Source of the DNA: Thermoanaerobaculia bacterium
GTDB lineage: Bacteria > Acidobacteriota > Thermoanaerobaculia > Thermoanaerobaculales > Sulfomarinibacteraceae
Length of the DNA stretch: 64,000 bases
Direction: 5' to 3'
NCBI GenBank assembly: GCA_027061805.1
Contig: JAMOWA010000045.1
Location: 49,317 to 113,316, forward strand
This document shows positions 1 through 64,000 of the stretch, piece by piece; positions within the stretch are counted from its first letter, which is position 1, and each line of letters begins with the position of its first letter. Below the pieces are notes generated by a model. It ran no database searches and was not told the origin of the DNA. It saw nothing but the letters and a program-made list of their open reading frames with translations. A program made the position numbers and the translations under genes.

Positions 1-144
1 GCCGTAGGGCAGCCGGGCGGTGTCGCCCAGGTAGAGGAAGGACTCCCCGGGCAGCCTCCTGCGGAGCGCCCGGAGCACGGTGAGCCCACCGACGCCCGAA
101 TCGAAGATCCCGATGGGACGGCGGCCTGCGATCCGCTCCTTCAT
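1..144 (-). CDS. murI: glutamate racemase, N-terminal 48 codons only (gene runs off the window start)
   Basis: Reverse-strand translation from the ATG at 144 reads [48 protein letters not shown]. This is the canonical MurI N-terminus (FDSGxGGLTV ... GDxARxPYG). ATGA start/stop overlap with the upstream gene. Confidence 0.85.
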
Positions 145-704
145 GAGGACGCGATGAGCCCCTTGTTCACGGGGAGGGGCCTCGAGAGGTCCAGGTGACC
201 GGTGAGCGTGGGGATCTCCTTCCCGTCCAGCAGGACCTGGAGCCGGTGGAGCTCGGGGCAGTTGAGGAGCACCGAGTTGACGATGCTGTAGGCGGTCATG
301 AGCTCCACGTTGCTCCCGGCCAGAGGGGCCCGCGGCCCCGTGAGGTCCACGTAGGCGGTTCCCCTCCCATCCACGAAGACCTCCAGGAGCTCGCAGGGCC
401 AGGGGACGGCGTCCAGGAGGTCCGCGCGGCCACCGGGCCCCTTCAGGAGCTCCCCGACCACCACCCCGGCCCTCTGGTCCAGCTCGGCGGGAAGGGCCAC
501 GGTCCGGAGCACGGGGTGCAGCCGCCCGTCCCGACCGGGGAAGAGCAGCATGATGCGCTGTTCCGGGGCGGGCGTGGGGGTGGGCAGGGCCTCCACGGCA
601 GCCGGAGGGGAGCTCAGACGGGCTCCCCCGGGGCGAAGCGCCCACCACACGAGCCCGGCGAGGATCACCAGGGCTGCGATGATGAGGACGGCCCGGCGGT
701 TCAT
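141..704 (-). CDS. GerMN-domain (sporulation/germination-like) membrane-anchored protein
   Basis: 187-aa ORF with an N-terminal TM anchor ([17 protein letters not shown]). The body ([11 protein letters not shown] ... AYVDLTG ... [29 protein letters not shown]) resembles GerMN domains. ATGA overlaps on both sides indicate an operon with the amidase and murI. Confidence 0.65.
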
Positions 705-2140
705 GACCCCGACCGCAGGAATTCCTCGATCCCGGCGGCCAGGGCCTCGGCCAGCCGTTGCTGGTACGCGGGATCGGTGAGGCGGTGGGCCTCACCGGGG
801 TTCGACAGGAAGCCGACCTCCACCAGTGCCGCGGGCATGGTGGCCCCCGTGAGCACCACGAAGGGGGCCTGCTTCACCCCGCGGTCCGGGAGGTCGAGCA
901 GCGAGTTGAGGCGGTGCTGGATGTCCAGCGCCAGCCGGGCGCTCCTGTTGAGCACCTCGGCCTGGGCCATGTCCCAGAGGATGAGGTCGAGGGCCGAGCC
1001 ACCATGCGTCCCGCCGCCCGCGGCGTTCTCCACCCTGGCCACGGCCGCCGCCGTGTCGTCGGAGGCGTCGTCGAGGCTCATGTAGTAGGTCTCGGCACCG
1101 CGGGCCGAGGCGGCGCGGGAGGCGTTGGCGTGGAGGGAGACGAACACGCTCGCCTCCAGCCTGTTGGCCAGGGCGGTCCTGTCCGTGAGGGCCCGGCTCT
1201 CGTCGCCGGTCCTGGTCAGGCGGACCGCGTGCCCGTGGGCCGAGAGGATCCGGGCGAGGCGGCGGGCGACGGCCAGGGTCACGTCCTTCTCACGGATCCC
1301 GTCGCGGGAGATCGCCCCGGTGTCGTCGCCACCGTGTCCGGGATCGATGACCACCGGCCGGACCGAGGGCTTCCGGATGGGGGGCTGCGCCGCGGCCGCG
1401 GGAACGGGGGTCGGGGTGGGGAGGCGCTCCCCCAGCTCGAGGATCACCCGCGGGGGGCCCTCCAGCGTGTGCCACGACAGCAGGCCGACGCCGGGGGGCA
1501 GCGTGATCTCGAGACCGCGCGCACCCACCTCGATGGAGCGGACCCGCCGCGAACGGAGGGGGATGGACCGGTCGAGACGCGGGGCGGCATCCTCCAGAGC
1601 GAGGTCGATGCGGCCGGCGCTCTGGGTCACGCTGGCGGTCGCCGGCCGCTCCAGGGTGAGCACGAGGGTGGTGGTGGCCCCGAAGTCCGCGGCGGCCGCG
1701 CGCACCAGCAGGGGCCGACCCACCCGGGGACCGGCCACGATGCGGTAGCCGTCGTCCAGCGGCTCCAGGTGGAAGCCGAGGGGACCGAGCAGGCCCTTCT
1801 CCAGGAAGCCCACCGTGGCCAGCACACCGCCCTGGGGGGAGGAGGCCGGGGTCTCGGGGAACTCCAGGAGCTCCCCGTTGGCGAGCACGAAGTGGTGATC
1901 CGGAGCGAACTGGAGCGTGGTGTCGCCGAGCTCCGCGGCCCAGGTTCCGGCCGCCGGGGAGTACCCCACCTCGGCCCCCACGAGCCGGAGCACGGGGACC
2001 ACGTCGATCCGGGATCCCAGCTGGGGCGTCGTGACCATGCGTCCGGAATACCGGAACTGGACCCCCGCGGTCTGTGCCGCGGCGGCCCCGGCGCCCAGGA
2101 GGATGGCGCCCATCACGAGAAGGGTCACGAATCGTCGCAC
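701..2140 (-). CDS. N-acetylmuramoyl-L-alanine amidase (AmiC-like, with AMIN-type N-terminal domain)
   Basis: C-terminal Amidase_3 motifs [28 protein letters not shown] and [19 protein letters not shown]. The ORF track extends to 2290, but that part overlaps the tmRNA. I chose the GTG at 2140, which gives [23 protein letters not shown], a good signal peptide. Confidence 0.85.
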
Positions 2141-2148
2141 AAGAAAAC

Positions 2149-2496
2149 TGGTGGAGGCGGTGGGAGTCGAACCCACGTCCGAGGAACTCCGGCCGACGGT
2201 GTCTCCGTGCGCAGCCCGCTGAGAACATCTCGCCTCTCGGGAGGGCAGCGGGCCCCCTTCCCTCGAGGCCAGCCCGTGTGTCTTGGTCACCGCTTCCGGG
2301 CGCCACGGTGACGCAGCCCGCCTGACAACGTCGAGCCCAGGCCGGCGGGCGGAGCCTCGGGCCCGACGTGGCTACTTACGCAGCCAGAGCGTAGTCAGCG
2401 TTGGCAGCTGTGTGGTTCCACCTGTTTTACGAGGCGGTGGACCTCGGCACGCTGCCGACGGCCGGACATGTTCCCCGTCGAACCCGGTACGCCCCC
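2149..2496 (-). ncRNA. ssrA: tmRNA (transfer-messenger RNA)
   Basis: The reverse strand starts GGGGGCGTACCGGGTTCGACGGGG (conserved tmRNA 5' end) and ends GGTTCGACTCCCACCGCCTCCACCA (T-arm plus encoded CCA). An internal tag ORF, GCC AAC GCT GAC TAC GCT CTG GCT GCG TAA, encodes ANADYALAA-stop (stop at 2376-2378). A TACAAT -10-like hexamer lies about 20 nt upstream (2514-2519, reverse strand). Confidence 0.92.
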
Positions 2497-2622
2497 TGGT
2501 TCAACGTTCATCCATTGTAACACCGGTGGGCCCCGCAATCATCCCGGGGGTCCTTGACGCGGGCCGGGCGGAATGCCATGCTGGGTCGGCCATCCACGCT
2601 GCTCCCGAAGGGAGCGTCATCC

Positions 2623-4170
2623 ATGTTCGCACGAGTTCTCGGTGCCACGCCCCGTGGCGTGGACGCCCTGTTCGTCACCGTGGAGGTGGATCGCCTGAGG
2701 GCCCAGCTGCCCTCGGTCACCGTGGTGGGCCTGCCCGACACGGCGGTGCGCGAGGCCAGGGAGCGGATCCTGGCCGCCGCACGCCGGATGGGCCTGCCGC
2801 CGGAGCCCGCCAACATCGTGATCAACCTCTCGCCTGCCGACGAGCGCAAGGAGGGAGCGTCGCTGGACCTGCCCATGGCCGTGGCGTTCCTGGCCGCGGC
2901 CGGCCTGTTGCCCCCGGAGGTGGCCGGGGGGGTGCTGCTGGTGGGGGAGCTCTCCCTGGAGGGCCGGCTCCTGCCCGTTCGCGGCGTCCTGCCCATGGTC
3001 CTGGCGGCGCGCCGGAGGGGCCTGGAGGCGGTGATCGTCCCCCGGGCGAACGCCGACGAGGCCGCGGTGGTGTCCGGGGTGCGGACGCTTCCGGCGGAGA
3101 GCCTTGGCCAGGTGGTGCGCCACCTCGGCGGCTCGGACCCGCTCGAGCCCCATCCCCGGCCCGAGGGGGACGGCTCGCCGCTCGACCCCCTGCCCCTCGA
3201 CCTGGCAGACGTGGTGGGCCAGGAGGCCGCCCGGAGGGCCCTGGAGGTGGCGGCCGCCGGTGGCCATCACCTGCTCTTCATGGGACCGCCGGGATCGGGG
3301 AAGTCCATGCTGGCGCGGCGTCTCCCGGGCATCCTGCCGGAGCTGGACGACGACGAGGCCCTGGCAACCACCTGCGTCTACTCGGTCTCCACCAGGATCC
3401 CGAGGCCCCGGGGCCTGATCCGCAGGAGGCCCTTCAGGGCACCCCACCACACGATCTCCACGGCGGCACTGGTGGGGGGAGGCTCCAACCCGCAGCCGGG
3501 AGAGATCTCGCTGGCCCACAACGGGGTGCTCTTCCTGGACGAGCTCATGGAGTTCCGGAGGGACGTGCTGGAGTCCCTCCGCCAGCCCCTGGAGGACGGC
3601 CGGGTGACCATCGCCCGGTCCAGGACGGCCCTCACCTTTCCGAGCCGGTTCCAGCTCGTGGCGGCGGCCAACCCCTGCCCGTGCGGATACCTCGGGGAGA
3701 CGAGCCGGGAGTGCGTCTGCACGCCCGCCATGATCCACCGTTACAGGTCCCGCCTCTCCGGGCCCCTGGTGGACCGGATCGATCTCCAGGTCCTCGTGCC
3801 CCCCGTGCCGTGGCGGGAGCTCTCCGACTCGCGGAGAGGTGAGCCGTCCGACGCCGTGAGGCGAAGGGTGGCGGCTGCCCGCCGGCTCCAGGCCCGGCGC
3901 ATGGCGGACACGGGGCTCGGCTGCAACGCGGCCATGGGCCCCCGGGAGATCGAACGGTGGGCGCGGCCCGACGGGGCGGGGAAGCGGTTGATGGAACGGG
4001 CCGCCTCGACGCTGGGGCTCTCGGCGAGGGCCTTCCACAGGATCCTCAGGGTGGCCAGGACACTTGCGGATCTGGAGGGCTCGGAGAAGGTGGCGGTGCA
4101 CCACGTGGCCGAGGCCATCTCGTGGCGGGCACTGGACCGGGAGGATCTTCCCAGGGCCGCCGGAACATGA
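2623..4170 (+). CDS. yifB: YifB/ComM-family Mg-chelatase-like AAA+ ATPase
   Basis: Start taken at MFARVLGATPRGVDALFVTVEVD. Motifs seen: VVGLPDTAVREARERI, Walker A MGPPGSGKSM, LFLDELMEF, and a Cys-rich AANPCPCGY...CVC segment. Family-typical length of about 515 aa. Confidence 0.9.
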   Translation: MFARVLGATPRGVDALFVTVEVDRLRAQLPSVTVVGLPDTAVREARERILAAARRMGLPPEPANIVINLSPADERKEGASLDLPMAVAFLAAAGLLPPEVAGGVLLVGELSLEGRLLPVRGVLPMVLAARRRGLEAVIVPRANADEAAVVSGVRTLPAESLGQVVRHLGGSDPLEPHPRPEGDGSPLDPLPLDLADVVGQEAARRALEVAAAGGHHLLFMGPPGSGKSMLARRLPGILPELDDDEALATTCVYSVSTRIPRPRGLIRRRPFRAPHHTISTAALVGGGSNPQPGEISLAHNGVLFLDELMEFRRDVLESLRQPLEDGRVTIARSRTALTFPSRFQLVAAANPCPCGYLGETSRECVCTPAMIHRYRSRLSGPLVDRIDLQVLVPPVPWRELSDSRRGEPSDAVRRRVAAARRLQARRMADTGLGCNAAMGPREIERWARPDGAGKRLMERAASTLGLSARAFHRILRVARTLADLEGSEKVAVHHVAEAISWRALDREDLPRAAGT

Positions 4171-4253
4171 GGGGATCCATCGGTTGCCAGGATCGTGGCC
4201 GTGCGAGATTCCCGGGGGTGAAACCGGGACCGGGGTACGCGTAGAATCGAGGC

Positions 4254-6584
4254 ATGGTACCGATCGGTGGCCACGAGGAGCGCCTCGACAGGCTGCTCGC
4301 GCGAGTGCTCGGGACGCCCGTCTACCTGTCCCCCGGGGAGGCCCGGGGCGAGTGGCGGGGACTCTTTCCCGAGCTGGCCTCGGCCCTGCCTGCCCCCTAC
4401 CCGGTCTTCTCTCCGGACGAGGCCCGGGTCGTGGCGTGGGGATACCCCATCCTGGTGACCGAGAGCCTCGGACGGCTCCGGAAGGAGCTGTCGGAGCTCG
4501 TGGCGGCCGAGGTGACGTACCGCCTGGGAGGAGGGGTCGCGGGAGGTACCCGGAAGCAGAAGGTCATGACCTTCAGGGGGCGATTCCTGGAGGGTTCGCG
4601 GGTCCTGATGACCAACACACTGCTGGCGGACTACGGGCGGGGACTCTTCGAGGTCCTGGTCCTGCACCTGTCGCGTGAGATGGCCTCGGCGGTCTCCGGA
4701 ATTCCCCGGGTTGCCCGGAAGAGCAGGCCCGACATCGGGCGGGATGAGGCGGGAGCGCTCCGGTTCACCGTGGCCTCCGTTCTTGCAGACCTGCTGCAGC
4801 GCTCGGGCCACGAGGCGGGAGACCAGCTCAGGGCCATGGCACGGACCGACATTCCGGTGCACCGTTCGCAGCTGCTCGCTGCCCTGTGCGCCGACGTGCT
4901 GCCCCTGGCGCTCACGCGGCTTCCGGAGCCCCACCAGTCCCTGGAGCCGTTCCTCAGGGCGAGAGGCTCGAGGGCACCGGAGGGGCTGCTCGGCCGCGCC
5001 GCGGGCGCCATGACGGCCCTGGCGGATGTCCTGGCCGTCCGGCAGGAGCTGGCCGCAGCGCTTCGCCTGATGGTGGGCGAGGAGTTCGACACCGGAAACC
5101 CGACGGCCTCGCTGCAGCCCCTCCTCTGGCGGGCACTCCGGGAGATGGGCATCCTGTCGCGTCTGGGGATCACGCCGGAGGAAAGCGAGATCCTGCAGGA
5201 GCTGGGCTTCATGCTCAAGCGCCTCGAGCTGGTGGTGGCGTTGCGGAGCTACCTCCGCCCCGTCCGCTCGGAGGGTACCGGGCTGTGCCTGGCCAGCACC
5301 CGCCCGCCCGTGCCCATCGCACGGTCCACCCGCCCCTTCGACTTCGCGAGACCCGGGGTGGTGGACACCGCCGTCCGGCGTTTCGGCCTCGTCTACGACC
5401 TGACCGCCTTCACGCAGACCCTCGAGATGGTCCGGCGGGAGGGGCGCCGGGCCGAGGAGAGGGCGCTCCGGTTCATGTTCGTGTTCCAGCAGAGGGTCGA
5501 GGAGATCCGGTCCCGTCACCGGCTGACCTTCGAGAAGTTCCTGGGGGACGGTGCCTTCTACTCCTCGCGTCGGGCCCTGACGACCCTCGTGGCCGCCGCA
5601 GAGATCCAGATGCTCTACGACGGTCTGCGGAACGAGGGGTTCCCCTTCGCTGCCGGGATCCGCATGGCCCTGAACTTCGGGACCTACCACCTCCTCCCCA
5701 TGCTCCAGACCGGTGGTGGGGCGGGCCGGTTCGAGTTCTTCGGGCACGGCGTGGTGGAGCTCGCGCGACTGACCACCGGGAAGAGCGAACGCGAGGTGGA
5801 GGAGATCGCCGAGTTTCTTGTCCACCAGGGGTACAGCCCGGCGGCCGTGGACGACTTCCTCTCGCCGCTCATGAAGGCCAGGGGTGGCCTGGCCCCGGAG
5901 AGCGACCGGCGGTACGTGGCGCGGCTGGACGCCCACGGCGAGCTCCACAACGAGGGCATCGTGCTGACCGCCGCCTTCGTGGAGGAGCTGGACCGGGAGC
6001 TGAGCGGCAGCACCCTCCTGGTGGCAGGGTCGGGTGGCACACCCTGGGTGGTGGTCCCCCTGGAGGAGGGTTCCTCGGCGCCGCTCTACCTGGGGCTGTC
6101 CTACCTCGGGGTCGCCCGGCTCAAGGGGCTTCCCCCGCTGGAGATCGCGGAGGCCATCGTGTGGCCCGGGGCACCGGCCCACGCGACCACGGCGCCCGCG
6201 GGCCAGCCCGTGCTCTCCCTCCTCAGGCGCCTGGCCACCCGGGACGAGGGTGACAGCCGGTCGGTGGAGCTGGAGGTCCCGCCGGACGTGGTGGTGGCCA
6301 CCTACCTGGACGCACGTGGCGAGCGGACGTGGCTCTTCGGACGCTACAGGGACAGTGACGACCTGCTGGTGGAGACCATCTCGGTTCCACTGAGGCCGCC
6401 CGACCTGGAGCGGGGTGAGCCCCTTGAGATGTGGCTCTTCCGCAACCGGCACGAGCTCTACCGGCTCTACGAGAGCCTGTGTCGCGGCGAGGAAGGGGGC
6501 GCCGCCGTCCCCCTGGAGTCCCTCCGCCGCAGGGACGGCTACCTGGGCTGCTTCCTCACCGCCCCGCACCGCGTTCCCGCCTGA
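4254..6584 (+). CDS. large hypothetical protein (776 aa) with a cryptic class III nucleotidyl-cyclase-like core
   Basis: Long ORF with balanced, non-repetitive composition. The antisense and alternate-frame ORFs here are R/P/G-rich and look like artefacts. Residues about 375-510 carry cyclase-homology-like motifs (GLVYDLTAFT, EKFLGDGAFY, GIRMALNFGTYHLL, FGHGVVELARL). No TM segment or signal peptide was seen. Confidence 0.6.
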   Translation: MVPIGGHEERLDRLLARVLGTPVYLSPGEARGEWRGLFPELASALPAPYPVFSPDEARVVAWGYPILVTESLGRLRKELSELVAAEVTYRLGGGVAGGTRKQKVMTFRGRFLEGSRVLMTNTLLADYGRGLFEVLVLHLSREMASAVSGIPRVARKSRPDIGRDEAGALRFTVASVLADLLQRSGHEAGDQLRAMARTDIPVHRSQLLAALCADVLPLALTRLPEPHQSLEPFLRARGSRAPEGLLGRAAGAMTALADVLAVRQELAAALRLMVGEEFDTGNPTASLQPLLWRALREMGILSRLGITPEESEILQELGFMLKRLELVVALRSYLRPVRSEGTGLCLASTRPPVPIARSTRPFDFARPGVVDTAVRRFGLVYDLTAFTQTLEMVRREGRRAEERALRFMFVFQQRVEEIRSRHRLTFEKFLGDGAFYSSRRALTTLVAAAEIQMLYDGLRNEGFPFAAGIRMALNFGTYHLLPMLQTGGGAGRFEFFGHGVVELARLTTGKSEREVEEIAEFLVHQGYSPAAVDDFLSPLMKARGGLAPESDRRYVARLDAHGELHNEGIVLTAAFVEELDRELSGSTLLVAGSGGTPWVVVPLEEGSSAPLYLGLSYLGVARLKGLPPLEIAEAIVWPGAPAHATTAPAGQPVLSLLRRLATRDEGDSRSVELEVPPDVVVATYLDARGERTWLFGRYRDSDDLLVETISVPLRPPDLERGEPLEMWLFRNRHELYRLYESLCRGEEGGAAVPLESLRRRDGYLGCFLTAPHRVPA

Positions 6585-6605
6585 ACCGCCCCCCCCGCCC
6601 GCCCG

Positions 6606-6626
6606 GTGAAGAGTGAAGAGTGAAGA
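6606..6626. repeat. short tandem repeat, GTGAAGA x3
   Basis: Direct reading of ggtgaagagtgaagagtgaagagg in the intergenic spacer between convergent genes. Confidence 0.9.
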
Positions 6627-6748
6627 GGCGAAGGGGGATGTGGTGCGTCCGCCTGGAGCGTGTGGCGGGCGCGTCAGCGGGGGGCGCCGCCGAGGAGGTC
6701 GAGGAGCTCCTCGGCCCGGCTCACCGGCCGCCTTCCGGGCCGGGGGGA

Positions 6749-8230
6749 TCAGAACGCAGCACCGGCCAGCCCCAGGAGCTGCTTCAGGTCGTCGTCGCCC
6801 CACCGGATGCCGGCACCAAGGGAGTACGACTGGCGCTCGGAGAATGCGAGGTCGTCCCACCCGGCCGAGAGGAAGATGTTCTGGTTGAGGAAGAACCGGC
6901 CCTCGATCCTGAGGTGGGGGCTGTCGCTCTCGGGCCGATCCCAGTCGAAGGCCTCGAGGATGAGCTGTGTCACGTGCTGCCCCACGTCGAAGCTCTGGTC
7001 CAGCCCGATGCCACCCTGACCCTCGAAGAGCCCCGCCCGGACAGTGGTCTTCGGGAAGAGCCGGAAGCCGATCTGGGCGTTGACGACGAAACGATCGTCG
7101 GTCTTGACGATCGTCCTGGTGTGGTAGCCGGTGGTCCCATCGGGGTACTCGTGGAGCACCTTCTCCGTGGTGACCCGGCGGCGGCCGTAGGGGGTGTGGG
7201 CGCCCTCGATCCGGAAGAAACGGTTGGTGCCCACCTCCCAGATGTCCAGCCCCACCGCCGAGCGACTCCTGTCGATCCGGGGGAGCGTCTCGGCACGGAA
7301 CCCCATGTCCAGACGGAACTTCTTCATGGTGAGGCGCTCGTTCAGCGTGTGGACACCGTCCCTGATGGAGGTGAGCGTCTCGTTGACGTTGTCCACCGTG
7401 GTCTCGTCGTTGACCAGCTTGCCGATGGTCCCCTCGCCGGTGGCGATCTTGGTGGTGATCACGTTGAGGTTGTCCGCGGAGACCTTCAGGCGCTCGGAGA
7501 TGTCCCGGATGTTCGACAGGGAGGCGCGGACGTCGGTGCGGTTCTCCACCACCACGCCGTCGAGGTTGTCGGCGAGGGTGTTGATCTTCTCGGCGATCCG
7601 CGGGAGCTCGTCCCTGAGTGTGGCCGAGAACTCGCGGAAGTTGGCCATGGTGGCGTTCACGTTCCCCTGGTTCTGCTCGATGAGCACCCGGAGCGTCGCC
7701 GTGAGCTGCTCGATGTTGTCCACGATCTCGGTGAGCTTCTCGGCCCCCTGCTGGCCGCCGACGGACCGGCGCAGCGCCTCGGTGACCTCCTTGACGTCCG
7801 CCCCGATGTCGGAGGCCGCCTTGAGGACCTGGTCGAAGGTGGGAGGTGCCGTGCCGGACAGCTCGGTACCGGGGGGGAGGAGAGGCGCGGTGGGATCGCC
7901 GGGCAGGATCTCCACGTACTTGTCGCCCAGCATCCCGAGGCTCGTCACGCGGACGGAGGCCCCCCGGTGGAGCTCCACGTCGGGATCGAGCGACAGGGTC
8001 AGGACGGCCTGCCCCCCCTCCAGACGGATCTCCTCCACCTTGCCCACCCGGACCCCTGCAATCCGGACGTCCGCCTTGCGGTCCACACCGGCCACGGTGG
8101 GAAACCGGGCCTCCACCTGGAGCCGCTCGCCGCGTTCCCCGATGGGAATGTCCTCGATCTTGATGATGAAGAGGCCCAGTATCACCAGGCCGATCAACAT
8201 GAAGAGCCCGATCCGTGCCGCGGGTGTCAT
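6749..8230 (-). CDS. MlaD/MCE-domain protein with long helical region and beta-barrel-like C-terminal extension
   Basis: N-terminal TM (IGLFMLIGLVILGLFII) followed by an MCE domain (FPTVAGVDRKADVRIAGVRVGKVEEIRL ... LGDKYVEILPGD). Next comes about 170 aa of helical repeat-like sequence. The last 190 aa or so show amphipathic beta-strand patterns and end in ...GLAGAAF. ATGA overlap with the upstream ATPase gene. Confidence 0.85.
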   Translation of the reverse strand: MTPAARIGLFMLIGLVILGLFIIKIEDIPIGERGERLQVEARFPTVAGVDRKADVRIAGVRVGKVEEIRLEGGQAVLTLSLDPDVELHRGASVRVTSLGMLGDKYVEILPGDPTAPLLPPGTELSGTAPPTFDQVLKAASDIGADVKEVTEALRRSVGGQQGAEKLTEIVDNIEQLTATLRVLIEQNQGNVNATMANFREFSATLRDELPRIAEKINTLADNLDGVVVENRTDVRASLSNIRDISERLKVSADNLNVITTKIATGEGTIGKLVNDETTVDNVNETLTSIRDGVHTLNERLTMKKFRLDMGFRAETLPRIDRSRSAVGLDIWEVGTNRFFRIEGAHTPYGRRRVTTEKVLHEYPDGTTGYHTRTIVKTDDRFVVNAQIGFRLFPKTTVRAGLFEGQGGIGLDQSFDVGQHVTQLILEAFDWDRPESDSPHLRIEGRFFLNQNIFLSAGWDDLAFSERQSYSLGAGIRWGDDDLKQLLGLAGAAF

Positions 8231-8993
8231 AGAGAAGCCTCCTCGTCTTCAGGGACGTCTCCCCTCAGGAATGCCTGGATGTAGGGATCGGGGTTGGACC
8301 TGAACTCCTCGGGAGTCCCCAGCCCCACGATCACGCCCCGCCGGATCATGGCGAGCCGGTCGGCGATGCGGAACGCCAGCCCCATGTCGTGGGTGATGGT
8401 CACCGCCGTGACGGTCAGCTCGCGGCGCATCCGGTTGATGACGTTGGCGATGGCCGCCGTGTTGATGGGATCGAGCCCCGTGGTGGGCTCGTCGAAGAGC
8501 AGGATCTCCGGCTGAAGGGCAATGGCCCGGGCGAACCCAACGCGCCGGCGCATGCCGCCGGAGAGCTCGGCGGGGTACTTGCCTTCGATCCCCTCGAGTC
8601 GGACAAGGGCGAGGCACTGGCGGACCCTGCCGGCGATACCGTCGGCGTCCAGGGAGGCGTGCCGCACCAGGGGGAAGGCCACGTTGTCGAATACCGTCAT
8701 GGAGTCGAAGAGAGCCCCCTCCTGGAAGCTCATGCCGAAGCGCTTGCGGAGCTCGATGGCGGTGGACGGGGCAGCCAGCGTGATGTCCACGTCGTCCACC
8801 ACCACGTGCCCCTCGTCTGGGCTGAGCAGGCCGATGAGATGCTTGAGAAAGACGCTCTTCCCGGCCCCGGACCCCCCAGCACCACCAGCGATTCCCCTGC
8901 CAGGATCTCCAGGTCGATGCCCCGCAGCACCTCCTTCGCCCCGAAGCTCTTCTTGAGGCCGATGACGCTGATCTTCGTTGCCGGATGATCCAT
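8227..8993 (-). pseudogene. mlaF: MlaF-like ABC transporter ATP-binding protein, interrupted by a 1-nt frameshift inside Walker A
   Basis: From the ATG at 8993 the frame reads MDHPATKISVIGLKKSFGAKEVLRGIDLEILAGESLVVLGGPGPGR. It then loses ABC similarity. The remainder (KSVFLKHLIGLLSPDEGHVVVDDVDI..., LSGGMRRRVGFARA, ILLFDEPTTGLD) lies in the +1 frame (ORF 8227-8805). One extra C in the C6 run at 8872-8877 would restore LGGSGAGKS. Confidence 0.8.
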
Positions 8994-9001
8994 GGTGCCC
9001 C

Positions 9002-9832
9002 TCAGAACAGGATCTTGGTCAGGAAGAAGTCCGACAGGAGGATGGACAGGGAGGCCATCACGACCGCAGCCGTGGTCGCGCGCCCGACCCCCTCCGCTCC
9101 GCCGGTGGTGTAGAACCCCTTGGAGCACCCGGTGGCAGCCAGGACGAGGCCGAAGAAGGCGGCCTTGATCAGGCCCGAGGTGATGTCGTTGACCTCCAGG
9201 TACTGGAACGTGGAACGCCAGTACTGCTGCGTGTTGGCGTGGAAGAGGCCTCCCGCCACGAGCCATCCCCCGACGATGCCCACGGCGTCGGCCACCACTG
9301 CGAGGAAGGGCAGCATGACCAGCGCGGCCCCCACGCGAGGCACCACCAGGTACTGCACCGGATCCGTGGCCATGGCGTAGAGCGCGTCGATCTGCTCGGT
9401 CACCCGCATGGTGCCCAGCTCGGCCGCCATGGAGGAGCCCACCCGTCCCGCCACCATGAGACCCGTCAGCACCGGGGCCAGCTCCCGGGTGAGGGACAGG
9501 GCCACCACGGAGCCCACGTAGGCCTCCGCGTGGAAGCGCTCGAATCCCCGGTAGGTCTGGAGCGCCAGCACCATGCCGGTGAACAGGGCCGTGAGCGTCA
9601 CCACGGGAATGGAGTCCACCCCCACCCGCACCATCTGGCGGAGCCACTGGGCCCGGTCGAATGGGGGCCTGAAGCTCCACAGAAAGGCCTGGGCCAGGAT
9701 GTAGAAGAACCTGCCGAGCTCCTCGAGCATGCCCAGGACGGGTTCCCCGATCCTTTCCAGCCAGCGGATCACCTGCACCTCCTCATCGTGCGCCCGTCCC
9801 CGTTCACCATTGTGGAGGCTCGTCGGCCTCAC
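9002..9832 (-). CDS. mlaE: MlaE-like ABC transporter permease
   Basis: Typical MlaE motifs are present: VGVDSIPVVTLTALFTGMVLALQ, ELAPVLTGLMVAGRVGSSMAAELGTMRVTEQIDAL, and a C-terminal polytopic region. The start is uncertain, because M1 overlaps the dnaB stop by 29 nt. Confidence 0.85.
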   Translation of the reverse strand: MRPTSLHNGERGRAHDEEVQVIRWLERIGEPVLGMLEELGRFFYILAQAFLWSFRPPFDRAQWLRQMVRVGVDSIPVVTLTALFTGMVLALQTYRGFERFHAEAYVGSVVALSLTRELAPVLTGLMVAGRVGSSMAAELGTMRVTEQIDALYAMATDPVQYLVVPRVGAALVMLPFLAVVADAVGIVGGWLVAGGLFHANTQQYWRSTFQYLEVNDITSGLIKAAFFGLVLAATGCSKGFYTTGGAEGVGRATTAAVVMASLSILLSDFFLTKILF

Positions 9833-11195
9833 CGTGGGACAGCTCGGCGCTGTCGAAACGGGTGTACTCGTGCTGGAAGACCAGCGGGATCTCGCCGATG
9901 GGGCCGTTGCGCTGCTTGGCGATGATCAGCTGGGCGAGGCGCCGGTCCTCCACCTCCGGGTCGTACACCGCGGGCCGGATGATGAACAGGACCACGTCGG
10001 CGTCCTGCTCGATGCTGCCCGACTCGCGAAGATCGCTGAGCTGGGGCCGGTGGTCCCCGCCGCGGCGGTCGGGCTGCCGGGAGAGCTGCGAGAGCACCAG
10101 CATGGGAACATCCAGCTCCTTGGCCATGGCCTTGAGGCCCCGGGAGATCGCCGAGACCTCCTCGTTCCGGCTGTTGAACCGGCTGCCGCCGGACATGAGC
10201 TGGAGATAGTCCACCATGACCAGGTCGAGCCCGTATTCCTGTTTCAGGCGCCGGGCCTTTGCCGAGAGCTCCAGGACGGTCATGCCCGGGGTGTCGTCGA
10301 TCCAGATGTCGGCCTCCTCCAGGTTCTGGGCCGCCATGGTGAGCCGGGGCCAGTCCGACTTGCCCAGGTATCCCCCGGTGATCCGCTGCTGATCCACCCT
10401 GGCCACCGAGGAGAGCATGCGGCGGACCAGCTGATCCGCAGACATCTCCAGGGAAAAGATGGCCACCTTCTTCTTGCCATGGAGCGCGGCGTGGGTGCAG
10501 ATGTTGACGCCGAGCGAGGTCTTTCCCATGGAGGGGCGGGCCGCCAGGATGACGAGATCCTTGCGCTGGAGGCCGGAGGTCTTCTGGTTGAGCTGGATGA
10601 ACCCGGTGTCCAGGCCCGTCAGCGCGGACTGGCTGGCCTGGGCCGCCTCGAGGATCTCCAGCTCGCGCTGGGCCATGGTGCGGATGTGGACCAGCCCCTC
10701 CCCGAGGGAATCCTCCGCGATGGTGTAGACGTCCCGCTGGGCCGCCTCCACGGCCTCCCGGGCCTCCCCGTGGTCCAGCGTGCAGGTGGAGAGGATGTTC
10801 TGGGCCGCCCGGATGAGCCGTCGCTTGATCGACTTGTCGTGGACGATCGAGGCGTAGTGGGTCACGTTGGCCACGTCGGGCAGGCTGTCCACCAGCGAGG
10901 AGAGATAGGAGACCCCCCCCACGCGCTCGAGCTGTCCCTCCTCACGGAGGTGGTTGGTGACCGTGAGGAGGTCCGCGGCCTGACCACGCTCGTGCAGCAC
11001 GATGCAGGCACGGTAGATCACCTGGTGGGCCTCCAGGTAGAACTCATCCTCCCGGAGCACCTGGAAAACCTGCAGCAACGCCCCCGGATCCAGGAGAATG
11101 GCGCCCAGGACGGCGCGCTCCGCCTCCGGGTCGTGGGGGAGCCGGAGCGCCGCGTCAGGTGCCAGCTGGGCGATCTCTCGGGGTCCTGTGCTCAT
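9804..11195 (-). CDS. dnaB: replicative DNA helicase
   Basis: N-terminal PHDPEAERAVLGAILLD motif, Walker A ARPSMGKTSL, VMVDYLQLM, LSQLSR and SGSIEQDADVV. Length 463 aa. Confidence 0.95.
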   Translation of the reverse strand: MSTGPREIAQLAPDAALRLPHDPEAERAVLGAILLDPGALLQVFQVLREDEFYLEAHQVIYRACIVLHERGQAADLLTVTNHLREEGQLERVGGVSYLSSLVDSLPDVANVTHYASIVHDKSIKRRLIRAAQNILSTCTLDHGEAREAVEAAQRDVYTIAEDSLGEGLVHIRTMAQRELEILEAAQASQSALTGLDTGFIQLNQKTSGLQRKDLVILAARPSMGKTSLGVNICTHAALHGKKKVAIFSLEMSADQLVRRMLSSVARVDQQRITGGYLGKSDWPRLTMAAQNLEEADIWIDDTPGMTVLELSAKARRLKQEYGLDLVMVDYLQLMSGGSRFNSRNEEVSAISRGLKAMAKELDVPMLVLSQLSRQPDRRGGDHRPQLSDLRESGSIEQDADVVLFIIRPAVYDPEVEDRRLAQLIIAKQRNGPIGEIPLVFQHEYTRFDSAELSHGEADEPPQW

Positions 11196-11377
11196 GGACC
11201 ACCAATCCTACCGCAGAATTGCCTCCCGCGCTGCCCTTTCCGGTCTCCCCGTGGTGCCCACCGAGCCTGTTGCAAGAGTCCTGGATCGAGGAGGATCCTC
11301 GCGGCATCGGCCCCCACCCACCCGGGAAGATGAACCACGGATTCCACGGATCTAGTGGATCAAGGGGAAGATAGAAA

Positions 11378-11391
11378 TGGATCCGGATCCA
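11378..11391. promoter_or_regulatory. perfect 14-bp palindrome TGGATCCGGATCCA in the dnaB upstream region
   Basis: Read directly. It lies in a lower-GC patch (11335-11395) that also contains GTGGATC/GATCCAC-type half sites. Function unknown. Confidence 0.35.
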
Positions 11392-11454
11392 CGTTCGATG
11401 TCACGCCAGGCCGGTGGGTATGACCTTCAGAGAGTCTTGCAAGCGGCTCCACTG

Positions 11455-12543
11455 TCACCCTCCGTCCCGGCCGCTTCTGGAGATGGTGGCCAGGGCCCGG
11501 AAGACCTCGGGGCGGGAGACGTCCTGGCCCTCGAGAACACCATCGTCGGAGGGCAGGATCCACGGCACGCCCCGCTCGGTTCGCTTCTTGTCCACCGTCA
11601 GGTGCTCCACGATGCGCTCCGGCCCGAGATCATCCACCGGCGGCAGTGGGCCCAGGCGGCCCACGGCCGATGTCAGCCTCCCATGGGCCTCCGGGGAGAG
11701 CACCCCGCGCCAGCGGGCGATCCAGGCCACGGCGAGCAGTCCCCAGGCCACCGCCTCTCCGTGGAGGAACCGGGTGTACCCCGTGGCGGCCTCCAGGGCG
11801 TGGCCCAGGGTGTGGCCCAGGTTGAGCACCTGCCGGAGCCCGGCCTCCCGCTCGTCGCGCGTCACGATGGACGCCTTGACCCGGATGGCACGGGCCACGA
11901 TCCCGGCCCAGGCCCCCGGTGGAAGGTCGCCGAAACCGGAGACGGGGGTGGGAAACAGGTCCAGGAGCTCCCTGTCCCCGATCCACGCCGTCTTGATCAC
12001 CTCGGCAAGCCCGGCGCGGAGCTCCCGTCCGGGCAGGGTGGCGAGGACCGCGATGTCGGCCACCACCAGCCGGGGCGCCCAGAACACGCCCACCAGGTTC
12101 TTGCCCTCGGAGAGGTTCACGCCCGTCTTGCCGCCCACGGAGGCGTCCACCATGCCCAGGAGGGTGGTGGGAGCTGCGGCCCAGTCGATGCCGCGCTGGT
12201 ACACCGCGGCGGCGAACCCGGCCGTGTCGGTGAGGACGCCCCCGCCCACGGCCAGCAGGGCTCCGCCCCTGTGGACCCCCAGTCCGAGCAGCCGGCGGCA
12301 GATCGCCTCTGCCTGGGACCACTGCTTGTTCTCCTCGCCGGGGACGAGCTCCAGGGGAGGCGGGGCCCCGAGCCGCCGGGCGGTCTCCCGGGCCCAGAGA
12401 GGACCCACGTTCGTGTCGGTCACCACCGGGGGTGCCGGGGGCAGGTCCGCCTCGTCGAGAAGAGCGGGGAGGCGGGCGAGCGCTCCTTCGCCCACCACCA
12501 CCATGGAGGGGCCCCGTTCACCATGGACCGTGATCCGTTCCAT
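11455..12543 (-). CDS. aroB: 3-dehydroquinate synthase
   Basis: Start taken at MERITVHGE, which resembles the E. coli AroB N-terminus. Motifs GGGVLTDTAGFAAAVYQRGI, DASVGGKTGVN and LNLGHTLGHALE are present. Confidence 0.9.
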   Translation of the reverse strand: MERITVHGERGPSMVVVGEGALARLPALLDEADLPPAPPVVTDTNVGPLWARETARRLGAPPPLELVPGEENKQWSQAEAICRRLLGLGVHRGGALLAVGGGVLTDTAGFAAAVYQRGIDWAAAPTTLLGMVDASVGGKTGVNLSEGKNLVGVFWAPRLVVADIAVLATLPGRELRAGLAEVIKTAWIGDRELLDLFPTPVSGFGDLPPGAWAGIVARAIRVKASIVTRDEREAGLRQVLNLGHTLGHALEAATGYTRFLHGEAVAWGLLAVAWIARWRGVLSPEAHGRLTSAVGRLGPLPPVDDLGPERIVEHLTVDKKRTERGVPWILPSDDGVLEGQDVSRPEVFRALATISRSGRDGG

Positions 12544-12628
12544 CCACCGATGATACCGTCGCGCGCCGGCACATGGAAAAGCGGCGGGGCCGGAGCCCCG
12601 CCGCATCGGGTTCACGGGATGCGCACGC

Positions 12629-15514
12629 CTACCAGCGGAAGCGGGCGCCGAGCTGGAACTGGCGTGGATTGCCAGAGTGGTTCAGCTTGCCAAAGTTGCT
12701 GCGGATATCGCCGTCACGGCCCACCAGCTGGGTGTTGGTGGTGTACCAGTTCTCGTTGTCGAAGAGGTTGAAGATGTCCAGCATGACCTCGACCTGGTAC
12801 CGGCTGGCGAAGCGGAAGATCTTCGAGACCCGGAGGTCCATGTTGTGGTACCAGGGCTGGCGCTCGGTGTTCCTGCCGTAGTGCCTGTACACGCCCTCGG
12901 AGACCTCGATGGTGGCCCGGTCACGGTGGTAGCCGTCGCCGTTGAGGTCCCGGCCGTCCATGGCGGTGTAGGGGAAGCCTGACCGGATGTAGACGATGCC
13001 CGAGATGGTGAAGTCGTAGGGCAGCAGCACCATGCCCGAGACCACGAACTTGTGCTTCACGTCATAGTCCGAGGGACCCCACTCGGCCCCCAGGTTGTAC
13101 TGGTCCTCGGGCCAGCCGGAACGGGAGGAGGAGACGGAGCGCTCGTTGGAATCCTGGTCGCGGGAGCGGGACCAGGTATAGGAGCCGTTGAGGGCCCAGT
13201 TGTGGGAGAAGCGCTTGTTGAACTTGAGGACCACGGCACGGTAGTTGGCCCTGGCATCGGACCTGAACACCATGACCTGGCCCAGATCGGGGTAGTTCAC
13301 GCCGTAGTACCAGGCGGTGTAGTAGGTCCGGCCGTCGATGGTCGACGCGCCCTCGATGGGCCTGATGTTCTGGTCCTGCTTGCGCTCGAGCTTCTCGGTC
13401 TCGGAATAGATGAGATCCACACCGAGGGCCAGGTCGGTGATCACCTCGCGCTCGTAGCCCAGTGACATGCGCAGGGTCTCGGGGTTCTCGAAGTTCGGAT
13501 CGTAGGCGAAGATGGACGGCGTGGCCGCGGGAAGGTCACCCAGGGTGGGGATCCGGTCCGGCCAGGAGGGGCAGTCTTCCGTGTACTTGCAGTTGAGCAC
13601 CACCCGGACCACGCGAATGCCGTTGGTGAGCATGGCGTTGGCGTCGAGCAGCGTCGGCGTGGTGTCATAGAACATGCCGATGCCGCCACGGAGGACCTGC
13701 CTGCCGTCACCCGTCACGTCCCAGGCGAAGCCCACGCGGGGGGCCCAGTTGTCGGTGTCGTCGGGGATCTGGCCCGTGTCGGGGTACAGGGGGTTGGTCT
13801 CCTTGGGATCGTCATGATCCTGCAGGTCGTAGCGGATGCCGAAGGTCAGGATGAAGTTCGGGTTGATCTGCCACTCGTCCTGGACGTAGCCGGCGTAGTA
13901 GCCCGTGTCGAACTTCACCTTGCCGCCGTAGTCCGAGAAGGCCTGGGTGTAACGGTAGAGAACATCGCCGAAAAAGGCATCCCATGCCGAGTGCCTTACA
14001 TCATCGTCGTCATAATAGGAGGCGTAATAATATTGCCCGCCACCGTAGCGGAAGAAGAAGTCATCGAAGCTCACCCAGTCGAAGTTGATGCCCGCCTTGA
14101 GCGTGTGGTTGCCCAGGAACCAGGTGAAGTTGTCCACGATCTGGAAGCGGTCCTCGGTGAGGTAGTTGGGCAGGAAGTTGTTCTGGCCGAAGACGGCGTC
14201 GTAGTAGCCGATGCGCACCTCGGGGATGGAGGTGACGTTGGCGGTACGGGGCCGGTCCTCGCTGGAGTACTGGAGGATGGCCTCGTTGGCCATGCTCTCG
14301 CCGATCACCGAGTTCAGCATGGCCACCATGGAGTTGAACGTGTTCTCCTCGAATCCGTTGTTGGACCAGCCCGAGGTGGAGTACCTGTTGGTGAGGTTCT
14401 CGCCCTCGTTCTTGGAATAGTTCCAGCGGAAGGTGAACAGGTTGTTGACGCTGGCCTGCCAGTCCAGCTTCAGGAGGGCCACGTCCTGGTCATTGGTCTG
14501 CCTGACGGTGCCCACCTCCTTGTCGTAGTCGAGGCCCGTGAGTGCCTCCCAGTCGGCCACCCGGTCCTCGGGGAACCTCCGGAAATAGCGGAGCGTGGGC
14601 TGCTCGAGCCGCTGGCCATCGTAGGAGACGAAGTAGTGCAGCCTGTCCGTGATGAGCGGGCCGCCCAGGGCGAAGCCGAACTGGTTCCGCTTGAAGTCGT
14701 TGGCGGTCCGACCGTCGGCGTAGTCACCCACCCAGCTGTCGGGCCGGTAGTACCAGAAGGCCTCGCCGTGGAGCTCGTTGGTTCCCGACTTGGTGATGGC
14801 GTTGATGACACCGCCCGAGGAGTTGAACTGCAGGGAGTATTCGGACTGGATCACCTGCAGCTCCTTGATGGCTGCCTGGGAGAAAGTGAATGGCGGACGG
14901 GTGCCCCCGCGCTCCTCGCCGAAGAACGAGGACTGGTTGTTGGCGCCATCGATGTTGAACGAATTCTGGATTCCCCGCATGCCGCCGATGTGGACGCGGC
15001 CCACGGAGTCGGGGATGGAGGCCGGGGTCAGGGCCACGAAGTCCAGGAAGTCACGGCCGTTGAGGGGGAGGTTCGCAATCGCCTCGTCACCCACGGACGC
15101 CGCGATGTTGGGGTTGGTGGACTCCACGATGGGGGCCTCGGCCGTGACGACGATCTCCTCCTTGACCTTGGACAGCTGGAGCTGGAACTCCAGCTTCTGC
15201 TCCGAGCCCAGGGTCACCTTGATGCTGGAAAAGACCTGGGACCGGAACCCGTCCAGGTCGGCCCGGATCTCGTAGTTGCCCGAGGGCAGGAAGTCCAGGC
15301 GGAACACGCCGTTGGCGTCCGTGATGGAGGCCCTGGTCAGACCCGTATCCAGGTTCCGCGCGGTCACTGTCACGCCCGGAAGAGCACCGCCCTCGGGTCC
15401 CCTGACGAGGCCCACGATCGATCCCGTCGCCACATTCTGCGCCTGCACCAGGACCGGCGCCAGCAGGAGCGCGAGGGCGAGGGCCAGAACGACACTTCGC
15501 TTGAAACTTGACAT
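12629..15514 (-). CDS. TonB-dependent outer-membrane receptor with N-terminal carboxypeptidase-regulatory-like domain
   Basis: Start at MSSFKRS is preceded by GGAGGAGAAAGG. A signal peptide is followed by GSIVGLVRGPEGGALPGVTVTARNLDTGLTRASITDANGVFRLDFLPSGNYEI (CarboxypepD_reg). A plug-like region (NIDGANN) and a long beta-barrel follow, ending ...QFQLGARFRW. Confidence 0.85.
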   Translation of the reverse strand: MSSFKRSVVLALALALLLAPVLVQAQNVATGSIVGLVRGPEGGALPGVTVTARNLDTGLTRASITDANGVFRLDFLPSGNYEIRADLDGFRSQVFSSIKVTLGSEQKLEFQLQLSKVKEEIVVTAEAPIVESTNPNIAASVGDEAIANLPLNGRDFLDFVALTPASIPDSVGRVHIGGMRGIQNSFNIDGANNQSSFFGEERGGTRPPFTFSQAAIKELQVIQSEYSLQFNSSGGVINAITKSGTNELHGEAFWYYRPDSWVGDYADGRTANDFKRNQFGFALGGPLITDRLHYFVSYDGQRLEQPTLRYFRRFPEDRVADWEALTGLDYDKEVGTVRQTNDQDVALLKLDWQASVNNLFTFRWNYSKNEGENLTNRYSTSGWSNNGFEENTFNSMVAMLNSVIGESMANEAILQYSSEDRPRTANVTSIPEVRIGYYDAVFGQNNFLPNYLTEDRFQIVDNFTWFLGNHTLKAGINFDWVSFDDFFFRYGGGQYYYASYYDDDDVRHSAWDAFFGDVLYRYTQAFSDYGGKVKFDTGYYAGYVQDEWQINPNFILTFGIRYDLQDHDDPKETNPLYPDTGQIPDDTDNWAPRVGFAWDVTGDGRQVLRGGIGMFYDTTPTLLDANAMLTNGIRVVRVVLNCKYTEDCPSWPDRIPTLGDLPAATPSIFAYDPNFENPETLRMSLGYEREVITDLALGVDLIYSETEKLERKQDQNIRPIEGASTIDGRTYYTAWYYGVNYPDLGQVMVFRSDARANYRAVVLKFNKRFSHNWALNGSYTWSRSRDQDSNERSVSSSRSGWPEDQYNLGAEWGPSDYDVKHKFVVSGMVLLPYDFTISGIVYIRSGFPYTAMDGRDLNGDGYHRDRATIEVSEGVYRHYGRNTERQPWYHNMDLRVSKIFRFASRYQVEVMLDIFNLFDNENWYTTNTQLVGRDGDIRSNFGKLNHSGNPRQFQLGARFRW

Positions 15515-15597
15515 CCTTTCTCCTCCTTCTTCGATGTTTGGAATGCTTCCGGGTGTCACCGACGTCATCCCTTCAATTCTTCTTCCAGACTTTCGCA

Positions 15598-17331
15598 TCA
15601 TGGCGTTACTCTATTCGCCTCCGGAGAGGTTGGCAAGGGGTGTTCCCCGCTCAGGGTCGGGGCAATCCACCAGTTGCCGTCCACCACCGGATTCCATGGG
15701 TCGTGACGGGCCAGCCAGTCCCCGATGAGGTCCGTCATCTCGGTGCTGCTCGTCCAGATCACCTCGGCCGAGGCCAGGTGGGGGTACCCACCGCCCCCTG
15801 CCGCCCGGTAGTTGTTGCAGACCAGCGTGAAGGTGGCGTGGGGGTCCAGGGGCAGGCCCGCGAAGCGGACGTCACGGATCCTGTGTCCCTCGGGAGACAG
15901 GGGGTCGACCCGGTAGCTCAGCCCCGCCACGGTGTCCACGTTGTAGTGCCGGACGGCAGGGTCGGTGAGCACCGTGCAGCCGTCCGCCCCGGAACAGTCG
16001 AGTCCGTCGTAGTAGCGGGCGGCGTGCTCGAGGATGTCCACCACCTGCCGGCCGGTGAGGCGGACCGACACGAGGGTGTTGGGGTAGACGTAGAGGGCGT
16101 ACACCCAGCGCCACGGCACGGGTCCCGGCTCGAGGTCCGGCGTCCTGTCGGTGAGCAGCGAGGCCAGCGAGAGGTCGGCGCGCGAGGCGTCCAGCTGGAC
16201 GGCGTGGATGAGATCGAGCGCGGCGCAGTCGGCCAGACGGCATCCCCGGACGCTCATCGGTGCCGTGACGGTGCCCACGGGACCGTCCAGAGCGGCCACC
16301 ACCCGAGCGTGGAGGGGCCCGGCCGGCCGGGCCACGGCGGGATCGGGGGCGACCCCCGCCACGGAGAGGTTCTCCCCGTGGAAGGAGGCGATCCGCCATG
16401 CGCCGTCCCGACGCACGAGCTCGAGGTCGATGCGGGTGAGCCGCCGTGCCCGGGCGGAGGGCTGGGAGACGATCACCCCGTCGAGTCGTCTGGGGGGGAT
16501 GTTCCGGTGGGTGTGCCCGGTCAGCAGGAGGTCGATCCCGGGAACCCGGCTGAGCCTCCACCCGAAGTTTTCCCCGCCTCCCCCCACGGGCTCTCCCGTC
16601 TCCGGGTCACGCTCGAACCCGGTGTGGGCCAGGACGATCACCAGATCGCACCCCTCCCGGTCCCTGAGCACCGGGACCCAGTGGCGGGCGGCCTCGTCCA
16701 TGGGGAGGAACTCGAGGCCCCGGTAGTGCTCCGGCATCTCCCAGCCCGGAACCCGCGGCGTGGTCAGGCCGAGCACGCCCACGCGGACCGGGCCGGCCTC
16801 CAGGATGGTGTAGGGACGGAAGGCTGGCGTTCCCGTGTCCGCCTTCACCACGTTGGCCGAGAGGAAGGGGAAGTGCGCCTGGTGGCGCGCCCGCTCGAGG
16901 ATCTCCAGGCCGAAGTTGAACTCGTGGTTCCCCACCGCCATGGCCTGGTATCCCATGGTGTTCATGGCGGCGATGGTGGGGCTGGGCTCCTTCCAGCGCA
17001 CGTGAACGAGCTGCTCCAGCGGCGTGCCCTGGATGGTGTCGCCCGAGTCGAGGAGCAGTACCGGGCCCTTCGCCCGGGACCGGATCTCCCGGACCAGGGT
17101 CGCCACCTGCGCCAGGGAACCGTCCGCGGGGCGGTTCCGGGCGTCGTCGAAGGGGAGCACCGAGCCGTGGAGATCCGAGGTATGGAGAACCGTCAGCGAG
17201 ACCGTCTCCCTGTGGAGAGAAGGAGTCTCAGCGAGAAGCGTGGAGGCAGCGAGGATGATGGCGGCGAGCGGCAGTGCGGCACGTCGGCGGATGGTCCCCC
17301 CCAATGGTTGCTCCAGACCCAATCCTATCAC
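15598..17331 (-). CDS. bifunctional metallophosphatase/5'-nucleotidase (UshA/CpdB-like), secreted
   Basis: Calcineurin-like motifs HTSDLHG, DSGDTIQG and GNHEFNFG, plus a C-terminal 5'-nucleotidase domain. The GTG start at 17331 gives ...RRRAALPLAAIILAAS, a signal sequence. The longer ORF would overlap aroC. Confidence 0.8.
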   Translation of the reverse strand: MIGLGLEQPLGGTIRRRAALPLAAIILAASTLLAETPSLHRETVSLTVLHTSDLHGSVLPFDDARNRPADGSLAQVATLVREIRSRAKGPVLLLDSGDTIQGTPLEQLVHVRWKEPSPTIAAMNTMGYQAMAVGNHEFNFGLEILERARHQAHFPFLSANVVKADTGTPAFRPYTILEAGPVRVGVLGLTTPRVPGWEMPEHYRGLEFLPMDEAARHWVPVLRDREGCDLVIVLAHTGFERDPETGEPVGGGGENFGWRLSRVPGIDLLLTGHTHRNIPPRRLDGVIVSQPSARARRLTRIDLELVRRDGAWRIASFHGENLSVAGVAPDPAVARPAGPLHARVVAALDGPVGTVTAPMSVRGCRLADCAALDLIHAVQLDASRADLSLASLLTDRTPDLEPGPVPWRWVYALYVYPNTLVSVRLTGRQVVDILEHAARYYDGLDCSGADGCTVLTDPAVRHYNVDTVAGLSYRVDPLSPEGHRIRDVRFAGLPLDPHATFTLVCNNYRAAGGGGYPHLASAEVIWTSSTEMTDLIGDWLARHDPWNPVVDGNWWIAPTLSGEHPLPTSPEANRVTP

Positions 17332-17443
17332 CGCCCCGGTGTATGCTGGAGCGCGAGGTCGGGAGGTTGACCATGGACCGATGGCACCTGGTTTGCGGGC
17401 GGGCGAGACCGTCGGACGGACGGCGTCCGGAGCGGGTGGCCTG

Positions 17444-18637
17444 ATGCGCCGGTTGCGGCTGCTGACGGGCGGCGAGTCCCACGGACCTGCACTGACCGCC
17501 ATCCTCGAGGGGCTGCCCGCAGGGCTCGAGCTGGACAGGGAGGCGATCGACGCCTGGCTGGCACGGCGTCAGCACGGGTTCGGCCGGGGCGGGCGGCAGC
17601 GGATCGAGCGCGACACCGTGGAGGTCCTGGGAGGTCTCCGGGATGGCCGCACCCTGGGGAGCCCCCTGGTGCTCCGGGTCGTCAACCGCGACTGGGAGAA
17701 CTGGCGGGAGGTCATGGACCCGTGGCGGGTGGACCCCGGGGCCGCGGCGGCGAGGCGGGTCACCCGGCCGAGGCCCGGCCATGCCGACCTCTCCGGTGGC
17801 CTGGGAACCGCGCAGACGGAGGACCTTCGCAACGTCCTGGAGCGCGCCTCCGCCCGGGAGACGGCGGCCCGGGTGGCGGCCGGATCCGTGTGTGCCCGGT
17901 TCCTGGGCCGGTACGGCATCGCGATCCGGTCGGGGGTCCTCCAGGTGGGTCCCCACGTGGTGCACCGCGGGGCGCCGGACTGGGACCTCCTGGGAGGGGT
18001 GGACCCGGGGTCCCCCCTGGTGACTCCCGATCCCCCGGGCGAGGAACGGCTGGTGGAGGCGGTCCGGGAGGCCCGGGAGCGCGGCGAGACCCTGGGGGGC
18101 GTGGTGGGTGCGGTGGTGCGGGGTCTTCCCCCGGGCCTGGGGTCCCACGTCCACTGGGACCGCAAGCTGGACGGCCGGCTGGCCCGTGCGGTCATGTCCA
18201 TCCCCTCGGTGAAGGCCGTGGTCCTGGGCGAGGGCCTCGAGGTGGCCTCCCGCGTGGGATCGGAGGCGCACGACGCCATCGTTCCCGGGGAGCGGGGGCT
18301 CACACGGCCCACCAACCGCGCCGGCGGTCTCGAGGGCGGTGTCACCAACGGTGCCGACCTCGTGGTCCGGGCCTTCTTCAAGCCGATCTCCACGTTGCGG
18401 CGGGGCCTGCCCTCCGTGGACCTTGCCACGGGCGAGCCGGGTGCCACGGCGTGGGAACGCTCCGACGTGACGGCCATCGCTTCGGCCCCGGTGATCGTGG
18501 AGGCCATGCTGGCCCTGGTGCTCGCCGACGCGCTGCTGGAGGTCCTGGGCGGCAACGCCATGGCGGACGTGGACGCGGCGTGGGAGGCCCGCACCGCCCG
18601 CCTGGCCCCCTGGTGGTCTCCGGCGGACCGGGGCTGA
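17444..18637 (+). CDS. aroC: chorismate synthase
   Basis: MRRLRLLTGGESHGPALTAILEGLPAGL, GFGRGGRQRIE, RPGHADL and SARETAARVAAG are all canonical AroC motifs. Confidence 0.95.
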   Translation: MRRLRLLTGGESHGPALTAILEGLPAGLELDREAIDAWLARRQHGFGRGGRQRIERDTVEVLGGLRDGRTLGSPLVLRVVNRDWENWREVMDPWRVDPGAAAARRVTRPRPGHADLSGGLGTAQTEDLRNVLERASARETAARVAAGSVCARFLGRYGIAIRSGVLQVGPHVVHRGAPDWDLLGGVDPGSPLVTPDPPGEERLVEAVREARERGETLGGVVGAVVRGLPPGLGSHVHWDRKLDGRLARAVMSIPSVKAVVLGEGLEVASRVGSEAHDAIVPGERGLTRPTNRAGGLEGGVTNGADLVVRAFFKPISTLRRGLPSVDLATGEPGATAWERSDVTAIASAPVIVEAMLALVLADALLEVLGGNAMADVDAAWEARTARLAPWWSPADRG

Positions 18638-18757
18638 GACCGGCGGTGTTCCCCGCCCGGGCCGGGGAACGTGGATCGTTCCGGCTGGAGGTGGTGCCCG
18701 GGACCGGCCTGGCACGGCGTTTGCTCATGTTCCCGACGTTGCTGGGAGGAGGCGGCC

Positions 18758-19579
18758 ATGGCGATCATCACCATCTCGAGAGGAACCCTGAGTGGGGGGG
18801 CCCGCCTGGCCGGGTGTCTCGGGCACGGCCTGGGGTACGCGGTGATCAGCCGCGAGGACCTGGTGGAGCACGCCTCGAGGTGGTACGGCGTCGAGGAGGA
18901 GAACCTGCTCCGCGGCCTCGAGCGGGGTCCGGCGCTGCTCGAGCGTTTCCGGATCGACCGCCAGATCTACCTGGCCGTGGCCCGGGCGACACTGTGCCGC
19001 CTGGTACGACGTGACAACGTGGTCTACCACGGGCATGCCGGGCACCTGCTGCTGGATGGCGTGCCCCACGTGCTTCGGCTCAGGATCATCGCGCCGTTCG
19101 GGAGCAGGGTGCGCGAGGCCATGAGGGAGCGGGGACTCAGCGAGGGCGAGGCGGAGGTCTTCATCCGGCGGCAGGACGAGGAAAGGATCTCCTGGACCCG
19201 CTTCCTCTATGGCGTGGACTGGGGCGATCCGGTGCTCTACGACCTGACGGCCAACCTCGAGAAGCTGACCGTGGAGGCCATCTGCAACCTGACGGCCGCC
19301 CTGGTGGAGCGGCCGGAGCTCACCACGACGCCCGAGGGCCTCCAGCGCCTGGACGATGTCTTCCTTGCAGCCCACGTCCACGCCAGGCTCTACCTCAACC
19401 CGAAGATCGCGGCAGCGGCGGGGAAGATCAGGGTCTCCGCCGACGCGGGGACGGTGCACCTGTCGGGCATCCTGCCAGGAGAGGCGCTCCTCGAGGAGGT
19501 GCTCGACACCTGCCGGGGCCTGCCGGAGGTGCAGCGGGTCGAGTCCGACTGGCTGGCGGGATCCATCCAGCCCACCTGA
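18758..19579 (+). CDS. cytidylate-kinase-like (AAA) family protein with C-terminal BON domain
   Basis: Start at MAIITISRGTLSGGARLA, a P-loop-like N-terminus of the Cytidylate_kin2 type. The C-terminus (KIRVSADAGTVHLSGILPGEALLEEVLDTCRGLPEVQRVESD) resembles a BON domain. Confidence 0.65.
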   Translation: MAIITISRGTLSGGARLAGCLGHGLGYAVISREDLVEHASRWYGVEEENLLRGLERGPALLERFRIDRQIYLAVARATLCRLVRRDNVVYHGHAGHLLLDGVPHVLRLRIIAPFGSRVREAMRERGLSEGEAEVFIRRQDEERISWTRFLYGVDWGDPVLYDLTANLEKLTVEAICNLTAALVERPELTTTPEGLQRLDDVFLAAHVHARLYLNPKIAAAAGKIRVSADAGTVHLSGILPGEALLEEVLDTCRGLPEVQRVESDWLAGSIQPT

Positions 19580-19813
19580 TCCGGACGGTTCGTGGTGCTT
19601 CGACTGCGTGCCGCGACTCACCATTCCTGGCGGCGTTGTCCCGGCCCGGTCGCCCGGCGTGCTCGAGGCACACCTTGTGCTTCCTCGCGGCGGGAGAATG
19701 CCCCCCCCGGTACGGTACCTCACGCTGCTCGTGACGAATCCTCGTGAACAGTCCGGACTCGGCCCTGTCGGCCGGGATGAGAAGCGCAGGGAGGAGCGGG
19801 AGGATCATCGGCG

Positions 19814-19856
19814 AGACTGTTACCTCGTGGTGACAGTAACTCACACGTAACAGTCT
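19814..19856. promoter_or_regulatory. 10-bp perfect inverted repeat AGACTGTTAC-N23-GTAACAGTCT (operator-like)
   Basis: Read directly in the lower-GC aprB upstream region. The right arm overlaps a possible -35 (GTAACA, 19847-19852), with a CATAAA -10-like hexamer at 19869-19874. A third GTAAC pentamer sits in the spacer. Confidence 0.4.
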
Positions 19857-20118
19857 GAGAGATCTCACCATAAATGACGTTGTTTCAGCCTGTTGGAGGA
19901 CTTGCGTGCCGGTTTTGGGGTGGTCCGGGTGACGCCACGGGGTACGTCACCGTTTCGTATCACACGAAACCCAGTGCCAACACACTGAGATACATGGAGT
20001 TGGCAATCCTTGTGAATTTCGGCACAACATTTGCTAACGTCCGGAGCTGCCCACAAGAGCGCCACCCGGTGGTGCCATATGACGATGGGAGGTGATGCCG
20101 GAGCAGGGTTGCATCGAC

Positions 20119-20158
20119 AAAAAAAAAGGGGTTCCAGCTCACCGCGGCGCGGGACCCC
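20119..20158 (-). terminator. intrinsic-terminator-like hairpin plus T9 tract on the reverse strand
   Basis: The reverse strand reads GGGGTCCCGCGCCGCGGTGAGCTGGAACCCC followed by TTTTTTTTT. This is a GC-rich stem (4 GC + UA, one mismatch, 2-3 more pairs) and then nine U. A 9-nt homopolymeric A/T run is conspicuous in this GC-rich DNA. Confidence 0.45.
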
Positions 20159-20293
20159 GGCAAGCCAGAACCCGCAGGACACCGGATTCACAGCTTGTGC
20201 CGCAGGCATTCTACCATCCGGCAGGGTGCCATCTCCTGATGCCGTGGTGAGCCAGAGACCACAACCCGGTTCGGACCGGAACAGGAGGTGTGC

Positions 20294-20731
20294 ATGCCAA
20301 GTTTTGTCAATCCGGAAAAGTGTGACGGGTGCAAGGCCCTCGACTCCACGGCCTGCCAGCACATCTGTCCCAACGATCTCATGGTGCTCGACAAGGAGAC
20401 CATGAAGGCCTACAACCGTGAGCCCGAGATGTGCTGGGAGTGCTACAACTGCGTCAAGATCTGCCCGACCCAGGCGGTGGACGTCCGCGGGTACGCCGAC
20501 TTCGTGCCCATGGGTGCCTCGGTGGTTCCCATGCGCTCCACCGACGCCATCATGTGGACGGTCAGGTTCCGCAACGGGAACGTCAAGCGCTTCAAGTTCC
20601 CCATCCGCACCACCCCCGAGGGGCAGGCGGAGCCGGCCGGCGGCTGGCCCACCGAGCCCGACCTGGACAGCCCGGTCCTGTTCACGGAGCCGGATTCCCT
20701 CGGGCTGCCCGCGGTGTGGACCCGGAACTAG
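20294..20731 (+). CDS. aprB: adenylylsulfate (APS) reductase beta subunit
   Basis: MPSFVNPEKCDGCKALDSTACQHICPNDLMVLD and CWECYNCVKICPTQA give the two ferredoxin-type clusters and the AprB-specific N-terminus. AGGAGG lies 5 nt upstream of the ATG. Confidence 0.95.
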   Translation: MPSFVNPEKCDGCKALDSTACQHICPNDLMVLDKETMKAYNREPEMCWECYNCVKICPTQAVDVRGYADFVPMGASVVPMRSTDAIMWTVRFRNGNVKRFKFPIRTTPEGQAEPAGGWPTEPDLDSPVLFTEPDSLGLPAVWTRN

Positions 20732-20745
20732 GGAAGGAGGCGAAG

Positions 20746-22656
20746 ATGCGGGACATCAAGACCGTCGTCGTCGACACCGACCTGCTCATCCTGGGCGGTG
20801 GCATGGCCGCGTGCGGCGCGGCCGTGGAGGCCGCCCACTGGGCCAAGAAGAACGGGCTGAAGGTGACCATGGTGGACAAGGCGGCCGTGGACCGTTCGGG
20901 CGCCGTGGCCATGGGGCTTTCCGCCATCAACCAGTACGTGGGCCTGAGGGACGGCCAGAATACCGTCAAGGACTACGTGGACTACGTCCGAAACGACCTC
21001 ATGGGTGTCACCCGCGAGGATCTCGTGGCCAACATCGCCCGGCACGTGGACTCCACGGTCCACCTGTTCGAGAAGTGGGGCCTTCCCATCTGGAAGGACG
21101 AGAACGGGAACTACGTGCACGAGGGCCGCTGGCAGCTCATGATCAACGGCGAGTCGTACAAGGTCGTCGTCGCGGAAGCAGCGAAGAACGCCATCGGCGC
21201 CGACAACATCCACGAACGCATCTTCATCGTGGGACCGCTCGTGGACGGCGACCGCTGCGTGGGCGCCTACGGGTTCTCCGTGCGCGAGGACGTCTTCTAC
21301 GTCTTCCGATCCAAGGCCACCCTGGTGGCCATGGGTGGTGCGGTGCACGTGTTCAAGCCGCGCTCCTCCGGGGAGGGGCAGGGCCGCGCGTGGTACCCGC
21401 CATGGAACGCCGGCGCCTCCACCTACTTCACCCTGAAGGCCGGTGCGGAGATGACCTGCCAGGAGGTCCGGTTCATCCCCGTGCGGTTCAAGGACGCCTA
21501 CGGGCCCGTGGGCGCCTGGTTCCTGCTGTTCAAGTCCAGGGCCACCAACGCCTTCGGCGGCGAGTACATGCAGGAGCGCCGTGACGAGCTGACCAACTGG
21601 GTGCCCTACGGCCACGTGAAGCCCATGCCGGCCAACCTCCGGAACTACCTGATGCTGCTCGACGTGATGGAGGGCAAGGGCCCCATCTACATGCGGACCG
21701 AGGAGGCCATCGGGAAGCTGGCCGAGCAGTACAAGGACGACCCCAAGGCCTACAAGAAGAAGATGAAGGAGCTCGAGTCGGAGGCCTGGGAGGACTTCCT
21801 GGACATGACGATCTCCCAGGCGATCCTCTGGGCGGCCACCAACACCGCCCCCGAGGAGAAGCCCTCGGAGATCGCGGCCGCCGAGCCCTACTTCATCGGC
21901 TCCCACTCGGGTGCCTCGGGCGCGTGGGTCAGCGGCCCGGAGGACCTGGCACCCGCCGAGTACTTCTGGGGCTACGAGAACATGTCCACCGTCAAGGGAC
22001 TCTTCTGCGCAGGCGATGCGTCGGGCGCGTCGTCCCACAAGTTCTCCTCCGGTTCCCATGCCGAGGGGAGGATCGCGGGCAAGGCCGCCGTGAAATACAT
22101 CGTCAGGGAGAACCCCACCCTTCCCACCCTGAGCGACGAGACCGTCGAGGCGCTCAAGGAGGAGGTGTACAGGCCGCTCGCCAACTTCGAGGCGAACAGG
22201 ACCGGCACCACCCAGCCGGACGTGAACCCCAACTACATCCGGCCCAAGATGTTCATGATGCGCCTGCAGAAGATCATGGACGAGTACGCCGGCGGTGTGA
22301 GCGCCCAGTTCACCACCTCCAGGCCCATGCTGGAGCGGGGCCTGGAGCTCCTCGGCTTCCTCAAGGAGGATTCCGAGAAGCTCGGCGCAGAGGACCTCCA
22401 CGAGCTCATGCGGTGCTGGGAGAACGTGCACCGCATGTACCAGGCGGAGGCCCACGTGCGTTCGGTCCTCTTCCGGGAGGAGACGCGGTGGCCCGGGTAC
22501 TACTTCCGGGCGGACTTCCCCAACCTGGACGAGGCGAACTGGCACTGCTTCGTCAACTGCAAGCTCGACCCCGTGACGGGCGAGTGGCAGATGATGAAGC
22601 GCCCGATCCTCCACGTGTTTGCGCCGGCCAGCGATCACGAGCTGGTGGGCGGATGA
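20746..22656 (+). CDS. aprA: adenylylsulfate (APS) reductase alpha subunit (FAD flavoprotein)
   Basis: FAD fingerprint DLLILGGGMAACGAAVEA, then GLSAINQYVG, RWQLMINGESYK and a long fumarate-reductase-like fold. GGAAGGAGG lies upstream of the ATG at 20746. Confidence 0.95.
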   Translation: MRDIKTVVVDTDLLILGGGMAACGAAVEAAHWAKKNGLKVTMVDKAAVDRSGAVAMGLSAINQYVGLRDGQNTVKDYVDYVRNDLMGVTREDLVANIARHVDSTVHLFEKWGLPIWKDENGNYVHEGRWQLMINGESYKVVVAEAAKNAIGADNIHERIFIVGPLVDGDRCVGAYGFSVREDVFYVFRSKATLVAMGGAVHVFKPRSSGEGQGRAWYPPWNAGASTYFTLKAGAEMTCQEVRFIPVRFKDAYGPVGAWFLLFKSRATNAFGGEYMQERRDELTNWVPYGHVKPMPANLRNYLMLLDVMEGKGPIYMRTEEAIGKLAEQYKDDPKAYKKKMKELESEAWEDFLDMTISQAILWAATNTAPEEKPSEIAAAEPYFIGSHSGASGAWVSGPEDLAPAEYFWGYENMSTVKGLFCAGDASGASSHKFSSGSHAEGRIAGKAAVKYIVRENPTLPTLSDETVEALKEEVYRPLANFEANRTGTTQPDVNPNYIRPKMFMMRLQKIMDEYAGGVSAQFTTSRPMLERGLELLGFLKEDSEKLGAEDLHELMRCWENVHRMYQAEAHVRSVLFREETRWPGYYFRADFPNLDEANWHCFVNCKLDPVTGEWQMMKRPILHVFAPASDHELVGG

Positions 22657-22723
22657 CTCCTGGGCGGGCCGCCCCGGGCGCTCCGGCGCCCGGGGCCGGC
22701 CGGCCTGTTCTGGGAGGTGCCCC

Positions 22724-23035
22724 ATGGCCGATCTCACGTGTCCCCACTGCCGATCCCGGCTGCTTCCGTTCGAGCTTCCGGAGGCGGCGGGCTGGAGCGC
22801 TCCGTTCCACCTCGCCTGCTTCAACGACGACTGCAGCTACTACCGGCGGGCCTGGGAGTGGATGAAGGGACGTTACGGGGTGTGGGCGGCCTACCGGTTC
22901 CGCCTCGACCCCGCCAGCGGAACCGCGTCGCCCCTTCCCGTCTGGTCCCCCGACGCCCTCAAGGACAGGATCCTCGACGCCGAGGTGGAGGTCCACTCCG
23001 GGACCGGGAGCGAGATGGCGGGGGGGCTCCGGTGA
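22724..23035 (+). CDS. small Zn-ribbon-like protein (103 aa), unknown function
   Basis: MADLTCPHCRSRL ... HLACFNDDCSYYRRAWEW gives CxxC plus Cx5C. It sits in the operon, and its stop overlaps the next gene's GTG start (GTGA). The Trp/Tyr-rich composition is unlike GC-artefact ORFs. Confidence 0.6.
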   Translation: MADLTCPHCRSRLLPFELPEAAGWSAPFHLACFNDDCSYYRRAWEWMKGRYGVWAAYRFRLDPASGTASPLPVWSPDALKDRILDAEVEVHSGTGSEMAGGLR

Positions 23036-23835
23036 ACGGCGCCACGGTGGAGGAGCCCGAGCTCCTCAGGGACCACCGCAGGCTGGCACCGGGGGAGACG
23101 TTCCGGTTTTCCTGCCACCCCGGACTCGAGTGCTTCGGCGCCTGCTGTGCCGACGTCAACATCGTCCTGACCCCCCTGGACGTCCTGGGGCTTGCCCGCC
23201 GCCTGGGGGTCAACACCACGGTCTTCCTGGCCCGGTACACGGCGACGCTGGAGAGCCCGGAGCTCGGGCTCCCTGTGGTGACCCTCAGGATGGGGGACGA
23301 CGAACGGAGGTCGTGCCCCTTCGTCGGACCGGGCGGTTGCGGCGTGTACGAGGACAGACCGTGGGCCTGCCGCATGTACCCGGTCGGGATGGCGCTGCCG
23401 CCTGCCCGGGCGGGTGAGACCCCCGAGCCCAGGTACTTCCTCTTCGAGGATGCCTGGTGCGAGGGGTGTGGCCAGGGCCGGGCCTGGACCGTGGACGGGT
23501 GGCGGGAGGACCAGGGCATCCCGGTGCGGGAGGAGATCGAGAGGGGATTCCGGGCGCTGGTGTCCCATCCGTGGTTCATCGGGGGACGCAGGCTCGATCC
23601 GAAGCGTGCCGCGATGTTCTTCACGGCGTGCTACGACCTGGACCGGTTCCGGGCCTTCATCTTCGAGTCGTCGTTCCGGGACCGCTTCGTGCTGGACCAC
23701 GTGCTGGAGGAGCGCCTGGCCCACGACGATCTGGAGCTGCTCCGTTTCGCCTTCCGGTGGCTCCGTTTCGCCGTCTTCGGTGAGCGCACCCTCACCGTCC
23801 GGCCGCACCGGCCAGGAGGAGGGAGGAAGCCATGA
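23032..23835 (+). CDS. YkgJ/UPF0153-type cysteine-cluster (putative Fe-S or Zn) protein
   Basis: SCHPGLECFGACCADVNIVLTPLDV (Cx5Cx3CC) and CPFVGPGGCGVYEDRPWACRMYP are the two hallmark Cys clusters of the family. The stop overlaps the qmoA ATG (ATGA). Confidence 0.75.
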   Translation: MNGATVEEPELLRDHRRLAPGETFRFSCHPGLECFGACCADVNIVLTPLDVLGLARRLGVNTTVFLARYTATLESPELGLPVVTLRMGDDERRSCPFVGPGGCGVYEDRPWACRMYPVGMALPPARAGETPEPRYFLFEDAWCEGCGQGRAWTVDGWREDQGIPVREEIERGFRALVSHPWFIGGRRLDPKRAAMFFTACYDLDRFRAFIFESSFRDRFVLDHVLEERLAHDDLELLRFAFRWLRFAVFGERTLTVRPHRPGGGRKP

Positions 23836-25079
23836 ACGACACTTCGAACAGGCCGATCCTGGTTCTCGGCGCGGGTATCGCGGGCCTGACCGCCGCCCTG
23901 GAGGCGGCAGAGACGGGCCGGTTCGTGGTGCTGGTGGAGAAGAACCCGTGGGTGGGAGGCAGGGTGGCCGCCTTCCACCAGTACTTCCCGAAGCTCTGTC
24001 CCCCATCGTGCGGCCTCGAGATCAACATCCGGCGCCTGGAACGGAACCCCCGGATCCGTCTGCTGACGGGAACGCGCCTTGCGGGGGCCGAGAGGATCGA
24101 GGGCGGCTGGAGGGTGATCCTCACCAGGGCCCCCCGGTGGGTCACCGACCGGTGCACCGCCTGCGGCGAGTGCACGGCGGCATGCCCCGTGGAGATCCCG
24201 AACCCCTTCGACCAGGGCATGGGGACCGTGAAGGCCATCCACCGGCCCCACGCCCAGTCCTGGCCGGAGCGCTTCGTGATGGAGAGGGATGCCTGCCGCC
24301 AGGGCTGCCACGCCTGCGCGGACGCCTGCGAGTACGGCGCCATCGACCTGGCCGCCGAGGCCACCACGGAGGAGCTGGAGGTGGGGAGCGTGGTGGTGGC
24401 CACGGGCTGGGAGCCCTACCCTCTGGAGAAGCTCCCGGAGCTGGGTGGTGGGGTTCTCCCCGACGTGATCTCCAACGTCCAGATGGAGCGGCTGGCGCAC
24501 CCCGGCGGCCCCACCGGAGGCAGGATCCTGCGCCCCTCCGACGGGGCCCCGCCGCGGCGGGTGGCCTTCGTCCAGTGTGCCGGCTCCCGCGACGTGAACC
24601 ACCTGGCCTACTGCTCCGGGGTGTGCTGCCTGGCCTCATTGAAGGAGGCCCTGTACGTCAGGGAGCAGCTGCCCGGGGCGGAGATCGCCATCTACTACAT
24701 CGATCGCCGCACTCCCGGCCGGAACGAGGACTTTCTCGAGAAGGTGGCGGGGACGGAGGGCATCCGGCTGGTCAAGGGGAAGGTGGGCAAGGTCCTGGCG
24801 GCGGACGGCGGCCTCGAGCTCGTGGTGGAGGACGTGGAGGCCGGCCGCCGCCTGCACGAGAGGGCGGATCTCGTGGTGCTGGCCACGGGCATGGTGCCGT
24901 CGGCGGGGGATCTGCCCCTTCCGGTGGAGCTGGACGAGGACGGGTTCGTCCTGGACGACCCGGCCTCCGGCGTGGTCCCCGCGGGTGTGGTGCACCGGCC
25001 CCAGGAGGTGGCCTCGGTGGTGCGGGACGCCACGGGGGCGAGCGCCCGTGCCATGGCCATGGCAGGAGGGAGGGCGTGA
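23832..25079 (+). CDS. qmoA: Qmo complex subunit A (HdrA-like flavoprotein)
   Basis: FAD fingerprint ILVLGAGIAGLTAALEAAETG, plus the ferredoxin motifs CTACGECTAACP and CRQGCHACADAC. The cluster position directly after aprBA is conserved. Confidence 0.9.
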   Translation: MNDTSNRPILVLGAGIAGLTAALEAAETGRFVVLVEKNPWVGGRVAAFHQYFPKLCPPSCGLEINIRRLERNPRIRLLTGTRLAGAERIEGGWRVILTRAPRWVTDRCTACGECTAACPVEIPNPFDQGMGTVKAIHRPHAQSWPERFVMERDACRQGCHACADACEYGAIDLAAEATTEELEVGSVVVATGWEPYPLEKLPELGGGVLPDVISNVQMERLAHPGGPTGGRILRPSDGAPPRRVAFVQCAGSRDVNHLAYCSGVCCLASLKEALYVREQLPGAEIAIYYIDRRTPGRNEDFLEKVAGTEGIRLVKGKVGKVLAADGGLELVVEDVEAGRRLHERADLVVLATGMVPSAGDLPLPVELDEDGFVLDDPASGVVPAGVVHRPQEVASVVRDATGASARAMAMAGGRA

Positions 25080-27331
25080 TGGAACGGATCGGAGTTGTCC
25101 TCTGCTCGGGCTGTGACATCGGGAAGGCCGTCGACCTGGAGGCCGTGGGGGGTGTGGCCGGGGAGGAGGGGGCGGCGTGGGTGGTCTCGCATCACGCGCT
25201 CTGCGAGCCCGAGGGCCTCGAGACCGTTCGCCGGAGGCTCGAGGAGGATGCCGTCGACGGGCTCCTCCTGGGCGCCTGCTCGCAACGGTGCCGCGCCGAC
25301 GTGCTGTGCGACGCCTGCCTGGGCGTGCCGGTGGAGAGGGCGGCCCTCCGGGAGCACGTGGCCTGGTCCCATGCGCCGCTGGACGAGGACACCCAGGCCC
25401 TCGCCGAGGACCTGGTGCGCATGGGCCTCGCCCGGGCGGCCACGGTGAGACCCCCGGAGGTCCTGGACGAGCCGGTGGAGGACACCGTGCTCGTGGTGGG
25501 CGGGGGGCTCGCCGGGATGCAGGCCGCGCTCGCCGCGTCGGCCCTGGGAAAGCCGGTGGTCCTGGTGGAGGCCCGGGAGGCCCTGGGCGGGTTCCTCCGG
25601 GAGGTTCCGGGCCTGCCGCCCCACAGGCCCCCGTGGGACGTGCCGGTTCCCAACACGGTGGGTGACGTGGTCCGGCAGGTCCTGGACGACCCCCGGATCC
25701 GGGTGATCACCGGCGCGAATCTCGAGAGGATCTCCGGCCAGCCAGGCCAGTTCGAGGTGCATGTCGGGACCGGGGATGGCTCGGAGACCTTCCGGGCGGG
25801 TGCCATCGTCCAGGCCACCGGTGCCGAACCTTACGATGTCTCCCGGCTGGAGGCGCTGAATCCTGACCGCTCGCCGGACGTGATCGGATCCGTGGAGCTC
25901 GATGCCATGCTGGCCTCTGGCGAGCTCCGGCGGCCGTCGGATGGAGCCACACCGAGGAGGGTGGTCTTCGTCCAGTGCGCCGGTTCCCGCGACCCCGACC
26001 ACCTTCCCTACTGCTCTTCCGAGTGCTGCGCCACCACGCTGCGCCAGGCCGCGCGCCTCCGGCAGGACTTCCCCGAGGTGGAGCCCGTGGTGCTCTACCG
26101 GGACCTCCGGACGCCGGGAACCCTGGAGCACCTCTACCAGGCGGTGCAGGAGGAGGGCGGGACCCTGTTCCTCAGGGGCGAGGTGGAGGCCGTGCACGCC
26201 AACGGCAACGGTTCCCTCCAGGTGGGGCTGGCCGAGAGCCTGCTGGGCGACGGCGTGGCCGTCCCGGCGGACCTGGTGGTCCTGGCCGTGGGCATGGTGC
26301 CGCACTCCGCGGACGGCGAGGCCATCCGGATGCTCAACGATGCCCGCGAGCGTGCGGAGCACGGCGAGTCGGAGACCCAGCGTGCCGAGGCCCGCGAGCT
26401 CGTGGAGAATCTGGCCTCCCACGAGGGGACGGAGATCCTCCATCTCACCTACCGGCAGGGGCCGGATCTCCCGGTGCTCCAGTACGGCTTCCCGGACTCC
26501 CACTACATCTGCTTCCCCTACGAGACCCGCCGCACCGGCATCTACGCCGCGGGAACCGTGAGGGCGCCCATGGGCCCGGCCGAGGCGGCCGAGGACGCCT
26601 GGGGCGCCGCGCTGAAGGCGGTACAGTGCATCGAGGCCGCACGGCGGGGCGAGGCCGTCCACCCGCGGTCGGGCGACCTCGGTGTTCCGGACTTCTTCCT
26701 CCAGAGGTGCACCCAGTGCAAGCGGTGCACCGAGGAGTGCCCCTTCGGCACCCTGGACGAGGACGAGAAGGGAACCCCCATGCTCAACCCCCTGCGGTGC
26801 CGCCACTGCGGCATCTGCATGGGCGCCTGCCCGGAGCGGATCGTGTCGTTCCCCGACTACTCGGTGGACGGGATCGCCTCCATGATCAAGGCGGTGGAGG
26901 TTCCCGACGAGGACGAGGAGAAGCCGCGCATCCTGGCACTCCTGTGCGAGAACGACGCCCTGCCCGCGCTGGACACCGCGGCGGCGCTCCGTACGGGCTG
27001 GAACCCCTGGGTACGGGTGGTTCCCGTGCGGTGCCTCGGATCGGTCAACATCGTGTGGATCGCCGACGCGCTCTCCCGCGGCTTCGACGGGGTCATCCTC
27101 ATCGGCTGCAGGTACGGCGACGACACCCAGTGCCACTACGTCCGCGGCTCCGAGCTGGCCAACCGGCGCCTGGAGAACGTCCAGGAGACCCTGGAGCGCC
27201 TCTCCCTGGAGCCCGAGCGCATCCGGCTCGTGGAGCTGGCCCACAACGAGTTCCACCGCATCCCCGAGCTCCTCGACGAGTTCGCCGGGGAGATCGAGGA
27301 GATGGACCCCAACCCCTACAAGGGTTTCTAG
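25079..27331 (+). CDS. qmoB: Qmo complex subunit B (HdrA-like, with C-terminal MvhD-like domain)
   Basis: The ATG at 25079 overlaps the qmoA stop. MERIGVVLCSGCDIG, FAD site VLVVGGGLAGMQAALAA, CTQCKRCTEECPFG, CRHCGICMGACPE, and an MvhD-like tail ILALLCENDALPALD ... VRCLGSVN ... ILIGCRYGDDTQCHY. Confidence 0.9.
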   Translation: MERIGVVLCSGCDIGKAVDLEAVGGVAGEEGAAWVVSHHALCEPEGLETVRRRLEEDAVDGLLLGACSQRCRADVLCDACLGVPVERAALREHVAWSHAPLDEDTQALAEDLVRMGLARAATVRPPEVLDEPVEDTVLVVGGGLAGMQAALAASALGKPVVLVEAREALGGFLREVPGLPPHRPPWDVPVPNTVGDVVRQVLDDPRIRVITGANLERISGQPGQFEVHVGTGDGSETFRAGAIVQATGAEPYDVSRLEALNPDRSPDVIGSVELDAMLASGELRRPSDGATPRRVVFVQCAGSRDPDHLPYCSSECCATTLRQAARLRQDFPEVEPVVLYRDLRTPGTLEHLYQAVQEEGGTLFLRGEVEAVHANGNGSLQVGLAESLLGDGVAVPADLVVLAVGMVPHSADGEAIRMLNDARERAEHGESETQRAEARELVENLASHEGTEILHLTYRQGPDLPVLQYGFPDSHYICFPYETRRTGIYAAGTVRAPMGPAEAAEDAWGAALKAVQCIEAARRGEAVHPRSGDLGVPDFFLQRCTQCKRCTEECPFGTLDEDEKGTPMLNPLRCRHCGICMGACPERIVSFPDYSVDGIASMIKAVEVPDEDEEKPRILALLCENDALPALDTAAALRTGWNPWVRVVPVRCLGSVNIVWIADALSRGFDGVILIGCRYGDDTQCHYVRGSELANRRLENVQETLERLSLEPERIRLVELAHNEFHRIPELLDEFAGEIEEMDPNPYKGF

Positions 27332-27343
27332 GGAGGCTGCGCC

Positions 27344-28477
27344 ATGGCTACGGTACCGCTCATCGCCCCGTCGGAGGAGCTCCGGGAGGAGCTCCGTGCC
27401 CGTGGAGGCACCTCCGCGGCCCGGTGCTTCCAGTGCGCCACCTGCTCCGCCGTGTGCGACCTCGCCCCGGACGGCCGGCCGTTCCCGAGGCGGGAGATGC
27501 TCATGGCGCAGTGGGGCCTGGCCGACCAGCTCATGGCCGACCCCGCCGTCTGGCTCTGCCACCAGTGCAACGACTGCACGGCCCGCTGTCCCCGCGACGC
27601 CCGCCCTGGCGACGTCCTGCAGGTCGTGCGGTCCCTGGTGATCGAGCGGCTGGCCTTCCCCCGGTCCCTGGGACGGTTCGTGGCCAACGTGAGGACCACC
27701 TGGCCGGTGCTGCTCGGGGCGCCGCTCCTGCTCTGGGTCCTGCTGCTGGGGCTCACCGGTCACCTGGGGGTCCCGGCCCACCTGGTCTCGTGGGAGGAGG
27801 TGGTCCCCCACTGGATGATCTACAGCGTGTTCTTCCCCGTCACCCTCCTGGTGATGGCGGCGGCAGGGGTGAGCGCCCGGAGGTTCTGGGTGCTGCTGGG
27901 CTCCACCGGGCCTCCCCGGAAGGGGAGCCTCCCGGTCGCCCTGGGGGCGGTGGCCGCGGAGCTCGTGACCCACAGGAGGTTCGGGTGCTGCGAGACCGCG
28001 AGGCCACGGCGATGGGGCCACCTGGCCCTGGTCTGGGGGTTTGTGGGGGCCGCCGTCACCTCGGGGCTGCTCATCGTGGCCCTCTACGGGTTCCACATGG
28101 AGCTGCCGCTCCCCCTCACCCACCCCTTCAAGATCCTGGGGAACCTCTCGGCCGTGGCGCTGCTCGTGGGCACGGCGATCCTCGTGGTGGAACGCCTCAA
28201 GGATCCGGACCGGGTGGGCCGCACCACGGCCTTCGACACGTTCTTCCTGGTGGTGGTGGCCCTGGTGGTCCTCACGGGGACCCTCGTGGAGGTGGCCCGG
28301 CTGACGCTGCCGGCTGCCGTGGGACTGCCGATGTACGTGGTCCACCTCTCGCTGGTGCTGACCCTCTTTGCCACGTTCCCCTATTCCAAGTTCGCCCACA
28401 TGCTCTACCGGACCCTCGCGCTGGCCCACGAGCGGATGACCCGGGAGAACGACCAGCCACCGGATCCCACGGATTGA
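27344..28477 (+). CDS. qmoC: Qmo complex subunit C (HdrC-like Fe-S domain fused to HdrE/NarI-like membrane domain)
   Basis: CFQCATCSAVCD and CHQCNDCTARCP motifs are followed by about 6 hydrophobic helices with conserved His residues. Confidence 0.9.
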   Translation: MATVPLIAPSEELREELRARGGTSAARCFQCATCSAVCDLAPDGRPFPRREMLMAQWGLADQLMADPAVWLCHQCNDCTARCPRDARPGDVLQVVRSLVIERLAFPRSLGRFVANVRTTWPVLLGAPLLLWVLLLGLTGHLGVPAHLVSWEEVVPHWMIYSVFFPVTLLVMAAAGVSARRFWVLLGSTGPPRKGSLPVALGAVAAELVTHRRFGCCETARPRRWGHLALVWGFVGAAVTSGLLIVALYGFHMELPLPLTHPFKILGNLSAVALLVGTAILVVERLKDPDRVGRTTAFDTFFLVVVALVVLTGTLVEVARLTLPAAVGLPMYVVHLSLVLTLFATFPYSKFAHMLYRTLALAHERMTRENDQPPDPTD

Positions 28478-28501
28478 GCCCACGAAAGGAAGGGAGCGGT
28501 C

Positions 28502-30442
28502 ATGCCCGGCAGAAACGTGCTCCACCTGGGACTGGTGGCCGTGCTGGCGGCCTCCCCGATGGTGGCCGGTGAGCCGCCACCACTGGCCCCGGGTCACCGA
28601 GACCTGGAATGCCGGGCCTGCCATCCCGGGCAGGACCGGACGGCGGGCTGCACCGATGGCGGGTGCCACCGGGACGTGGCGAAGGTCTTCCTCTCCTCGG
28701 AGCACGACAGGCGGCACGTGGACCCGGCCCGGCTTCCGTGCACGGCGTGCCACGGCTCCCACCCCGTGGTGGGTGGCCATGCGGCGAGCGCCCTGGCGTG
28801 CACCAACCGGGCCGATCGCCCGTGCCTGCCCTGCCATGAGGCGACCCGGTACCGGGTGGGCAGGCGGATCGCACCACCTGCCGTGGTGGACGAGCCGGGG
28901 GCCAGCGTCCACGCCGCCGCACGGCAGGCCCTGGGGTGCTCCGAGGCCACGGTGAGCTGCTTCACCTGCCACGGTTCCCACACCATCCTTCCCCCGGCCG
29001 ATCCCGAAAGCCCGGTGAACAGGTTCCGGGTGAATCGGACGTGCGGCTCGTGCCACGAGCGGGAGCTCGAGGCGTTCGCCGTGAGCATCCACGCCAGGGG
29101 CCTCGAGCGTGGCGACCGGGTGTCGCCCACCTGCGTGTCGTGCCATGGCTCCCACGGGGTCCTGGCCGCCACGGGGCTGCGGGCGCCCACGGCGGCTCCC
29201 AAGGTTGTCTTCACCTGCGCCGAGTGCCACGAGGACCCCGCGGTACTCCGCGAGACCCTGCTCCCACTGGAGGCGGTGGACACCTACGAGGAGTCGCTCC
29301 ACGGCATCGCCTACCGGCACGGGATCCACGACGTGGCCAACTGTGCCACCTGCCACGGGTTCCACGATGTATTTCCCGCCGCGGATCCCCGCTCCCCCGT
29401 GAACCCGGCCAACATCCGGGGGCTCTGCCTCGACTGCCACGAACGGGTCACCCCGGAGATGATCGAGGCGGTGCGGCATCCGAAGGGGCGCCCCGGCCTC
29501 CGCGGGATCCTGGAGCGGATCACCGTGTACTTCCCCATCGCGGGAACCTCGGTGAACCCGCTGCTGGTCTCCGGGATGGGGGCGCTGGTGGGCTTCCTCT
29601 CCGGGATCTTCGGGGTGGGAGGCGGCTTCCTCATGACGCCGCTTCTCATCTTCATCGGCATCCCGGCCGCGGTGGCCGCGGCCACGGACGCGGCGCAGAT
29701 CACGGCCGGCGCCAGCTCCGGGGCCATCTCCCACGCCCGGCTGGGCAATGTGGACTTCAAGATGGGCCTGGCCATGGTGGCGGGGAGCTGGCCGGGGGGA
29801 TGGGTGGGCGTCCAGGTGGTCCATGCCCTCCGTGCCATGGGCAACTTCGACTTCTTCCTCAAGGTACTCTACGTGCTGCTGCTGGGCTTCACCGGCATCA
29901 CCATGCTGGTGGAGGGGGCACGGACCCTCCGCGGGAGGTCGCCCTCCGCCGAGCCCGGCCCCGGGCGTCTCGGCCGGGCCTTCGAACGGCTGCCACTGGT
30001 CATGAGCTTCCCCAAGTCACGGCTCAGGATCTCCGTGCTGGTCCCCATGGCAGCGGGCTTCATCGTGGGCATCCTGGCGGCCCTGCTCGGTGTGGGGGGC
30101 GGGTTCATCCTCATGCCCATGATGATCTACATCATCGGGATCCCCACGCTGGTGGCCGTGGGGACCGGGCTCTTCCAGATCGTGCTGACCTGTGCCTGGG
30201 TGACCCTCCAGCAGTCGCTGACCAACCACACGGTGGACGTGCTCCTGGCCATCGCCCTCTTCGCGGGCTCGGTGATCGGTGCCCAGTTCGGGGTGCTGGC
30301 CAGCCGGCGGCTCAAGGGAGAGCAGATCCGGGTGCTGCTGGCGATCATCGTCCTGGCGGTGATGGGCATGCTTCTCTACCAGCTGGTGACACCTCCCGAC
30401 CTGCTCATCCAGTTCGCCAGGTCCGGCGGAGGCCATCGATGA
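28502..30442 (+). CDS. multihaem cytochrome c (9 CxxCH + 1 Cx4CH) fused to a TSUP/TauE-SafE-type anion permease
   Basis: Single 646-aa frame. The signal/anchor is VLHLGLVAVLAASPMVAG. Haem motifs are CRACH, CTDGGCH, CTACH, CLPCH, CFTCH, CGSCH, CVSCH, CAECH, CATCH and CLDCH. From about residue 350 there is a 4+4 TM duplicated domain with two GVGGGF signatures (FGVGGGFLMTPLL and LGVGGGFILMPMM). Confidence 0.85.
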   Translation: MPGRNVLHLGLVAVLAASPMVAGEPPPLAPGHRDLECRACHPGQDRTAGCTDGGCHRDVAKVFLSSEHDRRHVDPARLPCTACHGSHPVVGGHAASALACTNRADRPCLPCHEATRYRVGRRIAPPAVVDEPGASVHAAARQALGCSEATVSCFTCHGSHTILPPADPESPVNRFRVNRTCGSCHERELEAFAVSIHARGLERGDRVSPTCVSCHGSHGVLAATGLRAPTAAPKVVFTCAECHEDPAVLRETLLPLEAVDTYEESLHGIAYRHGIHDVANCATCHGFHDVFPAADPRSPVNPANIRGLCLDCHERVTPEMIEAVRHPKGRPGLRGILERITVYFPIAGTSVNPLLVSGMGALVGFLSGIFGVGGGFLMTPLLIFIGIPAAVAAATDAAQITAGASSGAISHARLGNVDFKMGLAMVAGSWPGGWVGVQVVHALRAMGNFDFFLKVLYVLLLGFTGITMLVEGARTLRGRSPSAEPGPGRLGRAFERLPLVMSFPKSRLRISVLVPMAAGFIVGILAALLGVGGGFILMPMMIYIIGIPTLVAVGTGLFQIVLTCAWVTLQQSLTNHTVDVLLAIALFAGSVIGAQFGVLASRRLKGEQIRVLLAIIVLAVMGMLLYQLVTPPDLLIQFARSGGGHR

Positions 30443-31263
30443 CCGCCCGTGGCCCCCGGGCCCTCCTCGTGCTGCTGGTCCTGGTGGTGCTGACCGCTGG
30501 AGCCGCCACGGCCCAGAACGGCGGCGAGCGGCTGCAGGTGGATGTTCGCCGCGTCCGGGTCTCCCTGGGCTTCTCCGGCCAGAAGGTGTTCATCTTCGGC
30601 CATGTGCCCGAGGGGACCCGGCGGGTGGTGACGGTGATCGAGGCTCCCGGAAGGGGCCCGGTGCGCCTCATGGAGAAGGGACGGGTGGGCCCGTTCTGGC
30701 TGGGCGTCCGGCAGTACGCCGTGTCGGGGCTGCCCGGCCTCTACCTGGTGGAGCTCAGCTGCCCCGGGGGGAACGTCCTCAGGGAGTGCCCGGAGGAGGA
30801 CCCCCTCGGTGCGGCCAACCGTGAGCTTGCAGCCGTGGGGGTCATGGTGGGCCCGGAGGCGATCGTCTCGCGGGCCAGCGTGGAGGTGCTCCAGGGCGGG
30901 GGCGGCGCACGGGACCTGGAGCGGCTCCTGGACGGCCTGTGGGAGCTGGAGTCCTCCCTCGGCCTGTGGGGTGTGGACCCCAACAGGATCCGCCTCAACG
31001 ACGAGGGCATGTACTACTTCGAGGCCCGCCTGCCGGCCCACGCTCCCGAGGGCAAGTACACCATCACGAGCTGGTTCCTGGGCCTGCCTGCCGGACCACG
31101 GTCCGCGAGCTCCGAGCTCTTCGTGCGCCGATGGGGCCTGGTGGCGTGGCTCTCCCGGCTCGCGGCCCGCCATCCCTGGATCTATGCGTTGATCACCGTC
31201 GGGATCGCCCTGGCGGCCGGCTGGCTGGCCGGCGCCGTGTTCCGGCGGAGGACCGATCACTGA
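30439..31263 (+). CDS. periplasmic protein with signal peptide and C-terminal TM anchor, TIGR02186/Alph_Pro_TM-like
   Basis: The ATG overlaps the preceding stop (ATGA). [26 protein letters not shown] is the signal peptide, and the C-terminal helix is [25 protein letters not shown]. The size and the habit of sitting next to a TauE-like gene fit that family. The family call is from memory only. Confidence 0.6.
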
Positions 31264-31289
31264 ACCTGAAGGACCACAAGGAGGATCGT

Positions 31290-32561
31290 ATGAGCCGACT
31301 GGTACCGCCCCACGGATCCGAGACACTGAAACCGTTGCTGCTGGAGGGAGCAGAGCGCGAGGAGGAGATGGTCCGCGCCCGGACCCTGAAGCAGGTGCCC
31401 ATGACGAGTCGGGAGACCTCCGACCTCATCATGATGGGCATCGGTGCCTTCACCCCCCTCGAGGGCTTCATGGGCCACGACGACTGGAAGAGCGTCTGTG
31501 AGCATTTCACCATGCCGTCCATGGACGGGCTCTTCTGGCCCATCCCCATCACGGTGTCGGCGGCACGGGACCTTGCCGACTCCATCGCCATCGGCGAGGA
31601 CGTCGCACTGGTGGATGGCGAGTCCGGCACGCTGATGGGGACCATGAAGGTCACCGAGAAATACCGCATCGACCGGGAGCTCGAGTGCCGCCACGTGTTC
31701 GGCACCACCGACCTCGAGCATCCCGGCGTCCAGAAGGTCATGGCCCAGGAGGAGCTCAACCTGGCGGGCCCGGTGAAGGTGGTCTCCGAGTCCTTCTTCC
31801 CGGAGATGTTCGGGTCGCTCTACCAGCGCCCGGCCGAGGCCCGAGCCATCTTCGACGAGCGCGGATGGAGCACGGTGGCCGCGCTCCAGCTCAGGAACCC
31901 CATGCACAATTCGCACGCCTACCTGGCCAAGGTGGCCATCGAGGTCTGCGACGGGGTCTACATCCACCAGCTCCTGGGCAAGCTCAAGCCCGGGGACATC
32001 CCTGCCGAGGTGCGGGTCCGGTGCATCGACGCCCTGGTGAAGAACTACTTCCGCGAGGAGCGTGTGGTCCAGGGCGGCTACCCCATGGAGATGCGCTACG
32101 CGGGACCCAGGGAGGCCCTGCTCCACGCTGTGTTCCGCCAGAACTACGGATGCAGCCACCTCATCGTGGGACGTGACCATGCCGGGGTGGGAGACTACTA
32201 CGGCCCCTTCGACGCCCACCGGATCTTCGACGAGATCCCCCACGGTTCTCTCCGGCTCCAGCCCCTGAAGATGGACTGGACCTTCTACTGCTACGACTGC
32301 GGCGAGATGGCCTCCATGAAGACATGCCCCCACGAGAGCAAGGCCACCATCGACGAGCAGGGCAACCACGTGTCCGGATCCCGGCTGCTCCTGTCGGGCA
32401 CCATGCTCCGGAAGATGCTCTCCGAGGGCAAGCCGGTGCCGAAGGAGTTCTCCAAGCCCGAGGTGGTGGCCATCCTCCGGGAGTACTACGCCAGCCTGGA
32501 GGAGAAGGTGGAGATCAAGCTGCACGGCGCCGCCACGGGTGACGCGGCGGGCAAGGACTGA
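31290..32561 (+). CDS. sat: sulfate adenylyltransferase (ATP sulfurylase), dissimilatory-type length
   Basis: [30 protein letters not shown], and an N-terminal PUA-like region. AGGAGG lies upstream of the ATG at 31290. Confidence 0.95.
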
Positions 32562-32569
32562 CCCTACCA

Positions 32570-32593
32570 GGCCCCGGGGATTCCCCCGGGGCC
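32570..32593. terminator. GC hairpin GGCCCCGGGG-ATTC-CCCCGGGGCC directly after the sat stop
   Basis: Perfect 10-bp stem with a 4-nt loop, read directly. It lies between convergent genes and has no U tract. Confidence 0.5.
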
Positions 32594-32610
32594 GTGGCCT
32601 TCCCCCCCTC

Positions 32611-32648
32611 GGCGCGCTCCGGCCGGTTGCACACCGCCGGAGCGCGCC
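32611..32648. terminator. 13-bp perfect-stem hairpin GGCGCGCTCCGGC-N12-GCCGGAGCGCGCC
   Basis: Read directly. This is a second strong hairpin in the 153-nt convergent spacer, a plausible bidirectional terminator. Confidence 0.55.
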
Positions 32649-32714
32649 ACTTCATGTCCTGTGGCGTCGCATGGCCCCCCGGCCCGGGTCCCGCCGGGGA
32701 GGCCAGATGACCGC

Positions 32715-34412
32715 TCATCCCTCCAGGACCTCTCCGGGCAGGGGGAACCAGCGGAGCGGCTCCAGGCCGGGCTCCAGGGAGGCGAGGGCGTCGGAGGGGC
32801 GGGCGGAGCCCGCGGCCGCAAACAGCCTGCGGGCCTCCTCCAGGTAGTGGGGCAGGCGGTCCTGGCGCTCGGTGAGGTGCCGTCCCCGGTACTCGAGGCG
32901 CCCCCCGATGAACCGGACGTCCTCCAGGCTGAGCAGGTCGTGGGGAGGATTGTCGTGGTGGCGCCACAGGCCGGTCTCTGGGTCGAAGTCGTACTGGGGC
33001 AGCAGGCGCCACCCGTCGCTGGCGATGAGGTGGACGGCCTCCAGCACGTAGTCGATCACGGTGTCCGGGCAGAAGTAGTTGAAGTTCACCCGGACCCACC
33101 CCGGCTTGATCCCCTCGCACCCGCTGGCGATGGCCGCCTTGAAGCGGTTGGAACGGTCGCGGTCGATGCCCAGGAGGCGATGGCCGTAGGGGCCGGCGCA
33201 GGAGCAGCCGCCCCTGGCCTGGATGCCGAAGAGGTCGTTGAGCAGGGCCACCACGAAGTTGTGGTGGAGGTACCGGTCGCCAAACCGGATCACGAAGCTG
33301 ACGATGGACAGCCGGGTGGCCTCCAGGTTGCCCAGGATCTGGATGTCCGGGCTGGTGGACCAGGAGGCGATGGCCCGCTCCACGAAGGTCTTCTCCAGCT
33401 CCTCGATGGTGTCCACCCCCACGGCCTCCTTGAGCCGGAACACCAGGCCGGCCCGGATGGACTCGATGATGGCCGGGGTGCCGCCCTCCTCGCGGTGGGC
33501 GGGGTCCTCGATGTAGGTGTGGTCCTCGGCGCTCACGTAGGAGACGGTGCCCCCGCCCGGGACCGAGGGGACGCGGTTGGTGAGCAGGTGGCGCTTGACC
33601 ACGAGGACGCCCGGCGTTCCCGGGCCACCCACGAACTTGTGGGGCGAGATGAACACGGCGTCCTTGGCGGCCAGGGGGTCGGCCCCCGCCGAGAGGTGGG
33701 GGTTCATCTCGATGCGCACGTAGGGGGCCGCCGCGGCGAAGTCCCAGAAGGCCAGCGCTCCGTGGCGGTGGAGCAGCTCGGTGATGCCGTAGGTGTCGGA
33801 CACGATGCCGGTGACGTTGGAGGCGGCCGAGAAGCTGCCGATCCTGAGGGGACGGTCCGCGTACTCCCGGAGCTTCTCCTCGAGGAACTCCTCGTCGATC
33901 CTGCCGTCCTCGTCCTCGGCGATGGTGACCACGTCGGCGATGGTCTCCCGCCACGAGATCTCGTTGGAGTGGTGCTCGTAGGGTCCGATGAACACCACCG
34001 GGCGCTCCCGGGGGGGAATGGCCTCCGAGAGGCCGAACCGGGAGTCCAGCTCGGCGGGGATCCGCAGGTTGAGGATCTGGATGAGCTTCTGGATGGCCCC
34101 CGTGGCCCCGGACCCGCAGAAGATCACCACGTCGTCGTCCCCGCCGCCCACGGCGCGGTGGATGATCCGGCGGGCGTCCTCCCGGAAGCGGGTGGTCTGG
34201 AGCCCCGTCATGGAGGTCTCCGAGTGGGTGTTGGCGTACAGGGGCATCACCTCGTTCCGGATGAAGTCCTCGATGAAGTCGAGGGAGCGGCCGGAGGCCG
34301 TGTAGTCCGCGTAGGTGACCAGCCTGGGCCCGAATGGGCCGTCCAGGGCCCGGTCGCGCCCGATGATGCCGTTCCGGATGGACTCGATGAGGGCGAGTGT
34401 GTCGTGATCCAC
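32715..34412 (-). CDS. aminotransferase class V-fold PLP-dependent enzyme (cysteine-desulfurase-like, long form)
   Basis: YADYTASGRSL, YANTHSE, IFCGSGATGAI, and FISPHKFVGGPGTPGVLVV (SxHK PLP lysine). Length 565 aa. Confidence 0.85.
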   Translation of the reverse strand: MDHDTLALIESIRNGIIGRDRALDGPFGPRLVTYADYTASGRSLDFIEDFIRNEVMPLYANTHSETSMTGLQTTRFREDARRIIHRAVGGGDDDVVIFCGSGATGAIQKLIQILNLRIPAELDSRFGLSEAIPPRERPVVFIGPYEHHSNEISWRETIADVVTIAEDEDGRIDEEFLEEKLREYADRPLRIGSFSAASNVTGIVSDTYGITELLHRHGALAFWDFAAAAPYVRIEMNPHLSAGADPLAAKDAVFISPHKFVGGPGTPGVLVVKRHLLTNRVPSVPGGGTVSYVSAEDHTYIEDPAHREEGGTPAIIESIRAGLVFRLKEAVGVDTIEELEKTFVERAIASWSTSPDIQILGNLEATRLSIVSFVIRFGDRYLHHNFVVALLNDLFGIQARGGCSCAGPYGHRLLGIDRDRSNRFKAAIASGCEGIKPGWVRVNFNYFCPDTVIDYVLEAVHLIASDGWRLLPQYDFDPETGLWRHHDNPPHDLLSLEDVRFIGGRLEYRGRHLTERQDRLPHYLEEARRLFAAAGSARPSDALASLEPGLEPLRWFPLPGEVLEG

Positions 34413-34499
34413 GATGGTGCTCCGTTTTGGGGCCGTCGGCGGCCATGCTGCACGCTCCTGTTTACCACACCGTGCGGTGTGGAGGACGGGACCCGTGGC

Positions 34500-35075
34500 T
34501 CACCGCCGGAGGGAGACCGCCAGGGATCCCCCCGCGGCGAAGAGCAGCGCCAGGGCCACGAGCAGGAACTTGGGAACGGCGCAGGCGGTGGCCACGCCGG
34601 CCCACGGTGCCAGGTGACCGCCGAGGAGCATCAGGGCCAGGGCAACGTTCTCCACCAGGTCCAGCGTCCCCGCCGCGAGAGCTCCCCAGGCCAGCCACAG
34701 GCCCACACGGTGACGAACCCCGGTGCCGGGCGGTCCCGCCACCGCCTCGCAGGCCAGGGCCAGGGCGGTGGCGTAGGTGAGGGCGAAGAGCATGTCGAGG
34801 CCGAGCCCGAAGGCGGCCGCGGTCCGTCCCTCGCACCCCCAGGCCACCAGGATGAGGCCGGCACGTTCGGCGGTCCCGGCGAGCTCCAGCCCCACGACGC
34901 CGTAGGGTGCGAGGCTCCGGTCCAGGGCCACCTGGATCCCCAGCAGCACCACGGCGAGGGTCGTGGTCCCTCCGAACAGGGGTCCCCGCAGGTGACCCGG
35001 GATCCAGGCCAGGGGGCCGCGCCGGCCCTCCCGTGCTGCCGTGCCGTCGTGCTGGTCCGTCATGGTGACCAGCAT
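34500..35075 (-). CDS. hypothetical polytopic membrane protein
   Basis: About 5 hydrophobic segments (TTTLAVVLLGIQVAL, AGLILVAW, MLFALTYATALALA, LWLAWGALAAG, FLLVALALLFAAGG). No family recognised. Start uncertain (M at 35075 or 35063). Confidence 0.5.
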   Translation of the reverse strand: MLVTMTDQHDGTAAREGRRGPLAWIPGHLRGPLFGGTTTLAVVLLGIQVALDRSLAPYGVVGLELAGTAERAGLILVAWGCEGRTAAAFGLGLDMLFALTYATALALACEAVAGPPGTGVRHRVGLWLAWGALAAGTLDLVENVALALMLLGGHLAPWAGVATACAVPKFLLVALALLFAAGGSLAVSLRR

Positions 35076-35415
35076 ATCCCAGACACGGGGACCGTGGCGG
35101 GAAGCGGGTGCGGCGAACGGGGGCGGGTAACGGCGGCGGGGATCGGGATCGGCGACGGAGAGCAGCGACCGGGTCCGGTGATCTTCCCGGGCTGGCCCCG
35201 GTTCCATCCGGCCACTGAGGCGTATCCGGTCGAGGTCATCACCCCCCCCCGCCCCTGCCTCCCTGTGCCCCCGCTTTCCCGGGTGGACGGGGGGCGTCCT
35301 GACGCTTCACTCTCTTCACCAGGCGCCCTGAGGCCAGGCCTTCGTGACGGAATGCCCCGGAAGTGGCCGCCTTCCCCTGCTTCCCTGACACGGGACGCGC
35401 TACAATGAAGTGCAC

Positions 35416-36996
35416 ATGCTCGAACTGGTATACGAGGACGGCGGGGTGACCCATCGCGTGCCGGTCCGGAGCGGGTTGATGCTCGGCCGGTCGAGCGACA
35501 ACGATGTCGTGTTGCGGGATTTCTCCGTCTCGCGGCACCACGCCCGCATCGAGGGCGAGGAGGGTGGCTTCCGGATCGTGGACCTGGACTCCACCAACGG
35601 GGTCAAGGTGAACGACGAGTTCGTCACGTCGAGCCCCATCCGCGTGGGGGACCAGCTCGCCATCGGAAGCTTCCTGCTCCGGGTGGAGGACGCGGCCCAG
35701 CGGACCGAGGGGCTCTCCTCGGCCACCTACTTCCGGCCACTGAAGGAGTTCAACCAGGACTACGGCCTGGAGGGGGAACAGTCGGGCGCCGTGCGTTCCC
35801 TGGGGGACCGCGAGCGGGTGTTCGAGGTGCTGGCCCAGGTGGCCAAGACCCTCCTCCAGGTGGAGGAGCTGCACCCGGTGCTCGAGAAGGTCATGGACCT
35901 GGTGTTCGAGCACCTGAAGGTGGACCGCGGCTTCATCATGCTCTACGACGAGGAGGGGACGCCCCACCTGGAGCTGTGGCGGGCCCGCGAGCTGGAGGAC
36001 GGCGGCGAGCCCGAGGTGCCGCTTTCCCGGACCATCCTCGACATGGTCTCCCGCCAGAAGGTGGCGCTGCTCACCCACGATGCCCAGGCCGACCAGCGTT
36101 TCGACGCGGGCCAGAGCATCCGGATCCACCAGATTCGCTCCGCCATGTGCGCGCCCCTGTGGCACCGCAACGAGGTGATCGGCGTCATCTACGTGGATTC
36201 CCCCCTCCACGTGGGGTCCTTCTCCACGGCGGACCTGGACCTGCTCACGGCGCTGGCCAACTACGCGGCCGTGGCCATCGAGCAGGCGCGGCTGAGGGAG
36301 CGCATCCAGAAGGCCCAGAGGATGCGGAACCGGCTGGAGCGGTACCACTCGCCCGCGGTGATCGAGGCCGTCCTGTCGGTGCCGGAGCAGGAGACCCCCC
36401 AGGTGATGCAACGGGAGACCTCCATCTTCTTTGCCGACATCGTGGGGTTCACCTCCCGGTGCGAGAGCCTTCCCCCCGAGGAGGTGGCGGCGTTCCTCAA
36501 CCAGTTCTTCTCCCTGGCCGCGGAGGCGGTGTTCGAGTACGGGGGAACCCTGGACAAGTTCATCGGCGACGCGGTGATGGCGTTCTTCGGGGCGCCCCTG
36601 CCCCAGCCCGATCACGCCGAGCGCGCGGTGCGGTGCGCCGTGACGCTCCGGCGCTCCCTGGCCCAGTGGAACCGCCAGCGGGCCCTGGAGGGCCTGGAGC
36701 CGGTGGAGGTCCGCATGGCGATCCACTCCGGTCCCGTCGTGGTGGGCGACATCGGGTCGGAGACGCGTGTGGACTACACGGTCCTGGGCAACACGGTCAA
36801 CGTTGCCGCCCGCCTCGAGGAGTTCGTGGCGAAGCCGGGGTTCATCGTCCTGGGTGAGACCACCCAGGCGGAGGTGGCCCACCTCTTCCCCACCGAGCAC
36901 CTGGGGAACGTGCAGCTCAAGGGGCTCAGCCGCAAGATCGCGGCCTACCGGGTGAAGGTGGAGGAGATCAGCAGCGGGGAATGGGCCCGGCCATGA
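35416..36996 (+). CDS. FHA-GAF-class III adenylate/guanylate cyclase
   Basis: FHA domain: LMLGRSSDNDVVLRDFSVSRHHARIE ... DLDSTNGVKVN. A GAF-like middle region follows. Cyclase motifs are IFFADIVGFTS, LDKFIGDAVMAFFGAP, VRMAIHSGPVVVGDIG and YTVLGNTVNVAARLEE. Confidence 0.9.
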   Translation: MLELVYEDGGVTHRVPVRSGLMLGRSSDNDVVLRDFSVSRHHARIEGEEGGFRIVDLDSTNGVKVNDEFVTSSPIRVGDQLAIGSFLLRVEDAAQRTEGLSSATYFRPLKEFNQDYGLEGEQSGAVRSLGDRERVFEVLAQVAKTLLQVEELHPVLEKVMDLVFEHLKVDRGFIMLYDEEGTPHLELWRARELEDGGEPEVPLSRTILDMVSRQKVALLTHDAQADQRFDAGQSIRIHQIRSAMCAPLWHRNEVIGVIYVDSPLHVGSFSTADLDLLTALANYAAVAIEQARLRERIQKAQRMRNRLERYHSPAVIEAVLSVPEQETPQVMQRETSIFFADIVGFTSRCESLPPEEVAAFLNQFFSLAAEAVFEYGGTLDKFIGDAVMAFFGAPLPQPDHAERAVRCAVTLRRSLAQWNRQRALEGLEPVEVRMAIHSGPVVVGDIGSETRVDYTVLGNTVNVAARLEEFVAKPGFIVLGETTQAEVAHLFPTEHLGNVQLKGLSRKIAAYRVKVEEISSGEWARP

Positions 36997-37541
36997 GGAT
37001 GCAGGACCTCGTCTTCGTGACGTCGAACCTCGGCAAGCTCAAGGAGGCCGAGGAGGTGCTCGGTGTCAAGCTCCACCATCACGCGCTGGACCTCCCCGAG
37101 CTCCAGACCATGGACCTGGAGGAGGTGGTGCGCCACAAGGCCCGCACCGCGTGGGAGCGGCTGGGCCAGCCGGTCCTGGTGGAGGACACATCGCTGGAGC
37201 TGGCCGGGATGGGCGGGTTCCCCGGTCCCCTGGTCCGGTGGCTCCTGGTGAGCGTGGGGCCCGCCGGGATCGCCCGGGTGGCCCATGCCTTCACGGACCC
37301 GCGGGCCACCGTGCGGTGCATGGCCTGCGCCTGCGAGGGGGGCGAGGAGGTGGTCGGCCTGGGGGTGGTGCGGGGCCGGATCGCGGAGCGCCCCAGGGGC
37401 CGCAAGGGCTTCGGGTGGGACAGCGTCTTCATCCCCGACGAGGGGGGCGGCAGGACCTACGCCCAGATGCCGGCCGGGGTCAAGAACGCCCTCTCCCACC
37501 GGCGCAAGGCCCTGGAGGCCCTCAAGGCCGCCCTGGGATAG
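36993..37541 (+). CDS. rdgB: non-canonical purine NTP pyrophosphatase (RdgB/HAM1 family)
   Basis: LVFVTSNLGKLKEAEEVL, VLVEDTSLEL, GFPGPLVRW, and RGRKGFGWDSVFIP ... MPAGVKNALSHRRKA. ATGA overlap with the cyclase stop. Confidence 0.85.
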   Translation: MRMQDLVFVTSNLGKLKEAEEVLGVKLHHHALDLPELQTMDLEEVVRHKARTAWERLGQPVLVEDTSLELAGMGGFPGPLVRWLLVSVGPAGIARVAHAFTDPRATVRCMACACEGGEEVVGLGVVRGRIAERPRGRKGFGWDSVFIPDEGGGRTYAQMPAGVKNALSHRRKALEALKAALG

Positions 37542-37623
37542 GCCCCGACCCCCGACGGGACCGGATTCCCGGGGCACGGCGCACCCGTCGGAGGCATGGA
37601 GGGCCTGTGCTACCCTCCGCGCC

Positions 37624-38349
37624 ATGCGGGAGGAGTTGCTGTCGAGGCGTGCCGGGGAGATCCGGGGGATGTTCGGCCGGATCGCCCACCGGTACGATCT
37701 CCTCAACAGGGTCCTCTCGCTGGGACGCGACGTGGCGTGGCGGCGCCGGCTGGGACGGGCGGTCCGGGCGTCGGGCGCGGCCACGGTGCTGGACGTGTGC
37801 ACGGGCACCGGCGACGTGGCGCTGGCCCTGCCCGGAGGGGCCCGCGTGACGGGCACGGACTTCTGCCTCCCCATGCTGGCCCTGGCGCGGGCCAAGGCCC
37901 GGGACCGCCGCCGGCTGCCGCTCTTTGCGGGCGACGCCCTGCGGCTTCCGGTGCACTCGGGCGCCTTCGACGCGGTGACCGTGGCCTTCGGCGTCCGGAA
38001 CTTCGAGGACCTGGAGGCGGGCCTCCGCGAGCTGGTGCGGGTGCTCCGGCCGGGGGGGCACCTCTTCGTGCTGGAGTTCTCCCGGCCCGCCGGCCCGCTG
38101 GCCCCGGTGCTCGGCTGGTGGGCACGGACCGTACCCCCACGGGTCGGGCGGTGGCTGTCGGGCGATCCCGAGGCCTACAGCTACCTGCCGGCCTCCGTGT
38201 CGGGGTTCCCGCCCCTGGAGGAGATGGTCCGCGTGCTGGAGTCCGTGGGGCTCGAGGGGGTGACGGGCGAGAGGCTGACGGGGGGCGTGGCGGCGTTGTA
38301 CCGTGGACGGCGGGCGGGGGCGCCGGGCCCGCCGGTGGAGGTTGCGTGA
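37624..38349 (+). CDS. ubiE: demethylmenaquinone/ubiquinone C-methyltransferase (UbiE/MenG family)
   Basis: MFGRIAHRYDLLNRVLSLGRDVAWRR, SAM motif VLDVCTGTGDVA, FGVRNFEDL, and LRPGGHLFVLEFSRP. Confidence 0.9.
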   Translation: MREELLSRRAGEIRGMFGRIAHRYDLLNRVLSLGRDVAWRRRLGRAVRASGAATVLDVCTGTGDVALALPGGARVTGTDFCLPMLALARAKARDRRRLPLFAGDALRLPVHSGAFDAVTVAFGVRNFEDLEAGLRELVRVLRPGGHLFVLEFSRPAGPLAPVLGWWARTVPPRVGRWLSGDPEAYSYLPASVSGFPPLEEMVRVLESVGLEGVTGERLTGGVAALYRGRRAGAPGPPVEVA

Positions 38350-39269
38350 TGGACGACAGGATCCTGGACGGCAAGAAGGTGGCGGCCGCGATCCGCGGGG
38401 AGGTGGCCGGGCGCGTGGCGGAGCTGGGGAAACGGGGCGTGGTGCCCCGGCTGGACGCGGTGCTGGTGGGGGACGACCCGGCCTCCCGGGTCTACGTGGG
38501 GTCCAAGGCCCGCACCTGCGCGAAGCTGGGCATGGCCTCGGAGACCCACCACCTCTCCGGTGACGCTCCGCAGGAGGAGGTTGAGGCGCTGGTGGACCGG
38601 CTCAACGCCGACCCGGAGGTGGACGGGATCCTGGTCCAGCTCCCCCTGCCGGACCACCTGGACACCCACGCCGTCCTGGACCGGATCGATCCCGCGAAGG
38701 ACGTGGACGGCTTCCACCCGGTGAACACGGGCCTGCTCCAGCAGGGGCGGCCCGCGCTGGTTCCCTGCACGCCCGCCGGCATCATGGAGATGCTGCGCCG
38801 GGAGGGGATTCCCATCGAGGGGCGCCGCGCCGTGGTGGTGGGCCGCTCGGACATCGTGGGCAAGCCCATGGCCATGCTGCTCCTGCACGCCCACGCCACG
38901 GTGACACTCTGCCACTCGCGGACCCGTGATCTCGCGGGGGTGACGAGGGAGGCCGACATCCTGGTGGCCGCAGCGGGCCGCCTGGCCATCATCGGCCCGG
39001 AGCACGTGAAGGAGGGTGCGGTGGTGATCGACGTGGGGATCCACCGGATCACCGACCGGAGCGAGGTGGAACGCCTCTTCCCCGGGGATGCGGCCCGGAT
39101 GGAACGCTTCGAGTCGAAGGGCTCGGTCCTTGCCGGGGACGTGGACTTCGTGAGGGTGGCCCCCCTGGCCTCCCGGATCACGCCGGTACCGGGAGGTGTG
39201 GGGCCCCTGACCATCGCCATGCTCATGGCCAACACGGTGCGGGCGGCCGCGGCGCGCCGGGGCCACTGA
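38349..39269 (+). CDS. folD: bifunctional methylenetetrahydrofolate dehydrogenase/cyclohydrolase
   Basis: ILDGKKVAAAIR, LVGDDPASRVYVGSKARTC, GILVQLPLP, DVDGFHPVN, VVGRSDIVGKPMAMLL and PVPGGVGPLTIAML. Confidence 0.95.
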   Translation: MDDRILDGKKVAAAIRGEVAGRVAELGKRGVVPRLDAVLVGDDPASRVYVGSKARTCAKLGMASETHHLSGDAPQEEVEALVDRLNADPEVDGILVQLPLPDHLDTHAVLDRIDPAKDVDGFHPVNTGLLQQGRPALVPCTPAGIMEMLRREGIPIEGRRAVVVGRSDIVGKPMAMLLLHAHATVTLCHSRTRDLAGVTREADILVAAAGRLAIIGPEHVKEGAVVIDVGIHRITDRSEVERLFPGDAARMERFESKGSVLAGDVDFVRVAPLASRITPVPGGVGPLTIAMLMANTVRAAAARRGH

Positions 39270-39278
39270 GGGGGATCC

Positions 39279-39974
39279 GTGGAGAGCCCCCCCTCCCGGA
39301 GTCGTCCCTGCGTGGTGGGGCTGACGGGGGGTCTGGCCTCGGGCAAGAGCACCGTGGCCCGGGGGATGGCACGGCTGGGTGCCGCCGTCCTGGATGCCGA
39401 CGCCGTGGTCCACGAGCTGTACCGGCCGGGGATGCCGGGCGCCGCCGCGGTGGCGGAGCTCTTCGGCCCCGGCGTTCTCGATCCCCGGGGCGGGGTGGAC
39501 CGCGACGCGCTGGCGGCCCGCCTCCAGGAGGACCCGGAGGCCCTGGGCCGTCTCGACGGGGCGGTGCATCCGCTGGTCAGGGAGCATGTCCGCTCCTGGG
39601 TGGAGGACCTTGCCGCCCGGGGCGATCCGCCGGAGGTGGCCGTGGTGGAGGCCACACTCATGGTGGAGTCCGGGTCGTGGCGGGACCACGACCTGCTGGT
39701 GGTGGTCTGGTGCCGTCCGGAGCAGCAGCTGGAGCGGGCGGTGGCGCGGGGGATGGACCCGGAACGGGCCAGGACCCTCCTCGCCCATCAGATGCCCCTC
39801 GAGGAGAAGCGCCGCCTGGCCCACGTGGTGGTGGACAACTCCGGTCCACCGGAGGAGCTTCCCCCCCGGATCGAGTCGGCCTGGAGGGAGATCCTCCAGC
39901 TCTGTTCCCGGGTCCCGGCTACCTCGCCGGCGGCTCCAGCCACTCCGTCTGGTAGCCGTCCGTCTTCGGGATGA
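39279..39974 (+). CDS. coaE: dephospho-CoA kinase
   Basis: VVGLTGGLASGKSTVA P-loop, LDADAVVHELY and VVEATLMVESG. GTG start. The low-complexity C-terminal tail overlaps the convergent cupin gene by 56 nt. Confidence 0.85.
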   Translation: MESPPSRSRPCVVGLTGGLASGKSTVARGMARLGAAVLDADAVVHELYRPGMPGAAAVAELFGPGVLDPRGGVDRDALAARLQEDPEALGRLDGAVHPLVREHVRSWVEDLAARGDPPEVAVVEATLMVESGSWRDHDLLVVVWCRPEQQLERAVARGMDPERARTLLAHQMPLEEKRRLAHVVVDNSGPPEELPPRIESAWREILQLCSRVPATSPAAPATPSGSRPSSG

Positions 39975-40299
39975 TGCAGAGGAAGCGCACGGGAACCGTC
40001 CCCCGGTTCTCGTAGGAGTGGGCCACGCCGGCGGGGATGAAGACCGCGTCCCCCGCCCGGACCGTGTTCTCCTCGCCGTCCAGGGTCAGGACCATCTCTC
40101 CCTCCAGCACCACCTGCTCGTGCTCGATGGAGTCGTGCCGGTGCTCGGGGATACGGCCCCCCGGTTCGAGCGTGAACCGGCGGGTGATGAAGGTGGGAAC
40201 GCCGTCGGGGGGCCCCAGGAGCACCTGGATGGTGGCGCCCCGGGAATTGGCCACGGGGCTGGGTTTCGGGTCGTCCATGCTGCGGATGACGGGCTTCAT
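39919..40299 (-). CDS. cupin-domain protein (126 aa)
   Basis: Start at MKPVIRSM, preceded by GGAGG. Cupin motifs GGRIPEHRHDSIEHEQVVLEGE and GDAVFIPAGVAHSYEN. Confidence 0.75.
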   Translation of the reverse strand: MKPVIRSMDDPKPSPVANSRGATIQVLLGPPDGVPTFITRRFTLEPGGRIPEHRHDSIEHEQVVLEGEMVLTLDGEENTVRAGDAVFIPAGVAHSYENRGTVPVRFLCIIPKTDGYQTEWLEPPAR

Positions 40300-40408
40300 G
40301 GAGCACCTCCGGCGTTCGCGATCTCGTGCGAAGCATACCGGCTCGGGTGGTGCGTGCCAACGGGTGACCGGGGGACGGCACCCGCGGCTCTTCTGGTACG
40401 ATCCTGCC

Positions 40409-42127
40409 ATGCTGGAGCGGCTCGAGGTGCGTGGGCTCGGCATCATCGAACGGGTGGTGGTGGAGCCCCCGGCGGGGCTGGTGGCCCTCACCGGCGAGAC
40501 CGGTGCCGGAAAGTCCCTCCTGGTGGGCTCGCTGAAGCTGCTCGCCGGGGCCCGGGCCCAGGCGGACATGGTGCGCACCGGTGACGCCCTGCTCCGGGTG
40601 GAGGGTGTGTTCACCGTTCCCCGTGATGCGGGAATCGAGGAGCTCCTGGAGGGGCTGGGCATCGGCTCCGATGACCAGCTGGTGGTGCGCCGGGAGGTCA
40701 CGGCCCAGGGCCGCAGCCGGGCCTGGCTCAACGACGTGTCGGTCACGGCGGCCACGCTGCAGCAGCTGGCGCCCCGCCTGATGTCGATCCATGGTCAGCA
40801 CGAGCAGCACGGTCTGGCGGACCCCGGGGTCCAGAGGGGACTGGTGGATGCCTTCGGTGGTCATGGCCTCCTCCTCGAGAGGGTGGCTGAGGCGTGGGAG
40901 CGATGGAGGGAGGCCGCGGACCTGGTGGATCGGCTGGAGCGGGCCCGTGCGGAGCGGAGGGACCGGCTGGACGTGATCGCCTTCCAGCTGGCCGAGATCG
41001 ATGCGCTCGCCCCGCAGCACGGCGAGGACGAGGAGCTGGAGCGACGCCGCCGGCAGCTCCGGAACGCGGTGCGCATCATGGAGCTCTCCTCGGCCCTGGT
41101 GGAGCGCCTCGGTGAGGGGGAGACGGCCGTGGTGGACGAGCTGGCCAGGGGGGAGCGGGAGCTCGCGGAGCTCGTGGAGTGCGGCCTGCCCCTGGCCGGA
41201 TCCCTGGGGCGCCTGGAGGAGGCCCGGATCCTCGTGGAGGAGGTGCTGCGCGAGGTCCAGGGAAGCAACCGGGAGATCTCGGAGGATCCCGCCGAGCTGG
41301 AGGCGGTGGAGGCCCGCCTCCACAGGCTCGAGCAGCTCATGCTCAAGTACGGCTCGCCGCTCGAGGCCGTGCTGGAGCACCGCGAGCGCCTGGTGGCGGA
41401 GCGGGACGAGCTGGACGCGGTGGGTGACCGGCTGGCGGAGGCCCGCCGGGAGGCCGCGGAGGCGCTCGAGGCCTACGACGGTCTGGCCCGCGAGCTCCAG
41501 GAGGCCCGGGAGCGCTCCTCCAGCTCCCTGGTCGAGGCGGTGACCTCCATCCTGGAGCGCCTCGCCATGGGGGGGACCCGGCTCGAGCTGCGGTGGTCCG
41601 CCACGCCCGATCCGGACAGCCCCCTGGAGCGCTCCGGCGGGGGCGTGCGGTTCGGACCGGAGGGGGTCGAGGAGTGCGAGCTGCTCATCGCCCCGAACCC
41701 CGGTGAGGATCCCCGGCCCCTGGGCAGGATCGCCTCCGGGGGGGAGCTGTCCCGTGTGCACCTGGCCCTGAGGGCCGCCCTCAGGGGCCGGAGGCCGGGC
41801 CGCGGGATGACGCTGCTCTTCGACGAGGTGGACACGGGGCTGGGTGGGGGCACCGCCGCGGCGCTGGGGGGCGTCCTGGAGGAGCTGGCGGCGATGGACC
41901 AGGTGCTCGTGGTCACCCACCTGCCCCAGGTTGCGGCCCGTGCGGCCGCCCACCTCCGGGTGGAGAAGGTGGAGCAGGGGGGGCGGGTGGTGACGAGAGT
42001 GACGGCGCTCGAGGGGGAGGGGCGGGTGGAAGAGATCGCCCGGATGCTGGCGGGCAGCGACGTGGGCACCTCGGCGCTGGAGCACGCACGGTCGCTCCTG
42101 GCAACGGAGGGTGGCCGTGCGGGTTGA
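40409..42127 (+). CDS. recN: DNA repair protein RecN
   Basis: MLERLEVRGLGIIERV ... LTGETGAGKSLLV Walker A, a long coiled-coil middle, and a C-terminal ASGGELSRV ... LLFDEVDTGLGG ... QVLVVTHLPQVAA. Confidence 0.95.
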   Translation: MLERLEVRGLGIIERVVVEPPAGLVALTGETGAGKSLLVGSLKLLAGARAQADMVRTGDALLRVEGVFTVPRDAGIEELLEGLGIGSDDQLVVRREVTAQGRSRAWLNDVSVTAATLQQLAPRLMSIHGQHEQHGLADPGVQRGLVDAFGGHGLLLERVAEAWERWREAADLVDRLERARAERRDRLDVIAFQLAEIDALAPQHGEDEELERRRRQLRNAVRIMELSSALVERLGEGETAVVDELARGERELAELVECGLPLAGSLGRLEEARILVEEVLREVQGSNREISEDPAELEAVEARLHRLEQLMLKYGSPLEAVLEHRERLVAERDELDAVGDRLAEARREAAEALEAYDGLARELQEARERSSSSLVEAVTSILERLAMGGTRLELRWSATPDPDSPLERSGGGVRFGPEGVEECELLIAPNPGEDPRPLGRIASGGELSRVHLALRAALRGRRPGRGMTLLFDEVDTGLGGGTAAALGGVLEELAAMDQVLVVTHLPQVAARAAAHLRVEKVEQGGRVVTRVTALEGEGRVEEIARMLAGSDVGTSALEHARSLLATEGGRAG

Positions 42128-42710
42128 GCCGTTCCTGGACGGAGACGACGTGCGGCGCGTGACTCCCCGGGTGCGCCGGGTCGTCGGGCGCGGTGGCGTG
42201 GTGGTGATTCCCACCGAGACTTTCTACGGCCTGGGAGCCTGCCCCCGGGTCTCCGGAGGTGTGGACCGGGTCTTCGGGCTCAAGGCGAGACCCCGGGGGA
42301 TGCCGCTGCCCGTCCTGTGCGCCGACTGGGCCCAGGTGGAATCGCTGGTGGAGGTCCCCCCGGCATACCGGGTCCGGCTCTCACGATCGTGGCCGGGTCC
42401 CCTCACGGTGGTGCTCCCGCTCCTCGAGCCCGTGGCCGCGGCACCGGGGGGGACCCTGGCCGTGCGCATCCCGGGGCACGACCTGCTGCGCTCGCTCCTG
42501 TACCTCGTGGGCCCGCTCACGGGGACCTCTGCAAACCGCCACGGTGCAGCCCCATCGACCGAGGCACCCACGGCGGCGGGATCCCTGGAGGGGGAGCCCG
42601 ACGTGGTGCTGGACAGTGGCACCCTCCCCGGTGGCCTGCCGAGCACGCTGGTGGATCTCACAGGGCCCGAGCCGAGGGTCCTCCGGACCGGGTCCGTATC
42701 CTGGACATGA
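42111..42710 (+). CDS. tsaC: L-threonylcarbamoyladenylate synthase (YrdC/TsaC/Sua5 family)
   Basis: VVIPTETFYGLGA, VFGLKARPRGMPLPVL, WPGPLTVVL, TSANRHG and STLVDLTG. GTG start overlapping the recN end. Confidence 0.85.
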   Translation: MAVRVEPFLDGDDVRRVTPRVRRVVGRGGVVVIPTETFYGLGACPRVSGGVDRVFGLKARPRGMPLPVLCADWAQVESLVEVPPAYRVRLSRSWPGPLTVVLPLLEPVAAAPGGTLAVRIPGHDLLRSLLYLVGPLTGTSANRHGAAPSTEAPTAAGSLEGEPDVVLDSGTLPGGLPSTLVDLTGPEPRVLRTGSVSWT

Positions 42711-42802
42711 TGGTGCGCCCGGTCGCGCCGAAGGCGGGGCGTGTGTCCCAGAATGATCGATTTCCGCGGTCGCCGGGGGTCCCCTGAGAGCTTCTCCCAA
42801 CA

Positions 42803-42835
42803 TGTGGAAAACGTTGTGGAAAAACCTGTCGAAAA
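42803..42835. repeat. three 12-bp-phased direct repeats: TGTGGAAAA, TGTGGAAAA, TGTCGAAAA (DnaA-box-type)
   Basis: Read directly at 42803, 42815 and 42827. The reverse complement TTTTCCACA fits the relaxed DnaA-box consensus TTWTNCACA exactly for the first two copies. They lie in a lower-GC island of a 553-nt non-coding spacer. Confidence 0.5.
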
Positions 42836-43263
42836 CGCGTTAAGCCCATGTAGAACGTGCACTTGTGATTTCGACAGGGTGCCTGGAAGAAACGACGTAA
42901 CATGTTGAATCACAAGGGGTTGCATCTAAGTATTTGAACGGCGGTCGCTTGGAATTGGCCCACTTGTGGGGGAGTTCCACAACCCACGCCATTCCGGACT
43001 TTGCCTCCAGCCGTTCGCCGGATTCTTCCTGGGGGTGTTGTGGCCGGGAGGAAGGTGTCGGACGGGTGGGTTCGCGCTCCCGGAGCGGTTCCGCGGAGGA
43101 CACTGGCTGGAAGCTCCCGGTGAGCCCGGTGGAGGCGACGTTGCGACGGTGCCGCCCGCAGTCCATCGGCGGGAGCCACGGCTGGCCGGGGCCATCTTGT
43201 GACCGCAATGGCCCTGTGGTAGCGTACCTTGGCCCTTCCGGGCCGCACGACGGGAGCAGAACG

Positions 43264-43821
43264 ATGCCCATCCGATCCATCGATGACAGGACACCCCGCT
43301 TCGGCAGGCGGGTCTTCGTGGCCGAGAACGCCCTGGTCCTCGGGGACGTGGTGCTGGAGGACGACGTGTCCCTCTGGTTCAGCGTGGTGGTGCGGGGTGA
43401 CATCCACTGGGTCCGCATCGGCGCCCGATCCAACCTCCAGGACGGGGCCATCGTCCACGTGGAGAACGGGGAGTGGCCCACGGTCCTCGGCGAGGAGGTC
43501 AGCGTGGGGCACGGGGCCGTCCTCCACGGCTGCACGATCGGCTCCCGGAGCCTGGTGGGGATGGGCGCCGTGGTCATGAACGGCGCGGTGGTCGGCGAGG
43601 GCTCCATCGTGGCGGCCGGCGCGGTGGTGCGAGAGGGCTTCAAGACGCCGCCCCGGAGCCTCCTCGCGGGGGTGCCCGCACGGGTCAAGCGGGAGGTGAC
43701 GGACGAGGAGCTCGAGCGCATCCGGCGGACGGCCAGGCGCTACCTGGAGTACAAGAGCCGCTACCTGGCGGGGTCGGCCCGGCCGGCCGGGCCCCTGTCA
43801 CTCGAGGAGGAGGCCCCATGA
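43264..43821 (+). CDS. gamma-carbonic-anhydrase-like left-handed beta-helix protein (YrdA/PaaY family)
   Basis: VFVAENALVLGDVVLEDDVSLWFSVVVRGDIHWVRIGARSNLQDGAIVH ... hexapeptide repeats. The upstream in-frame extension to 42934 does not look protein-like. Confidence 0.85.
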   Translation: MPIRSIDDRTPRFGRRVFVAENALVLGDVVLEDDVSLWFSVVVRGDIHWVRIGARSNLQDGAIVHVENGEWPTVLGEEVSVGHGAVLHGCTIGSRSLVGMGAVVMNGAVVGEGSIVAAGAVVREGFKTPPRSLLAGVPARVKREVTDEELERIRRTARRYLEYKSRYLAGSARPAGPLSLEEEAP

Positions 43822-45086
43822 TCCGACGAGTGAAGGGAACGCGGGACATCCTGCCTCCGGAGAGCCGGCTCTGGGTCGCCGTGGAGGCGGAGGCCCACCG
43901 GATCTTCTCGGGTTTCGGGTACGACGAGATCCGCCTCCCTGTGATGGAGCCCACCGAGCTCTTCGTCCGGTCCGTGGGTGAGGGAACGGACATCGTCTCC
44001 AAGGAGATGTACACCTTCTCCGACCGGAAGGGGCGGTCCCTGACCCTGCGACCCGAGGGGACCGCTGGCGTGGCGCGGGCCTACATCGAGAACGGTCTGG
44101 GCCAGAGGCCGCACCCCCTCCGGCTGTCCTACATGGGGCCCATGTTCCGCTACGAGAAGATGCAACGGGGGCGGTACCGTCAGTTCTCCCAGATCGGTCT
44201 CGAGCTCCTGGGGGCGGCGACACCGGAGGCGGACGTGGAGGTGCTCCTGGTGCTCCACACCTTCCTGGCCGCCCTGGGTTTCGACGACCTGGTGATCGTG
44301 CTCAACAACCTCGGGGACCCGGAGGACCGGGAGCGGTACATCGAGGTGCTGAAGGGTGAGCTGACCCCGCACCGCGAGCGGCTCTGCCGCGACTGCCAGC
44401 GCCGGTGGGACGAGAACCCCCTCCGGATCCTGGATTGCAAGGTCCCCTCGTGCAGGGAGATCGTCGAAGGCACCACTCCGGTGGGCGAGGTGGCCTCTCC
44501 CGAGTCGCAGACGCACGTGGCGGCCGTGGAGGAGCAGCTGTCCGCCCTGGGCATCGCGGTGCGCCGGGCACCCCGTCTGGTGCGCGGCCTGGACTACTAC
44601 CTGAGGACCGTGTTCGAGGTGATCTCCCCTGAGCTGGGGGAGAACACCGTGATCTGTGGTGGTGGCCGCTACGACCGCCTCATCTCCGACCTGGGCGGAT
44701 CCCAGGTGCCGGGAATCGGCTTCGCCATCGGCGAGGACCGCCTGGTGGAGGTGCTGCCCGAATCCACCAGGGAGCGGTTCCTGGGAGAGCGGCCGGTGGC
44801 CGTGCTGCCGGTCGGCGGGGGTGCCGCCACGGTCGCGCTGGACCTGGCCCGGAAGCTGGCCCTGGCCGGTGTGCGGGCCGAGGTGGAGGTGACGGGGCGT
44901 TCCCTGAAGGCCGGCCTCAAGTGGGCGGGCAAGCTCCACGCCCGGTGGGTCGTCATCCTGGGCGAGGACGAGCTGGCCGTGGCGCAGGCGACTGTCCGGC
45001 ATATGGACACCGGGGAGCAGGAACGCATGGCCCTGGACTCGGTGGCTCGCCGGCTCGCCGGCGGCACGGAGGCTGGGGTCGACTGA
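43818..45086 (+). CDS. hisS: histidine--tRNA ligase
   Basis: VKGTRDILPPES, MYTFSDRKGRSLTLRPEGTAGVARAY, YMGPMFRYEKMQRGRYRQFSQIG, and GGGRYDRLISDLGG. ATGA overlap with the upstream gene. Confidence 0.95.
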   Translation: MIRRVKGTRDILPPESRLWVAVEAEAHRIFSGFGYDEIRLPVMEPTELFVRSVGEGTDIVSKEMYTFSDRKGRSLTLRPEGTAGVARAYIENGLGQRPHPLRLSYMGPMFRYEKMQRGRYRQFSQIGLELLGAATPEADVEVLLVLHTFLAALGFDDLVIVLNNLGDPEDRERYIEVLKGELTPHRERLCRDCQRRWDENPLRILDCKVPSCREIVEGTTPVGEVASPESQTHVAAVEEQLSALGIAVRRAPRLVRGLDYYLRTVFEVISPELGENTVICGGGRYDRLISDLGGSQVPGIGFAIGEDRLVEVLPESTRERFLGERPVAVLPVGGGAATVALDLARKLALAGVRAEVEVTGRSLKAGLKWAGKLHARWVVILGEDELAVAQATVRHMDTGEQERMALDSVARRLAGGTEAGVD

Positions 45087-45133
45087 CGAGGGGACATTCC
45101 TCCGGAGCCGCCGATCCGGTAGGATGCGGCCCC

Positions 45134-46162
45134 ATGCGCGCGTCGGACTTCGACTACCACCTTCCCGAGGATCGCATCGCCCAGCGGCCGGTGCCACGGG
45201 GCACCGCCCGCCTTCTGGTGGTGGACCGCAGGGGCGAGGGGTTCGCCCACCGGAGGGTCGCCGACCTGCCCGGCCTGCTCGAGCCGGGCGACCTGGTGCT
45301 GCTCAACGACACGCGGGTGATCGCCGCCCGGCTCTTCGCACGCCGCTCCACGGGGCGCCGCTTCGAGCTCCTCCTCCTCGGGCCGGTGGATCACGAACGG
45401 TGGACGGCGCTCCTGCGCCCCACCGCCCGGGCCCGCCCCGGTGAAGCCCTGGAGCTGCCCGACGGGGGTCTGGTGGTGCCGGAGGAGCACCTGGGGGAGG
45501 GCGTGTGGAGGCTCCGCTTCGAGCCACCCCTCGACGTGGACCGGCTGGACGGTATCGGAGAGCCTCCGCTGCCCCCCTACATCCGCCGGCCGGAGGGTGC
45601 CACCGAGGCGGACCGCAGCGCCTACCAGACGGTCTACGCCAGGGTCCCGGGCGCGGTGGCCGCCCCCACCGCGGGCCTCCACCTGACGGAGGAGATCCTG
45701 TCGGAGCTCGCCGCGCGGGGGGTCGAGGTGGCCTCCCTCACCCTCCACGTGGGGATCGGGACCTTCCGGCCGGTCTCGGTGGAGAACGTGGAGGAGCACC
45801 GCATGCACGAGGAGCGCTACGAGATCCCGCCGTCCACGGCGCGGACCATCAACACGGCGCTCGGTGAGGGGCGGCGCATCGTCTGTGTCGGCACCACCAG
45901 CGTGCGGGCCCTGGAGTCGGCGCTGGCCGCGGGGGGAGGCACCGTCCGGCCCGGGCCCGGGCGGAGCGACCTCTTCATCCGCCCCGGCCACCGGTTCCTG
46001 GGGACCGGCGCGCTGATGACCAACTTCCACCTGCCCCGCTCCACGCTGCTCATGCTGGTGTGTGCCCTGGCGGGCCGCAAGCGGACCCTGGCGGCCTACC
46101 GGGAGGCGGTGGAGCACGGCTACCGCTTCTACTCCTACGGGGATGCCATGCTGATCCTCTGA
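45134..46162 (+). CDS. queA: S-adenosylmethionine:tRNA ribosyltransferase-isomerase
   Basis: MRASDFDYHLPEDRIAQRP, LLNDTRVIAARL, PLPPYIRR, YQTVYA, APTAGLHLT, VGTTSVRALES, and NFHLPRSTLLMLV. Confidence 0.95.
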   Translation: MRASDFDYHLPEDRIAQRPVPRGTARLLVVDRRGEGFAHRRVADLPGLLEPGDLVLLNDTRVIAARLFARRSTGRRFELLLLGPVDHERWTALLRPTARARPGEALELPDGGLVVPEEHLGEGVWRLRFEPPLDVDRLDGIGEPPLPPYIRRPEGATEADRSAYQTVYARVPGAVAAPTAGLHLTEEILSELAARGVEVASLTLHVGIGTFRPVSVENVEEHRMHEERYEIPPSTARTINTALGEGRRIVCVGTTSVRALESALAAGGGTVRPGPGRSDLFIRPGHRFLGTGALMTNFHLPRSTLLMLVCALAGRKRTLAAYREAVEHGYRFYSYGDAMLIL

Positions 46163-46236
46163 GCCTCCCGGGTTTACTCCCACCGGAGGACCCTTTACTC
46201 TCCTGATGCCCCCATTGGCGGGCCCCGGAGGCGACG

Positions 46237-47988
46237 ATGACGATGTCGGCATGGCAGCGGCCGTGGTGTGGAAGCCTGAGACGCGAGGACCTTGGTCGGA
46301 ACGTGGAGCTCGTGGGCTGGGTCCGGAGGAGCCGGGACCTGGGAGGGCTCGTGTTCGCGGACCTCAGAGACCGGTCGGGCCTGGTCCAGCTGGTCTTCGA
46401 GAGCGAGATGCTCGCGGCGGGCGAGGGGCTCTCCCAGCAGGACGTGATCCTGGTGCGGGGTACGGTGCGCGAACGGGCCGAGGGGCAGGCCAACCCCGAC
46501 CTGCCCACGGGCGAGGTGGAGGTGCGCGTGACGGAGATGGAGCTGCTCAGCCATGCCGAGACCCCGCCCTTCCTGGTGGAGGACGACACCAACGCCTCCG
46601 AGGAGCTCCGGCTGGAGTACCGCTATCTGGACCTGCGCCGTCCCGTGATGCTCGAGAACCTCATGCTCCGGCACCGGGTGGTGGCCGAGACCCGCCGCTA
46701 CTTCGACGAGATGGAGTTCGTGGAGGTGGAGACCCCCATCCTGACCCGGTCCACCCCCGAGGGTGCACGGGACTTCCTGGTGCCCTCACGGATCCACAAG
46801 GGCTCCTTCTACGCCCTCCCCCAGTCCCCCCAGCTCTTCAAGCAGCTCCTCCAGGTGGCGGGGTTGGGGCGCTACGTGCAGATCGCCCGCTGCTTCCGTG
46901 ACGAGGACCTCCGGGCCGACCGGCAGCCGGAGTTCACCCAGGTGGACGTGGAGGCCTCCTTCGTCACCGAGGAGGACATCTTCGTACTCATCGAGGGGCT
47001 CTTCGCGAGGGTCTTCCCCCTGGTGGGCATCGAGCCGCCCGAGACCTTCCCGCGCATGGCCTACGCCGAGGCCATGGAGCGCTTCGGCTCGGATCGTCCG
47101 GACACCCGCTTCGGCCTGGAGCTGGTGGAGCTCGCGCCGCTGTGCGAGGGCTGTGGCTTCCGCGTGCTCGAGTCCGCGGCGGCCGAGGGGCGGGTCAAGG
47201 GCCTCGTGCTGCCCGGCGGCGCCGGGCTCTCCCGCAGGGAGCTCGATGCCCTCACGGAATTCGTGAAACCCTACGGGGCGGCCGGGGTGCTGTGGTTCAA
47301 GCGCAGCGCCGAGGGCGTGGCCTCGCCGGCGAAGAAGGCCCTGGGCGAGGAGGGTGTGCTCCGCTTCCTGGAGGCGGCCGGGGCCGGCGAGGGCGACCTC
47401 CTCCTGGTGGTGGGCGGTCCCCGGAAGGTGGTGCTCGCCGCCCTGGGGGCGCTGCGGCTCCACCTGGCCGCGGAACGGGGCCTGGTGCCGGAGGACCGCC
47501 ACGACTTCCTCTGGGTGACGGACTTTCCCCTGCTCGAGTGGAGCGAGGAGGACGGGCGCTTCTACGCCATGCACCACCCCTTCACGGCCCCCCGGCCGGA
47601 GGACGTGGAGAAGCTCGGCTCCGATCCCGGTGCGGTGAGGGCGCGGGCCTACGACGTGGTCATGGACGGTGTGGAGCTGGGGGGCGGCTCCATCCGGATC
47701 CACGACCCGGAGGTGCAGCGGCGGATGTTCGCGACCCTGGGCATCGGGGAGGAGGAGGCGCGGGCGCGCTTCGGCTTCCTGCTGGAGGCCTTCCGCTACG
47801 GGGTTCCGCCCCACGGGGGCATCGCCCTGGGCCTGGACCGGATGGTCATGCTCATGGCCGGCCGGGACTCCATCCGGGACGTGATCGCCTTCCCCAAGAC
47901 CACCTCGGCCTCCTGTCTGCTCACCGGGGCCCCCTCCGGCGTGGACCCCGCCCAGCTCGAGGAGCTCGGTCTGAAACCATCGGAGTAG
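46237..47988 (+). CDS. aspS: aspartate--tRNA ligase
   Basis: GWVRRSRDLGGLVFADLRDRSGLVQLVF, FVEVETPILTRSTPEGARDFLVPSR, YALPQSPQLFKQLL, QIARCFRDEDLRADRQPEFTQVD, GGSIRIH, and PPHGGIALGLDRMVML. Confidence 0.95.
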   Translation: MTMSAWQRPWCGSLRREDLGRNVELVGWVRRSRDLGGLVFADLRDRSGLVQLVFESEMLAAGEGLSQQDVILVRGTVRERAEGQANPDLPTGEVEVRVTEMELLSHAETPPFLVEDDTNASEELRLEYRYLDLRRPVMLENLMLRHRVVAETRRYFDEMEFVEVETPILTRSTPEGARDFLVPSRIHKGSFYALPQSPQLFKQLLQVAGLGRYVQIARCFRDEDLRADRQPEFTQVDVEASFVTEEDIFVLIEGLFARVFPLVGIEPPETFPRMAYAEAMERFGSDRPDTRFGLELVELAPLCEGCGFRVLESAAAEGRVKGLVLPGGAGLSRRELDALTEFVKPYGAAGVLWFKRSAEGVASPAKKALGEEGVLRFLEAAGAGEGDLLLVVGGPRKVVLAALGALRLHLAAERGLVPEDRHDFLWVTDFPLLEWSEEDGRFYAMHHPFTAPRPEDVEKLGSDPGAVRARAYDVVMDGVELGGGSIRIHDPEVQRRMFATLGIGEEEARARFGFLLEAFRYGVPPHGGIALGLDRMVMLMAGRDSIRDVIAFPKTTSASCLLTGAPSGVDPAQLEELGLKPSE

Positions 47989-48015
47989 TGGCCCGGTCCA
48001 CGCAGCCTTGGGGGA

Positions 48016-48360
48016 TCAGGTGCCCCCGGCAGGGGCGTCCCTGTCCCCTGAGGCCGTGGAGACCCTCCACAGGCCCGCGGCGATGAGGAGGCCCCCCACC
48101 GCCTGGGGCCACCCCATGCGCTCCCCCAGGAACAGGGCGGCCAGCGAGCCGGCGGCCAGGGGCTGCAACGTGGTGTAGGCCGCCACCAGGGACGGCGTCG
48201 AGCGTGCCACGGCCCAGGTGTTGATCAGGTAGTTGAGGGTGGTGGGAATGAGGACGATGTAGAGGAGGCCGAGCCACACGGCCCCTCCGAGATCCGCTAC
48301 CGGCAGGGCCGCATGGACGCGCCAGGAGACCGGGCCGACGGGGCCCTCAGCGTGTGCCAT
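48016..48360 (-). pseudogene. EamA/DMT-family transporter fragment (C-terminal half-domain only)
   Basis: The 114-aa ORF matches only the last 3 or so helices of an EamA domain (LLYIVLIPTTLNYLINTWAVARSTPSLVAAYTTLQPLAAGSLAALFLGERMGWPQAVGGLLIAAGL). No N-terminal half is present. An unrelated gene sits immediately upstream. Confidence 0.4.
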
Positions 48361-48616
48361 CGTCCTCCGGGAGCTCGTGGAGCGTCAGCTCGCCACGCTC
48401 GGCCCGGGCCAGGAGGTCGAACGCCTCGGCCGCGCGGTCGGCGGGAACGCGGACCTTCGCCTGCCCGAGGCCGTCCAGGGTGAGGCCATGGGTGAGACGG
48501 AGCGCCTCTCCGTGGATGCGAGAGGGGATGCCCCAGGCCTCCAGGAAGGCCACGATCTGCCGGGCCTCCATGTCGCCCTGTGCGGTGAAGACGGTGACGT
48601 CCGCCGGTACCATCAT
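48347..48616 (-). CDS. DUF2007-like small protein (putative signal-transducing, PII-like fold)
   Basis: MMVPADVTVFTAQGDMEARQIVAFLEAWGIPSRIHGE ... VRVPADRAAEAFDLL. GGGAGGG lies about 9 nt upstream of this ATG. The longer ORF start at 48727 is possible. Confidence 0.55.
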   Translation of the reverse strand: MMVPADVTVFTAQGDMEARQIVAFLEAWGIPSRIHGEALRLTHGLTLDGLGQAKVRVPADRAAEAFDLLARAERGELTLHELPEDDGTR

Positions 48617-48748
48617 GTCGTGCTTCCCTCCCGCCTTGACAGCGCGGGGAGTACCCCGGGTATTCCCGGCGGACGCCTGCTCCTGGGGACGGTAGCGGAT
48701 GACGCGGGCCTCCTCGATGGTGATCATGGCCCCGCACCCCGCCGCCGC

Positions 48749-50086
48749 TCAGAACCCCGCGATCACCCCGTGGATCGTGTACGCCATGAGCGCCCCCATC
48801 ACGGTGTTGGCCAGGTTGGTGCCGTGGTTGGTGGCGGGGCCGAGGCCGTCCAGGAGGCCCTCGGCCAGCATGGCCAGGAATCCGCCGGCCGCGACGGGAA
48901 GGAGCCAGTCCGCCGGCAGGAAGCCGCTCCACACGGCGGCCCCCGCCACGAGGGTGGCACCGGAGGCCCCGGCCAGGGTGCCGGGGATGGAGACGGCGCC
49001 CTCGGTGCCGGGGGGGACCCTCCGGAGGGAGGGGATGGCCCGGGCGGTGCGACCGTAGGCCTTGCCCAGCTCGGAGGCCATGGTGTCGGCCAGGGCGGCG
49101 GCGAGGCCGCCGGCCACCAGGAGGGCGGCGAGCTCGCCGTGGCCACCGAGGCCCCAGAGGGCCGAGCCCAGCAGGCAGAGGGAGCCGTTGGCCAGGACAT
49201 GCCCCACCCCGCGGCGGGCCTCGTCCTCGAGGCCGAGGCGGCGCTTCTCGGTCCGGCGGACCCGGGTCACCAGGGTGCCGATCCCCAGGAAGAGCCAGAG
49301 CAGGAGGTAGGCCCGCCAGGAGCCGAGGCCCAGGGTGACGGTGCCGAGCAGCCAGGCCGCGGCGATGCCGGCGGGTTCCAGCAATCGCACCGCCCATGCC
49401 GCGAGCGCGATGGCGAGGTTGATCCCGGCGGCCACGGCCAGCGGGCGCAGGTCGGGCGGACCGAAGCCCGCCCCCAGGCCCGCAGCCAGCACCAGGGTGC
49501 CCAGGAGCGGCGGGAGCACGTTGTCGTCCAGGCCGTGGGGGACGGTCTCCAGGAGGCCTGCGGCCAGGGTTGCCGCAAGCACCACGGCGGCCACGGCGGC
49601 GTGCTGGACTGCGGGGAGCGGGAGCGTGCCGCCCACGGCCCACAGGAGCAGGAGCCACCCCAGGACGCCGCCTCCGAGGAGATAGCCCCCCAGGCCCTCC
49701 CACGATTTCTTCGGGTTCCAGGGCAGGGGGCTCCGGCCCCAGAGCATGCCCGCGATCCCGGCCAGGGCGTCGCCGCCTGCCAGAAGGCCCCAGCCGAAGG
49801 CGGCGAGGCCCAGGCCCGGGGGGGCGGGGCGGTGGAAGAGCAGGATGAGGGCGAGGACCACGAGCGGGTAGAGCAGCACGCCGCGGTCGGAGGCGCCCTC
49901 CCGGCTCGTGTCCAGCCGGTGGCCCAGGAGGCGCGGCAGCAGGAGCCAGTTGAAGGCGAAGGCCGCCACCGCACAGACGGCGGCCTGGGGCCAGCTGAGC
50001 CAGCGGAACAGCAGGGCGAAGGCGGCCATCCCCAGGTGCACCGCCTTGCGGGGCAGCTCGCCGGGGGGGAGACGGCGTTCCGTCAC
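48749..50086 (-). CDS. polytopic membrane protein, C-terminal DUF92/TMEM19-like domain with N-terminal polyprenol-kinase/CTP-transferase-like half
   Basis: 445 aa and at least 10 hydrophobic helices. N-terminal half: PRKAVHLGMAAF ... GDALAGIAG ... KKSWEGLGG. C-terminal half: GVGHVLANG ... ADTMASELGK ... GTEGAVSIPGTLAG. Confidence 0.6.
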   Translation of the reverse strand: MTERRLPPGELPRKAVHLGMAAFALLFRWLSWPQAAVCAVAAFAFNWLLLPRLLGHRLDTSREGASDRGVLLYPLVVLALILLFHRPAPPGLGLAAFGWGLLAGGDALAGIAGMLWGRSPLPWNPKKSWEGLGGYLLGGGVLGWLLLLWAVGGTLPLPAVQHAAVAAVVLAATLAAGLLETVPHGLDDNVLPPLLGTLVLAAGLGAGFGPPDLRPLAVAAGINLAIALAAWAVRLLEPAGIAAAWLLGTVTLGLGSWRAYLLLWLFLGIGTLVTRVRRTEKRRLGLEDEARRGVGHVLANGSLCLLGSALWGLGGHGELAALLVAGGLAAALADTMASELGKAYGRTARAIPSLRRVPPGTEGAVSIPGTLAGASGATLVAGAAVWSGFLPADWLLPVAAGGFLAMLAEGLLDGLGPATNHGTNLANTVMGALMAYTIHGVIAGF

Positions 50087-51051
50087 GGCGCCTCCCGTGC
50101 GAGGCGCCGCCTCCAGCCCTCCAGGAGGTCACCGAGGGTCCGTTCCAGTGGGATCGACGGGGCCCAGCCGGTGGCCCGGTGGAGCCTCTCCGCCGAGCCC
50201 CAGAGCTCGGGGATGTCGGCGGGTCGCATGCGCTCCGGGTCCACCATCACGTGCGGCTCCACGGTGCTCAGCGAGACGAGGATCTCCAGGATCTCCCGGA
50301 CGGCCACGGGGCGGCCCGAGCACACGTTGTAGGCCCCGCCGGGTGTGCACCGCTCCGCTGCGAGCCGGTAGGCGCGCACCACGTCCCGCACGTCGGTGAA
50401 GTCACGGATGGCGTCCAGGTTCCCCACGTGCAGCTCGGGAGGCCGGAGGCCGGCCTCCATCTCGGCCAGCTGCCGGGCGAAGGAGGAGGCCACGAAGCGG
50501 TCGGGCCGGCCGGGGCCGGTGTGGTTGAAGGGGCGCATCCGGATCACGGGCAGCCCCCGGGAGGCGTGGAGCTGGTACGCCATGAGGTCCTGGGCGGCCT
50601 TGCTCACCGCGTAGGGTGAGACCGGCCGGAAGGGCTCCTCCTCGGTGAGGGGGCAGCGCGAGGGGTCCACCCGGCCGTAGGCCTCGGCCGAGCACGGCAC
50701 CACCACCACCGGGGAGAGCTCCAGGGCCCGGATGGCCTCGAACAGGTTCGCCTGGCCCACCACGTTCACCTCCAGGATCCGGGCGGGGGTGCTCCACGAG
50801 GAGGCCACGGTGGAGGCGGCCGCCAGGTGGTAGACCACGTCGGGACGGGATTCCTGGAGGACACGCAGCAGCGAGGGGCCGTCGGTGAGGTCGCCGGAGA
50901 CGAGCCGGAGCCCGGGCAGGGACCCCACGGCGGAACGGTCGGAGTCCCACCGGGCCATGCCCCAGACCACGGCATCGCCGTTCTCCTCCAGCAGGGAGCG
51001 GGCCAGCCAGGTGCCCACGAAGCCCGTGACGCCGGTGATCAGGATGCGCAC
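50083..51051 (-). CDS. NAD-dependent sugar-nucleotide epimerase/dehydratase (GDP-4-keto-6-deoxymannose reductase-like SDR)
   Basis: GTG start giving VRILITGVTGFVGTWLA (GxxGxxG), YAVSKAAQD (YxxxK), and RPFNHTGPGR. Confidence 0.8.
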   Translation of the reverse strand: MRILITGVTGFVGTWLARSLLEENGDAVVWGMARWDSDRSAVGSLPGLRLVSGDLTDGPSLLRVLQESRPDVVYHLAAASTVASSWSTPARILEVNVVGQANLFEAIRALELSPVVVVPCSAEAYGRVDPSRCPLTEEEPFRPVSPYAVSKAAQDLMAYQLHASRGLPVIRMRPFNHTGPGRPDRFVASSFARQLAEMEAGLRPPELHVGNLDAIRDFTDVRDVVRAYRLAAERCTPGGAYNVCSGRPVAVREILEILVSLSTVEPHVMVDPERMRPADIPELWGSAERLHRATGWAPSIPLERTLGDLLEGWRRRLAREAP

Positions 51052-51890
51052 CGGGCCTCCATGTAGCGGGCCAGGGCGTCGGTCCAGGGGGGCAGACGGC
51101 GGCCGAGCAGCTTGCCGAGCCGCGTTGTGTCCAGCACGGCCCAGGCGGGGCGGGGCGCCGGCCTCCCGGCCTCCGCCGTCGTGATGGGGACCACCTCGAC
51201 GGGTGTCCCGGCCAGCCGGACGATCTCCGAGGCGAGGCCGTGCCAGGTGGTGTGGCCGGCGTTGACCGCATGGACGATGCCGCGGGCACCGCGCTCCACG
51301 AGGTCGAGGATGGCCTCCGCCAGGTCGTCCGCCAGGGTCGGGCATCCCGTCTGGTCGGCCACCACCTCCAGGCGGGGCCTCCCGGCCTCCACCTGGCGCA
51401 GGATGGCCTCCACGAAGTTGCTCCCGCCCTGGCCGAAGAGCCAGGCGGTGCGCACGACGAGATGTTCGGGGGCCCGGGCGGCCTGCCGCTCCCCCTCGAG
51501 CTTGGTGCGGCCGTAGGCGCCGAGCGGCGCGGGCGGGTCATCCTCCCTCCAGGGTCTGGAGCCCTCGCCGGAGAAGACGTAGTCCGTGGAGACCTGGACC
51601 AGGAGGGCCCCGGTGGTCCCGGCGGCGTCCGCCAGGTGCCCCACGGCCTCCCCGTTGATGCGGAGGGCCTCCGCCTCCCGCTCCTCGCAGGCGTCCACGG
51701 CGGTGAAGGCGGCGCAGTTGACGATCACGCCGGGCTTCACCGAGGCCACCAGGGCGCCCACGGCACTCCGGTCCGTGATGTCCAGGGTGTCCACGTCGTG
51801 CCCCACGGTGGGGATGCCCCGCCGTCCGGCCACCGCCAGGAGGGCCCGGCCCAGCTGGCCCCTGCTGCCGGTGACGAGGAGGGGCCTCAC
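51039..51890 (-). CDS. rfbD: dTDP-4-dehydrorhamnose reductase
   Basis: GTG start (GTGA overlap with the rfbB stop) giving VRPLLVTGSRGQLGRAL. Also VNCAAFTAVDACE, STDYVFSG, YGRTKLEGE, and WLFGQGGSNFV. Confidence 0.9.
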   Translation of the reverse strand: MRPLLVTGSRGQLGRALLAVAGRRGIPTVGHDVDTLDITDRSAVGALVASVKPGVIVNCAAFTAVDACEEREAEALRINGEAVGHLADAAGTTGALLVQVSTDYVFSGEGSRPWREDDPPAPLGAYGRTKLEGERQAARAPEHLVVRTAWLFGQGGSNFVEAILRQVEAGRPRLEVVADQTGCPTLADDLAEAILDLVERGARGIVHAVNAGHTTWHGLASEIVRLAGTPVEVVPITTAEAGRPAPRPAWAVLDTTRLGKLLGRRLPPWTDALARYMEARCAS

Positions 51891-52912
51891 GGGGAGGCGT
51901 CCCCCAGGCGGTCGCCGTACTGGCGCTGGTAGTAGGCGGCGAACTCCTCGTCCTGCTCCCGGATGGGGCGCCACCAGCCCGGGCTGTCCACGTACCAGCG
52001 GATGGTGCGCTCGAGCGCCTCCTCGAATCGGGTGGCCGGCTCGAAGCCCAGGCGGGCCAGCTTGCCCGCGTCCAGGGAGTAGCGGCGGTCGTGGCCGGGC
52101 CGGTCGGTGACGAAGCGGATCAGGTCGTGGGGCTTGTCCAGGACGTCCAGGATCATCCGCGTGACCTCGAGGTTGGTGCGTTCGTTGCCGCCGGCGATGT
52201 TGTAGACCTCGCCGGGTTCGCCCCGCTCGATCAGGAAGTCGATGGCCCGGCAGTGGTCCTCCACGAAGAGCCAGTCCCGCACGTTGCCCCCGTCACCGTA
52301 GAGGGGGAGCGGCAGGTCGGCCAGGGCGTTGGTGACGAAGAGGGGGACGAGCTTCTCCGGGTACTGGTAGGGGCCGAAGTTGTTGGAGGCCCGGGTGATC
52401 ACCACGGGGACGCCGTGGGAGGCCCAGAAGGAGTAGGCGATGCGGTCGCCGCCCGCCTTGGAGGCCGAGTAGGGGTTCCGCGGCATGAGGGGGTCGGTCT
52501 CGGTGAAGGAGCCGGACTCGATGGAGCCGTAGACCTCGTCGGTGGAGATCTGGATGAAGCGCTCCACGCCGCGGCGGCGGGCCTCCTCCAGGAGGACCCA
52601 GACGCCGTAGCAGTCGGTCTGGATGAAGTGGCCCGCGCCCAGGAGCGAGCGATCCACGTGGGTCTCGGCGGCGAAGTTCACCACGGTGTCGCACCCTTCC
52701 ATGGCCCGGGACACCACCTCCGCGTCGCAGATGTCGCCGTGGACGAAGGTGTGGCGAGGGTCGTCCGCCACGTCGGCCAGGTTCTCCAGCCGTCCCGCGT
52801 AGGTGAGCGCGTCGAGGTTGACGACCTCCACACCGGGGTGGGACATCAGGACATGCCGCACGAAGTTCGAGCCGATGAAACCGCAGCCGCCAGTGACCAG
52901 TATCCGCCGCAC
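51887..52912 (-). CDS. rfbB: dTDP-glucose 4,6-dehydratase
   Basis: VRRILVTGGCGFIGSNFV, NLDALTYAG, FAAETHVDRS, ISTDEVYG, YSASKAGGD, and NNFGPYQYPEKLVPLF. Confidence 0.95.
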   Translation of the reverse strand: MRRILVTGGCGFIGSNFVRHVLMSHPGVEVVNLDALTYAGRLENLADVADDPRHTFVHGDICDAEVVSRAMEGCDTVVNFAAETHVDRSLLGAGHFIQTDCYGVWVLLEEARRRGVERFIQISTDEVYGSIESGSFTETDPLMPRNPYSASKAGGDRIAYSFWASHGVPVVITRASNNFGPYQYPEKLVPLFVTNALADLPLPLYGDGGNVRDWLFVEDHCRAIDFLIERGEPGEVYNIAGGNERTNLEVTRMILDVLDKPHDLIRFVTDRPGHDRRYSLDAGKLARLGFEPATRFEEALERTIRWYVDSPGWWRPIREQDEEFAAYYQRQYGDRLGDASP

Positions 52913-53043
52913 GCCGGGCCCTCCCTCCGGAGGATCCGGTTCGGGGTTCGCCGGAATCCTCCGATGGGCGCATGGTAGCAGGTTGTGGAATGCCGGAGCC
53001 CGAAGGCGTATTGTGAGGGGTGGGAGGTCGGACATGCGCGAGA

Positions 53044-53687
53044 TCCAGAGTCAGCCGCCCACGGACGGTGAGCCGATCCACGAGAGGAACGGCAACCTGG
53101 TTTCCCGAAAGGACGAGTCGGGGCTGATCCGGCGCATCGCGGGTCACGTGGCGGGCATCATGGGGGAGCTCAACCTGGACCTCGGCGACCCCAACTTCAC
53201 CCACACGCCCGAGCGCGTGGCGAAGATGTACGTGGAGATGTTCCACGGCATCTTCGAGGGTGCCGAACCGTCGGTGACCACGTTCCCCAACGAGGAGCAC
53301 TACCACCACATGGTCATCGAGCGGGAGATTCCCTTCTACTCCATGTGCGCCCATCACTTCGTACCCTTCTACGGGCACGCCCACATCGCCTACATCCCGC
53401 AGGCCCGCATCGTGGGCCTGTCCAAGCTGCCCCGGATCCTGGAGTTCTACGCCAAGCGGCCCCAGCTCCAGGAGCGGCTGACGGAGCAGGTGGCCGAGTT
53501 CCTCTGGGAAAAGCTGGGCCCCATGGGTGTGATGGTGGTCATCGAGGCCAGGCACCTCTGCGTGGAGATGCGGGGCGTGAAGAAGCCCGGGGCCCTGACC
53601 ACCACCTCGGCGCTCCGGGGCTGCTTCTCCGACCGGAAGGTCCGCGAGGAGTTCCTGGCGCTGGTGCGCCGCCAGACGGCGTGGTAG
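53044..53687 (+). CDS. folE: GTP cyclohydrolase I
   Basis: THTPERVAKMY, FYSMCAHHFVPFYGHAHIAYIP, VGLSKLPRILEFYAKRPQLQERLT, and EARHLCVEMRGV. Confidence 0.95.
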
Positions 53688-53694
53688 GGCGTCA

Positions 53695-53718
53695 GGACGG
53701 GAGGACGGGAGGACGGGA
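53695..53718. repeat. short tandem repeat, GGACGGGA x3
   Basis: Read directly just downstream of the folE stop. Confidence 0.9.
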
Positions 53719-53951
53719 GGGGGTCGGGGCGTCATGTGGTGGGGACGTGAGCTTGTTCTGATTCAGAGGACAGCCACCCCCCGATGCTGCGTCGGCCAGA
53801 CTGGACAGCGGGGCGGGTGGGAGGGGGAAACCGGTCGCGGTCAGGGGCACGGACACGGTCGGGGTCACCATCACAGCCAGTCGTGGTTCCTCCCCGCGCC
53901 CTGACCTCATGTCTCCCCGACGTCCTCACCTTTCCCGGGCTGGGGTATGGC

Positions 53952-54416
53952 TCAGCGGACCTCGGCGAAGAGGTAGAGGCGGGCGGTGGCCCTGAGGACA
54001 TCGGCCTGGACCCTGATCTTCTCCCTGGCGATCTTCCGCTGGCCGGCCTTCACCCGGACCTTCTTGAGCTCCACACGGTCCAGTCCCACTCCCTGCTCGT
54101 CCTCGAAGATGAGGACCACCATCACACTGGCGGTGCGGCCGGTGGTGTTCTCGAAGCCCATCCTGACCTGTGCCTTCACCTCGGTTCCGGAGGGAAGTGT
54201 CGCCCGCTCCGGTGCCACCTGCAGGCCGAACCAGCGGATCCCGGCGATCTGGACCTTGGGGTTGACCGTCTCGCCCACGGTGTACTCGATCTCACCCTGC
54301 CAGGGGTTCTCGGCCTCCGTGAACTGAACCTCCGGCTCCTGGGCCATCACCTGGGCCGTCACCAGGAGCCCGACCCCGAGCACCACCGAAAGGACCACCC
54401 TCCATCGTGCGTTCAT
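53952..54416 (-). CDS. secreted hypothetical protein (154 aa)
   Basis: Clear signal peptide (RVVLSVVLGVGLLVTAQVMAQE) and a beta-rich, balanced composition. No family recognised. Confidence 0.55.
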   Translation of the reverse strand: MNARWRVVLSVVLGVGLLVTAQVMAQEPEVQFTEAENPWQGEIEYTVGETVNPKVQIAGIRWFGLQVAPERATLPSGTEVKAQVRMGFENTTGRTASVMVVLIFEDEQGVGLDRVELKKVRVKAGQRKIAREKIRVQADVLRATARLYLFAEVR

Positions 54417-54670
54417 GACATCCCCCTGGGGTTCACCCCGGATGCTTCGTGACGCCAGTCACGTGTTGCTGGCCATTATACACCCGGGAATCCCTGGGGA
54501 AGGCGAGACCGTCCAGGGGTCTTCGAGGCGAGAAATGGTTTCCTTTTGTCGATTTGTACGCTATCGTATCGGAGATGGCGGACCGCAGGTCCCCATCCCG
54601 GCGCCGGCACACGGCCCCCCTGAGGGGCCGGCCGCGAAACCAGACCACACCGGCGCCCCCGGGAGACCCA

Positions 54671-56824
54671 GTGACACGACGCATGCTGATCAACGCGCAG
54701 CGCCCCCAGGAGCTGCGCATCGCCGTGGTGAGCGGCGACACGCTCGAGGACTACCAGGTGGCCATCGCCCAGGCGGGGCTGACCCGCGGCAACATCTACC
54801 GCGGTGTGGTGGCCTCCGTACAACCCAGCCTGGACGCGGCCTTCGTGGACTACGGTGCCGCCCGTGACGGGCTGCTCAGGGCGGGCGACGTGGTGCCTCA
54901 GGCCTTCCACAGGACCCCGCCGGAGGGCAGCCGGCGGTACCGCATCGACAAGATGCTGGAGCGGGGCAAGCCCATCCTGGTCCAGGTGACCAAGGACCCC
55001 TCCGGAACCAAGGGTGCCGCCCTGACCACCAACATCAGCCTGGCCGGCCGGTACCTGGTGCTCATGCCCTACGACGACGTCCGGGGCATCTCCCGGAAGG
55101 TGGAGGACGAGGACGAGCGCCGGGCGCTCCGCGAGGTGGTGCTGAAGCTGGCGGCCCCCGAGGGCTTCGGCTTCATCGTGAGGACCAACGCCATCGGCCA
55201 GAGCAAGACGGCGCTCAACCGGGACCTCAACGCCCTGCTGCGCCTGTGGAAGCGCATCCGCTCCGAGGCCAACCAGGGCAAGGGCCCCCGGCTGCTCTAC
55301 AGCGACCAGGACCTCATCGTCCAGGCCGTGCGGGACATGCTCAGCTCCGACGTGGACGAGGTCCTCGTGGACGACGACGAGGCCTTCGAGCGGGTCCAGG
55401 CGGCCATGCGGGCCTTCATGCCCCGGTCGAAGACACGGCTGGTCCGCTACCGGGAGAAGGTGCCCCTGTTCTCCCGGTACAACATGGAGAGCCAGCTGGA
55501 GCGGATCTTCCAGCCGCGGGTGGAGCTGCCGTGCGGGGGCTCCATCGTCATCGAGGGCACCGAGGCCCTCACGGCCATCGACGTGAACTCGGGCCGCTCC
55601 ACCCGTGCCGGCAGCCAGGAGGAGACCGCCTACGCCACCAACCTGGAGGCCGTCCAGGAGGTGGCGCGGCAGCTTCGCCTCCGGGACATCGGTGGCCTGG
55701 TGGTGGTGGACCTCATCGACATGAGCCAGACCAAGCACCGCAAGGCGGTGGAGAAGGCCATGCGCGACGCCGTGAAGGCCGACCGCGCCCGGGTTTCCGT
55801 GGGCCGGATCAGCCCCAACGGCCTGCTGGAGATCAACCGTCAGCGTCTGAAGACGCCCCTGGTGCTCAGGACCCACCGTCTCTGTCCCACCTGTGGTGGC
55901 GGCGGGCGGATCCCCAGCCCCGAGACGGTGAGCCTGACCATCCTGCGCCGCATCGAGGAGAGGGCGGCCACGGGCCGCCTCAAGGGTGTGAAGGTGCGGC
56001 TCCACCCAGAGCTCGCGGACGCCCTCCAGAACCACTACCGGGCCGAGCTCGCGGCCCTGGAGGCCCAGCACGAGATCCGCATCGAGGTGATGGCGGCCCC
56101 GGGCCTCCACCGCTCCGAGGAGGACATCCAGTGGGTCACCGGCCGCCTTCCCGAGGAGACGGCGCAGGCGCCGAAGGAGGCCCCCGCCGTCCAGGTGACC
56201 GACCTGACCACCGGTGGGGGGCCCGCAGCCCAGGCCCAGCGGACCGAGCGGCGCGAGGAGGCGCCGGAGCGCACACAGGCCGCGGAGGGTGGCTCCGAGA
56301 GCCGGTCCGCCGAGGAGGAGACGGGAGAGCCCCGGACCAAGCGCCGGCGCTCCAGGGGCCGCCGCCGGAAGAAACCCTCCGGGGAGGAGAACGGCTCCCA
56401 GCCGGCCCGTGAGGAGGGAGAGGGAACCGCCACGGAAGTCCCCGCCGCCCGTGAGCCCGAGGCCACCGCCGAGACCGAGGGTACGGCGGAGGGCGAGTCC
56501 CGGGATGACGGCGGCGAGGCCAGGAAGAGCTCCTCCCGCCGCCGCCGCCGTCCCCGCCGCCGGAAGAAACCCTCCAGCGGCGGAGAGACCGGCGCGGCTG
56601 GCGGAGAGGCCACGGACCGCACCGCGAAGGACACCGCGGAGCCCCCGGACGCTCCGGCGTCACGGGATGAGGGGGAACGCGATGGGAGGTCCGCCTCCCC
56701 GCAGGAGAGGCCCGCACGCAAGCCCGAGCCCGAGTCCGCCCGGGAGGAGGACCGGGACCGCGGCGAGGGAGAGACCGATCCCGCGCCCCGGGGCCTCTGG
56801 AACCGCCTCTTCGGCATCGACTGA
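54671..56824 (+). CDS. rne: ribonuclease E/G family endoribonuclease with Arg/Glu-rich disordered C-terminal tail
   Basis: The GTG at 54671 gives VTRRMLINAQRPQELRIAVV (compare E. coli MKRMLINA). Also an S1 domain GNIYRGVVASVQPSLDAAFVDYG, FIVRTNA, IEGTEALTAIDVNSG, GGLVVVDLIDM, and a CPTCGGGG Zn-link. The ATG at 54683 is an alternative start. Confidence 0.9.
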   Translation: MTRRMLINAQRPQELRIAVVSGDTLEDYQVAIAQAGLTRGNIYRGVVASVQPSLDAAFVDYGAARDGLLRAGDVVPQAFHRTPPEGSRRYRIDKMLERGKPILVQVTKDPSGTKGAALTTNISLAGRYLVLMPYDDVRGISRKVEDEDERRALREVVLKLAAPEGFGFIVRTNAIGQSKTALNRDLNALLRLWKRIRSEANQGKGPRLLYSDQDLIVQAVRDMLSSDVDEVLVDDDEAFERVQAAMRAFMPRSKTRLVRYREKVPLFSRYNMESQLERIFQPRVELPCGGSIVIEGTEALTAIDVNSGRSTRAGSQEETAYATNLEAVQEVARQLRLRDIGGLVVVDLIDMSQTKHRKAVEKAMRDAVKADRARVSVGRISPNGLLEINRQRLKTPLVLRTHRLCPTCGGGGRIPSPETVSLTILRRIEERAATGRLKGVKVRLHPELADALQNHYRAELAALEAQHEIRIEVMAAPGLHRSEEDIQWVTGRLPEETAQAPKEAPAVQVTDLTTGGGPAAQAQRTERREEAPERTQAAEGGSESRSAEEETGEPRTKRRRSRGRRRKKPSGEENGSQPAREEGEGTATEVPAAREPEATAETEGTAEGESRDDGGEARKSSSRRRRRPRRRKKPSSGGETGAAGGEATDRTAKDTAEPPDAPASRDEGERDGRSASPQERPARKPEPESAREEDRDRGEGETDPAPRGLWNRLFGID

Positions 56825-56832
56825 ACCGGGGA

Positions 56833-58383
56833 TCAGGACCCCAGCCTGCGGATCTCCTGGTAGAGGGGCCGGAGGCGGTCGTACATCCTCCGGTACACCT
56901 TCCAGTAGAGGTCCTCGTAGATCCCGCGGGCCGCGGGGCGGGGCTCGAAGACCCGTCCCACCCGCGTCATGGCGGCCACGGCGGCGCGCATGTCGGGGTG
57001 GAGACCCAGGCCCACGGCGGCATCCATGGCCGCACCGAGGCCCGAGGCCTCGAACACGTGGGGGCGGATCGCGGGCAGGCCGAAGATGTCGGCCGTGAGC
57101 TGGAGCGCCGCGTCGGACTGGGAACCGCCCCCCGCCACCCTCAGCTCGGTGGCGGGCACACCGGTGCGGGTCTGGAGCCGCTCGAGCCCCTCCCGGAGGG
57201 CGTAGGCGAGTCCCTCCAGGATCGCCCTGTAGAGGTGGGCCCGGGTGTGGACGTCACCGAAACCGATGATGGCCCCCCGCGCCTCCGGTCCCGGGAACCG
57301 GACCCCGGGTGACCAGTAGGGCTGGAGCACCAGACCGTCCGAGCCCGGGGGCACGGCCTCCACCAGCTCGTCGAAGAGGGCCTCGGGCGCCACCCCCCGC
57401 TCGGCCGCCAGGCGCAGCTCCCGTTCCCCGAACTCCCTCTTGAACCACGAGACCATCCAGTAGCCGCGGTAGATCTGCACCTCGAGGGTCCAGGCCCCGG
57501 GTACCGCGGCGGGGTAGGGGGGGAGCCACCGCATGGGCTCCACGTACCGGCTGGAGGTGACGTTCACGGTGGCCGTGGTGCCGTAGCTGAGGCAGGCCAC
57601 GCTGGTGTCGAGGGCCCCCGACCCCAGGACCTCGCAGGCCTTGTCCGCCGCGGCGGCCACCAGGGGCAGGCCCGCCGGGATTCCGGTGGCCTCCGAGGCC
57701 TCCCGCGTGATCTCGCCGAGGATGCCCGTTGGTGGCACGAGTTCGGGCAGCATGTCCGGCTGCACCGGGACCGCCGTCCACTTCCAGTCGCCCCGGCCGG
57801 CCCACCGGAGCTTCCTGTAGTCGAAGGGGACGTACCCCACCTGGCACCCGACGGAATCCACGAGACGCCCCACCAGCCTGTGGGTGAGGAACCCCGACAG
57901 GAAGAGGAGCCGGTGGGTCCGTTCCCACACCCCGGGCTCGTGGGTCCGGATCCAGTTGGCCTCGGCCTCGGCCTGGAAGTAGGCCACGGTGTCGGCGAGG
58001 CCCAGGATCCGGAACGCCACGCCCCAGATCCCGCCGAGGGGAGGCAGACCCTCGGTCCGGCGCCGGTCCAGCCAGACGATGGCCCGGCGGAGCGGCCGCC
58101 CCTCCGCATCCACCGGGATCACGGTGTTCCGCTGGGTGGTCAGGGCCACGCCCGTCACCGCCTCCGGCGGGACGGGGCTCGTGGACCACAGGGACCTGCA
58201 GGCCTCGCAGAGCCTGTCCCAGTAGTACTCCGCGTCCTGCTCGGCCCACCCGGGCCTGTCGGAGATGTAGGGCACGAGCTCCACCTTGGAGCGGGCCACC
58301 AGGTTGCCCCCGAGGTCGAAGAGCAGGGCCCGCACGCTCTGGGTGCCGTTGTCGATGGCCAGGATGTGGTCGCGGGTCGTCAC
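56833..58383 (-). CDS. FGGY-family carbohydrate kinase
   Basis: [17 protein letters not shown], a GWAEQD-type motif, and C-terminal [24 protein letters not shown]. Confidence 0.85.
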
Positions 58384-58408
58384 CGGTCCATGGTACCCCG
58401 CCGCGGCC

Positions 58409-59563
58409 TCACCGGCGCAGCCTCCGGACCTCGGCCACCACGAGGGCGGCGGCGTGCTCCACCTCCTCGCGGGTGGTGGGCCGTCCCAGGCTGAACCGGA
58501 GGGACGCCCCGGCGAGGCGCGTCGGCACCCCCATGGCCCGCAGCACGTGGGAGGGCTCCGGGCTGCCCGAGCCGCAGGCCGAGCCGGTGCTCACCGCCAG
58601 GCCGGGGAGCGAGGCGAGGAGGGCGTTCCCGTCCACCCCCCCGAACCCGATGCTGGTGGTGTTGGGGAGCCGGGGGGCGCCGGACCCGTGGATGTGGACC
58701 CCGTCCAGCTCCGCGAGGAGGAGGGTTTCCAGGAGGTCCCGGAGCTCCCCGAGGCGGGCGGCGCTGTGGACCCGGTCCCGCGAGGCGATCTCCAGGGCGG
58801 TGGCCAGCCCCACGGCCCCGGGCACGTTGGGCGTTCCGGCCCGGAGGCCCCGCTCCTGGCCCCCCCCGTGGAGCAGGGGGGCAGGCTCGAGGGGTGGGCG
58901 CCGCCGGCGGATCCAGAGGATGCCGATGCCCTTGGGGCCGTGGACCTTGTGCCCCGAGAGGGAGAGGAGGTCCACCCCGAGCTCCGTCACGTCCACGGGC
59001 AGGCGGCCGGGGGCCTGGACCGCGTCGCAGTGGATCAGGCCTCCCGCGGCATGGACCATCCGGGCGGCCTCCTCCACCGGCTGGACGACGCCGGTCTCGT
59101 TGTTGGCGAGCATGAGGCTCACCAGGGCCGGACCCTCCCGGAGGGCCGCCTCCAGCTCCTCCAGCCGGATGCGGCCCGAACCGTCCACGCCGAGGACGCG
59201 GACCTTCCAGCCCCGGCGCTCCAGCACGCGGGCGGGCTCGAGAACGGTACGGTGCTCGGTGGCCTGGGTGACGAGCCTGCGGATCCGGAGGGAGGGGCTG
59301 GCGGCCAGGCCCAGCAGGGCGAGGTTGGCGGCCTCGGTGGCCCCCGAGGTGAAGATCACCTCGGTGGACGAGGCGGCCCCGATGGTGGAGGCCACCCTGC
59401 ATCGGGCCTGCTCCAGTGCCGTGAACGCCTCCCGGCCCGGCGCGTGGGCGCGGCTCGCCGGGTTGGCGAAGAGGCGTCCGAGGAAGGGCAGCATGGCCTC
59501 CACCACCTCCGGATCGCAGGGTGTGGTCGCGTTGTGGTCCAGGTAGATGACGGGCGGAGCCAT
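58409..59563 (-). CDS. cysteine desulfurase (NifS/IscS type)
   Basis: [22 protein letters not shown]-like [36 protein letters not shown], and the active-site loop STGSACGSG. Confidence 0.9.
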
Positions 59564-59704
59564 GGGACCTCCCTCCGGGATTGTAGGTCGTCGGGCCCGT
59601 CACCGGGGTGTTTTCCGGTCCCGTCCGGCGGCGGGCACTTGCGGCCCGGGGCGGCAGGGTCTAGGATGCCGGGGCGCGGAAAGCAACCGCGCCGGGGGTG
59701 ATTC

Positions 59705-61210
59705 ATGAAGAAGACGTTGTTGGCCTGTCTCGCGATGTTCATCCTGGTGACGCCCGCATGGGCCCAGCTCACCGAGAAATACGCCACGTGGCCCGACGGG
59801 CCGGTGAAGTTCCTCCTGACGGAGAAGGAGGCGGCAGAGTACGCCACGCTGACCTCGGACGAGGCGGCCCAGCACTTCATCGACCTGTTCTGGGCGAAGC
59901 GGGATCCGGACCTGAATACGAGGATCAACGAGTTCAAGGTGGACTTTGACGCGAGGGTGGTGGCCGCCGACACGCAGTTCACCGAGAAGGACGGGACCCG
60001 CGGAGCGCTCACCGAGCGCGGCAAGACCCTGATCCTGTTGGGCAAGCCGGCCCGCCGGTGGACCCAGACCATCCAGGAGTTCCTTTCCCGTATTTACGGA
60101 GAGACCGCCGTGGGGAGCGGTGTGCCGACCTCTGCGCGGGATGCCCAGAACCAGATGCACGGGGTCTCGTTCAACTCCGCCAAGGGGCAGGCCGATGTGT
60201 GGGTCTACAGCCGTGAGCAGATCCCCGAGAGCATCAAGATTCCCAAGCGCGTGGACAACGTGATGTTCGCCTTCCTGGATACCGAGGGGACCAGTCACTA
60301 CATCCTCGACCGTTCCTACCCCGACAGCAGGTGGGGCATCAAGGTCCTGGCGGCCATGCCCGAGGTCTACCTCAAGCACCCGGAGCTCACCGAGCTTCCG
60401 GTCTTCCCGCTCATCCCGGGCACTCAGGCCGCCACCTCCGAACAGCTCGGCTGGCTGGCGCTGGATCCCGCCCCCTGGCCCGAGGGGGCCACGGCGGGCG
60501 CCGTCCAGGGCGTGGTCACCGAGAACATCTTCGCGGCGTGGGTCGCCGTGATCGTTCCCTCGAAGGGACCGGCGGTGGACCTGGCGGTGGGCCGGCTCAC
60601 CGACGCCTCGGGCGAGGTGGTGGGAACCTTCCAGAAGCCGCTGGCGGGCCTGGAGACCACGCGGGGCATGCTGTACGAGCTCATGGTCCCGTGCGGGCCG
60701 GGGACCTCTCGTTTCGAGCTGGCGCTGGCCTCGGGCGGATCGCCGGTGGCGGTGAGGGCCATGGACCTCGAGATGGAGGACGTGGAACCGGGATCCACCT
60801 GGTTCTCCCCCATGGTGGCCGGGGCCCAGATCTTCCAGATGAAGGACTTCGAGGCGGGGACGCCCTTCGTCTTCGGCGGGTATCACCTGATCCCGAGGCT
60901 GGACGGCACCTACACGAAGGACGAGCCCCTGGACTACTTCTGCCTGATCGTCCGGCCCGGCGTGGGCGAGGACGGCAAGCCGAAGATCAAGTTGAAGCTC
61001 AAGCTGTTCATGGAGGACAGGGAGATCAGCCGCCAGCCGTACCGGGCGACCGACGTCTCGCCGGTGGAGCCGAACGTGTTCATGTTCGGCTCGCAGCTGC
61101 CGCTCAACATCCTGCCAAAGCCCGGGAACTACGCCCTCGAGACGACGGTGTGGGACACCGTGAACGACGTGAAGCGCACGACCCGGATCCCCATCGTGAT
61201 CGTGGAGTAG
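59705..61210 (+). CDS. GWxTD-domain secreted protein
   Basis: Signal peptide MKKTLLACLAMFILVTPAWA, FIDLFWAKRDP, and RGALTERGKTLILLGKP, which resembles the GWxTD core. This family is common in Acidobacteriota-like genomes. Confidence 0.7.
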   Translation: MKKTLLACLAMFILVTPAWAQLTEKYATWPDGPVKFLLTEKEAAEYATLTSDEAAQHFIDLFWAKRDPDLNTRINEFKVDFDARVVAADTQFTEKDGTRGALTERGKTLILLGKPARRWTQTIQEFLSRIYGETAVGSGVPTSARDAQNQMHGVSFNSAKGQADVWVYSREQIPESIKIPKRVDNVMFAFLDTEGTSHYILDRSYPDSRWGIKVLAAMPEVYLKHPELTELPVFPLIPGTQAATSEQLGWLALDPAPWPEGATAGAVQGVVTENIFAAWVAVIVPSKGPAVDLAVGRLTDASGEVVGTFQKPLAGLETTRGMLYELMVPCGPGTSRFELALASGGSPVAVRAMDLEMEDVEPGSTWFSPMVAGAQIFQMKDFEAGTPFVFGGYHLIPRLDGTYTKDEPLDYFCLIVRPGVGEDGKPKIKLKLKLFMEDREISRQPYRATDVSPVEPNVFMFGSQLPLNILPKPGNYALETTVWDTVNDVKRTTRIPIVIVE

Positions 61211-61226
61211 GGACCGGGGAGACACC

Positions 61227-62465
61227 ATGAGCGGATCCGAGAACGAGCGGCCGCGCGATGTCTTCATCAGCGTGGAGGAGGCGGCCCGCCGCCTGGCCGA
61301 GGGCCACCAGGTCATCGTGGTGGACGACCAGGACCGGGAGAACGAGGGCGACCTCATCCTGGCGGCCGACCGGGTGACGCCGGAGGCCATCAACTTCATG
61401 GCCCGCTTCGGGCGGGGGCTGATCTGCGTGGCCCTCACGGGGGACCGGTGTGACGAGCTGGACCTGCCCCTCATGGTGGAGCGGAACCGCAACACCTCCG
61501 CCCACGAGACCGCCTTCTGCGTCTCCGTGGAGGTGAGGGCCGGGACCACCACGGGCATCTCGGCCCACGACCGGGCGGCCACGGTCCGGGCCCTCGTGGA
61601 CCCCTCCACCCGGCCGGAGGACCTGGTGAAACCGGGTCACATGTTTCCCCTCCGGGCCCGCCGGGGCGGGGTCCTCAAGCGGGCCGGCCACACCGAGGCC
61701 GCCGTGGACCTGGCGCGGCTCGCCGGGCTCACCCCGGCCGGCGTCCTGTGCGAGATCATGGACGACGACGGCCAGATGGCCCGCCTCCCGCGGCTGGTGG
61801 AGTTCGCCCGTGAGCACGGTCTGGGCGTGCTCACGGTGGCGGACCTGATCGCGTACCGCCTGCGATCCGAGCGGCTGGTGGAGCGCGTGGCGGGTCCCCG
61901 TCTCCCCACCACATACGGCGAGTTCCGGATCCTGGGGTACCGGAACCGCGTGACGGGGGAGGAGCACCTGGCCCTGGTCATGGGAGAGATCGATCCCGAG
62001 GTGCCCGTGCTCGTCCGGGTCCACTCCCAGTGCCTCACCGGGGACGTGTTCGCCTCGGCCCGGTGCGACTGCGGGCGCCAGCTCGACGAGGCGCTCTCGC
62101 GCATCGCGGAGGAGGGGCACGGGGTGCTGCTCTACCTGCTCCAGGAGGGCCGCGGGATCGGGCTCTTCAACAAGCTGCGGGCCTACGAGCTGCAGGACGG
62201 GGGTGAGGACACGGTGGAGGCCAACGTCCACCTGGGCTTCCCCCCGGACCCGCGGGACTACGGCACGGGGGCCCAGATCCTCATGGACCTGGGGGTCCGC
62301 CGCATGCGCCTCATGACCAACAACCCCAAGAAGTACGCGGCGCTGGCGGGCTTCGGGCTCGAGATCGTGGAACGGGTGCCCCTGGAGGTCCCCCCCACCG
62401 AGGACACGCGGTCCTACCTGGAGACGAAGAAACGCAAGCTCGGGCACCTGCTCGACCTGGTCTGA
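61227..62465 (+). CDS. ribBA: bifunctional 3,4-dihydroxy-2-butanone-4-phosphate synthase / GTP cyclohydrolase II
   Basis: VVDDQDRENEGDLILAA, GLICVAL, GHMFPLRA and RAGHTEAAVDLARLAG (RibB half). VRVHSQCLTGDVFASARCDCGRQL and LLYLLQEGRGIGL (RibA half). Confidence 0.95.
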   Translation: MSGSENERPRDVFISVEEAARRLAEGHQVIVVDDQDRENEGDLILAADRVTPEAINFMARFGRGLICVALTGDRCDELDLPLMVERNRNTSAHETAFCVSVEVRAGTTTGISAHDRAATVRALVDPSTRPEDLVKPGHMFPLRARRGGVLKRAGHTEAAVDLARLAGLTPAGVLCEIMDDDGQMARLPRLVEFAREHGLGVLTVADLIAYRLRSERLVERVAGPRLPTTYGEFRILGYRNRVTGEEHLALVMGEIDPEVPVLVRVHSQCLTGDVFASARCDCGRQLDEALSRIAEEGHGVLLYLLQEGRGIGLFNKLRAYELQDGGEDTVEANVHLGFPPDPRDYGTGAQILMDLGVRRMRLMTNNPKKYAALAGFGLEIVERVPLEVPPTEDTRSYLETKKRKLGHLLDLV

Positions 62466-62466
62466 G

Positions 62467-64000
62467 GTGCCCGGGGAGGATGCCGGTCCCGACGTGACGA
62501 TCGCGCTGCCACCGCTGGACGATCTCGCCGCCGCCCTCCGTGGCGGCGGTGGTCTCTACGCCGTGGGCGGCGTGGTGCCGGAGGCCAGGGCCCTTCCCCT
62601 GGCCTCGCTGCTGGCCGCGGGCTGGCCCGGGGGCCCGGCCCTGGTGGTGGTGCCCGGCGTGGGGGAGGCCGCGGAGCTGGCGGCGGGTCTCGACATCCTG
62701 GCACCGGAGGTGCCCGTCGCGGTGGTGCCCGCCGAGCTGGCCGCCCCCTACCTGGGCTCCGAGCCGCCGCTGGCCGCACGGCTCGAGCTGGCCCGCATCC
62801 TCCACCGGATGGCCTCGGGCGGCATCCGTGTGCTGGTGGCACCGGCGCGGGCGCTCCTGGTCCGGGTACCGTCGCCCGCCTCCATCGCCGGTCGCGTCCT
62901 GAGGATCTGCCTGGACGATCTCCTGGACCCCGGGGAGCTCGCGGTGGAGCTGGTGGAGCTGGGCTACCGGAGGGTGGACCTGGTGGAGTCCGCGGGGGAG
63001 TTCTCCATCCGCGGCGCCGTGGTGGACGTCCACGGAGGCGGGGCGGCGCCGGTCCGCCTGGAGCTGGACGACATCGTGGTGGAGGCGATCCGGCCCTTCG
63101 ATCCCGCCACGCAGCGGTCTGGGCGGGACCGGCTGGAGTCCGTGACGCTGCTCCCCCTCGAACCGTTCTCCCCGGAGTGCCGGACGGCCCTCGCCGGTCA
63201 CCTCGAGAGGGACCTGCCTGCCCTGGCGGGCCTGGTCCGCGAGGGGGCCGAACGCCGGCTGTGGTGGGCGGCGGAGGGGCTCGTTGCCCCGTCCTCCGCC
63301 TGGATGGAGCTCGTGGGGGAGACGATCGTCTGCGACAGGGACGAGGTGCTCGGCGACCTGGGCCGGTGGGTCCGCCTCCAGGAGCGGGAGTGGGAGATCC
63401 TGTCGTCGCGCCACGTGGCGCTCCCGCCACCGTCGGACCTCCTGGCGGATCCCGGAGGGCTCCGGCAACGGCTGGAGGCGGTCCGGCTCCGGATCGAGCG
63501 CCTGGAGGTGACCGACGGCCACACGCGCTGGAGCCGTCTGGTCACCCACCCCCAGGACAGCTTCGTGCACCGGCTGCCGGACCTGGTTCCCACCATCCGC
63601 GCCCGCCGGGCCGCGGACCTCGCCCAGGTACTGGTGGTGGCCTCGGAGCGGGAGCGCCAGCGCTTCGAGGCCCACCTGCGGGAGGGAGGGGTGGAGCCGG
63701 CGGCGTTTCCGCCCGCCGTGGGCCAGACCTCCATCGTGGTGGGGCGGCTGGAGCGCGGCTTCGTGTGGGACGGGGGACTGGCCGTCTACGGGCGCCGCGA
63801 CCTCACGGCGGTCCCCGTCCCCCGGCCGCGCCGGCGCGGCGTGGCCGCCTTCGCGGCCGACCTGAGGGATCTCAAGCCTGGGGACCTGGTGGTCCACGCC
63901 GACCATGGCATCGGGCGTTTCGAGGGGTTCCGGACCGTGGAGGTGGAGGGGCGCCGCGTGGAGACCATGGTCCTCCGCTACCAGGGGAACGACACGCTCC
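62467..64000 (+). CDS. mfd: transcription-repair coupling factor, N-terminal ~511 codons (runs off the window end)
   Basis: The frame is open from the GTG at 62467 to the window end. The ORF track does not list it because no stop is present. LVELGYRRVDLVESAGEFSIRGAVVDV, RPFDPATQRS, and DLKPGDLVVHADHGIGRFEGFRTVEVEG...MVLRYQGNDTL match the Mfd UvrB-homology and RNAP-interaction regions. Confidence 0.85.
   Translation, partial: MPGEDAGPDVTIALPPLDDLAAALRGGGGLYAVGGVVPEARALPLASLLAAGWPGGPALVVVPGVGEAAELAAGLDILAPEVPVAVVPAELAAPYLGSEPPLAARLELARILHRMASGGIRVLVAPARALLVRVPSPASIAGRVLRICLDDLLDPGELAVELVELGYRRVDLVESAGEFSIRGAVVDVHGGGAAPVRLELDDIVVEAIRPFDPATQRSGRDRLESVTLLPLEPFSPECRTALAGHLERDLPALAGLVREGAERRLWWAAEGLVAPSSAWMELVGETIVCDRDEVLGDLGRWVRLQEREWEILSSRHVALPPPSDLLADPGGLRQRLEAVRLRIERLEVTDGHTRWSRLVTHPQDSFVHRLPDLVPTIRARRAADLAQVLVVASERERQRFEAHLREGGVEPAAFPPAVGQTSIVVGRLERGFVWDGGLAVYGRRDLTAVPVPRPRRRGVAAFAADLRDLKPGDLVVHADHGIGRFEGFRTVEVEGRRVETMVLRYQGNDTL

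What the first reader, a model, noticed from the sequence alone, without database searches (positions are those of the whole stretch)
28502..31263. Multihaem cytochrome c covalently fused to a TauE/SafE (TSUP) anion permease, plus a TIGR02186-like partner, wedged between qmoC and sat
Seen directly: ORF 28502-30442 is one uninterrupted 646-aa frame.
- It starts with a signal/anchor helix.
- About 300 aa follow with nine canonical CxxCH motifs (CRACH, CTACH, CLPCH, CFTCH, CGSCH, CVSCH, CAECH, CATCH, CLDCH, several as CxxCHGSH) and one CTDGGCH (Cx4CH).
- A duplicated 4+4-helix membrane domain follows, with two GVGGGF signatures typical of TSUP/TauE-SafE permeases.
- Its stop overlaps (ATGA) a 274-aa gene encoding a signal peptide plus a single C-terminal TM. 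This resembles the family I recall as a habitual neighbour of TauE-like genes.
- Both genes are inside the aprBA-qmoABC-sat transcription unit.
Established: TSUP members (TauE, SafE) are implicated in export of sulfite and sulfo-organic anions. Apr/Sat interconvert sulfite, APS and sulfate in the cytoplasm, so a dedicated sulfur-oxyanion transporter in this operon makes sense.
Inference: I do not know a described architecture in which such a permease carries a roughly decahaem periplasmic domain. It suggests that oxyanion translocation is physically coupled to periplasmic electron transfer. Possibilities include periplasmic sulfite or thiosulfate handling, or an electron entry/exit route feeding the Qmo/quinone pool. 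This is my best candidate for an undescribed module.
Basis: partly seen in the sequence, partly recalled or inferred. Interest (0 to 1): 0.8.

Follow-up and report, generated by a model that had tools for sequence, protein, structure and literature searches.

The report
Multihaem cytochrome fused to TSUP permease
One real, widely conserved gene joins a ten-haem periplasmic electron wire to a sulfur-anion-type membrane permease; it sits with a fixed partner protein inside the sulfate-respiration operon and probably links the Qmo complex to the periplasm, an arrangement I found described nowhere.

Summary
**Observation: confirmed in every detail.**
- ORF 28502-30442 encodes a signal peptide, then 9 CxxCH plus 1 Cx4CH haem sites, then an 8-helix TauE/TSUP domain (PF01925, E = 2.5e-43).
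- Its stop overlaps (ATGA) the start of a PF09608 gene.
- Both genes lie between qmoC and sat.

**It is not an assembly artefact.** More than 100 protein clusters from independent assemblies carry the same fusion, in a 10-haem form and a 6-haem form. Named sources are Acidobacteriota/Thermoanaerobaculia and one Armatimonadetes MAG. The PF09608 gene follows in every locus that reaches past the fusion's 3' end.

**Link to sulfate respiration.**
- 12 of 16 informative fusion loci adjoin qmoC/apr/sat, against about 3 of 77 loci of haem-less orthologues (p about 1e-9).
- In Chloroflexota the same TSUP subfamily is fused to QmoC itself through one extra helix. There the PF09608 partner carries a conserved CxxCH.
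- The haem domain is collinear with the periplasmic domain of CbcL-type bc-cytochromes, with TSUP in place of the cytochrome b domain.

**Best reading (inferred).** This is a Qmo-associated accessory module. An all-bis-His haem wire gives QmoC a periplasmic electron entry or exit route. The TSUP/PF09608 pair moves sulfate or sulfite. Substrate, direction and physical coupling are untested.

**Novelty.** No paper describing this architecture was found.

The parts
18671..19579 (+). Cytidylate-kinase-like + BON protein, upstream of aprB. It is a recurrent neighbour of TSUP/PF09608 modules.
   Evidence: PF13189 E = 9e-30 and BON. The same family occurs in L001, L169, L168, L002 and L006, and an ORF downstream of the L042 pair resembles it by eye.
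20288..20731 (+). aprB (APS reductase beta subunit)
   Evidence: ORF. Homologous genes at 77-89% identity carry the APS-reductase_C Pfam domain in L001, L004 and L007.
20746..22656 (+). aprA (APS reductase alpha subunit)
   Evidence: ORF. 78-87% identical to aprA of L001, L004 and L007.
22724..23035 (+). Small Zn-ribbon-like conserved gene between aprA and qmoA. The start coordinate is approximate.
   Evidence: Weak PF04606 match, 25.6 bits. Syntenic 102-105-aa genes occur in L001, L003, L004, L007, L088, L169 and L170.
23032..23835 (+). CxxCxxCC (PF03692) protein, conserved between aprA and qmoA. The start coordinate is approximate.
   Evidence: PF03692 E = 8.8e-7. Syntenic in all apr-qmo fusion loci that reach this far upstream.
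23832..25079 (+). qmoA
   Evidence: ORF. 52-67% identical to qmoA of related loci.
25079..27331 (+). qmoB
   Evidence: 750-aa frame starting at MERIGVV. Homologues carry the FlpD and Fer4 domains.
27344..28477 (+). qmoC: HdrC-like FeS domain plus a six-helix cytochrome b membrane domain
   Evidence: NF038018 qmoC, 386.6 bits against a cut-off of 300.
28502..28570 (+). Signal peptide of the fusion protein (residues 1-23)
   Evidence: Sequence. AF2 helix at residues 4-16.
28571..28936 (+). N-terminal four-haem extension (residues 24-145: CRACH, CTDGGCH, CTACH, CLPCH). Present only in the long form.
   Evidence: Alignments A1 and A2. 100% conserved in 42 long-form sequences and absent from 24 short-form sequences.
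28937..29491 (+). Core six-haem domain (residues 146-330), shared by long and short forms. Homologous to the periplasmic domain of CbcL-type bc-cytochromes.
   Evidence: Invariant Cys/His. Residues 29-313 are 38% identical to P0133, E = 3e-51. 2844 relatives in the representative library.
29492..29557 (+). Linker plus beta-hairpin motif (VYFPIAGTSVN) that begins the TSUP subfamily
   Evidence: AF2 strands at 342-344 and 349-351. The same motif starts haem-less orthologues.
29558..30388 (+). TSUP/TauE domain: eight transmembrane helices as a 4+4 repeat, with two GVGGGF motifs
   Evidence: PF01925 E = 2.5e-43. AF2 helices 353-384 through 606-629. 73-78% identical among acidobacterial fusions.
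30389..30442 (+). Conserved C-terminal helix and Gly-rich tail ending in His (…FARSGGGHR), plus the stop codon
   Evidence: Alignments A1 and A2.
30439..31263 (+). PF09608 partner: signal peptide, two periplasmic beta-sandwiches, one C-terminal transmembrane helix, cytoplasmic …GGGH-type tail. Translationally coupled to the fusion gene (ATGA).
   Evidence: PF09608 E = 1.4e-35. AF2 pLDDT 91.9. ATGA overlap. Present directly downstream in every fusion locus that extends that far.
31296..32561 (+). sat (sulfate adenylyltransferase)
   Evidence: NF003166, 487 bits against a cut-off of 387.

Best explanation
The two genes encode an accessory membrane module of the Qmo/APS-reductase system.

**Shown**
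- The first protein is exported and stays anchored by its own C-terminal TSUP domain, whose N-terminus faces the periplasm.
- It carries ten c-type haem sites. Each has a conserved candidate second histidine ligand, which is the signature of an electron wire rather than a catalytic site.
- The haem domain is homologous to the periplasmic domain of CbcL-type inner-membrane bc-cytochromes, but the cytochrome b half has been replaced by TSUP.
- The TSUP domain is the better conserved half. It always comes with a PF09608 protein whose bulk is periplasmic.

**Inferred**
- The TSUP/PF09608 pair docks on QmoC, the dihaem-b subunit encoded by the preceding gene.
- The haem wire exchanges electrons between periplasmic carriers and the outer b haem of QmoC. 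This gives AprBA a transmembrane electron route that does not depend only on menaquinol. It would be analogous to DsrJ in DsrMKJOP or to the cytochrome subunits of Tmc/Hmc. The route could run in either the reductive or the oxidative direction.
- The TSUP/PF09608 pair keeps a transport role, most likely import of sulfate, or export of sulfate or sulfite, for Sat/Apr.
For: **Architecture and topology**
- Architecture confirmed.
- Ten haem sites plus ten further conserved His residues (32, 68, 87, 137, 160, 197, 218, 267, 288, 326).

**Homology of the haem domain**
- The nearest non-TSUP relatives are multihaem proteins with a C-terminal PF01292 cytochrome b domain.
- The collinear alignment to one of them, P0133, covers residues 29-313 at 38% identity, E = 3e-51.
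- CbcL has this architecture, and its nine haems are all bis-His (PMC9129911).

**Genomic association**
- 12 of 16 informative fusion loci adjoin qmoC/apr/sat.
- About 3 of 77 haem-less orthologue loci do so; Fisher p = 1.7e-9.
- Gaps are tight: 24 nt after qmoC, then an ATGA overlap with the partner gene.

**Fusion evidence from a second phylum**
- Six independent clusters of single-ORF QmoC-TSUP fusions exist (768-797 aa, Fer4 plus TauE domains). One extra helix joins the two halves.
- They lie in sat-aprBA or hppA loci.
- Their PF09608 partners carry a conserved CxxCH (KYVPCxSCHR) in all three loci examined.
- So periplasmic c-haem was added to this module in two different ways in Qmo-linked lineages.

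**TSUP is not a degenerate anchor**
- It is 73-78% identical among acidobacterial fusions, against 42-55% for the haem domain.
- It shares its subfamily motifs with haem-less orthologues.

**Literature consistent with a sulfur-anion transport role**
- TSUP family members, and a conserved TSUP clade found in 25 of 44 sulfate reducers (PMC5840216).
- A TauE protein and its 'co-occurring transmembrane protein' are more abundant during thiosulfate disproportionation (PMC13490349).
Against: - Four fusion loci (L002, L006, L089, L171) are not next to qmo/apr. Two of these have an H+-pyrophosphatase gene directly after the partner gene. No b-type cytochrome partner is visible there.
- The haem-less TSUP/PF09608 pair is widespread in Alphaproteobacteria, Nitrospirota, Planctomycetota and other groups. 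Its usual neighbours are PPDK_N/PEP-utiliser proteins, Usp and receiver domains. Its base function is therefore not specific to sulfate reduction, and its substrate is unknown.
- No complex model or contact prediction between QmoC and the module was possible.
- Bis-His ligation is inferred from conservation only. Two extra conserved Cys residues (C100 in 86%, C146 in 90% of long forms) leave His/Cys ligation open.
- The Arg-rich central loop (residues 477-512) is predicted to be periplasmic, which runs against the positive-inside rule.
- No expression or biochemical data exist for any member.
Confidence: 0.5

Rival explanations
1. Redox-gated transporter. The TSUP/PF09608 pair is the functional core, a sulfate or sulfite permease. 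The haem domain only senses the periplasmic redox state and opens or closes the permease. No net electron flow to Qmo occurs.
For: - The TSUP half is the more conserved half.
- Fusions also occur away from qmoC, in loci rich in histidine kinases, receiver domains and PPDK_N-type proteins.
- Haem-less modules sit in regulatory neighbourhoods.
Against: - Six to ten bis-His haems homologous to the CbcL wire are far more than the one or two haems I recall in known c-haem sensor domains (from memory, not checked here).
- The strong enrichment next to qmoC and the covalent QmoC-TSUP fusions are not explained by gating alone.
Confidence: 0.15
2. Periplasmic sulfur-compound oxidoreductase coupled to export. 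Sulfite, thiosulfate or polysulfide moved by TSUP is oxidised or reduced at one of the haems.
For: - Operon with sat/apr.
- Two conserved non-motif cysteines, C100 and C146, in long forms could provide a His/Cys-ligated haem as in DsrJ or TsdA.
- An Arg-rich periplasmic loop could bind anions.
Against: - Every haem site has a conserved candidate distal His.
- No CxxCK, Cx15CH or other catalytic motif is present.
- No NCBIfam hit to any sulfur-haem enzyme was found; only weak NrfB-like matches.
- Short forms lack the first three of the four extension haems and C100, and do not conserve C146, yet keep the same contexts.
Confidence: 0.1
3. The TSUP domain is merely a membrane anchor for a periplasmic cytochrome that serves general or extracellular electron transfer. 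The operon position is incidental.
For: - Homology to CbcL-type and weakly to MtrA-type wire cytochromes.
- Related Acidobacteriota encode metal-respiration cytochromes (PMC8528874).
Against: - A single helix would suffice as an anchor.
- The TSUP half is highly constrained and always keeps its PF09608 partner.
- The same TSUP subfamily is fused to QmoC without any multihaem domain.
- The operon enrichment has p about 1e-9.
Confidence: 0.1
4. Assembly or annotation artefact: two ordinary genes joined by a frameshift.
For: None found.
Against: - More than 100 clusters from NCBI, JGI, ENA and Logan assemblies carry the same single ORF with a conserved junction.
- The AF2 model is confident across the junction.
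Confidence: 0.01

Closest known systems
CbcL-type inner-membrane bc-cytochromes (Geobacter sulfurreducens CbcL; PMC9129911)
   Same: - A periplasmic multihaem c domain, all bis-His, covalently fused to an integral membrane domain at its C-terminus.
- The haem domains are homologous and collinear: 38% identity to the CbcL-type protein P0133, E = 3e-51.
   Different: - The membrane half here is an 8-helix TSUP permease, not a six-helix dihaem cytochrome b. No quinol site or b haems are present in cis.
- The only nearby cytochrome b is QmoC, encoded by the preceding gene.
TauE/SafE/TsaS-type TSUP permeases (PF01925; TC 2.A.102)
   Same: - Pfam match far above threshold.
- 4+4 helix repeat with the Gly-rich motif in helices 1 and 5.
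- Genomic association with sulfur-oxyanion metabolism.
   Different: - It carries a roughly 330-residue periplasmic decahaem domain.
- It belongs to a distinct subfamily defined by an obligate PF09608 partner, an N-terminal YxPIAxxSVN hairpin, a long Arg-rich central loop and a GGGH tail.
- No member of this subfamily has been characterised.
Periplasm-facing cytochrome subunits of sulfate-reducer membrane complexes (DsrJ of DsrMKJOP, TmcA, HmcA, QrcA)
   Same: The proposed role is the same: c-type haems on the periplasmic side pass electrons to a NarI/HdrE-like cytochrome b that feeds a cytoplasmic sulfur reductase.
   Different: - No sequence family match to these proteins.
- The partner complex would be Qmo, for which I know of no described periplasmic cytochrome subunit.
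- The cytochrome is fused to a permease.
MamO of magnetotactic bacteria (PMC4794232)
   Same: A precedent for an extracytoplasmic N-terminal domain fused to a C-terminal TauE-like domain. Both halves are functionally required. From memory, magnetochrome c-haem proteins belong to the same system; this was not checked here.
   Different: - The N-terminal domain of MamO is a degenerate trypsin-like protease, not a cytochrome.
- The process (magnetite biomineralisation) is unrelated.
- I know of no PF09608 partner for MamO (not checked here).
QmoC-TSUP fusions of Chloroflexota (found here; P0333-P0339)
   Same: - The same TSUP subfamily and the same PF09608 partner directly downstream.
- The same sat/apr/hppA neighbourhood.
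- Periplasmic c-haem is present.
   Different: - TSUP is fused to QmoC through one extra helix instead of to a multihaem domain.
- The haem is a single CxxCH in the partner protein.

Membership tests
TSUP / TauE-SafE (PF01925) | Profile match above the Pfam gathering score | tested here: met
   148.9 bits against a cut-off of 32.6, residues 358-621, HMM positions 3-234 of 237.
TSUP / TauE-SafE (PF01925) | Eight transmembrane helices arising from a 4+4 duplication, with a Gly-rich motif in helices 1 and 5 | tested here: met
   AF2 helices 353-384, 389-413, 419-445, 449-476, 513-545, 549-575, 580-601 and 606-629. GVGGGF at 371 and 530.
TSUP / TauE-SafE (PF01925) | Transport of sulfite, sulfonate or sulfate anions | not testable with these tools
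   Only context is available: the sat/apr/qmo operon and the literature.
Multihaem cytochrome c (class III / c7 / paired-CXXCH types) | Multiple CxxCH sites in a Sec-exported domain | tested here: met
   9 CxxCH plus 1 Cx4CH, all invariant in 42 homologues. PF14522, PF14537 and PF09699 score above their cut-offs. A signal peptide is present.
Multihaem cytochrome c (class III / c7 / paired-CXXCH types) | Bis-His axial ligation of every haem (electron-transfer type) | tested here: inconclusive
   Ten conserved non-motif His residues for ten haems. Ligation cannot be proven from sequence. C100 and C146 are also conserved.
CbcL-type bc-cytochrome | Homologous periplasmic multihaem domain | tested here: met
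   E = 3e-51, 38% identity over residues 29-313 to P0133. Several top hits carry PF01292.
CbcL-type bc-cytochrome | Fused dihaem cytochrome b (HydC/FdnI-like) membrane domain | tested here: not met
   The membrane half is PF01925. There is no PF01292 match.
TIGR02186 / PF09608 (partner gene) | PF09608 profile match above the gathering score | tested here: met
   123.5 bits against a cut-off of 24.5, residues 36-270.
TIGR02186 / PF09608 (partner gene) | NCBIfam TIGR02186 equivalog cut-off | tested here: not met
   43.8 bits against a cut-off of 255.25. Only the C-terminal 106 residues match.
Known cytochrome subunits of sulfate-reducer complexes (DsrJ, HmcA, TmcA, QrcA) | Sequence family membership | tested here: not met
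   The NCBIfam scan returned only weak NrfB-like hits (about 20 bits) for the fusion protein.
QmoABC complex (as an extra subunit) | Encoded in the qmo operon and co-inherited with qmoC | tested here: met
   12 of 16 fusion loci adjoin qmoC/apr/sat. QmoC-TSUP fusions exist.
QmoABC complex (as an extra subunit) | Physical presence in the purified complex | not testable with these tools
   Requires biochemistry.

The most novel reading that the evidence does not exclude
The module is a new kind of energy-coupling device. Electron flow through the haem wire and QmoC would be mechanistically coupled to anion or ion movement through TSUP/PF09608, in one Qmo-TSUP supercomplex. Sulfate entry (or sulfate/sulfite exit) and APS reduction (or sulfite oxidation) would then be linked stoichiometrically. 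This would supply the missing driving force for the thermodynamically awkward menaquinol-to-APS step.
Probability: 0.15. Interest if true: 0.9.

Novelty: new variant of a known kind. Interest (0 to 1): 0.72.

Why it matters
Two questions in dissimilatory sulfur metabolism remain open:
- How does the Qmo complex obtain electrons of low enough potential to reduce APS?
- Which proteins carry sulfate in, or sulfate and sulfite out?

Here a permease of the sulfur-anion family and a CbcL-like haem wire are encoded as one protein directly after qmoC. In a second phylum the same permease is fused to QmoC itself.

If the module belongs to Qmo, these widespread uncultured sulfur-cycling Acidobacteriota and Chloroflexota use a transmembrane route to APS reductase that is absent from the Desulfovibrio model. 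It would also give a first functional handle on the uncharacterised TSUP/PF09608 pair, which occurs across many phyla.

Tried and rejected
- **Solved structures.** A profile search of PDB sequences found only weak multihaem matches (MtrA 6r2q_A, GSU1996 3ov0) and no TSUP structure. Foldseek of the fusion model gave nothing at E ≤ 0.001; the best hit was BacA with TM-score about 0.45. Foldseek of the partner model gave only generic Ig/arrestin-like beta-sandwiches.
- **Metagenome scan with haem-core patterns.** It returned mostly unrelated multihaem cytochromes. Only 5 of 80 loci were fusions.
- **Taxonomy from clusters.** The listing of cluster members returned no organism names.
- **Literature on the partner family.** Searches for PF09608, TIGR02186 and Alph_Pro_TM found nothing. 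The Hausmann 2018 supplements did not identify its 'genes 1-4'.
- **A bis-His site in TSUP.** I considered that H411 and H576 could form a haem b or metal site. I dropped this because position 576 is Gln or Arg in alphaproteobacterial and Chloroflexota orthologues.
- **SoxB.** I checked whether the 5'-nucleotidase-like gene upstream is SoxB. It is not: 122 bits against a cut-off of 550.
- **Length class versus context.** I considered that only the long form sits in apr-qmo operons. This is wrong: short forms also occur in qmo operons (L004, L087, L088, L090).


Full report
**1. Observation**

The finding is accurate.
- ORF 28502-30442 (+) is a single 646-aa frame. It begins 24 nt after the qmoC stop and is preceded by a purine-rich ribosome-binding-like sequence.
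- Its stop overlaps the start of the next gene in an ATGA.
- The protein has an N-terminal signal-peptide-like segment, nine CxxCH motifs and one Cx4CH motif within residues 37-313, and a C-terminal TauE/TSUP domain. The TSUP match is PF01925, residues 358-621, E = 2.5e-43, 148.9 bits against a cut-off of 32.6.
- Cytochrome_C7, Cytochrom_c3_2 and Paired_CXXCH all score above their gathering thresholds.
- The next gene (30439-31263, 274 aa) is a clear PF09608 member (123.5 bits). It falls far below the TIGR02186 equivalog cut-off (43.8 against 255 bits).
- The gene order is: a cytidylate-kinase-like/BON gene, aprB, aprA, a small Zn-ribbon-like gene, a CxxCxxCC gene, qmoA, qmoB, qmoC (NF038018, 386.6 bits), the fusion, PF09608, sat (NF003166, 487 bits).
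- The terminator scan finds no more sites than shuffled sequence gives.

**2. Not an artefact, and how widespread**

- A search of 5.8 billion proteins found 1235 relatives. More than 100 clusters at 90% identity carry both PF01925 and multihaem Pfam hits. They come from NCBI, JGI, ENA and Logan assemblies.
- Where named, the sources are Acidobacteriota, Thermoanaerobaculaceae, or one Armatimonadetes MAG.
- There are two length classes.
  - The long form (about 645 aa) has ten haem sites. All 30 Cys/His positions are 100% conserved in 42 sequences.
  - The short form (about 540 aa) lacks the first three of the four extension haem sites and C100. It keeps the fourth extension site plus five core sites (six in all) or the six core sites.
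- The junction with TSUP is conserved.

**3. Anatomy**

- AlphaFold2 on an 82-sequence alignment gave pLDDT 85.5 and pTM 0.74.
- The model shows a mostly loop-and-short-helix haem domain, as expected for multihaem proteins. Two short beta-hairpins (342-351 and 500-511) each precede a four-helix bundle, giving eight transmembrane helices in total. A short C-terminal helix follows.
- Besides the ten proximal histidines, ten more are conserved: positions 32, 68, 87, 137, 160, 197, 218, 267, 288 and 326. Every haem can therefore be bis-His ligated. No catalytic-type motif (CxxCK, Cx15CH) is present.
- Two extra cysteines (C100 in 86%, C146 in 90% of long forms) are unexplained.
- The haem domain must be periplasmic, because c-type haem is attached there. 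This puts the TSUP N-terminus, the Arg-rich central loop and the C-terminal tail outside the cytoplasm.
- The partner protein (AF2 pLDDT 91.9) has a signal helix, two beta-sandwiches and one C-terminal transmembrane helix followed by RRRTDH. Its bulk is periplasmic.
- In locus L171 a PF09608 protein continues into a cytoplasmic PPDK_N/PEP-utiliser kinase (1138 aa). This confirms that the partner's C-terminus is cytoplasmic.

**4. Relatives of the haem domain**

- An exhaustive HMMER search with residues 1-345 found 2844 relatives.
- Apart from the fusions themselves, six of the ten top-ranked hits I scanned against Pfam are multihaem cytochromes with a C-terminal cytochrome b561/Ni_hydr_CYTB domain (PF01292).
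- Residues 29-313 align collinearly with one of them, P0133, at 38% identity, E = 3e-51.
- This is the architecture of Geobacter CbcL: a six-helix dihaem b domain linked to a nine-haem periplasmic domain whose haems are all bis-His (PMC9129911).
- The fusion therefore looks like a CbcL-type protein whose membrane half was swapped for a TSUP permease. The only cytochrome b nearby is QmoC, encoded by the preceding gene.

**5. Genomic association**

I recovered 17 independent fusion loci, counting the window.
- Twelve adjoin qmoC, apr or sat: the window, L001, L003, L004, L007, L009, L087, L088, L090, L091, L169 and L170.
- Four do not: L002, L006, L089 and L171. In L002 and L171 an H+-pyrophosphatase gene follows the partner gene directly.
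- One, L008, is too short to judge.
- L169 continues sat-dsrM-dsrK…dsrAB, with no dsrJOP in the sequence retrieved.
- L170 has two tandem cytochrome-TSUP genes before the partner gene.

For comparison, I examined the 77 best haem-less orthologues of the TSUP half. They are about 50% identical and come from Desulfobacterota, Nitrospirota, Alphaproteobacteria, Planctomycetota and other groups.
- A PF09608 gene follows directly in about 50 of the 77 loci by low-identity tblastn (46 by ORF criteria).
- Only about three of the 77 lie near apr or qmo (Fisher p = 1.7e-9).
- Their usual downstream genes are PPDK_N/PEP-utiliser proteins (21), Usp (21) and receiver domains (18) out of 122 ORFs scanned.

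**6. A second, independent link to QmoC**

- In the Chloroflexota locus L082 (sat-aprBA-qmoABC-TSUP-PF09608), the qmoC frame runs on through one extra hydrophobic helix and into the TSUP N-terminal motif. It then changes frame at a C/T homopolymer.
They are 768-797 aa, 57-65% identical over 99-100% of the query, and carry Fer4 plus TauE Pfam domains.
- They lie in sat-DUF6955-aprBA-[qmoC-TSUP]-PF09608 (L167) and hppA-[qmoC-TSUP]-PF09608 (L168).
- QmoC appears to have six transmembrane helices (my reading of the sequence plus recalled literature) after a cytoplasmic N-terminal domain. The single added helix would therefore place the TSUP N-terminus outside, the same topology the haem fusion requires.
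- All three Chloroflexota partner proteins examined carry a conserved CxxCH (KYVPCxSCHR) in their periplasmic part.
- The same module has therefore gained periplasmic c-haem in two different ways in Qmo-linked lineages.

**7. Interpretation**

Shown:
- A real, conserved fusion of a periplasmic multihaem wire and a TSUP domain.
- An obligate PF09608 partner.
- A strong association with qmoC/apr/sat.
- Fusion evidence from Chloroflexota that this TSUP subfamily works beside QmoC.

Inferred:
- The haem wire exchanges electrons with the outer b haem of QmoC. This would give AprBA a periplasmic electron entry or exit route, analogous in role to DsrJ, TmcA or HmcA.
- TSUP/PF09608 retains a transport role, probably for sulfate or sulfite.

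The transport inference rests on three points:
- Family-level knowledge of TSUP proteins and a conserved TSUP clade in sulfate reducers (PMC5840216).
- Higher abundance of a TauE protein and its co-occurring transmembrane protein during thiosulfate disproportionation (PMC13490349).
- The TSUP half being more conserved than the haem half: 73-78% against 42-55% identity.

Against the interpretation:
- A quarter of fusion loci are not beside qmo.
- The haem-less pair occurs in many organisms that do not respire sulfur.
- No interface, substrate or direction has been tested.

**8. Comparison with known systems and novelty**

- The protein is a TSUP member by every sequence criterion. It is a relative of the CbcL c-domain but fails the defining cytochrome b feature of that family. 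It matches no known cytochrome subunit family of sulfate-reducer complexes.
- MamO, a protease-TauE fusion, is a precedent for an extracytoplasmic domain fused N-terminally to TauE (PMC4794232).
- No paper in the searchable library describes a cytochrome-TSUP fusion, a QmoC-TSUP fusion, or any function for PF09608.
- Hausmann 2018 shows unnamed conserved syntenic genes in acidobacterial sulfur-gene loci.
- I class this as a new variant of a known kind: a periplasm-facing cytochrome module of a sulfur-respiration membrane complex. There is a smaller chance that it is a truly new electron-coupled transporter.

Noticed in passing
L082:8652-10945; also P0333-P0336, P0338, P0339; L167:9001-11334; L168:6080-8401: QmoC is covalently fused, through one extra transmembrane helix, to the same TSUP subfamily in a Chloroflexota lineage. 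In L167 the fusion follows aprBA directly, with no qmoA or qmoB in the locus.
   Followed up: yes
L082:9985-10000: In this MAG the qmoC-TSUP reading frame is broken by a one-base shift at a CCCTTTT homopolymer. Intact homologues elsewhere suggest a sequencing error or a recent pseudogene.
   Followed up: partly
L082:10945-11790; L167:11334-12188; L168:8401-9255: The PF09608 partners of the QmoC-TSUP fusions each carry one conserved haem c motif (KYVPCxSCHR). The acidobacterial partners lack it.
   Followed up: partly
window 30425-30439 and 31243-31260: Both the fusion protein (…SGGGH[R]) and its partner end in a conserved Gly-rich tail with a His at or next to the C-terminus (…GGGH in most partners; RRRTDH here). 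By topology one tail is periplasmic and the other cytoplasmic. Haem-less orthologues in Desulfobacterota and Chloroflexota keep the motif. The purpose is unknown.
   Followed up: partly
L171:6358-9774: A PF09608 protein is fused to a PPDK_N + PEP-utilisers kinase (1138 aa). Separate PPDK_N/PEP-utiliser, Usp and receiver genes are the commonest downstream neighbours of haem-less TSUP/PF09608 pairs (21, 21 and 18 of 122 ORFs). This suggests a phosphotransfer link of unknown meaning.
   Followed up: partly
L170:8043-11941: Two tandem cytochrome-TSUP fusion genes (653 and 646 aa) precede a single PF09608 gene. Tandem haem-less TSUP paralogues occur in L042, L062 and L080. This may indicate heterodimers.
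   Followed up: no
window 22724-23835: Two small genes sit between aprA and qmoA: a roughly 103-aa Zn-ribbon-like protein and a roughly 267-aa PF03692 CxxCxxCC protein. They are conserved in the apr-qmo loci of Acidobacteriota and the Armatimonadetes MAG that reach this far upstream.
   Followed up: partly
window 18671-19579: A cytidylate-kinase-like (PF13189) + BON protein lies directly upstream of aprB. The same family recurs next to TSUP/PF09608 modules in L001, L002, L006, L168 and L169, and an ORF downstream of the L042 pair resembles it by eye. It could be an AMP- or NMP-handling enzyme tied to APS turnover.
   Followed up: no
L169:14160-21217: Downstream of sat the locus continues with dsrM-like and dsrK-like genes and then dsrAB. 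No dsrJOP is present in the stretch retrieved. A PF03601 (YeiH-type) membrane protein lies between them.
   Followed up: no
window 15598-17502 (-): A 633-aa Metallophos + 5'-nucleotidase C-terminal domain protein is transcribed divergently from the operon region. It is not SoxB (122 bits against a cut-off of 550). It resembles periplasmic 2',3'-cyclic phosphodiesterase/nucleotidases.
   Followed up: yes
window 32715-34412 (-) and 35410-36996 (+): Convergent with sat is an unusually long (564 aa) class-V aminotransferase/cysteine-desulfurase-like gene. Beyond it lies an FHA-GAF-adenylate/guanylate cyclase gene.
   Followed up: no
window 29930-30037 (residues 477-512 of the fusion): The central loop between the two TSUP repeats carries about nine Arg/Lys residues but is predicted to be periplasmic, contrary to the positive-inside rule. 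It could be an anion-attracting vestibule, or a sign that the topology model is incomplete.
   Followed up: no
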